Virus record (IMG/VR): IMGVR_UViG_3300021401_000005
Coordinates: 1 to 64,000 of that record
DNA from: a virus
Lineage: Duplodnaviria; Caudoviricetes
DNA length: 64,000 nucleotides
Reading direction: 5' to 3' (one strand)
Within the stretch, counting starts at the first letter, position 1. Each line of letters opens with the position of its first letter. The translations under genes and the position numbers were made by a program. Of the stretch, positions 1 to 64,000 are shown piece after piece. The notes below the pieces were generated by a model that did no database searches, was not told where the DNA came from, and saw nothing but the letters and a program-made list of their open reading frames with translations.

Positions 1-134
1 GGGGGAGGGTGAAGGAGCGCCCCTTCGCTTCAGTTTAAGCTTAAGGCCACTGTTCAAAATATGGTGTGTTGGCTGTGGGAGTATCGTGTTGAGTTTGTAC
101 TATCAAATGGACAAGAAAGTGCGAATATTGTCCA

Positions 135-350
135 ATGACGCAAGATGAGGCGATAGCGGTTTTGGACAGGATTTCGCTGAATGAGGCGATTCCGGTTGCG
201 GAGGCGGTTTTGATGTTGAGGGACTGGAAAGCGCAGAAACTGGCTTCTGGGGAGATAATTGATGTTTTGCGACGATTACGTCCGGTTGATGTTTTGGCGG
301 TAATGGCGTTTGCGGAGCGGAAGCTAGCGCGGCGCAACCGGCCGAGGTGA
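135..350 (+). CDS. hypothetical protein
   Basis: 71-aa ORF whose stop abuts the next gene. Confidence 0.5.
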   Translation: MTQDEAIAVLDRISLNEAIPVAEAVLMLRDWKAQKLASGEIIDVLRRLRPVDVLAVMAFAERKLARRNRPR

Positions 351-938
351 TTGATGGTGGGGGACACGGGGAAGGGACCGAGGGCTCGGGCGAAGAAGGC
401 ACGGTCAGCTGACGAGGTTGCGGAGGCGGCGAAGGGGGCACGGGAGTTGGAGCTAGCGATTGAGCGGATGGCGGCGAATGGATTGACGCCGCAGGAGATC
501 AGTTTGCTGACGGACATTCGGCCGGACCGGCTGTACCGGCGTTACAAGGACTGCATGTTGAAAGGGGGCGCCAGAAGGACCAACGAGGTTGCGGAGGCGG
601 CGTTCAACATGGCGGTAGGTGGGCCGGACCGGAACTGGCGTCAGGCGGACGCGAGCATGAACAAATTTTGGCTTGAGAGGCGTGGTGGTCCGATTTGGGC
701 GCCACCGAAGCCGGACGATGAGCGCGGTCCGGACTTGTCACGGCTGAGTGTTCCGCAGCTAATTGAACTTGAGAGGGCGTTGCGGCCGCTCGCCAGGAAT
801 CCGGTGCTGATTGATGCCGAGGTCGAACCTACCGAGCCACGAGGCGATCGTAGCGGAGCTGATGCGGAGAGAGCTGGGGATCAGCTCGATGGAGGCGTCG
901 GCGAGCGTGTCGACGGTTCGGGAGCGGTGCCGGAATAG
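351..938 (+). CDS. terS: putative terminase small subunit (HTH)
   Basis: HTH-like GLTPQEISLLTDIRPDRLYRRY and NKFWLERRGG; directly upstream of and overlapping terL. Confidence 0.65.
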   Translation: MMVGDTGKGPRARAKKARSADEVAEAAKGARELELAIERMAANGLTPQEISLLTDIRPDRLYRRYKDCMLKGGARRTNEVAEAAFNMAVGGPDRNWRQADASMNKFWLERRGGPIWAPPKPDDERGPDLSRLSVPQLIELERALRPLARNPVLIDAEVEPTEPRGDRSGADAERAGDQLDGGVGERVDGSGAVPE

Positions 939-2472
939 CCTGATAAACTTCGTGGAGGAGGCGTGGCCGATTTTGGAGCCGCGCATGCCGTTCGTAAAAG
1001 GCCCCCTTGTTGAAGCTATCACAGAGCACCTCGAAGCCGTGACCGCCGGGATGATCACGCGGTTGCTGATCAATGTTCCGCCTGGGAGCGCGAAGAGCCT
1101 GCTTGTGTCGGTGCTGTGGCCGGCGTGGGAGTGGGGGCCCCGGGGTCTGACCAGCTATCGGTACATCAGTTCGAGCTTTGCGGAGAGCGCGTGCGTTCGC
1201 GATGTGCGGAAGATGCGGCTCCTCGTCACCAGCGATTGGTATGTTCGGCATTGGCCGCACGTTGAGCTGACCCGGGGCGGCGAATTAAGTTTTGAGAACA
1301 CATTGACCGGGACGCGGGACGGGGTTGCGTTCAGCTCGCTGACCTCGCGGCGCGGCGATCGGCTGATCCTCGACGACCCGCACAGCGTTGAGAAGGCGGA
1401 GAGCCCGAACGATCGCGAGAAGGCGACGCGGCGGTTTCGGGAGAGCGCGGTGAACCGTCTGAACGATCAGGCGAAGAGCGCGATTGTTGTGGTGATGCAG
1501 CGTCTGCACGAGGCGGACATCAGCGGGGTGATTCAGGAGTTCATGCCGGATTACGTTCAGCTGGTTTTGCCGATGGAATACGAGAGCGGGCGCCACTGCG
1601 AGACGGAGATCGGATTTTCGGATTGGCGGCGCTCGGAGGGGGAGCTGCTTTTCCCGCAGCGCTGGGGCCGCCAGGAGGTTGAGAACCTCAAGCGCGACAT
1701 GGACAAGTGGGCCTACGCCGGCCAGTACCAGCAGCGGCCTGCGCCGCGTGGGGGCGGGCTGTTTCCCTACACGGGGTGGGAGCTATGGCATCGCGGGATC
1801 GCGCTGACCTATGGGCGCAACGAATCGCAATATCCGGACTTCGACCTGATCATCGGCTCGCTGGATTCGGCCTACGGGACGAAGCAGGAGAACGACTATT
1901 CGGCGTTCATCGTTTTAGGGATTTGGACGAACCATTTCGGGGTTCAACAGGCCATGCTGATGGCGTGCTGGCAAAAGCGGCTGGCGTTGAACGAGCTGGT
2001 CGAGGAAGTGATCAAGAAGTGCCGCACATTGAAGGTCGACCGGCTGCTGATCGAGCTGAAGGCGTCGGGGATCTCGGTGGCGCAAGAGATCCAGCGGCTG
2101 ACCCGGGACGAGGAGTTCGCGATCCAGCGGATCGATCCCGGGAACATGGACAAGGTTTCGCGGGCGCACGCGCTGTCGCATCTGTGGGGCGAAGAGATGG
2201 CCGATGGTGGCTTCCGCAAGGGGGTGGTTTGGGCGCCTGGGCAGACGCAACCGAACGGGGCGGTTTGGCCGAGGGACTGGGCGGAATTGTGCATGAGCCA
2301 ATGCGCAAGTTTTCCAAAAGGAAAACACGACGACATCGTCGATGCGCTGTGTCAGGCGCTGAAGTTTTGCCGGGAGCGTGGTTTGCTGAAGAAGTCGGCG
2401 GAGGTCGCGTCGGAGGAATATCAAGAGCTGCTACAATCGCCGCTTCCCCCGATGCCTTTGTACCCCGTGTAG
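811..2472 (+). CDS. terL: terminase large subunit
   Basis: Walker A LINVPPGSAKS, Walker B LILDDPH, VVMQRLHE, YAGQYQQRP, nuclease HDDIVDA; exact start uncertain. Confidence 0.95.
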   Translation: MMPRSNLPSHEAIVAELMRRELGISSMEASASVSTVRERCRNSLINFVEEAWPILEPRMPFVKGPLVEAITEHLEAVTAGMITRLLINVPPGSAKSLLVSVLWPAWEWGPRGLTSYRYISSSFAESACVRDVRKMRLLVTSDWYVRHWPHVELTRGGELSFENTLTGTRDGVAFSSLTSRRGDRLILDDPHSVEKAESPNDREKATRRFRESAVNRLNDQAKSAIVVVMQRLHEADISGVIQEFMPDYVQLVLPMEYESGRHCETEIGFSDWRRSEGELLFPQRWGRQEVENLKRDMDKWAYAGQYQQRPAPRGGGLFPYTGWELWHRGIALTYGRNESQYPDFDLIIGSLDSAYGTKQENDYSAFIVLGIWTNHFGVQQAMLMACWQKRLALNELVEEVIKKCRTLKVDRLLIELKASGISVAQEIQRLTRDEEFAIQRIDPGNMDKVSRAHALSHLWGEEMADGGFRKGVVWAPGQTQPNGAVWPRDWAELCMSQCASFPKGKHDDIVDALCQALKFCRERGLLKKSAEVASEEYQELLQSPLPPMPLYPV

Positions 2473-2491
2473 TCTGTGGTAATAGGTCGCG

Positions 2492-2587
2492 TGCGTGGCT
2501 GGGCGGGGCGAGGCGATGCCATGCGCGGCGACGCTAGGCTCGGCAAGGCGATCCAAGGCGGGGCTGGGGTCTTTGGACTCCAGCCCC
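2492..2587 (+). ncRNA. orphan GGC-NN pentamer-repeat unit with 3' hairpin (putative guide RNA)
   Basis: 15 in-register pentamers (2492-2566), then stem GGGGCTGGGGTC/GACTCCAGCCCC (2560-2587); intergenic after the terL stop. Confidence 0.7.
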
Positions 2588-2706
2588 ATTCATAGGCTGG
2601 AGGACCGGACGGTGCTAGCGACCTTGCGGACGCCCGTTGATTAAGCGGGGCTCCCGCCGATCCTCCGAGGCGACTGTACGCCTCCATCGTGGGAGAAAAA
2701 AGCGAC

Positions 2707-2976
2707 ATGAGCAAAGGCTGGCGCGTCCTTTCCGATCCGCGCGAGGTCATTCCGGAAGGCGATCTGATGTCGCACGGGGGCGGCCTCGATTGTCTCTGCA
2801 AGCCGCGCCTGGACGGCGCCGTGATCGTCCACCATGCTTTCGATCAACGGGAGGACGACGAGCATGGGGCTTTGGGCGCTGATCCGGATGGGGTGGCAGA
2901 GGCGCCAGCGGCGGCTCGACATGGAGGTGCTGTGGCCGGCCTGCCTGGAGGTGTCGCCGGATCTCGATCGCGCTAA
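2707..2976 (+). CDS. small His/Cys phage protein
   Basis: VIPEGDLMSH..CLCKP..VHHAFDQRE, a possible metal-binding motif. Confidence 0.45.
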   Translation: MSKGWRVLSDPREVIPEGDLMSHGGGLDCLCKPRLDGAVIVHHAFDQREDDEHGALGADPDGVAEAPAAARHGGAVAGLPGGVAGSRSR

Positions 2977-3076
2977 GGCGGTGTTTGCGGCGCACTGTCT
3001 TCACGATCTAGCCTGGACGTCGTTGGGCGAGGACGCGCTGTTCGCGTTCATCGATCGCCTGGAGGCGTATGACTAG
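2864..3076 (+). CDS. hypothetical protein
   Basis: ORF MGLWALIRMGW..; overlaps the previous ORF, so only one may be real in the overlap. Confidence 0.45.
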   Translation: MGLWALIRMGWQRRQRRLDMEVLWPACLEVSPDLDRAKAVFAAHCLHDLAWTSLGEDALFAFIDRLEAYD

Positions 3077-3339
3077 AGCGGATCGATATTGATGCTGTTC
3101 GCCTGCATGAGCCAGATGTCGATCTTCTGGCGGTCGTCCAGCTCGTCGACCATGCGGCGCAGCCGTTCGAGCACGCGCGCCTCGGCGCCTGGGGCGGCCT
3201 GCCAGGGTCCGGCGATCCATTGTCTTAGGTAACCCCTGATCGCCGCGACCTCGGCCGGCGTCAGTTCGTCCCGCGCGAGATAGGCCTCGACTGCTGGCCT
3301 CAAGACCCCGGACTGCTCGAACATCCAAAAACCGGGCAT
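3073..3339 (-). CDS. hypothetical protein
   Basis: 88-aa helical-looking ORF divergent from the RAMP operon. Confidence 0.6.
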   Translation of the reverse strand: MPGFWMFEQSGVLRPAVEAYLARDELTPAEVAAIRGYLRQWIAGPWQAAPGAEARVLERLRRMVDELDDRQKIDIWLMQANSINIDPL

Positions 3340-3348
3340 GTCGGTAGA

Positions 3349-3374
3349 TTGACCTAGTTTTGCATTTCATGCAA
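3349..3374. promoter_or_regulatory. putative -35 (TTGACC) plus palindromic operator TTGCA-N5-TGCAA
   Basis: TTGACC 3349-3354; TTGCA-tttca-TGCAA 3360-3374, a motif recurring at five other intergenic sites. Confidence 0.65.
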
Positions 3375-3382
3375 GTTGTGCT

Positions 3383-3442
3383 GGCGCTGCTAGGCTTGGC
3401 CGGGCCATGCTGGGCATGGCGATGCGGCGCGCGGCAAGGCAA
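3383..3442 (+). repeat. GGC-NN pentamer tract in the 5' leader of the RAMP gene
   Basis: 12 in-register pentamers running into the RBS AAGGAGAG (3441-3448). Confidence 0.85.
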
Positions 3443-3455
3443 GGAGAGTCGAAAA

Positions 3456-4049
3456 ATGGAAATACTGGTGCATATCAGCGGCGTTACACCGCTGATCCTC
3501 AATCGATTCAGCGACGAAGCAGCTCTAATTGCGAGCGGCGGAACGCGCGGCGCAAGCGCGGGTGCCGAACGCAAGACCCCGCTCGATATTTGCGAATCGA
3601 AGCTCTACCGGGGGCTCGATGGTAGGCTGATAATCCCGCAACCCAACTTGTTGCGCAGCCTTGTGGACGGTGGCCGATTTCACAAAGTCGGAAAGAAGCA
3701 AGTCACGACCAAAGAAGAGTCGATGATGTTCGCGTGCGTGGACATCGAGGGCGCCGAAATCGCCCTGATCCACAAACAGCCGTGGAAAGTCGACACGAGA
3801 CCTGTTGTGATTCCTAGCACAAAAGGGAGAATTTTGGCCCATCGGCCGATGTTCGATGATTGGAGGTTGGAATTTGTCGTCAGCCTCGACACGTCTATTT
3901 TAGGACCTGGGATTTTTCGATCGATTGTCGACGACGCCGGGAAGCGGGTGGGGCTTGGTGACTTCCGCCCAGCGCGGAAAGGCCCGTACGGGCGCTATCG
4001 CGTCGATCATTGGGCGGTCGTCGAACAGGCAATCGCCGAAGCCGCTTAG
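3456..4049 (+). CDS. stand-alone Cas7/RAMP-fold protein (197 aa), putative effector of the GGC-NN RNAs
   Basis: RBS plus ATG 3456; ILVHISGVTPLILNR first strand, IIPQPNLLRSL helix, C-terminal glycine loop AGKRVGLGDFRPARKGPYGRY, all RAMP/Cas7 hallmarks. Confidence 0.8.
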   Translation: MEILVHISGVTPLILNRFSDEAALIASGGTRGASAGAERKTPLDICESKLYRGLDGRLIIPQPNLLRSLVDGGRFHKVGKKQVTTKEESMMFACVDIEGAEIALIHKQPWKVDTRPVVIPSTKGRILAHRPMFDDWRLEFVVSLDTSILGPGIFRSIVDDAGKRVGLGDFRPARKGPYGRYRVDHWAVVEQAIAEAA

Positions 4050-4492
4050 CGTGGCGCGGCGGGGCATGGCACGGCACGGCGGCGCGGGGCGAAGCGACGC
4101 GAGGATATTTTATTGATTAGGCGAGGCTGGGCTAGGCTTGGCGAGGCGGCGCGATGCAGGGCTCGGCACGGCGCGGCTCGGCGTTGCACGGCGAGGTGGG
4201 GCGCGGCACGGCAGGGCGCGGGCAGGGCTGGGCAAGGCTACGCTTTGCGAAGCGCGGCGCGGCAAGGCCCGGTTTGGCACGGCATGGCTTGGCGTGGCTT
4301 GGCGTGGCGTGGCTCGGCAGGGCATGGCGAGGCACGGCGATGCGCGGCGACGCTAGGCTCGGCAAGGCGAGGATATTTTATTGATTGAGCTTAGCGAGGC
4401 GCGGCATGGCCCTGCACGGCGCGGCGTTTCAGGGCTTGGTTGGGCTAGGCTTTGCGATGCAAGGCTAGGCACGGGCGGGCAAGGCGAGGCAA
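4043..4492 (+). ncRNA. array of GGC-NN pentamer units separated by a 20-bp direct repeat (putative multi-guide RNA)
   Basis: Pentamer runs 4043-4102 (12), 4120-4219 (20), 4221-4370 (30), 4388-4492 (21); GCGAGGATATTTTATTGATT at 4099-4118 and 4367-4386. Confidence 0.8.
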
Positions 4493-4496
4493 GGGA

Positions 4497-4516
4497 GGGG
4501 CGGCTTCGGCCGCCCC
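4497..4516 (+). terminator. GC hairpin with UUCG loop closing the array
   Basis: GGGGCGGC-TTCG-GCCGCCCC; no U-tract, so it may be a 3' stabilising hairpin rather than an intrinsic terminator. Confidence 0.6.
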
Positions 4517-4520
4517 CTGG

Positions 4521-4736
4521 TCAGGTTTCCGGAACCTTGGTTGTCGCTGCCCGATAGGTAAAACCGCGTCCTTCTGGGGGTGGCTCTGGGCGCGGCACGA
4601 TGTACGCGCCGCGCGTTTCGTCGACTATTCGCCGGACCATATCGGACAGCGATGTCGCGCGCTTGGCTGCTTCCTGCTCAAGCCAGCCAATGGCTTCATC
4701 TGAGAATATGACGTTGAGTCTGTTTCCGCGTGCCAT
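4521..4736 (-). CDS. ribbon-helix-helix (CopG-like) DNA-binding protein
   Basis: RLNVIFSDEAIGWLEQEAAKRATSLSDMVRRIVD fits the RHH pattern. Confidence 0.7.
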   Translation of the reverse strand: MARGNRLNVIFSDEAIGWLEQEAAKRATSLSDMVRRIVDETRGAYIVPRPEPPPEGRGFTYRAATTKVPET

Positions 4737-4841
4737 ATCAGCATTCTAATGGCCGTGTGCCGGTCTCCGCAAGGCACGTGGAGATTATTTCCACAAGAAA
4801 AGCACTTGACATGGCGGCAGGCGTGCCTAAATCTGCACGCC

Positions 4842-5762
4842 ATGGAATACCCCGTTCATCCCGCCTGCGCTCTTTGGCCCCGCCCGTCCGACGAGGAGGT
4901 GATGGCGCTCGCTGAGAGCATCAGGAGGGAGGGGCTCCACAATCCGATCTGGCTCTACGAGGGGGCGATCCTCGACGGCAAGACGCGCTTTGAGGCTTGC
5001 GGGATCGCGAGCGTCGAGCCGCGCTTCGAGATCTTCAGCGGCGATGACCCGGTTAGATTTACGATTAGCCAGAATCGTTTGCGGCGGCATATGCAGATCG
5101 GAGAATTGTTGCTCATCGTTGCGGCGCTTTGTAAGTTGCGGCAACATCTTCATGGAAGAAATAAGCACTTAAGCAGGCAAGGCCTCGCGAGACCTTGCCT
5201 CCAAGAAGAGAAGACCGCAGAAGAATTGGCTAAAGAAGCTGGCATTGGAAGATCGAACATCGTCGCAGCCAAGACAGTTCTTCAAAATGGGGAAGAAAAT
5301 GTCGTTGAAATGGTTCGTGCCGGTGCTGTTGGGGCGCAAAGCGCCGCTCGGTTCGTCAGGAATACGCCGCGCGAACAGCAACGCAACGCTACTGTGAACG
5401 ACGTAAAGCAGGCTCGCCATCGCGAGAACGATGGTCGTCGCCCCAAAAGAGACGTCCCGGTCTGGGGCAAACACAATCGCCCCGTCATCATTCCATCCAA
5501 GAAAACGCTGGCAGAGAGGAAGAAGCCACAACCCATGCTCACGATCCCTTCGCGGGACCTGACGGAGAGACTCGCTCCAATCATCAAGACGCTCAAACAG
5601 CAAAGCAAATGCAGCATGGCCACAGTGTCGTTTACGACGCTGGCCGTCCTAGCAGGCGAGCTGGAGCATCTCGTTGAGGAATGGACGAGTGGCGGAACGG
5701 GATCTGAGCGCACCCCAAATTCCGCCAACTCAATCGCGCTTAACGAAAGGAAAGCATTATGA
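4842..5762 (+). CDS. ParB/Srx N-terminal domain protein
   Basis: HPACALWP..LAESIRREGLHNPIWLYEGAILDGKTRFEAC..ISQNRLRRH, then an HTH-like segment. Confidence 0.75.
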   Translation: MEYPVHPACALWPRPSDEEVMALAESIRREGLHNPIWLYEGAILDGKTRFEACGIASVEPRFEIFSGDDPVRFTISQNRLRRHMQIGELLLIVAALCKLRQHLHGRNKHLSRQGLARPCLQEEKTAEELAKEAGIGRSNIVAAKTVLQNGEENVVEMVRAGAVGAQSAARFVRNTPREQQRNATVNDVKQARHRENDGRRPKRDVPVWGKHNRPVIIPSKKTLAERKKPQPMLTIPSRDLTERLAPIIKTLKQQSKCSMATVSFTTLAVLAGELEHLVEEWTSGGTGSERTPNSANSIALNERKAL

Positions 5763-6640
5763 GTGCTTTCACTTTGGAGAAGACCGAGACGCTGGCAGTC
5801 ACCAGCGAACTCGCTATCAAGGTCGCTACAATGACCGGCTCGGACACGGAGCGGGTCCTCGATGAGAAACGTGTAGACTACCTTCGCGGTCAAGTCATGG
5901 CCGGATTGGCGACGCCCTTTAGCTGGGCGTTTGCGATTCGTCCTGACGGGACCATCGTTCGCGTGAACGGACAGCACTCAAGCCATATGCTGTCCAGGCT
6001 CGATGGCGATATGCCGGAAGGCCTTACGGCGGTCATCTCGACCTATAAAGTCGACGATCGAGATGGCGAGGTCGCGCTGTTTCGACAGTTCGATCCTCGA
6101 CGCTCGTCGCGCTCGATTGCCGACGTCGCTGGTGCGTTTCAGGGCGTGGTTCCGCAACTGCGCAATGTGCCACGGGCATCAGCCAAAAAGGCGATTGAGG
6201 GGATCGCTTGGCATCTCAAGTACGTCGTTGGCTCGCCCGTGTCGAAGGGCGACGATGTCTACGACCTGTTCCATCGCCCTGAATACACTGAGTATCTGGT
6301 GTGGGTGGGTCACATGCTGTCCGACAAGACGCCGGAGCTGAAGAGGGCTTCGGTCCTGGCGGCGGTCTTCGCCACTTACGAGCGAGATCCGGGAGAGGCC
6401 AAGACGTGGTGGCATCAAGTGGCGCGCGGCGGCGAGGAGTTCGCTGATAAAGCGCCATCGACGGTCCTCGATAAATGGTTGCAGGAAGAGCGCAACCCCA
6501 AGCCCCGGCGGAAAACCGCCCTCTCGGACGCCAACCTCTATCAGGGTTGCGTGTTCGCCTGGAACGCCCAGCGCGATGGCAAGGGGACGATCGAGCGGAT
6601 CAATTACGACACCAAGAAGGGCTACTTCGAGGTCGCGTGA
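5759..6640 (+). CDS. ParB/Srx-like (DGQHR-like) protein
   Basis: VRVNGQHS motif; ATGA overlap with the upstream gene. Confidence 0.6.
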   Translation: MSAFTLEKTETLAVTSELAIKVATMTGSDTERVLDEKRVDYLRGQVMAGLATPFSWAFAIRPDGTIVRVNGQHSSHMLSRLDGDMPEGLTAVISTYKVDDRDGEVALFRQFDPRRSSRSIADVAGAFQGVVPQLRNVPRASAKKAIEGIAWHLKYVVGSPVSKGDDVYDLFHRPEYTEYLVWVGHMLSDKTPELKRASVLAAVFATYERDPGEAKTWWHQVARGGEEFADKAPSTVLDKWLQEERNPKPRRKTALSDANLYQGCVFAWNAQRDGKGTIERINYDTKKGYFEVA

Positions 6641-6643
6641 GCG

Positions 6644-6678
6644 AAAAAGGGGGCCGCTTTCGCGGCCCCTGACTTTTC
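6644..6678. terminator. probable intrinsic terminator, possibly bidirectional
   Basis: AAAAA, GGGGCCGC-TTTC-GCGGCCCC, then TGACTTTT. Confidence 0.55.
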
Positions 6679-6693
6679 TGGATGGAGTCGAAA

Positions 6694-6900
6694 ATGAAAA
6701 CCTACAACGTCGAAGTTACCCGAGTAATGAAACAGACCGCCAACATCGAGGTCCAGGCCGAAGATGAGGATGAGGCGATAGAGAACGCCGAGGCCGAACT
6801 CTATACCCTCGAAGCTAGCGATTGGGACGACACGGAAGAGATCGAAGAGGCAGCGGTCGACGCCGACGGGGTCAGTGAACTGGTTGACGCGGAGGCCTAA
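6694..6900 (+). CDS. small highly acidic protein
   Basis: GGAG RBS; KTYNVEV..IEVQAEDEDEAIE, a pattern common in phage small proteins. Confidence 0.65.
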   Translation: MKTYNVEVTRVMKQTANIEVQAEDEDEAIENAEAELYTLEASDWDDTEEIEEAAVDADGVSELVDAEA

Positions 6901-6930
6901 TCAGCCATCGACCGGCCGGATGCTTGTCCC

Positions 6931-7650
6931 ATGTCCGCCCGCGCGAGCAATGGTGGCTCGCACACTGACGAGGAATGGCGCGCGCAGCTGCGGCGCCAAT
7001 TTCACCGCTGCAATAATCCGTTCTGCATGTGCGATCTGCGGGCGGACGGCGTCGTTGTTCACCGAGATCACCTGATCCCGGTGACCAGCGGCGGCAAAGA
7101 CGACATTTCGAACATTCGAGCGATGTGCGCCCCGTGCAATTTGCGCAAGGGCGCGAAGGCGTGGCGCGTTTTCCTGGCCGAGGAACGCCTCGCGAGAACG
7201 TCCCGAAAGAATCGCGTGACGTTCCACCCCGTCTGGCCGATCGGCTCCGTCGTGCTGTTCACCGTAGGCCTGATCAAAGGCCTCGCATTCGGTCCGCTGG
7301 CGATTGTGTTCCTCGGCTTCGCCTGCTTGGCCTTATTCGGCCTTGGTTGGGTCTCCAGGCTGCTCAATGGTCTCTTAAGCCTCTGCCTCGTGCCGCTGAT
7401 CAGGTGGGCGTTGCGCGGCCCCCACGTCCAGCGCGTCGGCGTCGCGCTCGGCGCTTTGGTTATGGTGGTGCTGATGACCGGGGGAGACGCGCGGGTGAAC
7501 GACACTGGCCATGGCATGCGCCCCAAGCCGAGGCTTGAGGCCGGCCCCATCGCGATTTGGCGCGCGCCCGCGCTGCCGGCGAAAATACCGTGGCCGCCTA
7601 AGCGACCGTGGTATCTCGATCGACCATTCGGGACACGACCGACCGGGTGA
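6931..7650 (+). CDS. HNH endonuclease domain fused to transmembrane helices
   Basis: CNNPFC..HRDHLIPVTSGGKDDISNIRAMCAPCNLRKG followed by about 3 hydrophobic segments. Confidence 0.75.
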   Translation: MSARASNGGSHTDEEWRAQLRRQFHRCNNPFCMCDLRADGVVVHRDHLIPVTSGGKDDISNIRAMCAPCNLRKGAKAWRVFLAEERLARTSRKNRVTFHPVWPIGSVVLFTVGLIKGLAFGPLAIVFLGFACLALFGLGWVSRLLNGLLSLCLVPLIRWALRGPHVQRVGVALGALVMVVLMTGGDARVNDTGHGMRPKPRLEAGPIAIWRAPALPAKIPWPPKRPWYLDRPFGTRPTG

Positions 7651-8263
7651 ATGGCGTGCCGGTCGAACTGACATAGCCCAGGTTCGCCAGCGCCACCCGC
7701 ACCCCGTTCAGCGACTTGCCAGACTGGCGCAGTTCGCGCGCCATCGCGACCATCGCCGGGTCCATTTCGGTCCAGCTCTTGCGCCCCTCGCATTTGCCGG
7801 TCGAAGCCTTCTTGCGCGCCCTCGCCGCCTTGAGCTTGGCGACCGTCAATGCCCGGTCGAACTCGGCCACCGCGCCCAGGATCTGGCGGACCAGGGACGC
7901 CGTCGGCGTGTCCTCGACGAAGCTCGACGGCGAATCGACGGCGATCAGCTCGACGCCGAGATCCTGAAGCATTTTCCAGCCGGTCTCCTGCACCATGAGA
8001 TCGCGGGCGAAGCGGTTGGCGGTCTCGACGAGGATCGTCCGCACGCCGTTGCTAGCGATGCGTTGGAGCATGAGGCTGAAGCCCTCGCGCTGGGTGACCG
8101 GATCGGCGCCGGAGACGGCGGCGTCGTAGTATTCGCCGACGATCTCGATGTCGTTGCGCGCCGCATAGTCGCGGACGGCCTTCTCCTGGCGGGGGAGGCT
8201 GTCTTTGTCCGCGCCGACGTTGGTGGCCGACGAGGTTCTGAAGTAGGCGACGGCGTGTTTCAT
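7598..8263 (-). CDS. small serine recombinase (resolvase/invertase family)
   Basis: AYFRTSS catalytic Ser, D..VSG, ETANRFARD, GAVAEFDR, C-terminal HTH; RBS AGGAG before ATG 8263. Confidence 0.9.
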   Translation of the reverse strand: MKHAVAYFRTSSATNVGADKDSLPRQEKAVRDYAARNDIEIVGEYYDAAVSGADPVTQREGFSLMLQRIASNGVRTILVETANRFARDLMVQETGWKMLQDLGVELIAVDSPSSFVEDTPTASLVRQILGAVAEFDRALTVAKLKAARARKKASTGKCEGRKSWTEMDPAMVAMARELRQSGKSLNGVRVALANLGYVSSTGTPFTRSVVSRMVDRDTTVA

Positions 8264-8345
8264 GGTAGACTCCTGTTGGGACCTCGGTCCCTTCCTGTTG
8301 GCGATAGGTGGGCCGCCGCGCCTCCGCAGCGCGGCGGCCTTTTCG

Positions 8346-8534
8346 TTAGGTCGTCCTGCGCACGCTGACGCGGATTTTGCCGTCGGCGAACCTCGACTTG
8401 CCGGACTTGTTGAGGAAGGCCTTGCGGCCGAGGATCTCGGCGAGGCTGCGAACGTCGATCTCGACATCGACGTCGAACTCGACCAGCTCACCCTTGCGGG
8501 TGCGCCCTCGGATACCCTTTACAATCGTGTTCAT
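8346..8534 (-). CDS. hypothetical protein
   Basis: RBS AAGGAG then MNTIVKGIRG..; co-oriented with the recombinase. Confidence 0.6.
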   Translation of the reverse strand: MNTIVKGIRGRTRKGELVEFDVDVEIDVRSLAEILGRKAFLNKSGKSRFADGKIRVSVRRTT

Positions 8535-8596
8535 GTTCGACTCCTTGGTTCGGGCGGTAGGTCGCCCGTCCTTCATATAGCACATACCGAGACAGG

Positions 8597-8611
8597 TTGC
8601 AAGATCTGCAA
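8597..8611. promoter_or_regulatory. TTGCA-N5-TGCAA operator
   Basis: TTGCA-agatc-TGCAA in a divergent intergenic region. Confidence 0.65.
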
Positions 8612-8734
8612 ATCGCGGTATCGTGCAATCGGCTGGCCGTTTCGACCAAATCCGGACCAGCCCGGGCGGCTCTCTAAGCGGCTTCGCCCCCCGACGCATC
8701 GCGGATGGGGCCGCCCGCCTTTTTTGGAGGAAAC

Positions 8735-9010
8735 ATGGCTGAACTTGATGAAGTTGCAGAACGGCTCACCCGCATGGCGCGGACGATCGGCCGGGTTGTG
8801 GGGATCGATGTCGAGGTGGTGAAAAACGGCAATCGGCTGATCTTCGTCGACGTCGACGGCGAGCCGGTCTCGAATGACGGGGACGAAGTTATCGCGACGA
8901 CCTTGGAGGAGATCACGGCGGGCAAATTTCTTGATGACTTTGCCGCCCGGGCGTTCCGGGCGGGTATGGTCCTCCGGTATCAGCAGATCGAGCGAGACAG
9001 GACTCCATGA
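8735..9010 (+). CDS. hypothetical protein (paralog of next ORF)
   Basis: RBS GGAGG; VIATTLEEITAGKFLDDF. Confidence 0.65.
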   Translation: MAELDEVAERLTRMARTIGRVVGIDVEVVKNGNRLIFVDVDGEPVSNDGDEVIATTLEEITAGKFLDDFAARAFRAGMVLRYQQIERDRTP

Positions 9011-9327
9011 GCGAGCACCAGCTCCGTCAGCAAAGCAAGGTCCGCAGCTCGTTCGAGGTGCGGCCGATCCTCGACGCGGTCGCCGCTGAGATCGGCAAGC
9101 TGCACGGCGTTGTGCTCGGCGTCTCGCACACGGCTGAGGGATTGTTTTTCATCAACGGCATTGGCGCGATCGTGCAGGACGGCCCGGTCCACATTCTCGC
9201 TTGCAGCGACGAGGAGATCGCGACCGGCGAGTTCTTGAAGTACTTCACGCCGAGATGCTTCTTCGCCGCGCTGTGCGAGCGGTTCGCGCAAGAGTACGTC
9301 CGTCAGAAGATGGGCGGCGTCAATTGA
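9007..9327 (+). CDS. hypothetical protein
   Basis: ATGA coupling; ILACSDEEIATGEFLKYF. Confidence 0.65.
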   Translation: MSEHQLRQQSKVRSSFEVRPILDAVAAEIGKLHGVVLGVSHTAEGLFFINGIGAIVQDGPVHILACSDEEIATGEFLKYFTPRCFFAALCERFAQEYVRQKMGGVN

Positions 9328-9605
9328 GCGACGATTCCAGTGATCAAGCGCTTGAGGCGCAACGCCTCGTCGAATCGATCCGGCAGTTTCTCGCCGGGAA
9401 AGGGGGGGCCGTGCAAAGCGCGGCGCTCGCGGATTTGGTCAGTATATGGTTGGCCGGAATGTTTGTCGTCGGTAACCCCAAGGCGACCGAGGCGATGCGC
9501 GATGAGCATTTGGCCGTGTTCATGAGGACGGTGCTGGACCTGATTCCGATCAATGAGGAATTGATCACCAAGCCGATGCTTGAACGGAAGCTGAAGACGC
9601 AATGA
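9324..9605 (+). CDS. hypothetical protein
   Basis: TTG start overlapping the previous stop; helical-looking sequence. Confidence 0.55.
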   Translation: MSDDSSDQALEAQRLVESIRQFLAGKGGAVQSAALADLVSIWLAGMFVVGNPKATEAMRDEHLAVFMRTVLDLIPINEELITKPMLERKLKTQ

Positions 9606-9868
9606 GCGGCAATTATTGGCAGAAGCTGGCGCAGACCAAGGTCGCCGATCTGCCCCGGCTATGTTGGAGCTGTGAGTTTTGGCTTCCTGAAATCAATTGG
9701 GACGTTAACCCTCCGGAAGAAAAGGAGATCGGAGGGTGTCACAGGTTTCCGCCGACGAGGGCAACGCTATTGGCTGGCGGCGAATCAGCGTTCCCGCGTA
9801 CTTGGGAAGGGGACGGTTGCGGCGAATGGCGCGTTGGGCTGCCCCAGGCGCGGGCGGTGCAGAAGTGA
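9602..9868 (+). CDS. small Cys-rich (CxxC..C..C) protein
   Basis: CWSCEFW..GCHRFPP..FPRT..DGCGEW. Confidence 0.65.
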   Translation: MSGNYWQKLAQTKVADLPRLCWSCEFWLPEINWDVNPPEEKEIGGCHRFPPTRATLLAGGESAFPRTWEGDGCGEWRVGLPQARAVQK

Positions 9869-10149
9869 AGCTGCCCAAGCTCGGCCCGACCGGCGACTTC
9901 CCGCACGGTAAGCTGTTCGGCGACGATCAGGGCGGCATCAATGTCGCGCTCCGCCGCTTCACCGCTCCGGACGGTCGCCGTATGGTGCGGATCGATTTCG
10001 GCAAGCCGGTCGATTGGCTGGCGCTGCCGCGCGAGCAGGCGTTAGCGTTCGCTGCGGTGATCGCGCACTTTGCCGGGGAGGAAGACGATGCCGAAGATCT
10101 GGGAAGACGCGGTCCGAGCGATCCGGAAGGCGAGTCCGAACGTCAATGA
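9865..10149 (+). CDS. hypothetical phage protein
   Basis: GTGA coupling; LGPTGDFPHGKL..DDQGG..RIDFGKPVDWLAL. Confidence 0.6.
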   Translation: MKLPKLGPTGDFPHGKLFGDDQGGINVALRRFTAPDGRRMVRIDFGKPVDWLALPREQALAFAAVIAHFAGEEDDAEDLGRRGPSDPEGESERQ

Positions 10150-10330
10150 GTACGCAGTGGCGACGAGCGCCCTCCAAAAGGCGGGCGAATTGAAGCCGGG
10201 GACTCGCGAAGCGACCAAGCTCGGGACCAAGCGCGGCAAGATGAGCCGCAAAGAGCGACACGCGAAGCCGCTGGCGGTCGGCGGCGCGGCGAAAGGGCCG
10301 TCACTGGGGAGAGCTGCGCGTCCCTCTTGA
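10088..10330 (+). CDS. small basic protein with xxxGG/PSLGRA motif
   Basis: MPKIWEDAV..YAVATSALQKAG..LAVGGAAKGPSLGRAARPS. Confidence 0.6.
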   Translation: MPKIWEDAVRAIRKASPNVNEYAVATSALQKAGELKPGTREATKLGTKRGKMSRKERHAKPLAVGGAAKGPSLGRAARPS

Positions 10331-10469
10331 CGTCAACTGCCATCCCTGCGCGAACTCCGCCACCGAGATGGCGGACTTCTGACGGCGGACCGGCAGCAAG
10401 CGAGCCATGGGAGGGGCACCGCCCGGTCCGTCTCTTGGCGTCCCCTCCCGCCCAACCGGGAGAAAGCCC

Positions 10470-10841
10470 ATGGCCCAAGCCCCTCAACGCCCAACGCATC
10501 AGTCGCAGAGTCAGCAACGCTCCCACCCCGCTCCCACCCCGCCACCGCGCCATCCAGCACAGGGGCCGCCCGCCCGAGCCGGCGTTCCCCAGCGCGATCA
10601 GCAGCCGCGCCCGGAACCCGAGGACGAAGCGCCCCCCGAGAAGATCCTCGAAAAGGACGAAGCCCTGGCGCTCTTCCGCGCCGGCCACCGGCTGAAGAAA
10701 GCGGGCGACCCGCCAAACAAGTGGATCGCGGCGTCGCGGATACACGGCGTGATGGTCTTGTGCTACCCAATGGACGAAGAGATCGAGAAGGGCATCATGG
10801 ACCAAGAGTTGGTCCTCGCGGATGATCTTCCACAATCTTGA
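10470..10841 (+). CDS. hypothetical protein, Pro/Gln-rich N-terminus
   Basis: RBS GGGAG before ATG 10470. Confidence 0.55.
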   Translation: MAQAPQRPTHQSQSQQRSHPAPTPPPRHPAQGPPARAGVPQRDQQPRPEPEDEAPPEKILEKDEALALFRAGHRLKKAGDPPNKWIAASRIHGVMVLCYPMDEEIEKGIMDQELVLADDLPQS

Positions 10842-10858
10842 TCTGAACGGGGTCGGCG

Positions 10859-13615
10859 ATGGCCGGGTTTGGCGGATTGGGTGCGATAAGACTCCCGCCG
10901 TCAGCCATCGATGGCAGCGTAGACGACCCCGACGACCTCTCGACCCGCTTCGCGCCGAAGACTATCGACCTCGACGCTGACGACGGCGACATCGACTACG
11001 ACAAGGCGACCAAGATCGAGACCGAAGACGGTGGCGTCATCGTCTATGTCGGCCCCAGGCGCATCCCGAAAGAGGATACCGAGTTCGGCGACAACCTTGC
11101 CGAGGTGCTCGGCGACTCTGAGCTGAACGGGATCGCCGACGATCTCCTGCGGCTGATCGAACAAGACAACGAATCACGCCGCGAGTGGCTCGACACGCGC
11201 GCTCGCGGCATGGAGCTGATGGGCCTTCGCATCGAGTCGATGCGCTCGTCCGGTTCTGACGGCTCCGCGCCGCTCGAAGGCCAGTCCCAGGTCCGGGCTA
11301 CGCTACTGGCGGAAGCGGTAATCCGTTTCGGCGCCAACGCTTTCGCCGAGCTGTGCCCCACTGACGGGCCAGCCAAGGTCTCCGAAGACACATCGGGCTC
11401 GACTGAAGATCTCGACGACCTTTCCGACGCGCTTGAGCACGATCTCAATCACTATCTGACCACCACCGACAAGCCGTGGGTCCCTGACACAGACCAGATG
11501 CTCCTCCGTGTGGGGCTCGACGGTTGTACCTTCAAGAAAGTCTATCATGACCCGATCCTCCGGCGGCCGATCTCACGCGCCGTGTTCGGCGACGATCTGA
11601 TCGTCAACAATAGCGCGACCTCGATCTACGACGCAGGCCGCATCACGCACCGCTCATTCATGCGCCCGTCGATGATCCGCCGCATGCAGCTCGTCGGGGC
11701 CTATCGCGATGTCCCGCTCAACGATACCGGCTTCATCGAAAAGGGACCGATGGAGCTTCAGGCCGAGCAAATCTCCGGCGTTCGCCGCTTCGACAGCTGG
11801 GAGAAGGACGACCGCGATCACGAGATCTTGGAATGCTACTGCGAACTGGACCTACCGGGGTTCGAGCACGAGACGGATGGCGAGCCGGACGGCTTGGCGG
11901 TCCCCTACAAGGTGGCGATCCACAAGGAGACAAGAACAGTCCTTGAGCTGAGAAGGAATTGGAACGAAGACGATGAGATGTGTTTGCCGAAAACGTATTT
12001 CGTACAGTATCCATTCATTCGCGGGTTCGGATTTTATGCTATTGGCCTAAGTCATCTTCTTGGAAATATTACGAACGGCATCACGGCTGCTTGGCGAGAG
12101 ATCGTCGATGCTGGCATGTTCGCCAACTTTCCAGGCCTTTTAGTTGCGAAGGGCGCGGCTAGACAGAATAACAACATATTCAGAGTTCCGCCAGGGGGTT
12201 CGGCCGAAGTCGAGACCGGCGGCCTGCCAATCCAGCAAGTGGCGATGGGCTTGCCTTACCGATCGCCAGACTCGGTCTGGGTCGGCTTCGTTCAGCAGCT
12301 GAACCAAGAGGGGAAGAGCCTCGGCGGCACGGCCGAGATCATGGTCGGCGAAGGCCGCCAGGACGCGCCGGTCGGGACGACCCTCGCCCTCATCGAGCAG
12401 GCGATCAAACCGCTCATGGCGACGCACAAGAGGCTGTGCGCGGCGCAGAGCGACGAGCTTCAGCTCCTATGCGAGCGCTTCCGCGAAGATCCGGAGGCGT
12501 TTTGGCGCTCGAACAAGCGTTCCGCCTACGACTGGGATGAGCAAGTCTTCCAGCAGGCCTTGAACACGAGCGAAATTGTCACGCGCGCGGACCCGAATAC
12601 GGCCTCGCATCTCCAGCGAATGTTGAGGAATGCCGCCCTCTACCAGATGGCGAAGGACGAACCGAGCGCTTTCAACGTCGCTACGATTCGTAAACTCTGC
12701 ATTCGGGGAATCGGCTTCGCGAACCCTGATCAATTTTTAAATCCGATGCCCTCCGGCCCGCCGCCGGACCCGAAAGCCCAGGCCGCGATGCTAACCGGGC
12801 AGGCGGCGATGATGGATGCGCAGACACGGGCCGGTCAGCTCCAGCTCGACATGCGCGACAAGCCGATGGACGACCAGCAGCACCAAGTCGATGCGCAAGT
12901 GAAGATGGCGACGTCGAAGATGGCGCTCCAGAAGCAGCAGCTCGCCACCCATACCGCTGGTTTCCAGGCCCAAAACGAGGCCCGGAAGCCACAGATGGAG
13001 GCGCAGAAGCAGCAGCACGAGGCCCAACAGAGCCAGCTCGACCGCGCGCACGACACCGCGAAGCAATTGCGCGACCAAGCGCACGAGATGAGCCTGGAAA
13101 GAGGCGGCTGGGCGCACGAAGACGCCCGGGAGATGAGGGGTCAACAGCACGAGGCCCAAATGGGCCAGCAAGAGCAGATGCACGACCGCGTTATGGGCGC
13201 GCAGCAGCAGCGATTCGACGCTGTGCGGGACATGCAGGGGCGGCAATTCGACGCCGCGAACGCACAGCAGGACCGCGCGCACGAAGACCAGATGGGTCAG
13301 CGCGAACAAGCCATCGAATCGCAGCGCGAAGAGCGCGGCCGGCAGCACGAAGAGCAAATGACCGACCGCTCGCAGCAGCACGAACGCGTCATGGGCCAGC
13401 AACAGGCCCGGGCGAAGATCCAAGAGGTGAAAGCGAGGCCTCAACCGCAGCGCACGAACGGTTCTGGCTCAGATCGGCAGAAGCGGGCGAGCGGCGGCTC
13501 GGTCCATGATGGAATCGACACGCCCTACGGTTTCGCGCGGCGCGCGCCGGACGGAAATCACTACGTGCAACATCCAAAAACGGGCCAGTACTTCAAGATA
13601 ACGAGGCGCAAATGA
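10859..13615 (+). CDS. portal protein with long Q/H/E-rich C-terminal extension
   Basis: FGDNLAE, SRREW, FKKVYHDP, GFGFYAIGL, APVGTTLALIEQ, DPNTAS motifs of podovirus-type portals; first large head gene. Confidence 0.88.
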   Translation: MAGFGGLGAIRLPPSAIDGSVDDPDDLSTRFAPKTIDLDADDGDIDYDKATKIETEDGGVIVYVGPRRIPKEDTEFGDNLAEVLGDSELNGIADDLLRLIEQDNESRREWLDTRARGMELMGLRIESMRSSGSDGSAPLEGQSQVRATLLAEAVIRFGANAFAELCPTDGPAKVSEDTSGSTEDLDDLSDALEHDLNHYLTTTDKPWVPDTDQMLLRVGLDGCTFKKVYHDPILRRPISRAVFGDDLIVNNSATSIYDAGRITHRSFMRPSMIRRMQLVGAYRDVPLNDTGFIEKGPMELQAEQISGVRRFDSWEKDDRDHEILECYCELDLPGFEHETDGEPDGLAVPYKVAIHKETRTVLELRRNWNEDDEMCLPKTYFVQYPFIRGFGFYAIGLSHLLGNITNGITAAWREIVDAGMFANFPGLLVAKGAARQNNNIFRVPPGGSAEVETGGLPIQQVAMGLPYRSPDSVWVGFVQQLNQEGKSLGGTAEIMVGEGRQDAPVGTTLALIEQAIKPLMATHKRLCAAQSDELQLLCERFREDPEAFWRSNKRSAYDWDEQVFQQALNTSEIVTRADPNTASHLQRMLRNAALYQMAKDEPSAFNVATIRKLCIRGIGFANPDQFLNPMPSGPPPDPKAQAAMLTGQAAMMDAQTRAGQLQLDMRDKPMDDQQHQVDAQVKMATSKMALQKQQLATHTAGFQAQNEARKPQMEAQKQQHEAQQSQLDRAHDTAKQLRDQAHEMSLERGGWAHEDAREMRGQQHEAQMGQQEQMHDRVMGAQQQRFDAVRDMQGRQFDAANAQQDRAHEDQMGQREQAIESQREERGRQHEEQMTDRSQQHERVMGQQQARAKIQEVKARPQPQRTNGSGSDRQKRASGGSVHDGIDTPYGFARRAPDGNHYVQHPKTGQYFKITRRK

Positions 13616-13902
13616 GCGAACCACTCGATCCCAATGAAGCGGCCACCCTTTTCTATTCGGGCTCGCCGATGGCGTTCGTCGCGGTCCCCACCGAGAGCTT
13701 CGTCTGCGGCCAATGGATGGGCCAGCGCGCCCTGGTCATGCCGATTCCGTTCGACGATCCTGTCGCCTACTTCACCGAACACCCGGTGATGCTCTACGAC
13801 CCCGATTCCGTGCCGTCCGGGCCTGCCGTCTCGGCGACAATCACGGCTGGTGCCCCCTACGCCACGGCTCCAAAGGAGAGGAAACATGGTCGCGCTCGTT
13901 AA
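13612..13902 (+). CDS. hypothetical protein
   Basis: ATGA-type coupling to the portal gene. Confidence 0.5.
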   Translation: MSEPLDPNEAATLFYSGSPMAFVAVPTESFVCGQWMGQRALVMPIPFDDPVAYFTEHPVMLYDPDSVPSGPAVSATITAGAPYATAPKERKHGRAR

Positions 13903-14284
13903 TGGACAATCTGTTGATCTGACCGTCGCCTACACCGATTCTGGAGGTGCGAGCGCCCCCGCGCCTGGGGCGGTGACTTGGTCGTCGTCTGACGACTCGA
14001 TCGCTACCGTCGAAGCCAATCCGGACGATGACACTCAGGCGACGGCGGTCTCGGTCGCGGAGGGCGTTGCGACGATCACCGCCGAGTCCGGCGGGATCGA
14101 GACCACCGAGGATGTCGACGTCTCTGCTAGCGAGGCTGTGGCGACTGAGGGCGCCATCACGGCTGGTGCCCCCTACGATACGAGTCTGCCGGGAGCGCAG
14201 GGCAGCCGTCTGCCGGGTCAGCAGCCGAAGGCTCCGGCGCCTCCCCGGCAAGTTGTGCGGACAACGACTACCCAGCGTAGGTAA
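13886..14284 (+). CDS. Ig-like (Big_2-type) domain virion protein
   Basis: VTWSSSDDSIATV..GVATITAESGG; RBS GAGG. Confidence 0.7.
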   Translation: MVALVNGQSVDLTVAYTDSGGASAPAPGAVTWSSSDDSIATVEANPDDDTQATAVSVAEGVATITAESGGIETTEDVDVSASEAVATEGAITAGAPYDTSLPGAQGSRLPGQQPKAPAPPRQVVRTTTTQRR

Positions 14285-16743
14285 TGGTTGACGATCTCGG
14301 CGACTACGACGTCGACCCGGTCGAGGGAAATCCCTTTGGCTCGATGGCGTCGTCGCCGAACGATTTCGACGTCGCGCCGGTCGATCACGATCCTTTCGCT
14401 GGCGCTGGCGGAACCCCGGCGCCAGACCAGTTCGAGCTAGCGTCGAGGCAGCCCGAAGCCACGCCGTCGAGCGCTGGCGGTCCGCCCTTGGACCCTGGCG
14501 ATCGGCAAGACCTGATCCGGACTGTCTACGGCGAAGCCGCCGGCGAGCCCGCGCTCGGCCAAGCGGCAATCGCCCACGCCATCCTCAACCGCGTCCGAGC
14601 TGGTGGCTACGGCCAGGGCATTGCTGGCGTCGTCCACGCCCCGGCTGCGGGCGTGAACCCGAAGTTCGGGTATCATGAGTTCAGCCCCTGGAACACGGGC
14701 CGCGCCACGGAAGGCAATCCCGTCGCGCAGAACCTCTCGCCGAAAGACCCGGCTTATGCGCGGATCGGCGACATCGTCGACAAGTCCTATTCGGGTCTCA
14801 TACCCGATCCGACGCACGGCGCGACGCACTATTATGGGCGAATGCCGCACCCGCCGTCATGGGCGCCGCCGCTCGCCGCGCTGAACAAGGTCAGGATCGG
14901 CGGCCAGACCTTCGTCGGTGGCGCGGAAGGCCCAGGTCGAACGCCGATCCAGACTGCCGGCGGCTACGCGGGCGGTGGCCCGGTGCAGATGAACGCGGAC
15001 TTGCAGCGGCGTCTTGCGATGATAACGCGGCCTCGACACGGGTTCGCCGACGGTGGCGATCCGGACCAGCCCGCGCCAGATGATGCGGCTCCCGCCATCA
15101 TGGGCCACGTCGCAGCGACGCCAGACCCCAATCAGCCAATGACGGCGCGCTACCTCGAAACCCGTCCGCAGGGATCGATCGCGCCTTACGACCCGTCATG
15201 GGGCGAGCGGATTCAGCAGGGCGTCAGCGAAGCGGGGCAGGCGCTCGGTCAGCCTGCTCAAGGTGCTGAGCGCCTAGGCGAGGCGGTGCGGACCGGCGCG
15301 GAGATGGTGCCCATCTCCGGCAACATCCTGTCTGGCAACGAAGCCTATCGCGACGTCCAGTCTGGCAATTACGGCTCTGCGGCGCTGAGCACGCTCGCCG
15401 CCTTTCCGATCCCCGGCGCAACCGCCGAGGAGGGCGCAACGCGCAGTGTCTTGCGTCACGCTGACGAGGCTTTCCCCGAGGGGCGGATCGCCACGGCGGT
15501 GCCGTCCAACAAGGCGCTCGTCGATTCGGCGCACGCCTCGAACGATCGGACCATCAGCTTCGACACCATGCGAGCCGACCCTGTCATGTACGGCAAGACT
15601 GCCGATCTCATTCGCAGCATGCCCGACATCCAGCTCCCGCCGAATGCCACCGACGACGAGGTGCATCAGGCGTTCATCGCTCACGCCAAGAGCAACATTT
15701 TGGCGCTGCACGACGCTGTCCCTGACGACATCCGAGGCGGCTCGCAACAGTGGTACGACGGGGCCAACCAGATCGCGGGCGATCGGGCGCAGCGGTTCAA
15801 TCGCCCGCTCGAAAACGTCGCGGGCGTCTATGCCGCGCTCTCCCCGAAAATGGACTGGTTCAAGAACGTCAGCCTCGGCGACCGGCTGATGGACATCATG
15901 CACAACCAGAAATGGTCTGGCTTTACTCCCGAGATGGATGCCTGGGTCGCCAATCGCTACGGCGGCAGCCAAGTGCCGGCCGACGTCAAGGCCGCCACTG
16001 CTTATGCGAACCTCAAGGCCAAGATGGGCCAAGGCCAGATGCTCGGCGATCTCTCTGACCCGATCGAGCAAGCGCACTTCGTCCGCGCCTATGACGAAGC
16101 GCACAACCCTCGCGGCTACAACATCGTCAATCCCGATGGCTCGTTCGCAGGCCCAGCCATGACCGGGAAAGGCGAGGAAGGCGAAGTCGGTTGGGCCGGG
16201 TTCAACGCGATGGCGAACGCCATCAAGTCATTCAACGCACAAGACATGACGACGGTCTCGAAAGCGATGGGCGACCGGCACAAGGTGCGCTCGTTCTACA
16301 ACAACATCGTCGCGCCGAACTCGCTCGCTGGCGATGTCACTGCCGACACGCACGCTATCGCCGCCTCGCACTTGCGACCCTTCTCGCTCGCTGACGAAGA
16401 GGTGACTAACGGTCTTGGAAGCACTGGACCGAAGTCAGGCGAAACCGGCGCCAAAGGGCTCTATGGACTCTACGCCGATGCTTATCGGCAGGCGGCGGCC
16501 GAGCGCGGGATTCTACCGCGCCAGATGCAATCGATCACTTGGGAGGCGCTGCGCGGCCTGTGGACCCCGGCAGAGAAGCGCAGCGCTTCCATCAAGCAGG
16601 GGGTCGAGGATTCGTGGAACGCCTACGGGGGGCGCAACGGCCTGACACTGCCGCAAGTCCAACAGCGGCTGATCGGAACGCCGTCGCGCATCAGGGCACC
16701 GTCTTGGCACACGGGCGCCGCCGGGGAGGAGCTGGAGCCCTAG
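14284..16743 (+). CDS. virion protein: SleB/Hydrolase_2 cell-wall hydrolase plus C-terminal DUF7178-like domain
   Basis: RTVYGEAAGE..AIAHAILNRV..DPTHGATHYY; later WYDGA..AGVYAALSP..KVRSFYNNI..VTADTH..QMQSITW. Confidence 0.75.
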   Translation: MVDDLGDYDVDPVEGNPFGSMASSPNDFDVAPVDHDPFAGAGGTPAPDQFELASRQPEATPSSAGGPPLDPGDRQDLIRTVYGEAAGEPALGQAAIAHAILNRVRAGGYGQGIAGVVHAPAAGVNPKFGYHEFSPWNTGRATEGNPVAQNLSPKDPAYARIGDIVDKSYSGLIPDPTHGATHYYGRMPHPPSWAPPLAALNKVRIGGQTFVGGAEGPGRTPIQTAGGYAGGGPVQMNADLQRRLAMITRPRHGFADGGDPDQPAPDDAAPAIMGHVAATPDPNQPMTARYLETRPQGSIAPYDPSWGERIQQGVSEAGQALGQPAQGAERLGEAVRTGAEMVPISGNILSGNEAYRDVQSGNYGSAALSTLAAFPIPGATAEEGATRSVLRHADEAFPEGRIATAVPSNKALVDSAHASNDRTISFDTMRADPVMYGKTADLIRSMPDIQLPPNATDDEVHQAFIAHAKSNILALHDAVPDDIRGGSQQWYDGANQIAGDRAQRFNRPLENVAGVYAALSPKMDWFKNVSLGDRLMDIMHNQKWSGFTPEMDAWVANRYGGSQVPADVKAATAYANLKAKMGQGQMLGDLSDPIEQAHFVRAYDEAHNPRGYNIVNPDGSFAGPAMTGKGEEGEVGWAGFNAMANAIKSFNAQDMTTVSKAMGDRHKVRSFYNNIVAPNSLAGDVTADTHAIAASHLRPFSLADEEVTNGLGSTGPKSGETGAKGLYGLYADAYRQAAAERGILPRQMQSITWEALRGLWTPAEKRSASIKQGVEDSWNAYGGRNGLTLPQVQQRLIGTPSRIRAPSWHTGAAGEELEP

Positions 16744-16955
16744 CCCCGCTCCACCCGCTGCCAAGGCTCCGGCAGCTCGGCCTCGTCCTCGGCCGTCCAC
16801 GGCTTCGGCGTATCGCCGCCCCAGTTCAGGTCGATCCACGTCTGCCGGGTGAGCGGCAGGCCGTTCTTGATCATGTAGGCCAGCATCGGGTTGTGCTGGG
16901 CCGCGTGGAGCAGCTCCGGGTCGACTCGTCGTTGGGTCTGCTGGATTTGGGCCAT
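16740..16955 (-). CDS. small hypothetical protein
   Basis: RBS AGGAGG; lies just downstream of the orphan GGC-NN unit on the minus strand. Confidence 0.7.
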   Translation of the reverse strand: MAQIQQTQRRVDPELLHAAQHNPMLAYMIKNGLPLTRQTWIDLNWGGDTPKPWTAEDEAELPEPWQRVERG

Positions 16956-16974
16956 CCCAGCCTCCTATTGGAAT

Positions 16975-17069
16975 GGGGCGGGACCTAAGCCCCGCCCCCC
17001 GCGCCTGCCTTGCCGTGCCATGCCGGACCGAGTCCAGCCTCGCCCAGCCAAGCCGCGCCTTGCCACGCC
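16975..17069 (-). ncRNA. orphan GGC-NN unit with 3' hairpin
   Basis: Minus strand: 12 in-register pentamers from 17069, GGCAGGCGC, then GGGGCGGGG-CTTAGG-TCCCGCCCC. Confidence 0.72.
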
Positions 17070-17079
17070 TCGGTGCGAT

Positions 17080-17094
17080 TTGCACCAACTGCAA
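17080..17094. promoter_or_regulatory. TTGCA-N5-TGCAA operator
   Basis: TTGCA-ccaac-TGCAA, 10 bp upstream of the minus-strand GGC-NN unit. Confidence 0.65.
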
Positions 17095-17175
17095 GATAAG
17101 AGCCCTTTCGCCCAATTGCAATCGGCGCCATAAACTCACGCCGTTGAAAGGCTGGACCCGAACGAGGGTCAAGCC

Positions 17176-18222
17176 ATGGGCCAATATTCACAGAAGTCGT
17201 TCACGACCGACAAATTGAAAAAATTTGCGGTCAGTGGCAACAACGGCAGCAACGGCGACAAAGCCGAGGCGGCCGACGATTACGGGCGGAAAGCCGCCAA
17301 ATCGAGCGATTCTTCGGCCTTCGCCACGGGCGGGGCGGCGAAGGCGCCATCGCTTGGTCGCGCCGGCAGAGCTGGCGGCGGCCGGGTTGCGCGCGCCGAG
17401 GGCGGCAGGACGCGCGACCTCAGCAAGCTCACCGACGGCGGCCCGGAATCCTATGGCGACCGGCCTCTCATTCGCGCCAAGGGCGGCCGAATCGGGAAGC
17501 AGCTCGGCGGCGCTCTGCCACAAGGGACGCCCCCTGGCTTGGCCGCGCCGCCCCCGGCGGGCCAGATCCCTGGCCTGCCTGGGCTGGGGCGCAAGAAGGG
17601 CGGCCGGGTCGGGCGCTGGAAGGGCGGCCCGTCGTATGACCGGCTCGGCCAGAAAGACGCTATGGCCTCGGACGCCCCCGGTTACGGGGAGGACATCCCT
17701 GGTGGCCGAGAATACTACGACTTCATTCGCGGTGGTCTCGGCACCTCGAAGATCGGAGCGCCGCGAGGCCAAGGCGGCATTGGCTCCGATGAGACCGCTG
17801 AGCCAACGGACCAGCGTCGTGGCGGCCGGGTCGGCCGCGCGCATGGCGGACGCACCAAGGGCAAGGGCAAGACCGTCGTCAACGTCATCGTCGGCGGCCA
17901 CGGCGATCAGCAGCAGCCCCCGCCGCCGCCCGTCATGCCGCATCCAGCGATGCCGCCGCCTCCACCTCCGCCGCAGGCCGCGCCACCGAAGCCGCCGATG
18001 CCGATGGGCATGCCTATGATGCCTCCCGGCGCCATGGGCGGCGCTCCGCCGATGGGCATGCCGCCCCCAGGAGGCGGAGGCATGCCTCCTGGGATGCCGC
18101 CTCCCGGCATGGGCCGCGCTCACGGCGGCCGGATCAACGAGAGATTCGGCGCGGCGTCCGGCCAGGGCCGGATGGAGAAGGCGCGTCGCGAGAACGATGG
18201 AAAGGTGAAGTTGGCCGAATGA
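17176..18222 (+). CDS. disordered basic Gly/Pro-rich protein with about 10 xxxGG motifs
   Basis: FATGG, RAGGG, RAEGG, RAKGG, RKKGG, RWKGG, RAHGG x2; located in the head gene cluster. Confidence 0.7.
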   Translation: MGQYSQKSFTTDKLKKFAVSGNNGSNGDKAEAADDYGRKAAKSSDSSAFATGGAAKAPSLGRAGRAGGGRVARAEGGRTRDLSKLTDGGPESYGDRPLIRAKGGRIGKQLGGALPQGTPPGLAAPPPAGQIPGLPGLGRKKGGRVGRWKGGPSYDRLGQKDAMASDAPGYGEDIPGGREYYDFIRGGLGTSKIGAPRGQGGIGSDETAEPTDQRRGGRVGRAHGGRTKGKGKTVVNVIVGGHGDQQQPPPPPVMPHPAMPPPPPPPQAAPPKPPMPMGMPMMPPGAMGGAPPMGMPPPGGGGMPPGMPPPGMGRAHGGRINERFGAASGQGRMEKARRENDGKVKLAE

Positions 18223-18452
18223 GCATGTTCGTGAACAGCGAATCGGACGATCGCACCATCAACAACGACGTCAGGCATCAGTACCGAGTTCTCACTGATG
18301 CCGAGAAGACGATCATGGTCCGCATCAAGGACGAGGGCGCGCTGTTTCTGGCGATGATCGATTCCGTCATCCCGCAAGGCCGGGAGAACTCGCTCGCTAA
18401 GACGAAGATCGAGGAGGCCGTCATGTGGGCCGTCAAAGGGCTCACGAAATAG
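18219..18452 (+). CDS. Acb2/Tad1-like putative cyclic-nucleotide sponge (anti-defence)
   Basis: YRVLTDAEKTIMVRIKDEG resembles the Acb2 N-terminal helix; RENSLAKTKIEEAVMWA resembles the Tad1/Acb2 C-terminal helix. Confidence 0.6.
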   Translation: MSMFVNSESDDRTINNDVRHQYRVLTDAEKTIMVRIKDEGALFLAMIDSVIPQGRENSLAKTKIEEAVMWAVKGLTK

Positions 18453-18677
18453 ATGGACGCGACCTCAGTCTTCCTCGCCAACAAGCTGATCGAGCGCATC
18501 GAGGCCAAGCAGAAGGAAATGTTGCGTCCGCTGATCAACGGCGCGGCGACTGACTTCCCCGACTACAAAAAACGCGCCGGATACCTTGAGGCGCTTGGTC
18601 ACGTCATCGACTGGATTGGCGAAATCAGCGCCGAAGAAGACGAACACGGAAGAGGCCCAATTGCCCGCGCATCATAG
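18453..18677 (+). CDS. small helical head-region protein
   Basis: LINGAATDFPDYKKRAGYLEAL, typical of the gene preceding phage GroES. Confidence 0.65.
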   Translation: MDATSVFLANKLIERIEAKQKEMLRPLINGAATDFPDYKKRAGYLEALGHVIDWIGEISAEEDEHGRGPIARAS

Positions 18678-19068
18678 AATCGTAACCCTCCATCTGGAGG
18701 ACCCGCGAGACACTATCTGGAACGGTTGCGGCGAGGATCTCGGCAAGGTCGAGCCCTTCAACCAACAGGTGCTCGTCGCGACCTATATCCGCCCCGCCAC
18801 GCGCACCGCGAGCGGCCTGGAGATCGCCGAAGAGGCGGTCGATGAGGATCGCTATCAAGGCAAGATCGGCATGGTCTTGAAGAAGGGGCCGCGCGCTTTC
18901 GTCGATGACGGTCCGGTCCAGTTTTATGGCCAGAATGTTGAGCCTGGGGACTGGGTGGTCTTCCGGGGTTCTGACGGCCTCAAGAGCATGATCGGCTCCC
19001 GCGAGGTCCGGTTCATTCCCGACGTTTTCATCAAGGCGAAAATCGATCACCCGGACGCGGTATTCTGA
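18661..19068 (+). CDS. GroES-like co-chaperonin
   Basis: VEPFNQQVLV..RTASGLEI..GMVLKKGP..VEPGDWVVF; TTG start inferred. Confidence 0.8.
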   Translation: MPAHHRIVTLHLEDPRDTIWNGCGEDLGKVEPFNQQVLVATYIRPATRTASGLEIAEEAVDEDRYQGKIGMVLKKGPRAFVDDGPVQFYGQNVEPGDWVVFRGSDGLKSMIGSREVRFIPDVFIKAKIDHPDAVF

Positions 19069-20129
19069 TGCCACGAGAGACGGACGACCCCGAGCAGGCG
19101 ACGCACTTCGGCGCGCTGATCGACGAACCGGACGACGATCTCTCGCCGGAGGAGCGATTAGAGCCGAAAACCGTCGTTGTCGGCGGCGCGCCGGTCCGCA
19201 AGGGCGACAAAAAGCCCACGCCGGCCGAGGTAGACTCGCCGATGCGGGCGTCGCCGGAGCCCCCGCCGGAGGATGAGGGCGTCCTTGAGCTGAAGCGCCA
19301 GCTCGCCAACCAGCAAAGTATGACGGCGCGCGCGGCCCAAGTGGCCCAGGCCGAGCACCAGCGGCGCATCCAGGCCGAACGCGGCCTAACCCAGTCGAAT
19401 GTGCAGATGGTCGACGCCGCGATCGAGGCGGCGAAGCGCGATTCCGAACAGGCGCGAGCCTACTTCCAGGGCGCGCTCGATCGCGGCGACCACAAGGGCG
19501 CGTCCGAGGCCCAGGTCCTGCTCTCCGACGCCCGAGCCAACCTTCTGCGGCTGATGGAGATGCGCGAAGGCGTCGTCGCCGAGGCGCAGCAGCAGCCACA
19601 GCAGCAGCCGCAGCCGAGGCAGGCGCCGCAACCGCAGCGCCAGTACACGGACCCCAGCCAGCTGATGCAGGCCAACGTCCAAAACCTCTCCGGCCACCTC
19701 GACCGAACCGGCTTCCCGAAGAGCGCTGCGTGGATCAGGTCCCACCCCGAGGCGGTCAAGGATCAGGCGGCGATCGACTCGGTCGACGGCGCGCACAACG
19801 CTGCCGTCAAGACGTTCAAATTGATCCCCGAAACAGACGCCTACTTCGACAAAATCGAGGAGCTGCTTGGCGCAGGAGAAGACCGACAGATGGGACCACA
19901 GACGCGCCAGGGCCAGCGCCAGATGGGCCAGTTGCAGCGAAACATGGCCGCGCCGGCCCGCGCCGAAGCGCCAAGCTTGCGCACCGGCCGCACGCGCGGC
20001 ACGGCGGTCGCGCTCACCGCTCGCCAGCGTGAGCATGCCCGCGACGTCCTCGGCATGAGCGACGACGAGTACGCGGCCGAGCTGCTCGACGCTCAGTCGC
20101 GAGGCAAAATGTTGGGAGCCCGCTCATGA
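19068..20129 (+). CDS. putative capsid scaffolding protein
   Basis: Acidic N-terminus, coiled coil, C-terminal VALTARQREHARDVLGMSDDEYA; upstream of the capsid genes. Confidence 0.7.
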   Translation: MPRETDDPEQATHFGALIDEPDDDLSPEERLEPKTVVVGGAPVRKGDKKPTPAEVDSPMRASPEPPPEDEGVLELKRQLANQQSMTARAAQVAQAEHQRRIQAERGLTQSNVQMVDAAIEAAKRDSEQARAYFQGALDRGDHKGASEAQVLLSDARANLLRLMEMREGVVAEAQQQPQQQPQPRQAPQPQRQYTDPSQLMQANVQNLSGHLDRTGFPKSAAWIRSHPEAVKDQAAIDSVDGAHNAAVKTFKLIPETDAYFDKIEELLGAGEDRQMGPQTRQGQRQMGQLQRNMAAPARAEAPSLRTGRTRGTAVALTARQREHARDVLGMSDDEYAAELLDAQSRGKMLGARS

Positions 20130-20698
20130 CCCTTCGTACCAACGGCGACGAGGAGCCGGCCGGCTTCATGGGTGCTAGGCGTCCAGGCATCCGAACTGAA
20201 GAAGAAGCCCGCCCTGGCTACGTCGACCACGCCGAGCGTGCGCGGCTTAGGATCTCCGAGCTGCGCGCCCAGTACGGCGATCTCGATGACGAGGGAGATG
20301 GCGATCTCTACCTCGACCGCTTCTATGCCGAAGCGCCTCCCGGCTGGACCTATGAGTGGAAAACCCACACGGTCTTCAATAAGACGTTCCCCCATTACAC
20401 GAACCAGCTGCTTAGGAGTGGTTGGTCGCCGGTTCCGGCCAACCGCCACCGCGAGCTTCTGTATCCTGAATACACGGATGAGTCCGTGATTCTGGACGGC
20501 CTTATGTTGATGGAAAGGCCTAAAGAACTGACTGATCGGCGCAGGATGCGCGAGCGCATCAAAGCGACCGAGCAAGTAAGGACGTCCGAGGCGAAGTTGG
20601 TTGAGGCGCCACCCGGGACGGCGCCACGCGATCAGCATCGGAAAACGCATCCTCGGGTGGGGTCCACCGTGGGTCCCATAGGCATTCCCGACGACTAG
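20126..20698 (+). CDS. conserved head-region hypothetical protein
   Basis: APPGWTYEWK..GWSPVP..DGLMLMERP. Confidence 0.7.
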   Translation: MTLRTNGDEEPAGFMGARRPGIRTEEEARPGYVDHAERARLRISELRAQYGDLDDEGDGDLYLDRFYAEAPPGWTYEWKTHTVFNKTFPHYTNQLLRSGWSPVPANRHRELLYPEYTDESVILDGLMLMERPKELTDRRRMRERIKATEQVRTSEAKLVEAPPGTAPRDQHRKTHPRVGSTVGPIGIPDD

Positions 20699-20700
20699 CC

Positions 20701-20745
20701 TTGACAGATCGCCGAATCTTGCGCGAGAAACTGAACCGCCACCGA
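20701..20745 (+). promoter_or_regulatory. putative late promoter of the capsid operon
   Basis: TTGACA at 20701 opening a roughly 240-bp intergenic leader; shares blocks with 10328-10410. Confidence 0.45.
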
Positions 20746-20940
20746 CAAGTGCGTAATTCGGAGCCTCGCGAGCATCGGAAAGCGCAAACTCCGGACGGGC
20801 AACACCGTCGGCCCATGGCATTCCCGACTTAGGCGGTAGGTGAGGGTGCGGCGCTCGTGCTCTCGCTTGAAAGACTGCAAGTCACGTCCGGCGCTCGGTG
20901 TGACGAACCCTGAAATCCCGCAATCGCGGAAGGGATCGTC

Positions 20941-21540
20941 ATGGCCAATACGAATGCGCCTTTCGGCTTCGCTGACTCACACCGCCTCGGCGCCGCCGTC
21001 AATTATCAGATGTCCCGCCGCTGGATCTCGGCCAGCAACCCCACTCCCATTTTCACGGGCGATCCAATCGTCCAGCTCTCGACCGGCTACATCGCCCAGG
21101 CCGCCCCTAGCGGGACCCAGATCGGCGGCATCTTTGTCGGTTGCGAGTATATGTCGGCGTCGCAGAAGAAGTGGATCGCCGTCCCGTATTGGCCTGGGAA
21201 CGACGCGGTCCTGAGTGGCTCCGGCTTCGACGTCCAGGCGAAAATCATTGACGATCCGCTGACCGTCTTCAGGGTTCAGGGCAACGGCTCGATCACGCTC
21301 GCGATGGTGGGCATGAACGGCCAGTTTGCGATCGGCACGGGCAATACGGTGAGCGGCAGATCGGGCGCGACGCTCGATGTGGTGACCAACATACCCGCTG
21401 TGACGGCGGGCTTCCCGTTCCGCATCATCGACCTCGTTCGGGACCCGCCGGGGAGCCAGGGGGCGGATCTGACGACGCCCTACAATTGGGCCTACGTCAC
21501 CTTCAATAATCAGGATTACAAATCCCTAACGGGCATCTGA
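20941..21540 (+). CDS. putative capsid decoration/cement protein
   Basis: MANTNAPFGF..IFTGDPI..GIFVGCEY..IIDDP; directly before the major capsid gene. Confidence 0.7.
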   Translation: MANTNAPFGFADSHRLGAAVNYQMSRRWISASNPTPIFTGDPIVQLSTGYIAQAAPSGTQIGGIFVGCEYMSASQKKWIAVPYWPGNDAVLSGSGFDVQAKIIDDPLTVFRVQGNGSITLAMVGMNGQFAIGTGNTVSGRSGATLDVVTNIPAVTAGFPFRIIDLVRDPPGSQGADLTTPYNWAYVTFNNQDYKSLTGI

Positions 21541-21554
21541 GGAGGATCTGACCG

Positions 21555-22469
21555 ATGGCTGTCTCAGTCGCCCAGGCTTATGACCTCCTGTTTCCCGGCC
21601 TCCGAAAGGTGGCGGGGCAGTACAAGGACATCGACCGGATTTATCCGAAAATCTATAAGGTCGATAAATCCAACATGTCCGTGGAGCGCACCGCCTCGAT
21701 GCGCTTCCTCGGCCTCGCTGCACTGAAGAACGAGGGCGGACCGACCACTTTCGATAATCAGGCCGGCGAGAGGTACGTCTATAACCAGTACCACAAGGAA
21801 ATCGGCCTCGGGTACGCCTTCACCCGAAAGATGATCGACGACAATCTGTACAAGAGACAATGGCAGCCATCGAACCTCGGGCTGCAAAAGTCTTTCAATC
21901 AGACCAAGGAAATCTACGGGGCTTATCCCCTCAACAACGCGACGGTTTACGACCCCACGATCTTAGGGGATCAGCAACCGCTTTGCTCGCTCAATCATCC
22001 TATCGACACGGGCGTCGTTCCCAACCGCTTCGCCGTCGACATGGATCTGAACGAGGCCTCGCTGCTCAGCGCCCAGGCCTCGATTCGCGGCTTGTTCCGC
22101 GACAACGCCGGCCTCCGCATGCAGGCCCGCGCCCGCAAGCTGGTCGTCCCCATCGCGCTCGAACCGATCGCCATCCGGCTGCTAAGAACAGTCTTGCGTC
22201 CTGGCACCAGCGACAATGACGTCAACGCAATTCCGGAGACCTCTGGAGGTATTCCCGATGGTCATCTGGTGCATGATTACCTGACATCGCCGACAGCTTG
22301 GTTCGTAATGACGGATCAAGAAGGCTTGCTATACTTGCAGCGAGTGTCATTTGAGCTTGATATGCAAGTGGACTTTACTAGCGACAACTTGCTTGTGAAG
22401 GGTTACGAGCGCTATAGCTTCGGCTATTTCGACTTCAGAGCGATCTGGGGTTCGTTCCCTACCCAATAA
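21555..22469 (+). CDS. major capsid protein
   Basis: RBS GAGGAGG; LLFPGL, KNEGG, LCSLNHP, RKLVVP, YLTSPTAWF, YERYSFGYFDFRAIWGS. Confidence 0.88.
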   Translation: MAVSVAQAYDLLFPGLRKVAGQYKDIDRIYPKIYKVDKSNMSVERTASMRFLGLAALKNEGGPTTFDNQAGERYVYNQYHKEIGLGYAFTRKMIDDNLYKRQWQPSNLGLQKSFNQTKEIYGAYPLNNATVYDPTILGDQQPLCSLNHPIDTGVVPNRFAVDMDLNEASLLSAQASIRGLFRDNAGLRMQARARKLVVPIALEPIAIRLLRTVLRPGTSDNDVNAIPETSGGIPDGHLVHDYLTSPTAWFVMTDQEGLLYLQRVSFELDMQVDFTSDNLLVKGYERYSFGYFDFRAIWGSFPTQ

Positions 22470-22483
22470 ACTGAGGAAATACG

Positions 22484-23704
22484 ATGGCCAAGGAAACATT
22501 TACCGGGCCAATCCTCGTCCTCGGTGGGCTGGCTGGCGGTCCTAGCGGCGGGCAACCGAGGGAATATTCGGACGAGATCGGCCCCTCGCTGTTCTGGGGC
22601 GGCTACGGGATTCCTGCGACCGGCGCGGTTGCCAGCAAGGATAAAACCGGCCCGGGGACGATCCCCTGCATCACCGGGGCGAGCCCGATCAAGACGGTCA
22701 GCGTGCCCGTGACCCCCGGCGCAGCCGCGCTAACCACCGCCGCCAATGCCGTCGCCGGCACGCCCTTGCCGAACCTGACGACTTACAACGCTGGCCGCGC
22801 GCCCGTTCCGGCCCTCGTCGGCGGCCAGACGGTGAACGCCATCGCCTTGGACATGGGCATCGACACGGCCACCTTCCAAACGGCTGGAACGGTGACGCTG
22901 GCGGTCGCCGCCAACGCATGGCGCTATTCGAGACCCGGCATGTGGCTGGCGCTGCTCAACGGCGGCGTTGCCGGCGCGTGCTTCTTCACCCAGGTCCGGT
23001 CCGTCAACCTCGCCACGGGCGTGATCACCGTCTCCCCCGCGCCGACAAGCGCGAACAATGCGACCGGCCAGATCTCGTTCACCAGCCGCTTCAACCCGAA
23101 CAGCTACGGCTTCCCGGCGCCGACCGGCGTGTCGGGCGAAGCGCCCGCCGGGAGCGCGCGCATCAGCATTCCGGAGATGGGCAACGGGCGCGGCGTCGGC
23201 GTGACGGGCGTCGCGGGCGGCACGGGTGGCCCCGTCCTGATCCAGGGCGTCGATGTTTTCGGCGCGCCCACCAGCGAAATCATCGTCGCCGGGGCCGGCG
23301 CGGGCACGACCTGGGGCAAGAAAACCTACGACGTGTTCATCTCGGCGACGCCGCAGTTCACCAACGCCGCCAACTATACCGTCGTCACCTCCGACCTCAT
23401 CGGCTTGCCGATTACCCTGCTCGGGCCGAGCGGCCTCTATGCGGTGATCTTCGGCGCCACGACGGAACCAGCGGCGGATTACACCATCGTCCCCGGCGAC
23501 CTGACCTTCCCGGCCACGCAAACGACCGGCGATCCGCGTGGCGGCATTCAAGTCACCGCCAATGGTCCGGCGGCTGCGCCTGGAACGCCGCTCGTCCTCG
23601 ACGGCACGACCGTGCTCCAGATTTGGCAGATACTGGACCCGCTCCAAGTCGCGCTTGCGACCACGACCAATCCCGGTCCATTGCTGGGCGTGCCATCGGT
23701 TTAA
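22484..23704 (+). CDS. putative virion structural protein
   Basis: Ala/Gly/Thr-rich, beta-type composition; follows the capsid gene; RBS GAGG. Confidence 0.7.
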   Translation: MAKETFTGPILVLGGLAGGPSGGQPREYSDEIGPSLFWGGYGIPATGAVASKDKTGPGTIPCITGASPIKTVSVPVTPGAAALTTAANAVAGTPLPNLTTYNAGRAPVPALVGGQTVNAIALDMGIDTATFQTAGTVTLAVAANAWRYSRPGMWLALLNGGVAGACFFTQVRSVNLATGVITVSPAPTSANNATGQISFTSRFNPNSYGFPAPTGVSGEAPAGSARISIPEMGNGRGVGVTGVAGGTGGPVLIQGVDVFGAPTSEIIVAGAGAGTTWGKKTYDVFISATPQFTNAANYTVVTSDLIGLPITLLGPSGLYAVIFGATTEPAADYTIVPGDLTFPATQTTGDPRGGIQVTANGPAAAPGTPLVLDGTTVLQIWQILDPLQVALATTTNPGPLLGVPSV

Positions 23705-23714
23705 GGAGGCTTCG

Positions 23715-24098
23715 ATGCGAGGCGAATCGGGTCGCAGTAATCGGGCGTCTGGCGGCAGCGCGCTCAAGAAGCAGTCAGCCAAGCATGTCGTGCGTGAGGC
23801 GAAAGGCGCCCATCCGCACAACGAGCCTGACGACGCCACCTCGCGCGGCGATGGACCGATCTTCCGCGCCAAGGGCGGCAAGGTGAAGAAATTCGCCGAC
23901 GGCGGCGCGCTCAAGCGGGCCTTCGGCGGCGCAACGATCGGCGGCGGCGGCAAGAAGCCCTCGGCAGGGCGAGCCGCTCGCGCACGCGGCGGCGGCGTCG
24001 GCGCGGATCTGCATCCCAAAACGCACGAGGGTGGCTCCGGACCGAAAGGCCGCAAGATCATGAGCGATTCGGAGAAAGAACCCGAGGACTGCAACTAA
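23715..24098 (+). CDS. small basic protein with repeated xxxGG motifs
   Basis: RBS AAGGAGG; RASGG, RAKGG, FADGG, RAFGG, RARGG. Confidence 0.7.
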   Translation: MRGESGRSNRASGGSALKKQSAKHVVREAKGAHPHNEPDDATSRGDGPIFRAKGGKVKKFADGGALKRAFGGATIGGGGKKPSAGRAARARGGGVGADLHPKTHEGGSGPKGRKIMSDSEKEPEDCN

Positions 24099-24171
24099 TT
24101 CGGAGAGACGCCCGCGACTTTTGTCGAACCGGCAGCCCAGCCTCTCAACACCCGGGCGTCTATATCCGCAT

Positions 24172-24200
24172 ACGCCGCCCTCCAAGGCGGCGTTTTCTTT
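24172..24200 (+). terminator. intrinsic terminator after the capsid operon
   Basis: ACGCCGCC-CTCCAA-GGCGGCGT followed by TTTCTTT. Confidence 0.65.
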
Positions 24201-24211
24201 AGGAGAGTTGA

Positions 24212-24550
24212 ATGCGCCCGATCTCAGTGACCCAGGCAGGCGTAGGCGCATCGCAAATGGTGCGCTTGGATGAGTGGGCGGACGCGCCAGTCGGCATTCA
24301 GGTCTCGATCCTCGCGGGCTCGCCAACCTTCACGGTCCAACATTCGTTCGACGACCCGAATGACTTGATCAATCCCGTGCCTGTGGGGAGCATGTTCTGG
24401 GATACAGGGCTCGTCCCGGCTGGAGCTGTCGGCGGGACGGCGGGTCTGACCTTCTCGATAGCGACCGCGCCGCTCTGGATGAGGCTCAACGTGACCGCAG
24501 CGGGCACGGCCAAGATGGTCGTCACGCAATACAATGTCGTTGAGGGATGA
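24212..24550 (+). CDS. small virion protein, paralog 1
   Basis: HSFDDPNDLINPVPVGSMFWD; RBS AGGAG. Confidence 0.75.
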   Translation: MRPISVTQAGVGASQMVRLDEWADAPVGIQVSILAGSPTFTVQHSFDDPNDLINPVPVGSMFWDTGLVPAGAVGGTAGLTFSIATAPLWMRLNVTAAGTAKMVVTQYNVVEG

Positions 24551-24989
24551 TGTGCGCGCGATCACCGCCGTCGTGAGTCCGGGATCAGCCAACCTTCAGG
24601 CGATGATCCGCATGGACAATTTCGCGACGGCGGTCCTCGGCGGCCAAATCATCGCCTCGGGCGGCGCCACGTATCAGCTCAGACATTCGTGCGACGACCC
24701 GAACGACCTCGTGAATCCGGTGCCGGTCAACTCGATGTTCTGGGACAACTCGCTCCTGCCAACCGAGATGCAGCCCACTCCCGCGACCGCGAGCGGCAGC
24801 TTTCAGATAATGGCCACGCCGTTGTGGTTCAGGCTTCTCCTCGTCAATGGGCAAGGCTCGGTGCGCTTGACGCTGCTTCAGGTGGGCGAGCACAGCCACT
24901 CGAACATCACCCAAGGGCCGTTCGCGCCGGCTGGTACTGTCGACGATGAGGTGCCCGAAGGCTCGAACTTTAGGGCGATGATGAAATGA
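24534..24989 (+). CDS. small virion protein, paralog 2
   Basis: HSCDDPNDLVNPVPVNSMFWD; start uncertain. Confidence 0.7.
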   Translation: MSLRDDVRAITAVVSPGSANLQAMIRMDNFATAVLGGQIIASGGATYQLRHSCDDPNDLVNPVPVNSMFWDNSLLPTEMQPTPATASGSFQIMATPLWFRLLLVNGQGSVRLTLLQVGEHSHSNITQGPFAPAGTVDDEVPEGSNFRAMMK

Positions 24990-25942
24990 GGGCGCTCACC
25001 GCCATCGCGACTCCAGCAGCGCCATCGCCGATGGTCTGCCTCGATTCGTGGGCGGGTTCGATGCTGGGCGTTCAGGTCGTCCCATCGGGTGGCGCGCAAT
25101 TCACGATTGACTACAGCTTCGACAACCCGAATGACTTGATCTCGCCCGTTCCAGCTGGGTCCATGTCCTTCGACAGCTCGATGGTTCCGGCTGGGGCAGT
25201 TGGCGGGGCGGCTAGCGTAAGCTTTCAGATCCCGGCCGCGCCGATCTGGGGGCGGCTAAGGCTTCTGAACGGTTTGGGTCAGGTGCGCGCGGTCTTTCTC
25301 CAGCCAGGAAAGCGCGCCTATCCGCCCGCCGTTAGCGGGGCGCCTCCGGTTGTCACTTCGGTCTGGAGCCCCTCGGACGCCGCCGCCAATGGCATGACGC
25401 TCACCAATGGCGGGCTGACGGTGACGCCGTCTGGTTTTGTTGGCAATCAAGCCATACGGGGAAGTATAAGTCATAACACTGGCAGGTATTATGTTGAATT
25501 TTTGACCACTGTAGCGGCGGTAAATGGGAATATGATGTTTGGAATGGCCGATACAACTTTCAATGCGGCCGATCAATATCCAGGATCGAATGGAATTTCT
25601 TTTGGTTTCCAATTGGCTGGAGCAACCTATCAGACGGCTGGTTTTACCGCTCACTTCACTCCTACAGCGACGCCAAATGCCAATGATGTGTTTGCGTTTG
25701 CGGTGGATTTTGATGCTGGCGCAGTCTGGATGGCTTTAAACAATGTTTGGTATGGCGAAGGCAATCCAACCGTTGGTATTGGAGTAAATCCGACCATGAC
25801 TATGAGTGCAGCGCCTGCTCTTGGCGCTGCACTTTTTCCTGCTTTGGGATTTTACGGGTCAAGCCAAGGCGTCTGGACCCTTCAGCCGACCGCCGCCAGC
25901 CAGAAGTACGCCCCGCCAACCGGGTTCAGCCGATGGGGATGA
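24986..25942 (+). CDS. paralog 3 fused to a SPRY/B30.2-like domain
   Basis: YSFDNPNDLISPVPAGSMSFD, then LTNGGLTV..SHNTGRYYVEF..DVFAFAVDFDAGAVW..LFPA. Confidence 0.75.
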   Translation: MRALTAIATPAAPSPMVCLDSWAGSMLGVQVVPSGGAQFTIDYSFDNPNDLISPVPAGSMSFDSSMVPAGAVGGAASVSFQIPAAPIWGRLRLLNGLGQVRAVFLQPGKRAYPPAVSGAPPVVTSVWSPSDAAANGMTLTNGGLTVTPSGFVGNQAIRGSISHNTGRYYVEFLTTVAAVNGNMMFGMADTTFNAADQYPGSNGISFGFQLAGATYQTAGFTAHFTPTATPNANDVFAFAVDFDAGAVWMALNNVWYGEGNPTVGIGVNPTMTMSAAPALGAALFPALGFYGSSQGVWTLQPTAASQKYAPPTGFSRWG

Positions 25943-25946
25943 TCTG

Positions 25947-26654
25947 ATGAGCAACGGCGTCGTTCAGCCGAGCAATACGAGCGGCAGCTTCGGCTTCTTC
26001 CCTTCGCTGGGCGAGGTCACGCTCAACGCCCTCTCGCGCATCCGGATTCGCGGCCCGATGGTGCTCGCCGAGCACCTCCACCAAGCCTGGATGGAGGCGA
26101 ACCTTCTACAGGTCGAGTGGTCGAACAAAGGCCCCAATCTCTGGAAGGTCACCGAGCAAGTCATCGAGACGGTTCCGGGCGTGCCGACCTATCCGATCCC
26201 GAGCACGACGATCATGGTGCTCAACGTCACGATCGGCACCGGAGACCCGCCGAACGAGACCGAGCTGACCATCACGCCGATGACGCGGCAAGAGTACACG
26301 ATGCAGCCGAACAAGTTGCAGCAAGCGAGGCCGACGACGTTCTGGTTCGACCGCACGATCTCGCCGACGATCACGCTCTGGCCCTGCCCGAATCAGGTCT
26401 TCAACATGCATGTGTGGAGCTTCGGTCAGCAGATGGACGCGATGCAACGCGGTGCGATGCAGCTCGACGTTCCCTATCGTTGGCTCGATGCGGCGGCGGC
26501 CGGCCTCGCCTACCGACTCGCGATGCATTACGCCAATGATCTCGAAGCGCAGCGCAAAGCGCAGTCGGATGACGCCTATCAGGCCGCCGCGACGCAGGAC
26601 ACGGAGACCGGATCGATCTACGTTCTGCCGATGATCCAGGGCTACTACGATTGA
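25947..26654 (+). CDS. putative head-tail adaptor / tail tubular protein
   Basis: EWSNKGPNLWK..RQEYTMQPNK..RPTTFWFDR..PYRWLDAAAAGLAYRLA. Confidence 0.7.
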   Translation: MSNGVVQPSNTSGSFGFFPSLGEVTLNALSRIRIRGPMVLAEHLHQAWMEANLLQVEWSNKGPNLWKVTEQVIETVPGVPTYPIPSTTIMVLNVTIGTGDPPNETELTITPMTRQEYTMQPNKLQQARPTTFWFDRTISPTITLWPCPNQVFNMHVWSFGQQMDAMQRGAMQLDVPYRWLDAAAAGLAYRLAMHYANDLEAQRKAQSDDAYQAAATQDTETGSIYVLPMIQGYYD

Positions 26655-26665
26655 GGTAGGACCAG

Positions 26666-27043
26666 ATGGGGTACGCGAGCCAATCCGGCCGAGCCATCAC
26701 CAACCCCGGAGCGCCACGCGCCTTCGGCGTCTGCGATCGGTGCGGCATTTGGTACAACCTCCACAGGCTCGGCTATCAGTACGAGTGGCAAGGCACCCAG
26801 CTCATCAATACGCGCATGCGCGTCTGCTACCTGTGCAAGGATCGCCCGAATCCGCAGATGAAGGCGAAGGTCGCGCCGCCTGATCCGGTGCCCGTGTACG
26901 ATCCGCGCCCCGAGAATTTCATCGCCAGCCGCTTCGATCCGGCGCCCGTCTCGGGGAACCCGCTCACCACGCAGCAGCAGCCTCCGCCACGGTTCCGGCC
27001 GATCATGACCGAAGGCAGCGCCGACGCGATCGCGATCGAATAG
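26666..27043 (+). CDS. Zn-ribbon-like virion-module protein
   Basis: AFGVCDRCG..RVCYLC..DPRPE. Confidence 0.7.
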   Translation: MGYASQSGRAITNPGAPRAFGVCDRCGIWYNLHRLGYQYEWQGTQLINTRMRVCYLCKDRPNPQMKAKVAPPDPVPVYDPRPENFIASRFDPAPVSGNPLTTQQQPPPRFRPIMTEGSADAIAIE

Positions 27044-27051
27044 GGGGCTCC

Positions 27052-29643
27052 ATGAACAAGCGCGTCCTGCCTCCGACCGTTCCCGATCCGGCTGCGCCGT
27101 CGTCGCCGATCGAAGGCGTGCCTGGACCCGCTACCTGGGACCCTGGCCAAGCGCCGCAGAACACGACGCCGATCTCGGAGCTGCCGCTAGCCGGCGCGCT
27201 CCAGGGTCCCGAATTGATGGCGGTGGTTCAGGGCGGGATCACTGCTCAGACATCGATTGCGCAGCTCATTCGGTTCGTCGAAATGCCGACGCCGATCGCG
27301 GTGGGGCTGGGCGGCACGGGCACCGCGTCTCTCCCGCCGAACAGCGTGCTTCTCGGCGGCGTGACCCAAGTCGGCGTGATCTTACCGCAGACGAACGGCT
27401 CGGTGCTCGTCAGCGGCGTGGGGCCGCATTGGACGCCGGCCGGCGCTGCCGGCCAGTTTTTGCAAAGCCAGGGCGCGGGGAACGATCCGATCTGGTCGGC
27501 GATAGCGGGGATTCCCGGGCCTGCGGGACCGACTGGGCCGCAGGGGGCGACCGGCGCGCCAGGGCCGCAAGGTTCTCCGGGTCTTGCGGGGCCGCCAGGA
27601 GCGCAAGGACTGCCCGGGCCGCAGGGCTCGACCGGCTTGACCGGCGCGCAAGGGCCGACCGGCGCGCAAGGACCGCCAGGGGCCACCGGGCCGCAGGGGC
27701 CGACTGGGCCGGAGGGCGCCGATGGTCAGAGCGCGGTCATCATCGGCGAGTTCGGCGCATCCAAGACGCCGGCCAATCTGCCAGCCAACGGTATCATTCC
27801 GGCGAACTGGGACGCTGCTGGCGTTCCGCCTGCGCAAATTACGATGGGGCTCAGCCAAGCTCTCGTTTACACGGTCAATGAGAACATCTGGGTCTATGTC
27901 GGCACGAGCGTTGTCTCGGCCGGATGGATTGACATTGGAGCTGCGGAGGGTCCTGCGGGGCCGACCGGGCCGCAGGGGCCGGCCGGCGCGACTGGGTCGA
28001 CTGGGCCGCAGGGGGCGACTGGGCCGCAGGGGGCGACTGGGCCGACGGGACCTACCGGGCCGACAGGTCCGCAAGGGCCGACCGCTGTGTCAACCAATGC
28101 GGGCAATCAGGCCACGCTTGGGACCGATAGCCTGACGTATGTTCCCCTCGGCGCCGGGGTTAACCCAGGCGCCGCTACGCCGCTCATGGACGGGACGGCG
28201 TCGGTCGGGTCGTCAGCGCTCTATTCGAGACAGGATCACGTTCACCCGAGCGATACATCGCGCTACGCCGCTTCCAACCCGTCCGGCTTCCAGACGGCTG
28301 CGCAAGTCACAGCTTCGCTCGGCAACTATCTGCCGCTGTCGGGCGGCACGGTCTCGGGTGGCACCGCCTTCACCGCCGGGATCATTCTCGCAGGCCCCAC
28401 CAATCTCAACCTTGGCGGCGGCTCGGCGGGACAGGTTCTAACCGCCACTGGCACCGGCGCCCTGCTGTCGTGGGGCGCTGTTGTGCCCGCCGCCTCGACC
28501 ACCACGCCGTTGGTGGCTAGTGGGGCGGGGGCGATCGGCTCCTTGGCCACCTCTTTCGCGCTCGCCGATCATGTCCACCCAGCGCAGACCGTTTCGGCCG
28601 GCGATACTACGGACATCGCTTATTTCGGCGATGGGTCGGACGGCGCGGTCAGCATCACCACCACGGTCGCACTGACCCGCGACATGTACTATTCGAGCCT
28701 GACGATCAGCGGCGCGGGCATCCTGCAAACAAATGGTTGGCGGGTGTTTGTTTCTGGCGTGCTCGACCTTTCATCGGCGGGCGCGGGCGCGATTTTCCCT
28801 ACAACCTTACCGTCGACTGTTGGAGGCAACGGCGGCAGTCCGACAGGGGGGACCGGTGGGCTGAATAGGCAAGGACAATGGTTCACAAGTGTGTCGGGCG
28901 GTGTGGGTGGCGCAGGTTCCAGCACCGCTAACGGCAACGGTACTGCGGGAGGCTTGGTTACCCCGCCAAATAGCATCACAGGTTGTCTCGGCGGCGCGGG
29001 CGGCGTTGGCGGCGTTGGCGGATCACCTGGGATCGGGGGGGCTCCAGGGAACGGTGGCGCCATGAACTACACTTTGGGTCGCCTTCGTTATCCAACGGTT
29101 TTCCCCCTTTATCCCATCAGCAGCAGCCCCGCCCCTACGTATTGTGGCGGCCTTCCCGGTTCGGGTGGCGGCGGGGGCGGCAGCCCCAATGGTGTATCCA
29201 GTCAAGGGGGCGGAGGGGGCGGAGGGGGCGCGGGTGGCGTTCTCTTCATCTGGGCGCGCACCATCAATCGCGGCGTAGGGACAGCGGCGGGAGTGATCAA
29301 TCTGTCGGGTTTCAATGGCGGCAACGGTGGCGCTGTCGCCAATAGCGGTGGAGGCGGCGGAGGGGGTGGAGGCGGTGGCGGGGTTTATCTCGTTTTCCGG
29401 TTCTTGACCGGGACGCCTGTAGCCAATGCGATCAATCTGTCGGGCGGCAATGGCGGCAACGCCGGAACCGGGACTGCTGCTGCTCAAGGGCAAGGCGGTG
29501 CGGGCGGCAGCGCTGGGACTTTGACGATGTGCAATATCGCTGCTGACACGGTGACGGCGCAAATCGGATCGCCGGGGAGTCCGCCAACCGGCACCGGCAG
29601 TGTGACCGGCGGCTTGGGCGGCGTGGGCTTGTTCACCCTATGA
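27052..29643 (+). CDS. tail fibre with collagen-like and glycine-rich domains
   Basis: Two (G-X-Y)n runs, [14 protein letters not shown] repeats, YFGDGSDG, poly-Gly C-terminus. Confidence 0.85.
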
Positions 29644-29861
29644 GCACGATCACCGACATGTATGGCCGGGAGATCACCATTCAGACGGGCGTCGTGACGC
29701 AGACGATGGAGGGCGCTGTAACTGAGGATGTCTACTCGCTCGATGGCGTCGATGTCTGGCTTCCGGCCGGGACGCCTCAGAATGTTGCTTTGCAGACGAT
29801 CGAGGCGATGGCCCCGGATTGGTGGACGACGCCAGAGCCGGATCAAGGGCTGCCGTCGTGA
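29640..29861 (+). CDS. hypothetical protein (possible fibre chaperone)
   Basis: ATGA coupling to the tail fibre gene. Confidence 0.55.
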   Translation: MSTITDMYGREITIQTGVVTQTMEGAVTEDVYSLDGVDVWLPAGTPQNVALQTIEAMAPDWWTTPEPDQGLPS

Positions 29862-30658
29862 GCTACACCTACGCCAGCTTCCAGAAGGCGCTCGCGCTGG
29901 AGATGATCATCCCCAACGCCAACGTGAGCGATCCGAACTTCGTCGCCATCCTGCCGACCATCGTCGATTACGCCGAGCAGCGCATCTATCGCGAACTCGA
30001 CCTCCTGGCCACCCAGGTGGTGCAATGGTTCGCCATGACCCCGAACTCGCGCGCGCAGAGCTTCGCGGCTAGCAGTTCCGTCTACGCCAATCATACCCCG
30101 GCGCAGCAAATCCTCGTCGTTGAGCGGGTCCGGGTGATGCCTCCCACCGCGACCCCTGGCGGCGGCTTCAATCAGGGCGGCGAGCCGCTTACTCCGAGCA
30201 GCATGGATTATCTCGACGCCGTCTACAGCGGCATCTTCCCGGCCCCAGGCCCGACCGGGCGGCCTGTAAAGTTTTCGCAGCGCGACGATCAGACGATCGT
30301 CTTCGGCCCCACGCCGGATCAGGCCTATTTCTTCGACATCCAGGGTGAAGCGCGCCCGGTGCCGCTCTATAGCGCCGCGCCTGGAGACGGCTCGCAGACG
30401 ACGTTCCTGACGACGGTCCTGCCCGATCTCTTCCTCGCAGGCGCGATGATCGCGGCGTCCGGCTATCGTCACAACTTCGGCGCTCAGTCCGACGATCCGC
30501 GCATGGCGCTGAGCTGGGAGAGCCAGTACATGGAGCTGCTCCTTTCCGCGAAGACGGAAGAGGTGCGCAAGCGGTTCCTCGGCTGGCAGCAAATGTCATC
30601 GCGCAGCGGACCGGCGAGTGCAGGCGGAGCCGCGCCCCCGGCGCCAGCTGGGGGATGA
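29858..30658 (+). CDS. putative tail adaptor protein
   Basis: LPTIVDYAEQRIYRELD..FGPTPDQAY..TFLTTVLPDLFL..WESQY; GTG start inferred. Confidence 0.7.
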   Translation: MSYTYASFQKALALEMIIPNANVSDPNFVAILPTIVDYAEQRIYRELDLLATQVVQWFAMTPNSRAQSFAASSSVYANHTPAQQILVVERVRVMPPTATPGGGFNQGGEPLTPSSMDYLDAVYSGIFPAPGPTGRPVKFSQRDDQTIVFGPTPDQAYFFDIQGEARPVPLYSAAPGDGSQTTFLTTVLPDLFLAGAMIAASGYRHNFGAQSDDPRMALSWESQYMELLLSAKTEEVRKRFLGWQQMSSRSGPASAGGAAPPAPAGG

Positions 30659-30661
30659 GCT

Positions 30662-33600
30662 TTGCCCTTCTTGACCGTCAAGATTCAGCCTGGGGTCAAG
30701 ACCATCGCGACCCCGACGCTGCTCAACGCGAACATCGTCGCCTCAAACTTGATCCGCTGGCGCGGCGGCCTGCCCGAGAAGTACGGCGGCTGGATGAATT
30801 TCTTCACCAACCTAGGCCCGGGCGGCGGCCCGGGCGCCGCCACCCTTCCGGGTATCGTCCGCGACATGTGCGCCTGGGCGGACCTCGACACCATCAACCA
30901 CCTCGCGCTTGGCGGAACCAATGGCTTGACAGCCCTGACGCCAAACGCGGCGGGAGGGCCGCCGACGGTGGGCGATATCGCGCCGCGCTACGTGCTGACC
31001 ACGAGCACGACTGCGATCACGACCGATGGGTCGACCTTTTCGTCATACGCTCTAGACGCATCACCGCCAGGAAGCATGACTATCACCCTTGCTGGCAACG
31101 TAGCCGCGTCGGTGCAAGTCGGATGGCGCGTTCGCTGCTTTGGCTCCAGCGCAGGGGGCCCCCTTGGCCCCACGTTCGCGATCCCGCAGGGGACAGTCGT
31201 CACCGCGATAGCCCTGGCGCCTCCGCCCGGAGGCGGCGGCGACGTGACGACAATCACTTTAAGCCAGCCAGTTGCGCCAGGGTTTCCTGGGGTAGCGGGC
31301 GCTCCTGGGCCAGGGGTGGAGCAAGCCGCTGAGATTGTTTTCGACAGCCCCGCGACAATCATCACGTTCACCGACCCCAGCATGCCATCGGGGTTCAACA
31401 CCCACTGCTCGATCCAGGTTCTGAACCACGTCTGGCTCGGCGACGGGCAGATCCTGTTGGGGACATATCCGGTACAAACCGTCACGCAGGGTTTGAGCGG
31501 GGTCTTCACGATCGCCGCGCCGCCGGGGTGGTTTTACTGTGCCACGCCGGCCGTGCTGAGTCTCCAACTAACTAACGGCGTCGCCGGCCCACCAGAGGGG
31601 ATAGGCACCTTCCCTTACACACTGAACATTGGCGGCAGCGGCGGCTACAACATCGCAACGGTCGGCATAGTGCCATATCAGGCGGGCGGCACGCTCGCTA
31701 TCGCAGCGCCGACGACCTTTGGCGGGGTCAATTTTGAGGGGCAGTTTTACGCGATCACGGCGCTCGACGTGGGGCAAAACATTCCAATGAACACCGGGCG
31801 AAGTTTCGCCTTCAGCCTACCCAATCCCCCCAGTGCAAACGGCAACGTGAACGAAGGCAATCTCGTCAGCCCGCAAATCGCGGAGATTATTTACTGGCTT
31901 TCGGAGCCGCCCGTAGGCACGGCGCACAACGCGCGCGGCGCGCTCGGCGGGAATCCTTACCCGCCTCTCTACGGCAGTGCGGACTATGGAGCGCGCTGGG
32001 TCGGCGGTGTCACCAGTGACGACTGGTCGCTCGCCAACTTCGGCTCGACGCTCCTATCGAGCCCGCTCAATGGGCCACTGTTCCAGTGGGACCCGACGGC
32101 GGGCGTTCCGAACTCGGCCGCGATCGGCGGCGCGCCCACCACTTGCGCGGGCTTTTTTGTCGGCATGCCCGAGCAGCAGATCATTGTTTACGGGGCAAGC
32201 TACGATCAGGTGCAGGACCCTCTGCTCGTCGCGTGGTGCGACAACGCCAACTACAACGTTTGGATTGCCAATACCGACAATCAGGCTGGGACGTTTCGGC
32301 TGTCGCGCGGAAGCAAGATTGTCGGCGGCATCCAGGGGCCGCAGCAGGCGATGCTGTGGACCGATGTCGGTCTCTGGGTGATGAGTTACATCGGATATCC
32401 GGATGTGTTCGGGTTCAATGAGGTGGCGCAGGGATGCGGGCTGATCGGCAAGCACGCCGTCGCGGTCTACGGCCCCCAGGTGTTCTGGATGGGACGCGAC
32501 GCCTTCTGGGTTTACGCTAACGGCGCGGCGCAGCGGCTCCCGTGCGATGTGTGGGACGTCATCGTCAAGAACCTCAACAATACGCGAAACACCAACGGGG
32601 ATTACGTCTATTGGGGCCACATTCGCGGAGCCGCGAACTCGGACTATGACGAAGTCGCGTGGCACTTCCCCTCACAGGCCGCGACGGACGGCGAGAACGA
32701 CAGCTTCGTCAAATTCAATACGGTCACCGGGGAATGGGACTATTCGATCTCGACCCCGCAACAAGGCATGGTCGGCAATACGCCGGTCCGGATAACCGAG
32801 TGGACCGACCACAATATTTTCGGTCACCCGCTCTCGGTGATGCTTGGCCACACCGTCATAACCGGGGTGGCCTCCATCGGAGGCCTCGCAGGCGCAACCA
32901 CTTTCTCGCTCGTTGGGGGGCTGCCCGCAGGCGTTCTCGTCGGGATGACTATCGCCGACCTCACCAACCCGGCTGCGATTACGGCTGGGACCCAGTTGTC
33001 CATCGTCACGACCCAAGTGACTTTGAGCCTGCCTTTGACGGCAAACGTGCCTGTCGGGAGTTTGATTACCTTTGTGGCGCCAAGCGGCTATCCGTCCATG
33101 ACCGTGGCCACGAGCGCGGCGAGTGCTTCTGGATCATCCGTTCTGATCTTCACTACCAATCTGGCGGGGCTCGCTGTCGGCTGGGAGGTCTTTGCTTTCG
33201 CTGGCGCGATAGCAACCGCGACCACGGTAAGCAGCTTCATCGCGTCGCAGATCACGGTGAGCGAGCCTTTGGCGGCGAATGTCTCGGCTGGCGACACGAT
33301 CCAGTTCACCGGCTGGAACTCATCGGTGATGCAGCATGAAATGGGAATGGACGCCAACGGCTCGCCCATCAATTGGATGGTCCAGACCGGCTTCTTCATG
33401 CTCAGCGACGGCGAGGACAAAGTCTTCGTCGACTATATGCTGCCCGACTTCCTATGGCGGCGGTGGCAACAGCCGCAGTCCACCAGCGCCACAGTCGAGA
33501 TCACGCTCTACACCGCCGATGAGCCGGACGATCCGACTGACCCGTGGATCGCCTACGGGCCTTTTGTGGTGACCAACGCCTCCGGGGGCGTCGAGGTCCG

Positions 33601-33706
33601 ATGCAGAGGCCGATACTTTTTCGCCTTGATCCAAGGCAATGACCTTGGATCGTTCGTCCGGTTGGGCGGCATCAAGTTTCGCTTTGCACCTGACGGGCGC
33701 AATTAG
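30662..33706 (+). CDS. tail stabilisation/nozzle protein (beta-propeller)
   Basis: IQPGV..NLIRWRGGLPEKYGGW; WSLANFG, DPLLVAWCD, NQAG, LWTD, FWMG, VAWHFPS, RFAPDGR. Confidence 0.8.
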   Translation: MPFLTVKIQPGVKTIATPTLLNANIVASNLIRWRGGLPEKYGGWMNFFTNLGPGGGPGAATLPGIVRDMCAWADLDTINHLALGGTNGLTALTPNAAGGPPTVGDIAPRYVLTTSTTAITTDGSTFSSYALDASPPGSMTITLAGNVAASVQVGWRVRCFGSSAGGPLGPTFAIPQGTVVTAIALAPPPGGGGDVTTITLSQPVAPGFPGVAGAPGPGVEQAAEIVFDSPATIITFTDPSMPSGFNTHCSIQVLNHVWLGDGQILLGTYPVQTVTQGLSGVFTIAAPPGWFYCATPAVLSLQLTNGVAGPPEGIGTFPYTLNIGGSGGYNIATVGIVPYQAGGTLAIAAPTTFGGVNFEGQFYAITALDVGQNIPMNTGRSFAFSLPNPPSANGNVNEGNLVSPQIAEIIYWLSEPPVGTAHNARGALGGNPYPPLYGSADYGARWVGGVTSDDWSLANFGSTLLSSPLNGPLFQWDPTAGVPNSAAIGGAPTTCAGFFVGMPEQQIIVYGASYDQVQDPLLVAWCDNANYNVWIANTDNQAGTFRLSRGSKIVGGIQGPQQAMLWTDVGLWVMSYIGYPDVFGFNEVAQGCGLIGKHAVAVYGPQVFWMGRDAFWVYANGAAQRLPCDVWDVIVKNLNNTRNTNGDYVYWGHIRGAANSDYDEVAWHFPSQAATDGENDSFVKFNTVTGEWDYSISTPQQGMVGNTPVRITEWTDHNIFGHPLSVMLGHTVITGVASIGGLAGATTFSLVGGLPAGVLVGMTIADLTNPAAITAGTQLSIVTTQVTLSLPLTANVPVGSLITFVAPSGYPSMTVATSAASASGSSVLIFTTNLAGLAVGWEVFAFAGAIATATTVSSFIASQITVSEPLAANVSAGDTIQFTGWNSSVMQHEMGMDANGSPINWMVQTGFFMLSDGEDKVFVDYMLPDFLWRRWQQPQSTSATVEITLYTADEPDDPTDPWIAYGPFVVTNASGGVEVRCRGRYFFALIQGNDLGSFVRLGGIKFRFAPDGRN

Positions 33707-33717
33707 GGAGAAGGGCT

Positions 33718-34065
33718 ATGGCCGACATCGGCGCGGGCGACCTCCAGACGCTGATCTCGACGTTGCAGAACAGCAACAAGCAGTCCGGCCATATCATCAA
33801 AGCCATCGAAGGGGTCGGCAGTTCGTTGGCCAGCTCTTTGAGCGGCAGTATCGGTACGAGCGTCGCCCAAGCCGTCTCTCAAGCCCTCGCCTCCGCGAGC
33901 GCGGCCCAAAGCGCTGTCACGCCCATGAGCGCGCGGGTGACGGCCGAGCCCTCGTTCGGAGCCACGACAGAGGGCGGGCCTCTCCCGGCTGAGCCGGACG
34001 GCTACATCACCATCACCATTCCTGGCGTCGGGGATCGCTTCATCCCCTATTACTCGGCGGGGTAG
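33718..34065 (+). CDS. hypothetical virion protein
   Basis: C-terminal LPAEPDGYITITIPG..IPYY. Confidence 0.6.
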   Translation: MADIGAGDLQTLISTLQNSNKQSGHIIKAIEGVGSSLASSLSGSIGTSVAQAVSQALASASAAQSAVTPMSARVTAEPSFGATTEGGPLPAEPDGYITITIPGVGDRFIPYYSAG

Positions 34066-34070
34066 GCCTC

Positions 34071-34784
34071 ATGCCCGGTTACAATCCATCGTCAATTAGA
34101 ATCCAGCGCATGCTTGGCGCGACGGCGCCTATCCGCCCGCCGAAGATGCCGAAACCGATGTCGACGCCGAAGTTCGGCCCCGGGATCAGCGATCGGATGC
34201 TGATGCGGCCAGGGCGCGCCGACGGCGGCGGCATCACCGACAGTCCCGCCTCACCCTTCGCGGGCGGCATCATGTCGACCGGCGCGGGCCGCGCCGACGA
34301 CGTCCCGATGCATGTCCCGAACGGGGCCTATGTCATGCCAGCCTGGGCGGTCAGCCATCTCGGCGAGGGGAACACCATCAACGGCATGAGCCAATTGAAG
34401 ATGATGTTCGGCAGTCCGTGGGGCGCGCCAAAGACGCCGTTCGGCGCTCCGAGCCCCGCGCTTTCGGTCGGCAAGGGCGTCCCCATGCCGCATCCGAAGC
34501 CTCCGCCCATGCACTTCCAACCACCGAATTTCTACCCACAGGGCATGTCGGCGGAGAACCCGGCGCTGAGCGACAAGCAGAAGCACGGCGGTGCGGCGGT
34601 CGGCGGTGGGGGAGCGATCCCGATCAACGCGAGCGGCGGCGAGTTCGTGATCGACCCGGACGAGGTTGCGAGAATCGGGGACGGCAACGTCAATAAGGGA
34701 CACAAGGTCCTCGACTTGTGGGTCATGAAGTTGAAGAAAGAGGCAGCCGACACGCTCAAGAAGCTCCCCGGTCCGGCGAAATAG
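34071..34784 (+). CDS. virion protein with a duplicated small domain
   Basis: GRADDVPMHVPNGAYVMPAWAV and IPINASGGEFVIDPDEV, each preceded by an xxxGG motif. Confidence 0.7.
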   Translation: MPGYNPSSIRIQRMLGATAPIRPPKMPKPMSTPKFGPGISDRMLMRPGRADGGGITDSPASPFAGGIMSTGAGRADDVPMHVPNGAYVMPAWAVSHLGEGNTINGMSQLKMMFGSPWGAPKTPFGAPSPALSVGKGVPMPHPKPPPMHFQPPNFYPQGMSAENPALSDKQKHGGAAVGGGGAIPINASGGEFVIDPDEVARIGDGNVNKGHKVLDLWVMKLKKEAADTLKKLPGPAK

Positions 34785-34794
34785 GAGGCGAGGC

Positions 34795-35361
34795 GTGAAA
34801 GAGTTCTCGCGCGAGCACGAAGCCGAGCTGCGGGACACGCCGCCGCGCACCCCGATCCGCTTAGCCGATGACGACGACGAGCTGGGCATCCTCGACATGT
34901 GTCGGCTGATGCACCGAGAGCAGCCCTATCACCCGCTCAACGTCGGCAAGGTGGCGGCGATGATCAGGCTCGCCATCCATCAGGGGCCGGAGCGGCGTGG
35001 CATCCTCGGCGTGATCGGCGAGCGCGACCATCTCCGGGGCGCGATCTTCCTGCTGATCGAACCAATCTGGTACTCGGACGACTGGCAGCTGCTTGAGTTT
35101 TTCAATTACGTGCGGCCGGAATATCGGCGCGAGGGCTACGCCCAAGATCTCATAGCCTACGCCAAGCGGTGCAGCGATCAGATCGGCATCGACCTCACCA
35201 TCGGCGTGTTCTCGAACATCCGGACCGCCGCGAAGATCCGCCTCTATCGCCGCTGGGTCCCGCAGTTCGGCGCGTTCTTCTGTTACGCGCCCCCGAACCG
35301 GAAACCGTTTATCGATCGCCTCGCTGAAATGACGCCCGTGAACAAAGTCGCGGCGGAGTAG
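34795..35361 (+). CDS. GNAT-fold protein of the tail/ejection module
   Basis: IRLADDDD..FNYVRPEYRREGYAQDLIAYAK acetyl-CoA-binding-type motif. Confidence 0.7.
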   Translation: MKEFSREHEAELRDTPPRTPIRLADDDDELGILDMCRLMHREQPYHPLNVGKVAAMIRLAIHQGPERRGILGVIGERDHLRGAIFLLIEPIWYSDDWQLLEFFNYVRPEYRREGYAQDLIAYAKRCSDQIGIDLTIGVFSNIRTAAKIRLYRRWVPQFGAFFCYAPPNRKPFIDRLAEMTPVNKVAAE

Positions 35362-35366
35362 CAACC

Positions 35367-38300
35367 ATGGGCTCGAAGGGCGGCACCACTCAGCAGACAT
35401 CGACGCAATCCTCGTCGGGTCCCCCGCCCCAGGTCCTGGCCGAGTATCAAGGCCTCGTCGACCGCGCGACCAACGTCGCGAACCAACCCTATCAGCCCTA
35501 CCAGGGCGAACAGGTCGCCCCGCTGGCGTCCCAAACGCTTCAGGGGCTTGGCCAGATCGGGCAGTACGCCAACGCGGCCCAACTTCCCTTATTTGGAGCG
35601 AGCGCGGGCACCTCCCAGGCAATGCAATCGGCGACGGACGAAGCTCTGGGCTCGGCTGGCGCAGCATCGGGCATGACTGGGAATGTGGCGAACGCGGCCA
35701 TGGGCATGACCGAAGCCGCCGCCGCGCCCGTCAACGCGGAGCAATTCCAGGGCCAAAGTTCGCTCCAGCCTTTTATGAACCCGTACACGTCCGATGTTGT
35801 CCAGGCGACCCAGAACGAGTTCAATAATCAGAACCAACAGCAGGCACAGTTTCTCAACAGCGCGAACATAAGTTCAGGCGCGTTCGGCGGCGACAGGGCT
35901 GGCGTCAGCCAGGGGATTCTGGCCAATCAGCAGCAGCTCGCCGAAGCGCCGACGATCGCCGGCTTGAACCAAGCCAACTTCACCCAGGCCATGCAGGACT
36001 GGCAGCAGCAGCAAGGGGTGAACCTCGGGGCAGCGCAAGCGAATCGCAGCGCCTTGATGGGCGCCGCGAACCAGTACGGAAACCTCGGCCTGACTGCCGC
36101 CAACCAGATTGGGAACCTCGGCCTAAACGCCGCGCAAGAAGTCGGGAATGTCGGCCTAGCCGGGTCGAACCAGATGGGGCAGATCGGCCTGTCTGAGCAG
36201 CAAGCAGGGCTTCAGGGCGGCCAAGCGCAGATCCAAGCCGGCACGATCCCGCAGACCGAACAGCAGGCGATCGATACCGCCGCCCAGAACATGTACCAGA
36301 CTGGGCAATCGTATCCGTTCACCACCACCGGCTGGCTCGGCAACATCATCGAGGGAACCGGAAGCCTCTCCGGCGGCCAGGGCTCCAGCACCACGACCTC
36401 TCCTGGGCCGAACGCGATCACTCAGGGGCTCGGCGCGGCCTCGCAAGGCGTTGGGCTCCTGGGCAGCATAATGTCGCTCTCCGACGAGCGCGCGAAGGAG
36501 AACATCGAGCCGATCGGCGAGACCTACGACAATCAGAAAATCTACAGGTACAACTTCAAGGGTGACCCGCGCACCCAGATCGGCTTGCTGGCGCAAGAAG
36601 AGGCCTATCACCATCCAGGCAGCGTCCAGCGGATCGGCATGGGCGATCTGCTTGGCATCGACTACGGCGGCGCGACCGAAGACGCGGCCGATCGCGGTCA
36701 CTTTGCCTCTGGCGGCGCGCCGCCGGCGAGCATGGCGGGGCTGGGCGCCATGGGCGGGATGGGCGGCGGCGGCGCGATGTCTCCGGGCTCGGATCTCATG
36801 TTTAGCGGCGATCCTGGCGCGCGGATGGGCATGGGCACGTTCGCTCTCATGGGCGGCTCCAATGTCCGTCCGGAACCGACTACGGCCATGTCGCGTCCGC
36901 CTGGGTGGGAGCCTCCATATCAGCCTGCGCCGCAGGCGCCTCCGCCGCAGCAGAATTTGCCACAGTCTTCGTTTCGCCAGTTGCAGCAGTATGGTCTTAG
37001 CGGAGGCGAGGCCCGCCCGAGCTTCCAAGGCGGCGGCACGGCCATCACTACCCCAGAGGAAGCCATTCCGATCGGCACGAGCGGCCAGTCCAGCTACACC
37101 CAAGGCTGGCAGCCGGGGGATCTCCTGAACCCTGCCGCTGGTGTATCCGAGGCGTTGTTCGGCGAGGCGACGGCGGGGTCGAAGACCCCCTACTACGGGC
37201 TGGATCTCGACCAGCTGAACGCGATCGGCGGCGGGCAATGGATGCCGCCGGACACCAACGCGCCGCAGCCGGACTATGGGAACCTCCAGAACTCGCCGCA
37301 GTTCGGCGCGGCCGAGAAGTCGCTCTCGGGCCTGTTCGGCCCCGGCTACACGCCGGGATCGACCGGCGCTCCGCCTGCGACATCTCCGGTGGCCGCCGCC
37401 GCCGCCAAGCCCGCCGCGCAACAGCAACCAGCGGGGCATTGGCAATCAGTTGGCGGGACGACCACTGGCGGTGCAGCCGGGGGCGAAAACCTGGGCATGG
37501 GCGCTCAGATCGGAAACGTCTTTCAAAATGAATGGGTGCCCGACCCGGCCGTGTCGACCGTAGCGGCCACCGCCGCGCCGGGGCTCGCGACGGGAAAAGC
37601 AGACGGCGGAGGAGTGAGCATGAGATCCGGCTTCCAGCGCGGCGGCTTCCCGCAATTCACCACCTACCAGCCGACCGCGAACCCGGCGCGCACCCCGCCG
37701 ACCTATACCGCGCTCGATCTCTCGCACATGTTCGGCGGCGGGCAGCAGCCGCAGCAAGCGCCGCGCGCCATCCAGATCCAGCGCCAGCTCGGGCAGGCGC
37801 GCGCCCAGGCGGCGGCCCAGCGTGGCATCGTGCGGCCTCGCGTCATCGCCCCGGACCCGGTGACCGGCCAGCATCACGACATCACCCCGCCCGACCATCC
37901 TTCGACCGCGCGCTATCCCGGCTGGCCGACTCCTGGGCCGGGAAACGCAACCCCTGATGGCTTGCCGATGAGGCCGCCAGCGCGGGTGCCGCTCCAGACC
38001 TCGCCGAACGCCTTTCCTGGGGGCGTGGCCAATCCGACCATTCCGTCTTCGCGCGGCGGCGGCATGGGCTTCCCGAGTTTGGGCATGGTGCCCGCAGCGG
38101 CGGCTGGCACGCCACCGGGACCGCTGGCCTCGGCGTCGTGGTGGGGCGGTTTGCCGAAGGAGGAACTGCCTTCGAGATCTCGTGGCCTGACAACGGTCGC
38201 GCCGCCGCTTGATGGCACGCAGGAATGGAACAAGCCTTCGGCCGAGGTCGAGAGCCCCCGCGAGAGCGCCGAATTTTCAGAGGCGGGGCGACCGCTGATG

Positions 38301-41300
38301 GCGCCGAGGCTCATTGGCGCCGATCCTGGCGGGCAGCACACTTTGCTAGGGCCGCACTCGATGCAGGCGCTCCCGCCGCCGTCCGGCGACGAAGCGCCCA
38401 TGCACAGTGGCTGGGACGTCGACCTCCCGGGCGTCTTCCGAGGCGGTGGCCACGGGATCGCCGCCGAGGCGCGCGGCGGGCGGGTTCCTCGCTACTACGG
38501 AGGCCGGATCGGCCGCGATGACGGCGGCTCGATCCCGATCGGCGGTGGCGCGGGCAACGTCATGGAGGCACCCACTGGCACCCCTGCCTCGCCCGATCTC
38601 AGCGATATCGATTGGAACTCGATCTTCGGCGGGGACCCAGGCCAGGGAGCGGTTAGGACGCCGGACTTCTCCGCGCTTCCCGATGATACGTTCGATCTCG
38701 GCGGCGGCTCTCCGCAGCGCGCCCAGATCGATCCGCGAGCTGTCGCCCAAGCGCCTAGCTTCCAGGGCGCAAGCGGGGGCGGAGGCGGCGGCCCTCACTT
38801 TACCCAGGTCTCCAACATGGGCGGGCCGCCGATCTCCGCGCTTGACCTCTCGGGCCACTACACGCCGACCACCGGCAACGCGCGCGGCGCAACCTATGTC
38901 CCGGGAGCCGGCGGCGCAGCTGGCGCAGGGATCAGCCCGAACGCGCGCGCTGAAGCGCCGGAGCACCCAGCGATTGCGGTGGCGCGCCATATCGCCAGCA
39001 GAGCGCACGCGGCAGGATTCGCGGCGGGCCACGCGGCGGGGAGAGGGGCGTCGGGGAGAATCATCCCGACCCAGATGGGGCCGGAGGGGGTAGCCAGTCC
39101 GAGGCCCTACGGGCCACAGCTGTCCACGAACCCCACCCAGATGGGGCCGGAGGGGGTAGCGAATTATCAGGGCGGCGGCGGCGTCATGGGCTCCTCGCCC
39201 GTCATGAACGCGGGCGCCTACACCCCGCAGGGCGAGGGCGTGACAGGCCAGACCTCGCAGGGTCGAGGCATGGGGTTCGGCGATCTGTTCGGCGGCGGCG
39301 ACCGCGCTGGCTTCCAAACCGGCGGAGAGGCCGGGGTCGATCCGTTCCTGGCGGCGATTGACGCCGCCGTGACGCAGGGGCCGAGAGGACAAGGCCCGCC
39401 CCAGGCGCCCCAGGCGCCCAAGCCGCCGGAGCCGCCGGGGCAGGGGCAGCAACCGGGAGGCGACCTCGGCAAGAACATCCAGAGCCTTACCAGCGGTATC
39501 AAAGGCCTCGGCGGCCAATCGCAAGGCGGGGGCGGGGGCGGGGACGGCTCATCGGGCCTGACCGGCGGCGACCCGAGTGACCTCTCCGGAGGCTGGGGCG
39601 ACATGGCGGGCACGCCGAATATGGACGACGCCTCGCTCGGTCTGTCCATGGGCGATGATTTCGGCTTTGCGATGGGAGGTGGCGTGGGGCTTGGCTCCCT
39701 ACGCGGTGGCTTTTCCGATGGCGGGACGCCGGACCTCGATGCGCTCGATGCCGAGGTTGCAGGGGCTCCGCCCCCTGGCCAAGTAGCGGCCGCTCCCGCG
39801 ACGGGCGCAGGCAAAGGAGGCGGAGGCGGGAACGTCTCTGACCTCATCAATCAGAATTTCGGCAATCGAGCGGGATACGCCTCGACGATCTCCTCGCTCG
39901 AAAGCAGCATGGGCAAGAACTATGTCGGCGACGGCGGCTCGTCCTTCGGGCCGTACATGCTGCACTACGGCGGGGTCAGTCAGAAGTATCCGCACCCCGG
40001 TCTCGGTGATGAGTTCACCAAGCAGACCGGCCTCGATGCGCGCGATCCGTCGACCGTGCCGCAACAGATCAAATTCGTTGCGGATTACACCGCCGCGCAC
40101 GGCTGGCACGATTGGTCGACGAAGGCCCAAGCCGACAAGCTAACGGGCGGCGCGCCGACTGCGGTGGCCGGCGCTGATGTCCCGTCTGCGGCAGCTCAGC
40201 CCGCGCAGGCGAGCACGGAAGCCTACGGCGGCGGCTTCCAGATTCCTCCTGGCCAGGGCAGTCCGCCTCCTGGGCAGCTGAACCGGGCCAATCTTCAGGC
40301 GCCCACCATGGGCGACGAGATCCGGCACGATCCGTTCGGCTACATGATGACGGTCGGCGCGGGGATGATGGCTTCGCGCTCGCCGTGGCTCGGCGTGGGG
40401 ATCGGCGAAGGCTTCGAGGCCGGGAACAAATACCTCCAGTCGCAGAAAGAGCTGGAGAAGAGCTGGGGCCAGACGCAGGCGCAGATCAACAACCTGTCGC
40501 AGGAAGCGCGCGATCATGGCGCGGACGCGGATCTGAAGGCCCAGCAGCTCCAGACTGCGTCGCTGATGAACAAGCTCATGATTGAGAGGATGCGCCAGAA
40601 AGGTCTGATCCCCGGCGGGACCAGCGGCGCGCCCTCGCCAGCGCCCACAGGAGGCCCAGGACAGGGCCTCCAGCCTACCCAGCCCCTTACGACCCTCGGC
40701 GGCGGCTCGGGCTCCAGCGGGGCTCCTAGCGGCCCCAGCGCGCCATCCGGAGGTGCCGCCGCTCCTTCCGGTCCGGCTCCTGCGGACCCAGATGCGGCCC
40801 CGAGGATCGAGGACGACCCGCTCTACAAGCAGGCCCAGGATCTATACACGAAGGCTCAAGACGCGGAACTCGACGACAGATTGATGGGCACGCACACGGC
40901 CGAGGATATGCGGGCACAGGCTAAGGAGCTGAGCGACGCCGCGCAGAAGAATTTCGAGAAAACCTCGGCCCCCTACGGCGCGAAAATCGAAGCGCAAAAG
41001 GCTGGCTTTACCGAGTACCAGAAGAGGGCTGACGAGTTCACTGGCGACTATCAGAGCAATGTCGAGATGCTTCAGCAGCTCGGGAAGATCTACCAGCACT
41101 ATCGATCCGGAACCGGCGCGGGAGACATCGGCGAAATTCAGGGCTTCGCCGATCGCTTCGGCCTCGGCGGTGTTCTGCCGCAGGGGTGGGACAAGGCCGG
41201 TTATGACGCCGCCATGAAGACGGCGGTCGATGCCGCCTTCCAAAAGATGCAGTCCAGCGGAGCTAACAAGGCGCCCAGGTCCATCATGCAAGAGGCGTTG

Positions 41301-41636
41301 ACGACTTCGCCGACGCCAACCAACGATCCGGCAGCCAACTGGAAGATCATCACCGAGACCCTGGCGCGGCTCAAATACAGCAAGGAGATGATGGACTCGG
41401 TCATGGGGAGCGGTTCACTCAACGTTACCAAGGCTGAGAACGCCTGGATGAAGACACACGCCTCGCTTGATCCCTATCGGTCCGAGGCGCGCAAGAACAC
41501 GCCAGTGTTCATGGGCATGACGCCTGACACCTATGCTCAAGTCACCGGCGCCAAGCTGGAGAAGGCCAAAGATGGTCGAGTTTTCGACCGCGAGAGCGGC
41601 AAGGTGTGGGACGCGAAGGGCAACCCGTTGAACTAA
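35367..41636 (+). CDS. giant internal virion/DNA ejection protein (2089 aa) with peptidase S74-like and lysozyme-like domains
   Basis: MGSKGG..YQPYQGEQVA..FMNPY..GAFGGDR ejection-type N-terminus; SDERAKENI..IYRYNFKG..IGLLAQE; SLESS..GDGGSSFGPYMLH. Confidence 0.8.
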   Translation: MGSKGGTTQQTSTQSSSGPPPQVLAEYQGLVDRATNVANQPYQPYQGEQVAPLASQTLQGLGQIGQYANAAQLPLFGASAGTSQAMQSATDEALGSAGAASGMTGNVANAAMGMTEAAAAPVNAEQFQGQSSLQPFMNPYTSDVVQATQNEFNNQNQQQAQFLNSANISSGAFGGDRAGVSQGILANQQQLAEAPTIAGLNQANFTQAMQDWQQQQGVNLGAAQANRSALMGAANQYGNLGLTAANQIGNLGLNAAQEVGNVGLAGSNQMGQIGLSEQQAGLQGGQAQIQAGTIPQTEQQAIDTAAQNMYQTGQSYPFTTTGWLGNIIEGTGSLSGGQGSSTTTSPGPNAITQGLGAASQGVGLLGSIMSLSDERAKENIEPIGETYDNQKIYRYNFKGDPRTQIGLLAQEEAYHHPGSVQRIGMGDLLGIDYGGATEDAADRGHFASGGAPPASMAGLGAMGGMGGGGAMSPGSDLMFSGDPGARMGMGTFALMGGSNVRPEPTTAMSRPPGWEPPYQPAPQAPPPQQNLPQSSFRQLQQYGLSGGEARPSFQGGGTAITTPEEAIPIGTSGQSSYTQGWQPGDLLNPAAGVSEALFGEATAGSKTPYYGLDLDQLNAIGGGQWMPPDTNAPQPDYGNLQNSPQFGAAEKSLSGLFGPGYTPGSTGAPPATSPVAAAAAKPAAQQQPAGHWQSVGGTTTGGAAGGENLGMGAQIGNVFQNEWVPDPAVSTVAATAAPGLATGKADGGGVSMRSGFQRGGFPQFTTYQPTANPARTPPTYTALDLSHMFGGGQQPQQAPRAIQIQRQLGQARAQAAAQRGIVRPRVIAPDPVTGQHHDITPPDHPSTARYPGWPTPGPGNATPDGLPMRPPARVPLQTSPNAFPGGVANPTIPSSRGGGMGFPSLGMVPAAAAGTPPGPLASASWWGGLPKEELPSRSRGLTTVAPPLDGTQEWNKPSAEVESPRESAEFSEAGRPLMAPRLIGADPGGQHTLLGPHSMQALPPPSGDEAPMHSGWDVDLPGVFRGGGHGIAAEARGGRVPRYYGGRIGRDDGGSIPIGGGAGNVMEAPTGTPASPDLSDIDWNSIFGGDPGQGAVRTPDFSALPDDTFDLGGGSPQRAQIDPRAVAQAPSFQGASGGGGGGPHFTQVSNMGGPPISALDLSGHYTPTTGNARGATYVPGAGGAAGAGISPNARAEAPEHPAIAVARHIASRAHAAGFAAGHAAGRGASGRIIPTQMGPEGVASPRPYGPQLSTNPTQMGPEGVANYQGGGGVMGSSPVMNAGAYTPQGEGVTGQTSQGRGMGFGDLFGGGDRAGFQTGGEAGVDPFLAAIDAAVTQGPRGQGPPQAPQAPKPPEPPGQGQQPGGDLGKNIQSLTSGIKGLGGQSQGGGGGGDGSSGLTGGDPSDLSGGWGDMAGTPNMDDASLGLSMGDDFGFAMGGGVGLGSLRGGFSDGGTPDLDALDAEVAGAPPPGQVAAAPATGAGKGGGGGNVSDLINQNFGNRAGYASTISSLESSMGKNYVGDGGSSFGPYMLHYGGVSQKYPHPGLGDEFTKQTGLDARDPSTVPQQIKFVADYTAAHGWHDWSTKAQADKLTGGAPTAVAGADVPSAAAQPAQASTEAYGGGFQIPPGQGSPPPGQLNRANLQAPTMGDEIRHDPFGYMMTVGAGMMASRSPWLGVGIGEGFEAGNKYLQSQKELEKSWGQTQAQINNLSQEARDHGADADLKAQQLQTASLMNKLMIERMRQKGLIPGGTSGAPSPAPTGGPGQGLQPTQPLTTLGGGSGSSGAPSGPSAPSGGAAAPSGPAPADPDAAPRIEDDPLYKQAQDLYTKAQDAELDDRLMGTHTAEDMRAQAKELSDAAQKNFEKTSAPYGAKIEAQKAGFTEYQKRADEFTGDYQSNVEMLQQLGKIYQHYRSGTGAGDIGEIQGFADRFGLGGVLPQGWDKAGYDAAMKTAVDAAFQKMQSSGANKAPRSIMQEALTTSPTPTNDPAANWKIITETLARLKYSKEMMDSVMGSGSLNVTKAENAWMKTHASLDPYRSEARKNTPVFMGMTPDTYAQVTGAKLEKAKDGRVFDRESGKVWDAKGNPLN

Positions 41637-41637
41637 G

Positions 41638-43395
41638 ATGGCCAACGACACCAACCCTGACCTGACCATCCCCGATCAATCCGAAACGACGCCCTATGTC
41701 CCATCAGCTGGGGCGCCGCCTGTGGCAGCGCCGCCCGTGGCAGCGGGGTCAACTGATCTTCCTGCCCCTTCGGAAACGACGCCCTATGTCCCAGGGGCGC
41801 CGAAACCTGGGGCGGCGCCAGTTACGGCAGGCGGGGTGGCCGCGCAGTTCGGCCGGGGCGCTGAATCCGCGCCCTATCACGTCGCCGGGACGCCGGTCGA
41901 TCTCGGCACCACGGTGCATGACGTGGTGAATAACCCGAAATTCTGGAGCGTTTTCGGCCCCGGAGTGTCGTTCAGCGATATGCCGAAGCGCGATCAGCCC
42001 GTCGTTGGTGGCTCCGACTGGCTAATGCAGCAGGCCGGGGAGAAAATCAGCCCGCAGCTCAACCCCAACAATTACCCACCGCAGAACGAGGCGGAGCGCC
42101 TCGCGCGAAGCGCAGGCGACGTCGGAACGCAAGCGCTGATGGGTCGAGGCATCTTTGCTGGGGTCGGGGCATTAAGGGGCGTGCCGTCGTCAATCAGCAT
42201 CGGCAGACAGCTCGCGGGCGCTGGGGTTGGCGGGATGGGAGGCGGATTCGGCGGTGTGGCGGGGCGCGACGCCGCGTCCAAGGCCATCGATCTCTATCCC
42301 AACTTTCGCGCGCAGCACCCCGACGCAGCCCAGACGATCGAGACCGCCAGCGGTTTTGTCGGTGGCGGCGTTGGCGGCCTGACTGGTTCCGGCATCGCCA
42401 ACCGCTTCGGGGCTCCTGGCGGTGCGCCTGCGGCTAGCCAGTCTCCCAAGGAATTGGAAACGATCGCCAAGAACCAATACACGACCGCGAATAATATCCC
42501 GGCAAACTTCACGCCGTCAGGGGTCGCCGCCTGGGCCAATTGGCACTTGCAGAACCTCTACAAGAACTATGGATCGGCGGATATTGGCCCGGTTGTGTCG
42601 CGGCTGAATAAGCTCGCCAATCCTCCGGCGAATGCCGTTCATGTTCCGCTAAAAGAGCTAACTTCCCTCGATGACGATCTCGGCGGGGTCGGTAAAATTC
42701 TTCCCGGCGGCGTGGATAAGTTGCGTTCGGCCGCCGCAGACACGCAACGCTCGATCAAAGGTTTCATCCGGAACCCACCACCAGGGACCATCCACTCGGG
42801 TGATCCCATTTTGGCCGCGCAAACTTACAAGACGGCTGACGCAAATTTCGGCGCGGCTAGGCGAGGCCAGAAGTTAGCGGACATCCAGACGGACGCCGCG
42901 CTGCCGGGGAGACCTTCGGCGCGAGCGCAAGTCACGAATCTTGTTCGCCCGAGCGTGATCGACAAGCAGTTACGTGGGTTCCCAGATGAAGACAGACAAA
43001 GTCTGACCGAGTACGCCCACGGAACGCCGCTCGGGAATGCCCTAGAGAATTTTGCTGGGCCAGCTGGCGGTCATGGCGGGAGCGGCGCCTTTGGGGCGCT
43101 ATACCCAGTGATCGAGGGCGCGAAAGTCGGCGGCGAATTGGGGCACCATATAGGCGGCCTGCCCGGTCGGGTTATCGGCGGCACGCTTGGTGCTTTTGCT
43201 TACCCCGCCGCAAAGGGGATCGCGCGGCGAGCCGCAAACTGGCGGCAGCCCCAACTCAGCCCGATCATCCAGCAAACAATGTCCAGGGCGCCGGGTTACC
43301 AAACTCCCACGCCCGCCTCGCCGTTCCGGACTGCGGTTCCAGTCGGCCTTGGCGCTCTCAGTGGTCTCGCGGATCAAGAGGGCGACGGTCAATGA
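41638..43395 (+). CDS. putative internal virion/ejection protein
   Basis: Gly/Ala-rich with hydrophobic GxxxG segments; SETTPYVP repeated twice; last gene of the structural operon. Confidence 0.65.
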   Translation: MANDTNPDLTIPDQSETTPYVPSAGAPPVAAPPVAAGSTDLPAPSETTPYVPGAPKPGAAPVTAGGVAAQFGRGAESAPYHVAGTPVDLGTTVHDVVNNPKFWSVFGPGVSFSDMPKRDQPVVGGSDWLMQQAGEKISPQLNPNNYPPQNEAERLARSAGDVGTQALMGRGIFAGVGALRGVPSSISIGRQLAGAGVGGMGGGFGGVAGRDAASKAIDLYPNFRAQHPDAAQTIETASGFVGGGVGGLTGSGIANRFGAPGGAPAASQSPKELETIAKNQYTTANNIPANFTPSGVAAWANWHLQNLYKNYGSADIGPVVSRLNKLANPPANAVHVPLKELTSLDDDLGGVGKILPGGVDKLRSAAADTQRSIKGFIRNPPPGTIHSGDPILAAQTYKTADANFGAARRGQKLADIQTDAALPGRPSARAQVTNLVRPSVIDKQLRGFPDEDRQSLTEYAHGTPLGNALENFAGPAGGHGGSGAFGALYPVIEGAKVGGELGHHIGGLPGRVIGGTLGAFAYPAAKGIARRAANWRQPQLSPIIQQTMSRAPGYQTPTPASPFRTAVPVGLGALSGLADQEGDGQ

Positions 43396-43667
43396 GGCAA
43401 GACGAGGAACAGTGCTCCGAGGATGGAGCAGAGAACGACGGCGACACTCGCGAGTACTGTCAAGTCATGCTTTCGCTCGGCTGCGGTTGGACGATGGGCG
43501 GAAATCCTCGCGTCGCGGGCCGACCGGACTATCATAGCGATGACGGAAATTACCCCCACGAGCGTCACCCAAAAGATCGCCCAAAGCACCACGCCTAACG
43601 CGCCGCCACCCACCGCAAGGGCGAGCGAAAACATCATCGTGAAAAACAGGACCCACAAGCTTGCCAT
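43389..43667 (-). CDS. small membrane protein
   Basis: MASLWVLFF.., about 3 hydrophobic segments. Confidence 0.5.
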   Translation of the reverse strand: MASLWVLFFTMMFSLALAVGGGALGVVLWAIFWVTLVGVISVIAMIVRSARDARISAHRPTAAERKHDLTVLASVAVVLCSILGALFLVLPH

Positions 43668-43671
43668 CGCC

Positions 43672-43914
43672 CTATCTCCCCAGCTTCTCGTTGGGCAAGG
43701 TGATGATGATCGGCTGCGGGGCGGGTTGATGGGCATTCAAGTAGGTCACGATCACGCCGCCAATGACGCCTCCGGCGACAAGGAGACTGACCATAAGAGC
43801 CGCGAACTGAATGCGGTACTTGCGCGGCTCGAAAATAATTTCTTGGGTTTTGCGCGCGATGTCTGTGCGGATTTGCTCGCGCCGCAATTCGTCCGCGTGG
43901 TCGGCTAGGCTCAT
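43672..43914 (-). CDS. small membrane protein
   Basis: RBS AGGAG; MSLADHADELRRE.., one TM helix. Confidence 0.6.
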   Translation of the reverse strand: MSLADHADELRREQIRTDIARKTQEIIFEPRKYRIQFAALMVSLLVAGGVIGGVIVTYLNAHQPAPQPIIITLPNEKLGR

Positions 43915-43952
43915 GGTTTCGACTCCTGTAGGCCACCCAAATATAGCGTGAT

Positions 43953-43967
43953 TTGCACGAACTGCAA
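43953..43967. promoter_or_regulatory. TTGCA-N5-TGCAA operator
   Basis: TTGCA-cgaac-TGCAA; 43950-43970 matches 17077-17097 at 20 of 21 nt. Confidence 0.65.
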
Positions 43968-43969
43968 GA

Positions 43970-44293
43970 TCAGCCCTCGCGCCGCTGCCGCGCTTTCGCC
44001 TCAAGCCGCTCCGCTCGGCGGATCATGCCCGCAGCCCTTGCTCTCAATGACTGGGCTTCATGCTCCAAAATATCAGGGGCCAATTCCTCGGCCAAATAGC
44101 GCTCGCCGTCGAAGGCAAGCATCAGCTGGTCCGGATCGTTCAGCTCAATTGCGATCAGCTGACGCAGTCGGACCCGACCCAGGCGCTCGCGGGTTTTTTC
44201 CGGAAGGGCTTCCCAGACTGCGTCCTCAAGTGGGACGGCGCGGTGGACATCGGCAACGGCATCTTTGATCAGGTCCGAGATCCGGTCGCTCAT
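43970..44293 (-). CDS. hypothetical protein
   Basis: 107-aa helical ORF. Confidence 0.55.
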   Translation of the reverse strand: MSDRISDLIKDAVADVHRAVPLEDAVWEALPEKTRERLGRVRLRQLIAIELNDPDQLMLAFDGERYLAEELAPDILEHEAQSLRARAAGMIRRAERLEAKARQRREG

Positions 44294-44378
44294 CGGTCAT
44301 GCTCACTTATCGTTTCGTTATGGTCCCGTTTATCGTAATGGCATGACGATAAGCAAGGCCGATAAAGGGACGATAAGC

Positions 44379-44720
44379 ATGCCTCGTGGATTAGGTAGGG
44401 TGCAGTTGGCGATCGTTGAGCGACTCCGGCTCGCGTCGGAAAGGAAGCTCGGCCGCTTCGTGGAAGATCAGACTCCAGTTCAGCTGGCGTGTCACATCTA
44501 TGGGTATGAGGAGCCCCGAGAGGTCACTGACAATCAGCTGCAAGCGATCCGGAAGGCGCTCAGATCTCTGTTGCGGTACTCGATCGTTACGACCCTCGAT
44601 TACCGATCGCCAGAAGGCGAGCGGAGATACCAGCTCCACAAACGTGCGCTGTCGAGCCGCAAGCTTAAGCCGCGAGGGGATGGGCCGCCGAAGCCGAGTG
44701 GCCTGAAGGTCGTCAAATGA
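44379..44720 (+). CDS. basic hypothetical protein, possible winged helix
   Basis: QAIRKALRSLLRYSIV..RRYQL; start uncertain. Confidence 0.45.
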   Translation: MPRGLGRVQLAIVERLRLASERKLGRFVEDQTPVQLACHIYGYEEPREVTDNQLQAIRKALRSLLRYSIVTTLDYRSPEGERRYQLHKRALSSRKLKPRGDGPPKPSGLKVVK

Positions 44721-44823
44721 GAGGGGATCGGTGATCTCGCGCGTTGACGGTAGCCCGGGCGTCATCGAATCGTGCTACTCGCAAGGCGCTGAAAGGGAAG
44801 AAACCCCCCAAAGGAGAAACGTA

Positions 44824-45489
44824 ATGGCAAGAGGAAAGCAATTAGTCTGGATTACCCCCGTTCATTTTGATCATGCAGGACGCCCCGTCGATCCCGATTA
44901 CGGCGTCGATGAAGGCGTTGACCCAGGATACGGCATTCCGGGCGGCGGTCGCCCTCCTCACGTCGGCAACCGGCCTCCTGGCTCTTGGGGCGGGTTCCCT
45001 GGCCATCCTGACCAGGGGCTTCCCGGCGGCGGCTGGGGCGGTCGCCCGGTCGATCCGGGCTACGGCGTCGAGGGCGGCGGCGAGGCGGGTCAGCTCCCGG
45101 TCTTCCCGGTCGATCCCGAGCACCCGGATCAGGGTTTGCCGCCGGAAGTGCCACCGGGCATTCCGGAGCTTCCCCCAGGCACTATCTGGCCGCCGCTGCC
45201 GCCCAGCATTCCCGCCGGCAAGGCGATTGCTGTGGTCTGGATTTCCGGCGTCGGCTCGCGCTACGCGGTGATCGACATTCCGGAGCGCCCGGTCGATCCG
45301 GGCTACGGCGTCGGCGAAGAGCATCCGGACCAAGGCTTGCCTCCGACACGCCCTCGTCCGCCGACCGCAGGCCAACCCTTGCCCCCGACCGGCCGCCCGC
45401 CGCGTCCTGGCCAAGGCCTGCCCCGCCCGCCAGGAGCCCCGCCGCGTCCGGATCAGGGCTTGCCTCCGACGGCCCAGCCGAAGCGGTAA
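44824..45489 (+). CDS. Pro/Gly-rich repeat protein
   Basis: RBS AAGGAG; repeats VDP[DG]YG x4 and [HR]P[DG]QGLP x5. Confidence 0.75.
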   Translation: MARGKQLVWITPVHFDHAGRPVDPDYGVDEGVDPGYGIPGGGRPPHVGNRPPGSWGGFPGHPDQGLPGGGWGGRPVDPGYGVEGGGEAGQLPVFPVDPEHPDQGLPPEVPPGIPELPPGTIWPPLPPSIPAGKAIAVVWISGVGSRYAVIDIPERPVDPGYGVGEEHPDQGLPPTRPRPPTAGQPLPPTGRPPRPGQGLPRPPGAPPRPDQGLPPTAQPKR

Positions 45490-45691
45490 ACACCGCCGAA
45501 TCGCTGAGGTCTCTCGCGCAGGGGCAGTAGGCGATTAAAGCGGCGGCGGCGCGTACCTCCCACGGCGCCGCCGCTGCCGACCTTTTTACGTCGAAATTGC
45601 GACGGATTTGGCGCCCCGTGCGAGTGAGTGTTATCAAACTGTGTTTGTAGAGTTGTAGGGGGGACCTACAGCTGAAACACGGGATGATGTA

Positions 45692-46348
45692 ATGCACAAG
45701 CTTCTTTTGTCCGCCGCGATGCTCGCTGCGATCGGCGTTTCGCCCGCTCATGCGACGCTGCAAATCGAGATCTTCGATAATGGGACGCTGATCGACAACG
45801 TCACGGGAATCACCACGGGCGCGGCGAGCCTCACCACCAACGACGCCAACTTCGCCAACATCACCATCAACGCGCAGGGCTCACCCATCCTGCCCAATGC
45901 GGACCTGTCCAGCGTCACGCTCGACGCCACCGCTTCGGCCGGCTTCACGGGCTCGCACGAACTGACGTTTGACGTCATTCAAAGCGCCGTGGCTGGGACC
46001 GGGAACACGCAATCGACCTTCACGGTCAACGGGCTGGTCAACGATCCCGGCCCGACAACCGAGCGCACGTTCGCAGATGGCGTGCTGCTCGCCTCGCACA
46101 CGTTCCCTGTCGGGCTGCTTGACGGCTCTTTTGGCCCGGTCTCGGCAGCGACTGGTGCATTCACCGAGGATGAAATCCAATTCGCCGTCGACTTCACGGC
46201 AGCGAGGCAATCGTTCGGCGGTTCGGCCCAGCTAACGACTAGCATTCCAGAGACGAAGACCTGGGCGATGATGCTGCTCGGCTTCGGCCTGATGGCGTTC
46301 CTTGGTGTCAGGAAGTCCCGCAAGGACAGGTTGGCCGCATTCGCATAG
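45692..46348 (+). CDS. secreted PEP-CTERM (PEPxxWA-type) sorting-domain protein
   Basis: Signal peptide ending PAHA; C-terminal IPETKTWAMMLLGFGLMAFLGVRKSRK. Confidence 0.85.
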   Translation: MHKLLLSAAMLAAIGVSPAHATLQIEIFDNGTLIDNVTGITTGAASLTTNDANFANITINAQGSPILPNADLSSVTLDATASAGFTGSHELTFDVIQSAVAGTGNTQSTFTVNGLVNDPGPTTERTFADGVLLASHTFPVGLLDGSFGPVSAATGAFTEDEIQFAVDFTAARQSFGGSAQLTTSIPETKTWAMMLLGFGLMAFLGVRKSRKDRLAAFA

Positions 46349-46459
46349 GGGCGGGCGTAGGGCTGGGGCTTTTTCAACGAAATTTATCAATTCCGGACGC
46401 TCTATTTGCGTCCGGATTCCGGGGCGACGGCTTCGCCCATTAAAGGCATGGGTGACACT

Positions 46460-46747
46460 ATGAAGCGCATTCTTCTGGCAACGGTTGCATTGTTTGCTCT
46501 CGCGGATGTGGCTTACGCCGCTTCGGCTGCGGTCGGCGCGGCCACGTCCACGTCCAGCGTGGTCACGGTCGGGCGCGGTGCTGGTTCGGCCAGCAATGCC
46601 TCGGCCGGTCTTGGCGTTGGCGTTTCCCGCCCCGGCGTTACGGTCGGCTTCGGCGCCGCGACCACCAACTCGGCAGGCGCGAGCGTTGGCCATGCGGCCA
46701 CCTTCACCACCGGCTCGGCGTTTGGCGCAGGCGCGGGCGTTCACTAA
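46460..46747 (+). CDS. small secreted Ala/Gly/Ser/Thr-rich protein
   Basis: Signal peptide MKRILLATVALFALADVAYA. Confidence 0.65.
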   Translation: MKRILLATVALFALADVAYAASAAVGAATSTSSVVTVGRGAGSASNASAGLGVGVSRPGVTVGFGAATTNSAGASVGHAATFTTGSAFGAGAGVH

Positions 46748-46760
46748 GCCGTCGTCAAAC

Positions 46761-46797
46761 AGCCCCCGCTCCCAAGACCGGGCGGGGGCTTTCTTCT
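46761..46797 (+). terminator. probable intrinsic terminator
   Basis: AGCCCCCGC..GCGGGGGCT followed by TTCTTCT. Confidence 0.5.
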
Positions 46798-46817
46798 CTC
46801 TCATGGAGGGCGATGTG

Positions 46818-47180
46818 ATGAAGCGATACGCACTTTTATTTCTGGGCATGACGCTGGCCGCGTCAGCCGCCACTGCCGGGTCAGTCAGTCTGCCTAAGCC
46901 TGGAGCGGCGCCGACTGCGGCAGGCCAGGGCGTCACCACCAATATCGGCGGCGGCACGGCAGTTGGCCATACGCCGACGATCTCGATCTCGACCTCGGCT
47001 GGCGCAGGAGCGAATCCAACGGCAAGCGCCTTTGGCAATTCGGCGGCGAGCAACCCAGGCAACGGCACGTCGCGGGCGGGCGCAGTGGCGCTGACCTCGG
47101 CGTCTGGCACGGGCGCAGGCGGCGCAGCCGCAGCGGTCGGCGCTGGCAATGTCAGCAATGGAGCGACGACCACGCACTGA
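46818..47180 (+). CDS. small secreted Ala/Gly/Ser/Thr-rich protein
   Basis: RBS GGAGG; signal peptide MKRYALLFLGMTLAASAATA. Confidence 0.65.
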   Translation: MKRYALLFLGMTLAASAATAGSVSLPKPGAAPTAAGQGVTTNIGGGTAVGHTPTISISTSAGAGANPTASAFGNSAASNPGNGTSRAGAVALTSASGTGAGGAAAAVGAGNVSNGATTTH

Positions 47181-47190
47181 GGAGGGAGCG

Positions 47191-47559
47191 ATGAAACGAT
47201 TGGGAATTGCGCTGGGCGCTGTCGCTCTGGCTAGCGCCGCTTACGCGCAGGACATCACCCGCGTCTTGCCCAACGGCTCGACGCTGACCATCGACAAGTC
47301 GCCGGGGACGATCACCGTGTCGAAGCAAGGCGTGTCGAATAGTGGCCGGGAGGTGTCGTGGTCGCGCACCAGAACCGACGCTGGCACGGTGTCGGCCAGC
47401 TCCACCGCATCAGCGACCGGCACGCACTTCGCTTATGCGAAGGCCACTGCCAGCACGTCGGAGAGGGTGACGCCGAGTGGTAAGGATATCGGCATTGCCA
47501 AAGCCCGCGCAGTGGCGATTGGCAATCTCACCACTTCAACTTCGGCGGTCACCAAGTAG
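47191..47559 (+). CDS. small secreted protein
   Basis: RBS GAGGAGG; signal peptide MKRLGIALGAVALASAAYA. Confidence 0.7.
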   Translation: MKRLGIALGAVALASAAYAQDITRVLPNGSTLTIDKSPGTITVSKQGVSNSGREVSWSRTRTDAGTVSASSTASATGTHFAYAKATASTSERVTPSGKDIGIAKARAVAIGNLTTSTSAVTK

Positions 47560-47580
47560 GCTGGTTCACGGGGATGAGCC

Positions 47581-48336
47581 ATGCGCAAAGCCGTCCAGTA
47601 TCCCTTGGCATTCGGCGCGCCGATGCTGGGGATGCTGCTGCTCATCGATACGGTTGCTGAACCAGAATCGCTCGTCCGTCGCGCGCGGCAGATGGCCGAC
47701 GACCTTGCATCGGCCGTCACCAAGGTAATCACCAAAGCCAGCTATCCCCACATGCCGTGGCCGCCCGCCGTGGTCGCCAAACTCAAGCCAATCGATCCTG
47801 ACGACGTTCAAAAGAACGACAAGCACTTATTTTGGCGCACGGTGTACGACACCAACGAAATCCATCGCGTTGAGGCCGATCCGCCGCCAGCAATGAATTT
47901 CAACACTTCGGTGGCTCAGCCGCCGTTGCCGCCAACGGTTACTTTCAACGATGGCGGCTCTTCGTCGGGCGGCGGCGCGACCGACTCGACCACGCCTTGC
48001 ATGACGGCGATGGTCGGTGGCGTCTGCCCCGTGCCATGCTCATCGAATGATATTTCTCTGTTGTGCGAGGAAAAGAAGGTGGACACCGCCGCTGCCGATC
48101 TCTCCCCGGCCTTGCAGAAGCTGCTTGGCTTTGATGATCCCGGCGCCCCAGTGATCGGCGATCCGCCGCATGTCGGCGGCATTGGCGGCTTCGCAGGGGG
48201 TGGCGGCGGCGGCGCAGGCGGCGCAGGCACCATCCCCGAGCCGTCCACATGGGTGATGCTGATCTTTGGCTTTGGGCTGATGGCATGGATGAGTCGACGC
48301 TCCATCGCGCGGCGGGCTTCTTCGTCAATGGACTGA
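47581..48336 (+). CDS. PEP-CTERM sorting-domain protein
   Basis: C-terminal IPEPSTWVMLIFGFGLMAWMSRRS. Confidence 0.8.
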   Translation: MRKAVQYPLAFGAPMLGMLLLIDTVAEPESLVRRARQMADDLASAVTKVITKASYPHMPWPPAVVAKLKPIDPDDVQKNDKHLFWRTVYDTNEIHRVEADPPPAMNFNTSVAQPPLPPTVTFNDGGSSSGGGATDSTTPCMTAMVGGVCPVPCSSNDISLLCEEKKVDTAAADLSPALQKLLGFDDPGAPVIGDPPHVGGIGGFAGGGGGGAGGAGTIPEPSTWVMLIFGFGLMAWMSRRSIARRASSSMD

Positions 48337-48550
48337 TCGCGCTCGCGCTCAGCATGCTGATCTGGAGATTGACCGGCAACGTCCTGGGCTGGGCAGTCCT
48401 GTTCGGCCCAGGCGCCGCGCTCGTGATCCGGGGCATTGCCTTGCTGGTTCTCTGATCGTTCTCGAAGAACGAATCGCGAATGGGGACAACCGTCATCGGT
48501 CTATGGCATAAGCATGTCGGGCTAGCCGTTCGGCAGTGGGAGAATCCCCC

Positions 48551-49222
48551 ATGCCGTATGATCGTAAGCACTTCTTCGACACGGTCCGAAAGGATCTCTT
48601 TCGCGGCAACCTGACCCAGTCTCAGGTCGACGGGATGAACTATCTCCTCGAAGTGTGGGAGCTGCATTTCGAGGCGGCCAATCCGCGCGACGGCACCAAC
48701 TGGCTGGCCTACGCCCTGGCGACTTTCTTTCACGAAACCGCTGAGACGATGCAGCCGATCGAGGAATACGGCAAAGGCTCCGGCAAGAGCTACGGCCAGC
48801 CGGCGGGGCCGCATGGCCAGCGATATTACGGGCGCGGCCACGTCCAGCTCACCTGGGAAGAAAATTACAAAAACGGCCAGAAATTCCTCAAAGACCGCTA
48901 CAACGTCCACGCCAACATCCACCCTGAAGCGCATCTGATGCTGCACCCGCAGACGTCAGCCCTGGTCAGTTATGACGGGATGATTCATGGCTGGTTCACG
49001 GGAGTCGGGTTGCCCAAATACTTCAATGCGACGGTCGAGGACCCGCGCAACGCGCGCCGGATCGTCAACGGCACCGACAAGATGGACCTCATCGCTGGCT
49101 ACTATTCCAAGTTCAAGAAGGCGCTGAAACAGGTGCCTGCGGCGCCGCCGCTAGAAGAGGCTGAGCTGCCTGGGCTTCCCGAGTGCCCGTGCATGCCCGA
49201 GCCGACAGCGACGACCTCCTAA
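48551..49222 (+). CDS. endolysin, glycoside hydrolase family 19
   Basis: AYALATFFHET..PIEEYG..YYGRGHVQLTWEENY..ARRIVNGTD. Confidence 0.88.
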   Translation: MPYDRKHFFDTVRKDLFRGNLTQSQVDGMNYLLEVWELHFEAANPRDGTNWLAYALATFFHETAETMQPIEEYGKGSGKSYGQPAGPHGQRYYGRGHVQLTWEENYKNGQKFLKDRYNVHANIHPEAHLMLHPQTSALVSYDGMIHGWFTGVGLPKYFNATVEDPRNARRIVNGTDKMDLIAGYYSKFKKALKQVPAAPPLEEAELPGLPECPCMPEPTATTS

Positions 49223-49228
49223 AATGAG

Positions 49229-49450
49229 ATGGCGCATGTCAGCGGCATCATCGCGATCTGCGGCGCGCTGGCGATCCTTGGGGTTTTTGCGGCGATGGAC
49301 TTCTATGCGGTGCGCCAATGCTTCTCGCTAGCGCACAGCGGGATCGCCCAGACCGAGCTGTGCGCGCCGGAGCACATCTTCCGGACCGCGCTAGAAATCG
49401 GGGGGATGGCGATCGGCATGTACGGCGTCGCCCGCGTGATGAAGTCGTGA
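49229..49450 (+). CDS. putative holin / membrane protein
   Basis: Two hydrophobic segments, directly after the endolysin. Confidence 0.5.
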   Translation: MAHVSGIIAICGALAILGVFAAMDFYAVRQCFSLAHSGIAQTELCAPEHIFRTALEIGGMAIGMYGVARVMKS

Positions 49451-49755
49451 GCCCTGGCGATCTGATCAACGCGCCGCCGTCGCCCAAAGTTCTCGATTAT
49501 CCAGGCGCCATGGGGATCGGGATCGGCATCGTATTCACGGCGGCCTTGCTGTTCGTCGCCGGCAAGTTCGATCCGACCCACGGCACGCTGACGATCTCGA
49601 TCTTGGTGACGGTTTCGTTTTTCGCGGTCGTCGCAGTGTGCCTGTTCTATACAATCCCCGTGGACGAAGCGACGTCGATGGTCATCGGCGCGCTGGTCGC
49701 AGCGTTCGGCGCCGTGGTGGCGCATTGGCTTGGTCGCCCGAGGGATAAGCCATGA
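49447..49755 (+). CDS. putative holin (3 TM)
   Basis: Three TM helices ending GALVAAFGAVVAHWLG; GTG start inferred. Confidence 0.6.
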   Translation: MSPGDLINAPPSPKVLDYPGAMGIGIGIVFTAALLFVAGKFDPTHGTLTISILVTVSFFAVVAVCLFYTIPVDEATSMVIGALVAAFGAVVAHWLGRPRDKP

Positions 49756-49934
49756 GCCTGGGAACCCTCCTCCTCATCATCCTGATCATCATCCTGATTG
49801 GAGGCGTCGGCCCGCGCTTCTACTCCGGCGCACCCTGGCAACCGGGCTACGGCTTTGGCAACGGCGGCATCAGCCTGATCGGCATCCTGCTGATCATCGT
49901 CGTCGTCTTGCTGCTGACAGGCAGGCTAGGCTAG
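49752..49934 (+). CDS. DUF3309-like small membrane protein
   Basis: MSLGTLLLIILIIILIGG..GYG..GILLIIVVVLLLTGRL. Confidence 0.75.
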   Translation: MSLGTLLLIILIIILIGGVGPRFYSGAPWQPGYGFGNGGISLIGILLIIVVVLLLTGRLG

Positions 49935-50168
49935 TTTCGATCCACGCCCCTCTGCGGGGCGACTCGGTTTTAAAAGAGGGAGACCGCGCTTCCGTAGGAG
50001 GTAAAAATCTATTGAAGGCGGTCTCCCGAAGTGCCCCCAGGCGAGGCGGCGCCGGGGGCAAAGCCGGGTTGTGGGACCCGGCTCAATTCGCGTGTAACGC
50101 AAATTTGAACAATTTGCACGTTCTGTTTTAGCGCTAGGCCTGGGAAAAATTACCTAACCGCGTTGAGA

Positions 50169-50310
50169 AGGAGGGGCGGGTTAGGTGCCCGCCCCTCCTA
50201 AATGCACGGCCTGCCACGCCTGCCGTGCCTTGCCGAGCGACGCCGCGCCTAACCGCGCCATGCCGCGCCGAGCCCAGCTCTGCCATGCCTGCCACAGCTT
50301 ATGCCTTACC
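50169..50310 (-). ncRNA. orphan GGC-NN unit with 3' hairpin at the end of the early operon
   Basis: Minus strand: starts at the stop of 50306-50671, 13 in-register pentamers flanked by GGCA tetramers, then the 12-bp stem AGGAGGGGCGGG/CCCGCCCCTCCT (50169-50199). Confidence 0.7.
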
Positions 50311-50671
50311 CTTCAAGCGAAATCAACATGTCCGCGATGCTGTAGGCCGTGTCCGCGTCCTTCGTCGACCAGTCGCTGATCGGGCTCTCGCCCCGCCGAT
50401 GGATCGCCAGCGCGACCATGAGAATGGCATCTCGCCGCGCCTCGGAGCGCTTCTTGGCATTGCCGTTGGCGGCGGCGGCGATGCCGTGGTCTGCGTCGCC
50501 CAGGATCTCCTTTTCGCTTGGCGGGATGGCGCCGAGCATGCGCTTGAAGGCGGGGATCTCGCGCGTGGGCTCGCGCGTCGGGGTTGCGGGGATGCCGACG
50601 CCGGCGCCGGCGCGAACCTCGGCTTGTCCTTCGATGGTGGGTCGCCACGTCTGGTTCAACTCGTCACTCAT
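50306..50671 (-). CDS. hypothetical protein
   Basis: RBS AAGGAG; ATGA coupling. Confidence 0.6.
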   Translation of the reverse strand: MSDELNQTWRPTIEGQAEVRAGAGVGIPATPTREPTREIPAFKRMLGAIPPSEKEILGDADHGIAAAANGNAKKRSEARRDAILMVALAIHRRGESPISDWSTKDADTAYSIADMLISLEG

Positions 50672-50943
50672 TTCAGTTGCTCCTTTAGCTTGTTGAGGCC
50701 CCTGGCCCGGTCAGGGTCTTCGGCGGGCGGCTCGTCATCGAGCTTCCAAGTCGGCGGCAGCTTGACGATCTCGACCTTCCAGTCGTGGTCTTGCTCCTCG
50801 GCCCGATGGACGAGGGGCTGCGGCGCATAGGCGGTGAAGCAGCGTTGCGGAAAAGGGTAGTGCCAGATGCTGTGCATGCGACATGCGGCGGCCGGGTCCG
50901 TCGCCAGTGTGATGGCGATCACAGCCAGGGCCGCGCGCCTCAT
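50668..50943 (-). CDS. small secreted hypothetical protein
   Basis: MRRAALAVIAITLATDPAAA-CRMHSIWHYPFPQRC. Confidence 0.55.
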   Translation of the reverse strand: MRRAALAVIAITLATDPAAACRMHSIWHYPFPQRCFTAYAPQPLVHRAEEQDHDWKVEIVKLPPTWKLDDEPPAEDPDRARGLNKLKEQLK

Positions 50944-51485
50944 GCTCCACCTAGAGCTTGGAGAACCTGGGCGAACGAATGGTTTCCCTCTTGCACATTG
51001 CCGTGCGTCTTCTCCAGCCACTCGCCATTGTCCATCATGTACGGCGGAACCAGCACCATCCCGTTCTCGTTGTCGAAGCGGACGAGGCCGACGAATCCCG
51101 TGCGCCGGATCAGCCACGCCCGCAGCGCGGGATCGCGATGGGCGTCAGGAAATTTCGGGTCAACCCAGATCTGGACGGCGGGGATTTTGATCTCGCCGAG
51201 CTTGGGGTCCTGTGCCGTGACGAAGTCGGGCATGATATCAATTACACAATGACTGCGGTCAGGGCGGCTCAGATCGCCCGTGTCTTCGCCTTGCAGCCAA
51301 ATGCAATTCCATAGGCCGCACTCCCACGGGAACCCTTTCTCGGGCTTGTGGTAGACCTGACAGCCTGAGTGGCGTTGGAATTTGCAGCGCGTGTTCGCTG
51401 GCTTGTTGAGGCCCTTCACGGGCAAGAGCTTGCAACATAAGTTGCAGTCACCGCACTCACGCCTCTGACGCGAGACAATTTTCAT
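50940..51485 (-). CDS. CxxCxxCC (YkgJ-like) metal-binding protein
   Basis: RECGDCNLCCK..C..GCQVY..ECGLWNCIWL..RPDR. Confidence 0.75.
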   Translation of the reverse strand: MKIVSRQRRECGDCNLCCKLLPVKGLNKPANTRCKFQRHSGCQVYHKPEKGFPWECGLWNCIWLQGEDTGDLSRPDRSHCVIDIMPDFVTAQDPKLGEIKIPAVQIWVDPKFPDAHRDPALRAWLIRRTGFVGLVRFDNENGMVLVPPYMMDNGEWLEKTHGNVQEGNHSFAQVLQALGGA

Positions 51486-51526
51486 CGACTCATTCCTTGT
51501 TGGGGGCTAGGCGCGCCCCCGTTAGC

Positions 51527-52081
51527 TCACTCGCTGATGTCGCCGAGCATGACGCCGCGAAAGGCGTCGTGGCGCGCGGGGACGCAATTGCAGAAGTCGA
51601 GCATCGGCGTGATCTGCTGAGCCTGCATCCTAGCCTGCGCCGCCTGCGCCGCCTCCGCCCCCGCCTGCGCCGCCTGCGAGTTCAGCGCGTTCATCAATCG
51701 CCGCTGCGTCGTCTCATCCATCTGTCTGGCGACCAGAGGCCTACCCACGCCCACCGTCAGAGGCCCGCCGGCCCCGCCGCCCGTGACCATGATCTGCGGC
51801 GGCATTTCGGTGATGTACCGCCGCGCCAAGAGATCGCGCTCCAGGCGATGGCGCATCTCCTGCGCATGAATCTGGGCTTGAAGCCGCCTGTTCTCGTCGA
51901 GCAACTCATCGACCCGGCGTTCCTCGTCGAGTAGCTCATCGACCCGGCGTTCCAGCGCATCGATCCTCGCATCGTACTCGGCGAGACTGAGCGTCGGCTC
52001 TGGCTCTGGGTCCGGTCTCGGCCCCTCAAACCGGGCGAGTATCGCGGTCGAAACGAACGCGAGCATGTCTGTGAGTGTCAT
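51527..52081 (-). CDS. coiled-coil hypothetical protein
   Basis: Internal 30-bp tandem duplication encoding ERRVDELLDE twice. Confidence 0.6.
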   Translation of the reverse strand: MTLTDMLAFVSTAILARFEGPRPDPEPEPTLSLAEYDARIDALERRVDELLDEERRVDELLDENRRLQAQIHAQEMRHRLERDLLARRYITEMPPQIMVTGGGAGGPLTVGVGRPLVARQMDETTQRRLMNALNSQAAQAGAEAAQAAQARMQAQQITPMLDFCNCVPARHDAFRGVMLGDISE

Positions 52082-52338
52082 TAGGCCTCTCCCTCTTCAA
52101 ACAGATCCATCGTCTGCGGGACGACGAACTTCGACTTCACGCCTAGCGCATCGAACTCGTTCCATTCCAGGCGCATGAAGGCATCTCCGGCAGGCTCGCC
52201 TCGCGCCTTGGGGATCGTGCAATAGGCCCGAATCCCCCAGCTCTTCACCGTATTGACCACGAGGATACAGCGGAACCAGTGCGCCGGTCCGTCCTCGTTA
52301 ACTTGAATCAGGTCACCTTCCGAAACCTCTTTGCGCAT
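52081..52338 (-). CDS. small SH3-like hypothetical protein
   Basis: GDLIQV..CILVVNTVKSWGIRAY. Confidence 0.6.
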   Translation of the reverse strand: MRKEVSEGDLIQVNEDGPAHWFRCILVVNTVKSWGIRAYCTIPKARGEPAGDAFMRLEWNEFDALGVKSKFVVPQTMDLFEEGEA

Positions 52339-52558
52339 TGGGCGCGTCCTTCAGCTGTCGTTCCTCCAGCGCGTCGAGCCGCGCTATCAGCCATCCAATC
52401 TCCCGGCGATATTCCCGGATCGCGTTCAGCGTTAGGGTGACGTTCTTCTTCGTCTTGAGCGCGTACCAAGCGCCGAGCCCTACGGCGATCAGGATCACGA
52501 TCTGCATCACGGCAGTGGCGAGTTGGAGCCACGCGATCATTGGATCGACTCGATCCAT
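52313..52558 (-). CDS. small membrane protein
   Basis: One TM helix plus a coiled segment. Confidence 0.45.
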   Translation of the reverse strand: MDRVDPMIAWLQLATAVMQIVILIAVGLGAWYALKTKKNVTLTLNAIREYRREIGWLIARLDALEERQLKDAPNAQRGFGR

Positions 52559-52749
52559 CGGATGACCGCAGGCGAATCATCGCTCATGGCGTGCATTGTA
52601 CCGGCCAAGATCTGAGCGTGGTGGACCTTCATGTCCTGCCGGCGGTTGACCTCGATGCCGATCAGGCTGACCGCGTGCTGGAGATCCCCGGCGCGCGCCA
52701 GCTCCAAGGCGCGCCTCTTCAGATCGGCGAGCCACTCCTCCTTGGTCAC
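52537..52749 (-). CDS. hypothetical protein
   Basis: GTG start coupled to the RecT stop; KRRALELARAGDLQHAV..RWIES. Confidence 0.55.
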   Translation of the reverse strand: MTKEEWLADLKRRALELARAGDLQHAVSLIGIEVNRRQDMKVHHAQILAGTMHAMSDDSPAVIRWIESIQ

Positions 52750-53993
52750 CGCGCGCCCACCTTGTCGGCGACGTTGCGCCATGCCTTGAGCTGGGCCAGG
52801 GAGATCCGCGCCATTTCATCTGGGGGTAATTCGTTTACCCAGCGCTCCAGCTCGGGACGGCCTTTCTTGGCCATGTCCGCGCCGCGCTCTTCGACCGGCG
52901 GCGTCAGCAGAAGATCGGGGGCGGAACCACCGGGAGCCGGCGCGGGGGTTTGCGATGCTCCCGGTGGCGCCTGTGAGCCGGGAGAGTGGCGCCCTTCCGG
53001 CTCTGGCGGCGCGCGGTGCGAAGGCGCGCCATCCGGGGCGGGGGGGATCTCCGCCCTGGATTCGAGAGGTTGCGCGGCCCCCTCGTCTCCGGCGCCTACT
53101 CCGGAGATGTCATGGGGGGCCGCGCGTTCCTGCGACAGGGGAGTCGACACCCGGTCAGCAGAACCAAATTCACCAGTCTCGGGATCGACTCCGACGAGAA
53201 GCTCTAGGCGGTCATCGAGTACGCTCGGCGCTTGAATACGGTCGGCGCGATCTCGCTCGACATTATATAGCTCATCGTCGCGCGATAACAAACCCATGAT
53301 GTCGCTGGACATCGGCAATTGCTTGGCGTGCCTCCTCGCGATCGTCTTTTTCGCCATCTCGTCGAAGCTCTTGCGCCACGCGGGCGAGAACTCGCCCTTG
53401 CGGTTCTTCCGCGCATACGTGTCGCGCACCAGCTCGACCTCGGCGCGCGTCATGACGTCCCGGCTTTTGTCGCCGCCTCTGATTTTGGCGACCGAATAGA
53501 CGTGGGTCAGGAGCCCGTGGTCGAGATGCCGGCGCAGGCGCTTGTTGTAATCCTCGTCGGTTTCGCCGTCGGCGCGCACCAGCTCCGGCGCCATGTAGGG
53601 CTTGTGCTTGATGAACGGATCATCGCCCAGCTCGTAGTCGAAGAAGTCTTTGGCGTGGACCGCCGTAACGTCCCAGCTGGTCACCTCGCCAGAGCGGCGG
53701 ACCTTCTTCCGGACGCCCGCCACCATTGGCATCCATGTCACTTGGCCGTCGAAGGGCACGAGCGCGCCGTCGTGGCCGTCAGGCAGGAGCCCATCGCTCG
53801 CCGCCTTCATGGCCGCGTTCATCAGGCTGCGCCGATTGCAGTTGAGCAGATTGGGGTCGAGGTTGATCGCCGTCATGATGACGCGGACGAACTTCTTGGG
53901 ATCGACGCCAGACCCGGTTAGCGCCGCCTCGAACTGGGTCATCCGCTGGCCCAGCTCCTGCGGGATCGTAAGCTCCTTAGACTCCGCCATCAT
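52746..53993 (-). CDS. recT: RecT-family single-strand annealing protein
   Basis: SLMNAAMKAASDGLLPDG..ALVPF..FDYELG..VYSVA..MTRAEV..SPAWRKSFDEMAKKTIARR. Confidence 0.9.
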   Translation of the reverse strand: MMAESKELTIPQELGQRMTQFEAALTGSGVDPKKFVRVIMTAINLDPNLLNCNRRSLMNAAMKAASDGLLPDGHDGALVPFDGQVTWMPMVAGVRKKVRRSGEVTSWDVTAVHAKDFFDYELGDDPFIKHKPYMAPELVRADGETDEDYNKRLRRHLDHGLLTHVYSVAKIRGGDKSRDVMTRAEVELVRDTYARKNRKGEFSPAWRKSFDEMAKKTIARRHAKQLPMSSDIMGLLSRDDELYNVERDRADRIQAPSVLDDRLELLVGVDPETGEFGSADRVSTPLSQERAAPHDISGVGAGDEGAAQPLESRAEIPPAPDGAPSHRAPPEPEGRHSPGSQAPPGASQTPAPAPGGSAPDLLLTPPVEERGADMAKKGRPELERWVNELPPDEMARISLAQLKAWRNVADKVGAR

Positions 53994-54930
53994 CGACTCC
54001 CTTGACCGAAACTTGCGGGTATTGCGTCGCCTTCACGGTATATGATTTCTTCTTCACAACCTTCACCGTCACCACGCGCGAACCGCAGCGCGCGCCAGGA
54101 GCGTTGGCCAGCTTGGTCATGATTCGCGCGTCGAGGATCTTGCGCTGATCCGTCGCGTCGGCACCCGCCTTCTCAACTTGCTTGAGCTGCGCTCTGTCGT
54201 TCAGGATCTCGCGGAACTCGACGTCGGGCGTGAGATCGATGATCGGCCCGGTGCCCTCCTCGTAGAGATCGAAGACCACCTTGCGGTCGCGGCCGAAGTC
54301 CGGATCGTAGGGGTCTCCCTCGGCCACCCGGCGCCATAGCTCGCCGGTCAGATCCTCGATCTTGTGGATAAGGTGCGGCTTGAGCGGGATGTCGATGTAG
54401 ACGACCTCGATGCCGCCATCGCCCAGCTTCATCGCGGCCACGCCGGCCCAGCTGGCGCCGGTCAGATAGGCTTCAATCGAGGCCTGGACGGCCACCCAGG
54501 TGGGCACCGCAATGTTGCCGTGCTCGTCATGCCAGCGGCGCTTGAAGGCGAACTGGCCGACGGTTTTGATCTGCACGATGCCAGCACCCCCATAGGCGGC
54601 GTCCTCTGGCCGGACCGCCCTAGCGTCCGGCGTGCAGCCGATCCGGGTCTCGTCGTCCCAGAAATAGTGGTCGCTCTTGTCGAGCTTCCAGCTCGGATAA
54701 TCCTCGCGCAGGATGTCGACGACGACCGGCTCGAACCGGCGCCCGCGCCGCAGCGTCGGGTTGTCTTCCTCATCGGGGAGCTTGCCGCTCTTCGCCGCCC
54801 AGAGCTTAAATGGAGTCCAGTACGGGTGAATATCGGGGCCAAATAGGCCCGCCGCTTCCGACGCATTCACATTGCTGCGGCGCCTCGCTAACCATTGCTC
54901 GCGAGAGGTTATGGGCCAGCTGTGAATCAT
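53977..54930 (-). CDS. YqaJ/lambda-exonuclease family recombination nuclease
   Basis: WLARRRSNVNASEAAGL..RGRRFEP..GCTPDA..VQIKT; adjacent to recT. Confidence 0.88.
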   Translation of the reverse strand: MIHSWPITSREQWLARRRSNVNASEAAGLFGPDIHPYWTPFKLWAAKSGKLPDEEDNPTLRRGRRFEPVVVDILREDYPSWKLDKSDHYFWDDETRIGCTPDARAVRPEDAAYGGAGIVQIKTVGQFAFKRRWHDEHGNIAVPTWVAVQASIEAYLTGASWAGVAAMKLGDGGIEVVYIDIPLKPHLIHKIEDLTGELWRRVAEGDPYDPDFGRDRKVVFDLYEEGTGPIIDLTPDVEFREILNDRAQLKQVEKAGADATDQRKILDARIMTKLANAPGARCGSRVVTVKVVKKKSYTVKATQYPQVSVKGVDDGGV

Positions 54931-55178
54931 CGACGGGGCCTCTGATTTAGCCGCTGCTCTTTCCGAGTTGCCCCATGGATAGTTTTGGCGGCGGCGGCGC
55001 GCTCAAGCATGAGGCAGCCGCAGGATTGAGTGGTGCCTGACCTCAAGCGATCTTTCCGCGTCGTTTTCTGCCCGCCGCAATCACAACGACAGACAGCGAG
55101 GATGCGCCTCCCATCGCCTTGAAGCTCGATGACAGTGAGTCGTCCGAACCGGCGACCTATCAAGCTTTCAGGGATCAC
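54927..55178 (-). CDS. N-terminal Cys-rich fragment of an HNH/AP2-type homing endonuclease
   Basis: LIGRRFGRLTVI..CRCDCG..LRSGTTQSCGC..HG, with no nuclease domain following. Confidence 0.65.
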   Translation of the reverse strand: MIPESLIGRRFGRLTVIELQGDGRRILAVCRCDCGGQKTTRKDRLRSGTTQSCGCLMLERAAAAKTIHGATRKEQRLNQRPRR

Positions 55179-55447
55179 GCGTGGCCCTCTGTTTCGGGCT
55201 GGCCCTCGAACCGGGCGATCATCTCCTTGAACAGCGTCACGATGTCGCGTCGGTCAGCGCCATTGCTGATGAAGTTCGCCCGTCCCTCGTGATCGGCGAA
55301 GGGAAACACGAGAAGGACGAATCCGGTCTTGCGGTCCTTGCCCTTGGCTTTGCCATTGAACATCTCATCGAGAGCGCCCGCCATCGCGTTCATCATCTCG
55401 ATGTATTCTGGCTCGATCGGCCCGTCGCCGAGTGAATGCTTAACCAT
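55175..55447 (-). CDS. hypothetical phage protein
   Basis: ALDEMFNG..GFVLLVFPF..ANFISNGADR. Confidence 0.65.
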   Translation of the reverse strand: MVKHSLGDGPIEPEYIEMMNAMAGALDEMFNGKAKGKDRKTGFVLLVFPFADHEGRANFISNGADRRDIVTLFKEMIARFEGQPETEGHA

Positions 55448-55464
55448 CGGCCTTCTCCGATATT

Positions 55465-55782
55465 TCATCGCTGGAAAACCGTGACGCGGATAAAGGAATC
55501 CGGCCCGCGCATGCGCCGGACCCAATCGGCGAAGCTCTCGCCCTCCGGACAGAAGCCGTGGATGAAGTGCTCTTCGTTGCAGCGCTTGATCTCTGCGAGG
55601 CCGCGCTCCGCGCACTTGGGACAATAGGAATACGAGCCGAACAGGAAGCCGCCGCTCTCCGGCCGGTTCGTCCAATCCTGGCTGCAAATATCGCAGACGA
55701 CCGTGGCGCCGATCAGAACCTTGGTTCCCGGCTCGGCGAAGGCCTTCGACCATTTGCCATGCAGATCGTCAGGTATTGTCAT
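55465..55782 (-). CDS. Zn-finger-like protein
   Basis: VCDICSQDW..YCPKC. Confidence 0.65.
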   Translation of the reverse strand: MTIPDDLHGKWSKAFAEPGTKVLIGATVVCDICSQDWTNRPESGGFLFGSYSYCPKCAERGLAEIKRCNEEHFIHGFCPEGESFADWVRRMRGPDSFIRVTVFQR

Positions 55783-56203
55783 CGACCTTCACCGCGCGCG
55801 TTTTCTGGTTGACGAGGTATTTCCGGACCGCCGCCCGATGCCCGATTTCGGCGTCGTCCCAAGACGAATAACGCTCCTGACAGAGCGTCTCGGGGACTGG
55901 CTCCGGCGGGCCGCCGCAGAAGCTCATCGTCCGGCCCTCTTGCTGGAAAGCCATGGTCTCGAACAGAAGCGGCGGCCCCTTGCCCAAGTGCCAGCGATGA
56001 TCGAGGCCCATGAACACCGTCGAAACCCACTTAGTCGCGTTGCCGCTCCACCAGAGGCTTCGATGCGCAGGCTCCTCCAGCCACCGGCCCCACTTGTGCA
56101 TGCTGTAGCAGGGGATTGGCGTGTGCCCGTCCTCGCCGCCCAGGATGTATTGGCCGAGCCACGGAAGGTCAGGAAAATCATCCAGCATGCGCCGCTTCGG
56201 CAT
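55769..56203 (-). CDS. hypothetical phage protein
   Basis: VSTVFMGLDH..PLLFETMAF..RYSSWDDAEIGH. Confidence 0.7.
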   Translation of the reverse strand: MPKRRMLDDFPDLPWLGQYILGGEDGHTPIPCYSMHKWGRWLEEPAHRSLWWSGNATKWVSTVFMGLDHRWHLGKGPPLLFETMAFQQEGRTMSFCGGPPEPVPETLCQERYSSWDDAEIGHRAAVRKYLVNQKTRAVKVDDNT

Positions 56204-56537
56204 CGTTTAGGCTCCACAATCCACCGTCCGAGCGGATCTTCCCCTCTTTCCGCCACTTGGCGATCAGGCCGTTCAGCGAAGATTCGGCGAACCCGGCAAT
56301 CCCGAGGGCCTGTCGCAGCTCGCCCCAGCGCTTAGGTCCAGTCTTCAGGGCGCCGTGGAGGATTTCGCCTGACGACACATAAATACCCACCGCTGCCTTT
56401 TTGGGCGGCTCGATCGCTGCAACCTCCTCGACCGGCCAGACCTTCAGGTCCGGGTCCCACTGGGCGCCCTTGAACGCGGCATCGATGATGGCGGCCAGAC
56501 GGTCCCCGCTGACTGTCACCTGAATGCGGTATTTCAT
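56178..56537 (-). CDS. hypothetical protein with winged-helix-like C-terminus
   Basis: RBS AGGAG; first gene of the leftward early operon. Confidence 0.6.
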   Translation of the reverse strand: MKYRIQVTVSGDRLAAIIDAAFKGAQWDPDLKVWPVEEVAAIEPPKKAAVGIYVSSGEILHGALKTGPKRWGELRQALGIAGFAESSLNGLIAKWRKEGKIRSDGGLWSLNDAEAAHAG

Positions 56538-56693
56538 TTTCGACTCCTGCGGGGGACGACCCTGACTGGGGCCGCCCCCCGACCTCCCGTGGATCGGCCA
56601 GCTATTGGCGCGCGCCTTAGCGGCCTGCCTCGCTGCCGTTCCCGACGCCAGCGCTCGATTCGGCCGAACAGCTAACCGATGGGCGAATCCATC

Positions 56694-56741
56694 TTGCAGA
56701 ACGTGCAAGACGCGGTCAAATGGAATTTGCATCGACCGCAA
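56694..56741. promoter_or_regulatory. tandem TTGCA-N5-TGCAA operators at the divergent early switch
   Basis: TTGCA-gaacg-TGCAA 56694-56708 and TTGCA-tcgac-CGCAA 56727-56741. Confidence 0.7.
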
Positions 56742-56762
56742 CTCGCGCGCTATCCTGCGGCG

Positions 56763-56990
56763 ATGCGCTTGAGCGAATATCTGGCCAAGAACGAAATGAA
56801 CCCCGAGCAATTCGCGGCGAAGGTGGGCGTCCACCCGACCACGATCTATCGACTGCTCTCGGGCGCGACCATCCCCAAGCGCCAAAACCTTAAGAAAATC
56901 ATGGCGGCGACCGAGGGCGAGGTCGATATCAGTGATCTGATGTTTGCTGTCTCCTCCCAGTCGAAACCCGATGCCAAGGAGGCAGTATGA
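56763..56990 (+). CDS. Cro/XRE-type HTH regulator
   Basis: MRLSEYL..PEQFAAKVGVHPTTIYRLLSG..P..IMAATEGEV. Confidence 0.85.
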   Translation: MRLSEYLAKNEMNPEQFAAKVGVHPTTIYRLLSGATIPKRQNLKKIMAATEGEVDISDLMFAVSSQSKPDAKEAV

Positions 56991-57427
56991 CCGAGCGACC
57001 GAACGGGCCAACCCAAGAGGAAACAGAGGAAGTCGTCCAAGCGATCGAGGGGTACATGGCGGACCTTCAGTCCGAGAAATCCCTCTATATGTCCCGGTGC
57101 AAGCCGATCCACGAGGCGATCAAGGACACCATCGAGGATGCGGTCAAAACCAAGGGGTTCGACAAAAAAGCGTTGAAGGTGGGCGTCAAGCAGCGCGAAT
57201 TTCTCCGCAAAATGGAGAAGCTTGAAAACGAGCTGGACGAGGTCACCCAGCACGCGCTCGACCGGCTCCAGCTCCACCTCGGGACGTTCGTTGATTCGCC
57301 GCTCGGCAGGGCGGCCATGGATGCGGCAAGGGCTGGCACGGTGCGGCGCCCGCGTAAGAGGCGCGATCCCATCGAGGAGCTGGTGCGCGAGGACGAGCCG
57401 CCGGAAGACGCCGCCGCCGCCGAATAG
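56987..57427 (+). CDS. GapR/DUF2312-like DNA-binding protein
   Basis: IHEAIKDTIEDAVKTKGFDKKALKVGVKQR..LG..DSPLG. Confidence 0.55.
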   Translation: MTERPNGPTQEETEEVVQAIEGYMADLQSEKSLYMSRCKPIHEAIKDTIEDAVKTKGFDKKALKVGVKQREFLRKMEKLENELDEVTQHALDRLQLHLGTFVDSPLGRAAMDAARAGTVRRPRKRRDPIEELVREDEPPEDAAAAE

Positions 57428-57436
57428 CTGGCGGCC

Positions 57437-57994
57437 ATGCCCAAAATCCTCGCCATCGATGCGGCGACGCAATGCGGCCTTGCTTCCGGCGAGGCCGGAG
57501 AAATTCCACGGCTCGGAACCGAACAGTTTGGGGATAGCGGGGACAACCAGCTGGAGGTTGGCGCCCGGTGCTTGAGATGGATCGCCCATCGGCTGACAGA
57601 TGACCGTCCGGATGAAATTTGGATGGAGGAACCGTTGCCGTTTGGGGGGAAGGAAGGCCAATCGAGCGCGGCGTCCCGCCTCCGGCTTACCGGGCTCGTC
57701 ATGGTCATCGGCTCAGCCGCGCGCCTCAAGGGCGTACCCGTACACATGGTCCGGATCACGACGGCCCGCAAAGGCTTCATCGGCCATGGCGGGCTCAAGC
57801 GCGAGATCGCCAAGAAGCGCTCGCGCGCCATGTGCCGGTTGCTCGGCTGGAACCCGATGAACGACGACGAGGCGGACGCGGGCTGCATCTTCTGGTTCGC
57901 CAGCCTCGCCCACGGCAAGGCGCCGCTGATCTCCAAGCTGATGCACAAGCAGTGCGTCGAGGTTGTTCCGTTCCGACGGCGGGTGGCCGCATGA
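57437..57994 (+). CDS. RuvC-like Holliday junction resolvase
   Basis: KILAIDAAT..IWMEEP..NDDEADA acidic catalytic set. Confidence 0.8.
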   Translation: MPKILAIDAATQCGLASGEAGEIPRLGTEQFGDSGDNQLEVGARCLRWIAHRLTDDRPDEIWMEEPLPFGGKEGQSSAASRLRLTGLVMVIGSAARLKGVPVHMVRITTARKGFIGHGGLKREIAKKRSRAMCRLLGWNPMNDDEADAGCIFWFASLAHGKAPLISKLMHKQCVEVVPFRRRVAA

Positions 57995-58212
57995 TCGACG
58001 CCGAATGGCACGCCATGCGCAAACGCTATGAGGCGTTTCTCGCCACCGATCTGGGCAAGCTCTATCGCGCTTACGATCACGCGACCATCGACTATTGGCG
58101 GCGCGACGGCGACGACAGCATCTCCCCAGCGCGGCTAAGGGAGCTTGACCAGATCTGCCGGGAGAAGACCAACGCCTTCGTCGCCAAGCTGATGGAACTG
58201 GCGAATGTCTGA
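57991..58212 (+). CDS. hypothetical protein
   Basis: ATGA coupling. Confidence 0.5.
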   Translation: MIDAEWHAMRKRYEAFLATDLGKLYRAYDHATIDYWRRDGDDSISPARLRELDQICREKTNAFVAKLMELANV

Positions 58213-58534
58213 CGCGCCCGTCATCGACCACAGGGCCGAAGAGGAGGAGGCCAAGGACCGGAAGCGCGAGGCGATGCTTTGCTTCATCCGCGACGTGCTC
58301 ATCGAGAGCGCCTGCGGCCTACGCACCGGCTTCGAGGCCAACAGCTTCCTCTACTGCCAGAGCAAAGAGGGCAAGGCCCAGCTGAAGCGCGTCGTCGCCA
58401 TGGAGGCGGCGGCCGACGTGTTCACGCACATCGTCGGCCAATGGCAGAATGTCGATCAGAAGCACCCGCGCCAAGACTGGGTGAAGACGATCGCCAAGCA
58501 GGCGATGGCGACGTTCATCGAGGCGTTCCGATGA
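58205..58534 (+). CDS. hypothetical protein
   Basis: Operonic ORF. Confidence 0.55.
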   Translation: MSDAPVIDHRAEEEEAKDRKREAMLCFIRDVLIESACGLRTGFEANSFLYCQSKEGKAQLKRVVAMEAAADVFTHIVGQWQNVDQKHPRQDWVKTIAKQAMATFIEAFR

Positions 58535-58713
58535 CGATGCCCAAAGAGGTCTGGCAGTGGGAAAGCAGGCCACTGACGCGCAAGCAGGCTGAGCTATTCC
58601 AGCCACGCGGCGCGTCGCGCAAACCGTCCCAGGTCTACGACCGGGATGCGGTGAGGGAATATCTGAGCGGCAAGATCAGCCGCGAGGAGATGCTGAGACG
58701 AATAAGAAGTTGA
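58531..58713 (+). CDS. hypothetical protein
   Basis: ATGA coupling. Confidence 0.45.
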   Translation: MTMPKEVWQWESRPLTRKQAELFQPRGASRKPSQVYDRDAVREYLSGKISREEMLRRIRS

Positions 58714-58747
58714 ACTTAGCGCCCAATTCGGAAGGCGGACCGAGCGA

Positions 58748-59944
58748 ATGGCGCGTGCAAGTAGAGCCGAATGGGAGAACTGGATCGCGCTCGCTCGAAC
58801 GCGGGACATCCATGACGTCGCCGTCGAGCATGGCGCGCACCTAAAGCGCGAGGGCCACGAATGGATCGGCCCCTGCCCGATCTGCGGCGGCCGAGACCGC
58901 TTCGCCGTCAATCAGCAAAAGCGGATCTTCAATTGTCGAGGCGCCGGCGAAGGCACCTATGGCGCGGGCGACAACATCAATCTCGTGATGCATGTCGTCG
59001 GCTGCGACTTCATCGAGGCGGTCGAGCGCATCACCGGCACGCCGCGCCCGGATCGGACCCGCGACGAGAACGCGGACGAGCGCAAGAAACGAGAGCTACG
59101 GCACGCCGCGCTGGCGACCGAATATGCCCGCCGGGAGGCAGAAGAGCGGGCCGCGCTGGAGGCCAAGGCGGCGGCGGACGAGGCCAAGGTCGCCGACGTC
59201 ATCAAGCGCGCCAAGCCGCTCGACGGGACAACCCACGCGGACGCTTACATGCGCGAGACGCGCGGCCTGACCCCGCCGCGTTGGCTCACGGGCGATCTCC
59301 GGTTTGTGGCGTCCCTTGATTATTGGGGGGCGGGCGACAACGGCTCCAACGAGCCCGTTCTCCTCGCCAGCGTACCAGCTCTGATCGCCATAATCCGAGA
59401 CGCGCTCGGCGACGTCATCGGCATCTCCCAGACCTATCTCGACCCCAACGAGCCCCGGAAATGGACGCCAACCGGGAGCCCGCGAAACAGCCCGAAGAAA
59501 ATTCGCGGCAAGAAACACGGCGGCATGATCCGTCTCGGGCGTCCGGCCGAGACGATCGCGATAGCGGAGGGCTGGGAGAATGCGCTCGCTTGGTATCAGC
59601 TCGGGCTCGGCCCCGAAGAGGTGATGCTGGCCGCCGCAGTCGACCTGGGGAACCTCGCCGGCCGCGCGACCGGCCAAATCGCCCATAAGACGCTAGTCGA
59701 TCCGGAAGGGCGGCCCAGGCGTATGCCCAACGGCAAGCCAGACCCGAAGGCTCCAGGCCTCATCCTGCCGCAGGGCATCCGCTCCGTGATCATCATCGCC
59801 GACACCGATTCCGAGAGCTACGCCACGGCAGGGCTTCTCGCGGTCGCGGTGCGCCGTTTCCAGGCGCAGGAACTCAACGTCGAGATCAGCTGGCCGCCGG
59901 CCGGCAAGGATTACAACCAAATTTTGCTGGAGGAGAGTCGATGA
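58748..59944 (+). CDS. DNA primase (Zn finger plus Toprim)
   Basis: GPCPICGGRDRF..FNCRG; IAIAEGWENALA; IIIADTD..GKDYN. Confidence 0.88.
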   Translation: MARASRAEWENWIALARTRDIHDVAVEHGAHLKREGHEWIGPCPICGGRDRFAVNQQKRIFNCRGAGEGTYGAGDNINLVMHVVGCDFIEAVERITGTPRPDRTRDENADERKKRELRHAALATEYARREAEERAALEAKAAADEAKVADVIKRAKPLDGTTHADAYMRETRGLTPPRWLTGDLRFVASLDYWGAGDNGSNEPVLLASVPALIAIIRDALGDVIGISQTYLDPNEPRKWTPTGSPRNSPKKIRGKKHGGMIRLGRPAETIAIAEGWENALAWYQLGLGPEEVMLAAAVDLGNLAGRATGQIAHKTLVDPEGRPRRMPNGKPDPKAPGLILPQGIRSVIIIADTDSESYATAGLLAVAVRRFQAQELNVEISWPPAGKDYNQILLEESR

Positions 59945-59950
59945 GCCCAC

Positions 59951-59965
59951 TTGCACGAACTGCAA
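59951..59965. promoter_or_regulatory. TTGCA-N5-TGCAA operator
   Basis: TTGCA-cgaac-TGCAA in the gap between primase and helicase. Confidence 0.55.
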
Positions 59966-59981
59966 ATGCCGGGGTAGGCTG

Positions 59982-61307
59982 ATGACCGTCTACCCCGCCG
60001 TTCTGGAGCACCCGGTCGGGATCGAGTCGGGCACCGATTTCCTCAAGCGCATCGCCTTCATTTTTGAGGAGCCGGTCCGCAGCAAGTTTGGAGCTTTGTA
60101 CTTGGACCAGCTCGACGATCCTGGCCCGGAGCACAATTGGCTGGTAGCTGGCTGGCTCGCCGCTAACGAGGTTTCCGTGGTCGCCGGGGCCTCGCGCTCG
60201 GGCAAGTCATTTCTCGCCCTCGAAACCGGGTTATGCGTCGCCGAGGCGCGCCCGCTCTTTGGCTTGAAGGTCAAGCATGGCGCGGTGGTCTATCAAGCGG
60301 GCGAGGGCGCGATAGGCGTCAAAAAGCGGTTGCGTGCTTGGCGCCAGCATCACGGCCGGATCTGGACCCGTGAGACGCCGTTCGTCTTGTTGCAGCGGCC
60401 GATCGATATCTATCACTCCACCGAAGACGTCGATTCGCTGATCGCCGAGATCTTAGCTCATGCCAAGGTTTTCGAGGACCCGCTCCGCCTCGTCGTCATC
60501 GATACGCTCGCGACCGCAACCCCAGGCGCCGATGAGAACTCGGGCCGGGACATGTCGACGGTTCTCGGGAATGTCGCGCGAATCAGCGACAAGTGCGGTT
60601 GTCACGTCATGCTCGTCCACCACCTCAACGCGGCGGGCGGCAAGCTGCGCGGCCACACATCGGTCTACGCGAATGTTGGCCAAGTGATCTTGGTCGAGCG
60701 CGACGAGGAAACCGGAATCAGGACGGTCAAGCTCGACAAACAGAAAGACGACGAAGACGGCAAGACGATGAAATTCGAGCTGATGCAGATCACGATCGGC
60801 GTCGATGAGGACGGCGAGAAAATCACGTCATGCGTCTGCCTGCCGGTCGGCGAGAAGGACGCCGTCAGGCGCGAGGAGGAGCTGAAGGGCTTCCGCCTCA
60901 ACAAGACCCAAGAGGTGTTTATGCAGGCCTTCTTCGACTGCGAGCGCCGATATGGCACCCCGGTGCCCCGAGAGGTTTCCTTGCCTGTCTATGTGCGTTC
61001 TCTGGCCCCGTGGGAGGACGTCAAGCGGATCTATGGCGACATGAGCCCATCTGATGCGCTGACGCCGGACCAGCAGACCACCGCAGAGGCGGAGATCGCC
61101 GACAGGCGCTGGAGGGAAACCATGAAGAAACGGATTCAGCGGATGCGCGAGGACTTGGAGGCGCTGGGCGTCCTGGGCGTCGTGCGCCACGAGGGAAAGA
61201 CCTCAGTGTACTGGACCGGCAAGCCGCTCCGCGCGTTTCCCGAAACACAACCCCGCCAGAAGCCCGAGAGTGAAGACTCGGAGCCCGTGGCTGACGTGGA
61301 TTTTTGA
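59982..61307 (+). CDS. RepA-like (AAA_25, SF4) replicative helicase
   Basis: Walker A GASRSGKS, YQAGEG, Walker B VVIDT, DENS, LVHH, LRGHTS, KQKD. Confidence 0.9.
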   Translation: MTVYPAVLEHPVGIESGTDFLKRIAFIFEEPVRSKFGALYLDQLDDPGPEHNWLVAGWLAANEVSVVAGASRSGKSFLALETGLCVAEARPLFGLKVKHGAVVYQAGEGAIGVKKRLRAWRQHHGRIWTRETPFVLLQRPIDIYHSTEDVDSLIAEILAHAKVFEDPLRLVVIDTLATATPGADENSGRDMSTVLGNVARISDKCGCHVMLVHHLNAAGGKLRGHTSVYANVGQVILVERDEETGIRTVKLDKQKDDEDGKTMKFELMQITIGVDEDGEKITSCVCLPVGEKDAVRREEELKGFRLNKTQEVFMQAFFDCERRYGTPVPREVSLPVYVRSLAPWEDVKRIYGDMSPSDALTPDQQTTAEAEIADRRWRETMKKRIQRMREDLEALGVLGVVRHEGKTSVYWTGKPLRAFPETQPRQKPESEDSEPVADVDF

Positions 61308-61308
61308 T

Positions 61309-61533
61309 ATGGCGCGCAAGACAATCCCGGCCGCCGAAGAGGTGCAGTGGATGGGCCTGTGCCCGTGCGGCTGCGGCTCGTTCAAGGCCGTGCTGGTCGA
61401 CGCGAACGACAAGTGCATCGCCACGTTTGGATGGGACCGCGAGGGCTGGGTGGCGTTCACGGCCGGCGTGATCCGGCAGATTGATGGAGAGTCGATGGAT
61501 GGCACGATCTGCCCAAGCCACACGGCGCATTGA
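61309..61533 (+). CDS. hypothetical protein
   Basis: CPCGCGS motif. Confidence 0.5.
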   Translation: MARKTIPAAEEVQWMGLCPCGCGSFKAVLVDANDKCIATFGWDREGWVAFTAGVIRQIDGESMDGTICPSHTAH

Positions 61534-61937
61534 TGGGTGAGAAGAAACGGCGCGGCGGCGGTCTGCACGAGCGGATCAACGCGCGCCTTCACGCGCCCGA
61601 CCATCGTATGCCCCCGTCCGCCTGTCTTGAGTGCGGCAAGCTGCTCGACTGCGCCTCGGTCACCGACGGCGAGGATGTCGCGCCCCATCCCGGTGCGATC
61701 TCGATCTGCTTCTCTTGCGGCCACATCCAAGCTTTTGGCGACGATCTGAGGTTCCGGCCACTCACCGACGAGGAAATCTACGACATCGCCGGCCATCCAG
61801 AGATCGTCATGGCTGGAACCGTGCTCGCGCCCTGGCGCGAGCTATACGAGCAACGGGACGCGCTCACCGAGAAGGAAATCGAGGCGCGCTTGACCATCAT
61901 CATCAAGGCGATGGCCAAAGCCGAGAGGAGCCGCTGA
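61533..61937 (+). CDS. Zn-ribbon protein
   Basis: CLECG..P.PG.ISICFSCG. Confidence 0.65.
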   Translation: MGEKKRRGGGLHERINARLHAPDHRMPPSACLECGKLLDCASVTDGEDVAPHPGAISICFSCGHIQAFGDDLRFRPLTDEEIYDIAGHPEIVMAGTVLAPWRELYEQRDALTEKEIEARLTIIIKAMAKAERSR

Positions 61938-62146
61938 TGATGGGTCCAGGCAGATACGACGACGAAGCCACGAAGGTCATGGAAGCCACCAAAGCCAACG
62001 GCGTGATCGTCATCGTGATCGGCGGCAACAAGGGCGAAGGCTTTGCCTGTCAGGCGACGCTGGAGGTCACACACGCCTTGCCTTCGATGCTGAGACATAT
62101 CGCCGATCAAATCGAGGCCGACTTCAATACGGGAGATCACCATTGA
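61937..62146 (+). CDS. hypothetical protein
   Basis: GPGRYDD..VIVIVIGG..LRHIADQIE. Confidence 0.6.
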   Translation: MMGPGRYDDEATKVMEATKANGVIVIVIGGNKGEGFACQATLEVTHALPSMLRHIADQIEADFNTGDHH

Positions 62147-62427
62147 ACGACGAGACCCCGAAAGAGGCTCCTCATCCCTTCCCGCGATCGGTCGAGGCGT
62201 TCGAGGAGGTTCTCAAGCGCGCGCACGACGCTACGATCGCCGCCTTCGCTGTGCTGACCATCGACCCCGCCGGCATCGTTAAGTGGACTTGGCATTTTGG
62301 CGCCCGCCCGCAAACGGACCTGATCGGCGGCCTCGAATGTATGCGGTGGACGATTGTCACCAAAGCCATGCAGCCGGTCGAGCCGCCGCCGCCGATACCG
62401 GACCCGCCGACCAACGTGCGCCAATGA
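62143..62427 (+). CDS. hypothetical protein
   Basis: Operonic ORF, TTG start. Confidence 0.5.
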   Translation: MNDETPKEAPHPFPRSVEAFEEVLKRAHDATIAAFAVLTIDPAGIVKWTWHFGARPQTDLIGGLECMRWTIVTKAMQPVEPPPPIPDPPTNVRQ

Positions 62428-62523
62428 AAACGCCGCACGACGAGAAGTTGAAGGCGACGATTCACGAGTGCCAATGCTCGATTGACGAGATCGAGGCCTA
62501 CATCAACGATTTGAGAAGTCGAC

Positions 62524-62883
62524 ATGGAACTGTGGAAGCTCAAGCGCCTGAGACAGTGCGAGCATTGCCCTTGGAGAAAGGCGACAAACCCCCACGACAT
62601 CCCAAACGGCTACACCGAAGAGCGGCACCGTAACCTCAAGGAGACGATCGCGGCGGACCCCATGGCTTCGCTCGCCGCCTACCTCGAAGGGCGCGAGATG
62701 AAGATTATGGCGTGTCACGAAATGCAGGACACGCATTGCGTCGGGTGGCTCAACCATCAGCTCGGCCCCGGCAACAATGTGCAGCTGCGCCTGCACATGC
62801 GCGGCTGCACCAACGCCAAGGCTATTCGCCTGCGGGGTCCCCAGCACCTGACGTTTGAGGATACCTTGCCGCCCGACGCTTGA
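62524..62883 (+). CDS. DUF6283-like Cys-rich protein
   Basis: CEHCPWRK..MACHE..HCVGWL. Confidence 0.65.
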   Translation: MELWKLKRLRQCEHCPWRKATNPHDIPNGYTEERHRNLKETIAADPMASLAAYLEGREMKIMACHEMQDTHCVGWLNHQLGPGNNVQLRLHMRGCTNAKAIRLRGPQHLTFEDTLPPDA

Positions 62884-62999
62884 GCGTGTCAGCGAGCGCG
62901 GCCTTGGCCGTCATAAATGATCGGTAATAGCCAAGGACGCAGTAGCCCTCACTGAGGACGTAGGTCCAGCCAACGATAGACTTGAACTTTGTGATGCGC

Positions 63000-63521
63000 A
63001 TGGGGGAATCGTTGGGCAAGCGATCGACTTTCGCGAGGGTCGAGAGAGATCTCTACCAGACGCCCGTGGAGGCCGTCAGGCCACTGCTGCGCTGGCTCAA
63101 GCCGCAAACCCCGTTCATCGAGCCATGCTGCGGCGAAGGGGCGCTGGCGGGCATCCTAGAGGCTTCTGGGCACCGTCTCGTTGGCAGCTTCGATCTGCCG
63201 ACTGACGCGCGCTCTCACTCCTACAGCCCCTATTCGGTGCCTGGAGTGATCTTCATTACGAATCCCCCCTTCTGGGGGAGGCCCAAGGAGCTGCACCCGC
63301 TGATCGAAAACTTGTCGGATCAGGCGCCAACATGGCTCCTGATGTCGGCCGATTGGCTTTTCAACCAAACGTCCGGCCCCCTCGTCGCCAAGCGGCTGCG
63401 CCGGGTTGTCGCGATCGGCCGCGTCAAGTGGATCGAAGGATCGCCCCATGTCGGTAAGGACAATTGCGCGTGGATGCTGTTTTACAAGCACGGGCGCCGC
63501 GCCACATTCATCGGGCGATGA
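63000..63521 (+). CDS. DNA amino-methyltransferase (probably N6-adenine)
   Basis: DLYQTP, IEPCCGEG (motif I), ITNPPF (motif IV); start uncertain. Confidence 0.75.
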   Translation: MGESLGKRSTFARVERDLYQTPVEAVRPLLRWLKPQTPFIEPCCGEGALAGILEASGHRLVGSFDLPTDARSHSYSPYSVPGVIFITNPPFWGRPKELHPLIENLSDQAPTWLLMSADWLFNQTSGPLVAKRLRRVVAIGRVKWIEGSPHVGKDNCAWMLFYKHGRRATFIGR

Positions 63522-63533
63522 TATGACTGGGGC

Positions 63534-63773
63534 ATGGACTCGGCCGCAACGCTGGCTCACGACCTCTCGCCACGCGAGCGCGAATGCCTGCTGTGGGTTG
63601 CGCGCGGCAAGACCTATGCGGAAGCCGCGCTGATTATTGGAATGTCGTTCGGCTCGGTGAAAACCTACCTCGACAATGCGCGCTACAAATTGAATTGCGC
63701 CACCCTGGCCCAGGCGACAGCCAAGGCGGTCACCCTTGGCATTTTCACCGCTGACGATCTGGCAGGGCGCTAG
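63534..63773 (+). CDS. LuxR-type HTH protein
   Basis: LSPRERECLLWVARGKT..TYLDNARYKLN. Confidence 0.85.
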   Translation: MDSAATLAHDLSPRERECLLWVARGKTYAEAALIIGMSFGSVKTYLDNARYKLNCATLAQATAKAVTLGIFTADDLAGR

Positions 63774-64000
63774 CCCAGCTTGAGCGCCTTAGCGCGCTCG
63801 CGCACTTCCTTCGCAAAGATCCACCAGTTCTCGTCCTGCGGCAGGCTGGCGACATAGCTCAACTTGAATCTTTGATGATACTTACGCGCAAACTCATCGT
63901 CGCCTGTCGCATGCGCCAGGAGCGCGAGCGCGAGTTGAGCTGGGCCGCTTCCGCCGTAACCCCACTCGAAACCGTCAGGGGAGTGGTTGTCGAGGTCGAG
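63770..64000 (-). CDS. DUF6166-like protein, 5'-truncated by the window edge
   Basis: Manual translation: NHSPDGFEWGYGGSGPAQLALALLAHA..YHQRFK..stop. Confidence 0.7.
   Translation of the reverse strand, partial: LDLDNHSPDGFEWGYGGSGPAQLALALLAHATGDDEFARKYHQRFKLSYVASLPQDENWWIFAKEVRERAKALKLG

Follow-up and report, generated by a model that had tools for sequence, protein, structure and literature searches.

The vipr locus and its pentamer arrays

The window analysed here is a 64,000-nt stretch of phage DNA (positions 1 to 64,000 of IMG/VR record IMGVR_UViG_3300021401_000005), with terminase, portal and tail genes. It carries a gene, vipr, and a tract of 83 phased (G)GCNN units with a period of 5 nt (4043-4492), which falls into three segments. 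The open reading frame listed at 3360-4049 is a spurious 5′ extension of vipr over a leader array, one of four further arrays in the same phage (2492-2551 and 3383-3442 on the plus strand, ~17005-17069 and ~50220-50289 on the minus strand). The features of vipr and the main tract are as follows.

3456..4049, plus strand: vipr, predicted RAMP-family guide-binding protein, 197 aa (profile match to SUSP1 Vipr, AF2 model, Foldseek)
4043..4102, plus strand: segment 1, putative 12-unit vrRNA overlapping the vipr stop codon; units 1-8 are the guide core against rivals' vipr (16/16 NN-x match)
4099..4118, plus strand: separator 1, AT-rich, exact copy of separator 2 (sequence identity)
4120..4370, plus strand: segment 2, 20 + 30 units with a 1-nt slip at 4220 (unit parse)
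4367..4386, plus strand: separator 2, AT-rich (sequence identity)
4388..4492, plus strand: segment 3, 21 units (unit parse)
4497..4520, plus strand: predicted terminal G+C hairpin closing the array, a 3′ tail and/or terminator (centroid fold)

Among the 83 units, G stands at position 2 in 99%, C at position 3 in 95% and G at position 1 in 77%; by class, 63/83 units are GGY and 78/83 are xGC. The layout described in a sequence-only reading was recovered by machine. The AT-rich 20-mer that it took for a separator occurs in exact copies at 4099-4118 and 4367-4386, the phase shifts once, by 1 nt, at 4220, and the NN strings read by hand are identical to the machine parse in 4/4 stretches (12, 20, 30 and 21 units). 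The NN positions, described there as A/T-rich and diverse, are 54% A+T against 36.5% for the genome and hold 14 different dinucleotides, and the last units of the segments are indeed GA/AA, with GGA or GGG next. Array stretches, defined by at least six phased GGY units in eight, numbered 10 in the real 73.8-kb genome and 0 in every one of 20 base shuffles, which excludes a chance origin of the arrays. A CRISPR array was considered and rejected on the 5-nt period, without 23-50-bp direct repeats and contiguous spacers and without cas genes; no cas family was found among the 28 window proteins scanned, and no Rfam family in the window.

Very probably this soil phage carries a VIPR system, with the tract as its main array of guide RNAs (vrRNAs). 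VIPR, a CRISPR-like RNA-guided gene silencing, was first described in 2026 (10.64898/2026.04.26.720920, 10.64898/2026.04.26.720927; the VIPR preprints are cited here for the passages covered). The concept of NN guides is already in print under that name (bioRxiv 10.64898/2026.04.26.720920, 10.64898/2026.04.26.720927, 10.64898/2026.10.15.759431).

The Vipr protein and its relatives

A phmmer search with the vipr product of this phage matched the PDB chain 36pp_D, 'SUSP1 Vipr protein', at E=5e-5, and a profile of 41 homologues matched the same chain at E=3e-10 over residues 67-187. The AF2 model of Vipr (pLDDT 79) has a beta-alpha-beta core and a beta-hairpin at 111-133. In a Foldseek search the top 50 matches to this model were Csm3, Cas7 and Cas7-11 chains (best E about 1e-5); the fold, as modelled, is Cas7/Csm3-like. 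In the preprint passages covered, D177, W178 and R179 of SUSP1 Vipr, together with the thumb arginine R138, are named for holding the GG of each repeat (10.64898/2026.04.26.720927). These three residues align with D169, F170 and R171, in which Phe replaces Trp, and which are invariant or at least 90% conserved among the 41 homologues. No conserved counterpart of SUSP1 H17 was found in the 41-homologue alignment. By hand counting along the alignment, R130 may, we assume, pair with the SUSP1 thumb arginine.

Homologues of Vipr number 952. No Pfam family was found for the protein and no copy in PLSDB plasmids; the matches in isolated phages, of Gordonia and Listonella, are only 24-32% identical, and region 3300-5800 has no DNA similarity to isolated phages. 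GGY arrays lie beside vipr in 25 of 27 IMG/VR relatives, always on the vipr strand. The arrays of relatives with 91%-identical Vipr have only modules in common (20-134 nt), with GGY conserved and NN hypervariable. No vap accessory gene was recognised. When the closest clade is left aside, each gene flanking vipr in this phage turns up next to vipr again in at most 1 of the 76 viral loci. In 21/81 loci the gene after vipr encodes a 527-aa helicase-like protein, which is not the case in this phage. Next after the array here come two genes, one RHH-like (4521-4736; Pfam E=0.009) and one ParB-like (4842-5762; PHROG E=3e-12); in L077, a near-identical phage, the array is kept and other genes replace these two.

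The NN-x code

The published VIPR rule, in the passages covered, is a 1-nt skip between NN pairs, or NN-x (10.64898/2026.04.26.720920, 10.64898/2026.04.26.720927). The code was tested with 344 arrays against 1.42 Mb, matches being scored from 15 upwards. A skip of one base gave 148 matches; the three shuffles gave 1, 6 and 4, and skips of 0, 2 and 3 gave 5, 4 and 5. A smaller set gave 39 matches against 0. The search with gapped patterns against shuffled controls, which the sequence-only reading had proposed, was positive for the one-base gap only. Its central claim, that GGC is a fixed scaffold and the NN dinucleotides carry the information, is upheld; segment 1, read as NN-x, matches 16/16 bases in the vipr of relatives.

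Five guides of this phage were decoded from eight arrays, three of the five targets coming from a search space centred on vipr loci. All targets are wobble-aligned, the skipped base being the codon third position, and the genes targeted in rivals are vipr and its small neighbour gene, terL, and the genes for a G/P-rich and a 121-aa protein. Each decoded guide lies 33-290 bp from the phage's own homologous site. These own sites score 13/16, 14/18, 14/16, 17/20 and 17/22, with mismatches at amino-acid-changing or Leu/Arg-recoding positions, and the best skip-1 scores in the phage's own genome are no higher than in shuffles. Self-discrimination rests on one to three codons, because the own sites match at 77-88% over the core, near the 80% match given as target threshold in the preprint passages covered.

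Individual guides and their targets

The putative guides and vrRNAs outside the main tract, the own copies of their targets and a site matched by a relative's guide are the following.

2492..2600, plus strand: upstream vrRNA (upA), 12 units at 2492-2551 and a hairpin tail, just 3′ of terL (unit parse, fold)
3073..3339, minus strand: small gene of 88 aa without a family; this phage's mismatched copy of the leader-guide target (site 3209-3234, 14/18)
3383..3442, plus strand: leader guide of 12 units within the vipr 5′ UTR, reaching into the Shine-Dalgarno (18/18 target match)
7902..7936, minus strand: serine recombinase site matched by a guide of a 91% relative (23/24, wobble phase)
16959..17069, minus strand: solo vrRNA B (soloB), 13 units at 17005-17069 and a hairpin tail, 5′ UTR of the leftward gene 16740-16955 (unit parse, fold)
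17176..18222, plus strand: own copy (348 aa) of the soloB target gene (tblastn, 59.8% identity to the targeted protein)
50170..50289, minus strand: solo vrRNA C (soloC), 14 units at 50220-50289 and a hairpin tail, 3′ UTR of gene 50306-50671 (unit parse, fold)
50306..50671, minus strand: own copy (121 aa, no family) of the soloC target gene (tblastn, 75% identity)

The matches of segment 1 and upA are short, at 8 and 7 units respectively. For units 1-8 of segment 1, all 16 NN bases agree with the vipr minus strand in the 91%-identity relatives and also in L093 and L108; at its own vipr site (3801-3823) this phage scores only 14/16 because an Ala/Ser codon differs. Units 2-8 of upA match 14/14 in terL of a 91% relative, a score that also arose in 2/5 shuffle sets, and the own terL site (2182-2204) scores 13/16, with Gln changed to Met. 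An exact IMG/VR scan with the first 9 units of upA gave 3 matches, which is chance level, and none of them extends. The leader guide has an 18/18 match in the near-identical phage L077/L035, in a paralogue of small gene 3073-3339, and the guide's first 7 units (35 nt) are exactly missing in L077 and strain X3. Strain X8 has the targeted version of the small gene, with 10 differences within 3220-3244.

The first 10 units of soloB score 20/20 in 3/3 IMG/VR seed matches, at the start codon of the G/P-rich protein gene, and 17/20 at the own site (17176-17204). Eleven units of soloC score 22/22 in 7/7 IMG/VR seed matches, which differ only at skipped bases, and 17/22 at the own site (50322-50353). 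Tail folds are predicted for upA at -32 kcal/mol (z -2.7) and for soloC at z -4.6. The serine recombinase gene whose site is matched by the relative's guide lies at 7598-8491 (Resolvase domain, E=6e-27).

For segments 2 and 3, which make up most of the tract (71 units), no supported target was found. An exact 9-unit IMG/VR scan with a module of segment 2b gave 12 matches, which is chance level, 10 of them in contigs of 27-41% G+C, of which 6 are labelled as giant-virus bins; 11 of the 12 do not extend and one gains a single unit (20/20, L166). The 9-unit scan with the variable part of segment 2a gave 2 matches, again at chance level, one scoring 21/22 but out of wobble phase. With segment 3 there were likewise 2 matches, one 20/20 but out of wobble phase and neither with a homologue in this phage. 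Among 75 metagenome loci of Vipr relatives, no further target of the two segments was found.

Segments, separators and tails

The view that the three segments are three guides did not hold, since the matched guide cores span 7-11 units and segment 2 is a mosaic of 50 units, built of modules common piecemeal to relatives. This length and mosaic structure make several guides within segment 2 probable. In four soil runs the contigs break up too much across the array for guide boundaries to be drawn.

The non-repeat part of separator 1 (4103-4119, 17 nt) shifts the phase by +2 and has no significant predicted fold (z -0.5). Separator 2 sits in the loop of a predicted hairpin of flanking units (-18.9 kcal/mol, z -2.1), which is not seen at separator 1. 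Each of the three distinct genomes in the 91% clade has the separator, while the adjoining guides differ, and conservation of the separator is limited to these closest relatives. Predicted hairpin tails lie 3′ of upA, soloB, soloC and segment 3, whereas segments 1 and 2 finish with the AT-rich separator, which is unstructured. The terminal hairpin abuts the stop of the convergent RHH gene and has an exact 22-nt copy in L076; at its position in L035 a stem was read by eye with letters changed on both sides. No T-run terminator was called at the hairpin.

Proposed mechanism

If the preprint experiments with the VIPR systems of SUSP1 and P. fulva carry over, the array would be transcribed together with vipr, and each GGC would be bound and flipped out by one Vipr protomer, leaving NN exposed. 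The Vipr filament would then pair NN with two of every three bases of the double-stranded target DNA and block transcription of the target. Vipr finds no GGY in the AT-rich separators of 17-20 nt, where one filament would end and the next start, and these naked stretches would be cut by a host single-strand AU-specific RNase, presumably of the RNase E type. The last 3-4 guide units (GGCAA GGCGA and similar) would form a constant, non-pairing 3′ end. Segment 1 would silence rivals' vipr, and the other guides would act against terL, a virion-module gene and two small genes of the rivals. We infer that the array probably serves competition with related phages.

Alternative explanations

Type Ib/II centromeres typically have short iterated repeats, RHH-like and ParB-like genes adjoin the array, and terminase genes lie 1.5 kb upstream. 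The repeats might accordingly act as DNA, either as a plasmid-type centromere bound by RHH/ParB or as a packaging site near the terminase genes. This is highly improbable: the RHH gene recurs in 1/80 and the ParB-like gene in 0/80 relatives' loci, L077 keeps the array without them, and arrays accompany vipr in 25/27 loci, always on the same strand. In a binding site, NN positions that vary among 91%-identical relatives and decode to rivals' coding DNA would be unexpected. The reading considered first, a centromere acting as DNA or a decoy RNA wound around a ring protein, was abandoned after the Vipr match. The guides could also be mainly self-regulators, each tuning in cis the adjoining gene of this phage (Vipr, for instance, might regulate itself by way of the leader array, which lies at the vipr ribosome-binding site), with the perfect matches in relatives being ancestral sequence. 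The distances of 33-290 bp between all five decoded guides and their own sites, the leader array abutting the vipr Shine-Dalgarno and the high own-site matches (13/16 to 17/20) fit such a role. We consider it unlikely, however, as rivals are matched perfectly and self imperfectly in 5/5 cases, and the own mismatches fall on amino-acid-changing or Leu/Arg-recoding positions. In strain X8 the differences cluster at the target site, with 10 inside 25 bp and 20 over the remaining ~790 bp of the contig, and the seven soloC targets vary at skipped bases only. Disturbing NN pairing, moreover, abolished silencing in the preprint passages covered (10.64898/2026.04.26.720920 / 10.64898/2026.04.26.720927).

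The role of the separators is a question of its own. They may be vrRNA 3′ tails or caps, serving as a handle for Vipr or another factor, or filament stops in an uncut transcript, and not cleavage sites. SUSP1 vrRNAs end in an invariant tail of roughly 40 nt, according to the passages covered (10.64898/2026.04.26.720920, 10.64898/2026.04.26.720927), and other vrRNAs of this phage end in hairpin tails. The separator also varies neither in sequence nor in length (17 nt, off-phase), and a constant GGCGAGG end always precedes it. However, it has no predicted structure of its own and is absent from relatives beyond the 91% clade, and an uncut separator is in our view possible but somewhat doubtful.

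Relation to known systems

Read as a VIPR array, the locus resembles the type II systems of Escherichia phage SUSP1 and a P. fulva prophage in having a RAMP Vipr with the conserved G-loop (Asp-aromatic-Arg) and GGY/NN pentamer vrRNAs on both sides of vipr. It further resembles them in the 1-nt skip code on the wobble base, with targets on either strand and no self-targeting, and in being phage-borne with some guides against other VIPR systems. It differs in that the proteins are only distantly alike (profile E=3e-10), no vap is recognised and extra guides are scattered in UTRs genome-wide. The internal vrRNAs of this phage are split by a 17-20-nt unstructured AT-rich linker, whereas SUSP1 has a ~40-nt pseudoknot tail, and the uninterrupted tracts of 21 and 50 units compare with 9-16 in reported VIPR arrays.

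The solo guides are comparable to the solo vrRNAs of SUSP1-family phages and F5 satellites, as described in the passages covered (10.64898/2026.10.15.759431). Both stand alone, away from vipr, and share anti-vipr guides, wobble-aligned targets and a self-match lower than the non-self match. Unlike those, the solo guides here occur in a VIPR-positive phage, each beside its own diverged target copy, and the targets include terL and a virion-module gene, where the solo vrRNAs described there are aimed at satellite recombinases. Class 1 CRISPR systems with a Cas7-family backbone also combine a guide array with a RAMP protein, and the best model matches are Csm3/Cas7. In contrast to these systems, the window has no 23-50-bp direct repeats, contiguous spacers or other cas genes, and the guide is read at two bases in five.

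Proposed allele-linked guides and their significance

The published VIPR code is confirmed here independently, in a distant clade of uncultured soil phages and from sequence statistics alone. The guides are aimed at essential genes of near relatives, namely vipr, the large terminase and a virion-module protein, and the short unstructured AT-rich linker may be an alternative punctuation of the vrRNA array. The vipr 5′ UTR is a guide slot with a clean 35-nt presence/absence polymorphism: the 7-unit, 35-nt guide found here is precisely absent from a 96%-identical sister phage, which shows that a complete guide was gained or lost there at one fixed position. New guides may be made locally from the neighbouring gene, and such a local origin would bear on how VIPR acquires guides.

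We tentatively propose, at a little under even confidence, that the VIPR guides of this phage family are allele-specific cassettes, each within a few hundred bases of its own mismatched target copy and poison-antidote-like in action. Since a guide adjoins its own mismatched target copy, guide and resistant allele would be inherited together. If this is true, a mixed infection would favour the phage's own allele, and a recombinant that receives the guide without the allele would silence itself. Such allele-linked placement of guides was not found in the passages of the VIPR preprints covered. If the adjacency of guides to own resistant alleles is general, targets would be predictable from position alone, and the guides would be linked selfish cassettes.

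Organization of the pentamer array

The tract at 4043-4492 is built of pentamers. G takes position 1 in 77% and position 2 in 99% of the units, and C takes position 3 in 95%. As described from the sequence alone, an exact 20-mer separator occurs twice in all, at 4099-4118 and 4367-4386, and 83 units are in register around the two copies, with one slip of 1 nt at 4220. The four strings of variable dinucleotides (NN) read by hand were reproduced by machine parsing (12, 20, 30 and 21 units). NN is also diverse and A/T-rich as claimed, with 14 dinucleotides in use and 54% A+T vs 36.5% in the genome. Within 4043-4492, C makes up 4% of the first variable position (N4) vs 29% of the second (N5); this scarcity may come from the choice of targets or from a constraint beside the fixed pyrimidine. 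Phased arrays were found as 10 stretches in the real genome and 0 in 20 base shuffles of it.

Further pentamer arrays and neighbours of the tract
2492-2551, plus strand: further pentamer array, upA
3383-3442, plus strand: further pentamer array, the leader, in the 5' UTR of vipr
about 17005-17069, minus strand: further pentamer array, soloB
about 50220-50289, minus strand: further pentamer array, soloC
4497-4520: G+C hairpin 3' of the array
4521-4736: RHH-like gene, convergent with the array
from 4842: ParB-like gene, downstream of the array

Pentamer arrays far from vipr are also seen in two whole relatives, G001 and G004 (e.g. G004:13895-13957, 20042-20069 and 21625-21657). The full virus record has 73,765 bases, and the window covers 1-64000 of them; among the genes in the window are those for small and large terminase, portal, major head, tail fibre and ejection protein. 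A 2089-aa ORF (35367-41636; ejection-protein-like N-terminus and S74 chaperone domain) and a tail fibre of 863 aa with collagen repeats (27052-29643) are ordinary for a phage and merely large. The array start overlaps the stop codon of the upstream ORF. Most likely vipr truly starts with the ATG at 3456; the listed ORF start, 3360, would read across another pentamer array.

The upstream gene encodes a Vipr homologue

In the available text of bioRxiv 10.64898/2026.04.26.720920,.720927 and 2026.10.15.759431, Vipr is described as a minimal RAMP protein, and VIPR guide RNAs as GGY/NN pentamers in which each GGY is held by one protomer and NN pairs with 2 of every 3 bases of double-stranded DNA. 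Phages are described there as deploying VIPR against competing mobile elements. When the single 197-aa protein was compared with the PDB, it matched 36pp_D, 'SUSP1 Vipr protein' (E=5e-5); a profile from 41 homologues matched the same entry at E=3e-10 over residues 67-187. SUSP1 D177/W178/R179 and R138 are named as the GG contacts and the thumb arginine in the available text of bioRxiv 10.64898/2026.04.26.720927. The former, the G-loop triad, aligns with D169/F170/R171, residues that vary little or not at all across the family, and R130, paired by counting along the alignment, may be the counterpart of R138. The best structural matches of the AlphaFold model (pLDDT 79) were Csm3/Cas7-type RAMPs, in a structure library older than the Vipr entry. 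A Pfam scan of the homologue matched no family. Homologues at E<=0.001 number 952 proteins. GGY arrays adjoin vipr on the same strand in 25 of the 27 IMG/VR loci having a relative, and one of the 2 array-less loci stops 44 bases past vipr. Thus, the element is a member of the VIPR kind.

On comparison with relatives' loci, no vap accessory gene was recognised beside vipr in this phage. In 21/81 loci (e.g. L104 2052-3635), a 527-aa gene lies directly 3' of vipr and the array. Its N-terminus reads like an SF2 helicase, and it is a candidate vap accessory for the clades carrying it; this phage has no such gene near vipr.

NN strings match DNA with one base skipped

The NN strings of all phased arrays in the fetched DNA were searched, at gaps of 0-3 bases, against the whole of this DNA after masking of the arrays. 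Shuffled unit order served as control and a score >=15 as a strong hit. With 344 arrays from 115 sources (1.42 Mb), skip 1 gave 148 hits vs 1, 6 and 4 in the shuffles, while skips 0, 2 and 3 gave 5, 4 and 5; redundant loci raise real and shuffled counts alike. In a smaller first set the skip 1 hits were 39, with 0 in shuffles, 0 at skip 0 and 3 at skip 2. The gapped search that the sequence-only reading had proposed is therefore positive, for the 1-base gap only, and its view that NN carries the information is borne out. The sole strong hit outside the 1-base rule is a lone 18/18 match at a two-base gap within one contig (L039, 2138-2182 vs 46-79).

Decoded guides and their targets

Guides, matched positions and targets
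seg1 (array part 4043-4102, plus strand), units 1-8, 4043-4082: 16/16, vipr (minus strand), in the conserved thumb-tip motif
leader (array 3383-3442), units 1-9: 18/18, paralogue of the small gene 3073-3339, in L077/L035
soloB, units 1-10: 20/20, codons 1-10 of a gene for a G/P-rich protein, 3/3 IMG/VR seed hits
soloC, units 1-11: 22/22, small gene, 7/7 IMG/VR seed hits
upA, units 2-8: 14/14, terL of the 91% relative, wobble phase

The seg1 guide reaches 16/16 in the four loci of the closest relatives (91% Vipr identity), in L093 and in L108, and 14/14 in several others. At this phage's own copy of the target (own site, 3801-3823) the match is 14/16; one whole unit is lost because Ser (AGC) replaces the Ala (GCN) of the targets. 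The paralogue targeted by the leader sits downstream of the array in the sister phage L077/L035 (flanks of 96% nucleotide identity), and the own site (3209-3234) matches at 14/18, recoded via Leu CTA and Arg AGA codons. At the soloB own site (17176-17204) 17/20 match, in a homologue (59.8% identity) that begins 107 bp from the guide. The 7 soloC target hits vary among themselves at skipped bases only; its own site (50322-50353) matches at 17/22, in a homologue of 75% identity whose end precedes the guide by 17 bp. By score the upA match is weak, since 14/14 was also reached in 2/5 shuffle sets, and only place and phase lend it weight; its own site (2182-2204) matches at 13/16, with Gln changed to Met.

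Searches of the guides against their own genome gave no self-targets above shuffles. For segments 2 and 3 (4120-4370 and 4388-4492, plus strand), the bulk of the tract, no supported target was found in IMG/VR seed scans or relatives' loci. In each guide the final 3-4 units (GA, AA etc.) never match targets; since such units recur at guide ends, they resemble a constant 3' end. Counter-targeting was also seen: a guide of the 91% relative matches 23/24 at 7902-7936, inside the serine recombinase gene of this phage, and an L108 guide matches 15/16 in the vipr of this phage.

Separators and array mosaicism

Within the fetched DNA, the separator is confined to the 91% clade, whose 3 distinct genomes all carry it with 1-3 changes. 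In both copies of this phage 17 nt of it are out of phase, and alone it has no predicted fold. Around separator 2, the preceding units are predicted to pair with the first bases of segment 3, forming a hairpin (4351-4403, ~15 pairs, -18.9 kcal/mol, z -2.1) with the separator in its loop; separator 1 has no counterpart. Cutting at the separators in the RNA is plausible, since they are the only GGY-free stretches for Vipr, AU-rich and, by prediction, single-stranded. Predicted G+C hairpins end upA, soloB, soloC and segment 3. That of segment 3 has an exact 22-nt copy in L076, and the same place in L035, read by eye, reads as a stem with letters altered on both sides.

The arrays of this phage and the sister L077 are mosaics, with 134 nt common in place, 56 nt elsewhere and the remainder unshared. 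A segment therefore does not equal one guide: segment 2, at 50 units, consists of several modules with no separator between them, and the slip at 4220 is one junction. 'Staggered' arrays with 1-nt overlaps are mentioned in a legend of the preprint (bioRxiv 10.64898/2026.04.26.720920).

Strain polymorphism was followed in soil-run contigs and L077. In a sister strain the leader guide is missing exactly its first 7 units, 35 nt, and retains the five constant units. The contig of strain X8 has the small gene in its targeted form, with 10 differences in 3220-3244 and 20 in its remaining ~790 bases. In L077, 96% identical on either side, the RHH-like gene, the ParB-like gene and ORF 5759-6640 (together 4521-6640) are missing and other genes stand in their place, including the paralogue targeted by the leader guide; 4521-6640 is a swappable cargo slot adjoining the array. 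One soil-run contig fuses 2515 to 4191 (upstream array to segment 2), omitting 1675 bases, with 17 foreign letters between; this is either array recombination in a vipr-less strain or an assembly artefact from shared modules.

Guides lie beside the phage's own allele

All five decoded guides (5/5) lie 33-290 bp from their own homologous site, and two of the five, soloB and soloC, came from database-wide scans without positional bias. Across the family, 25 of 29 distinct guides with strong hits have a target-site homologue in their own record, at <500 bp in 17/25 (median 316 bp); the count is biased, as vipr was the centre of most fetched loci. Term searches of the main texts of bioRxiv 10.64898/2026.04.26.720920 and 2026.10.15.759431 gave no statement of such an arrangement. 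Adjacent guides could also have a self-regulatory role or be a product of local guide origin. We read the adjacency, from the sequences compared, as linkage between guide and resistant allele. This arrangement and the form of the separator are the points worth following.
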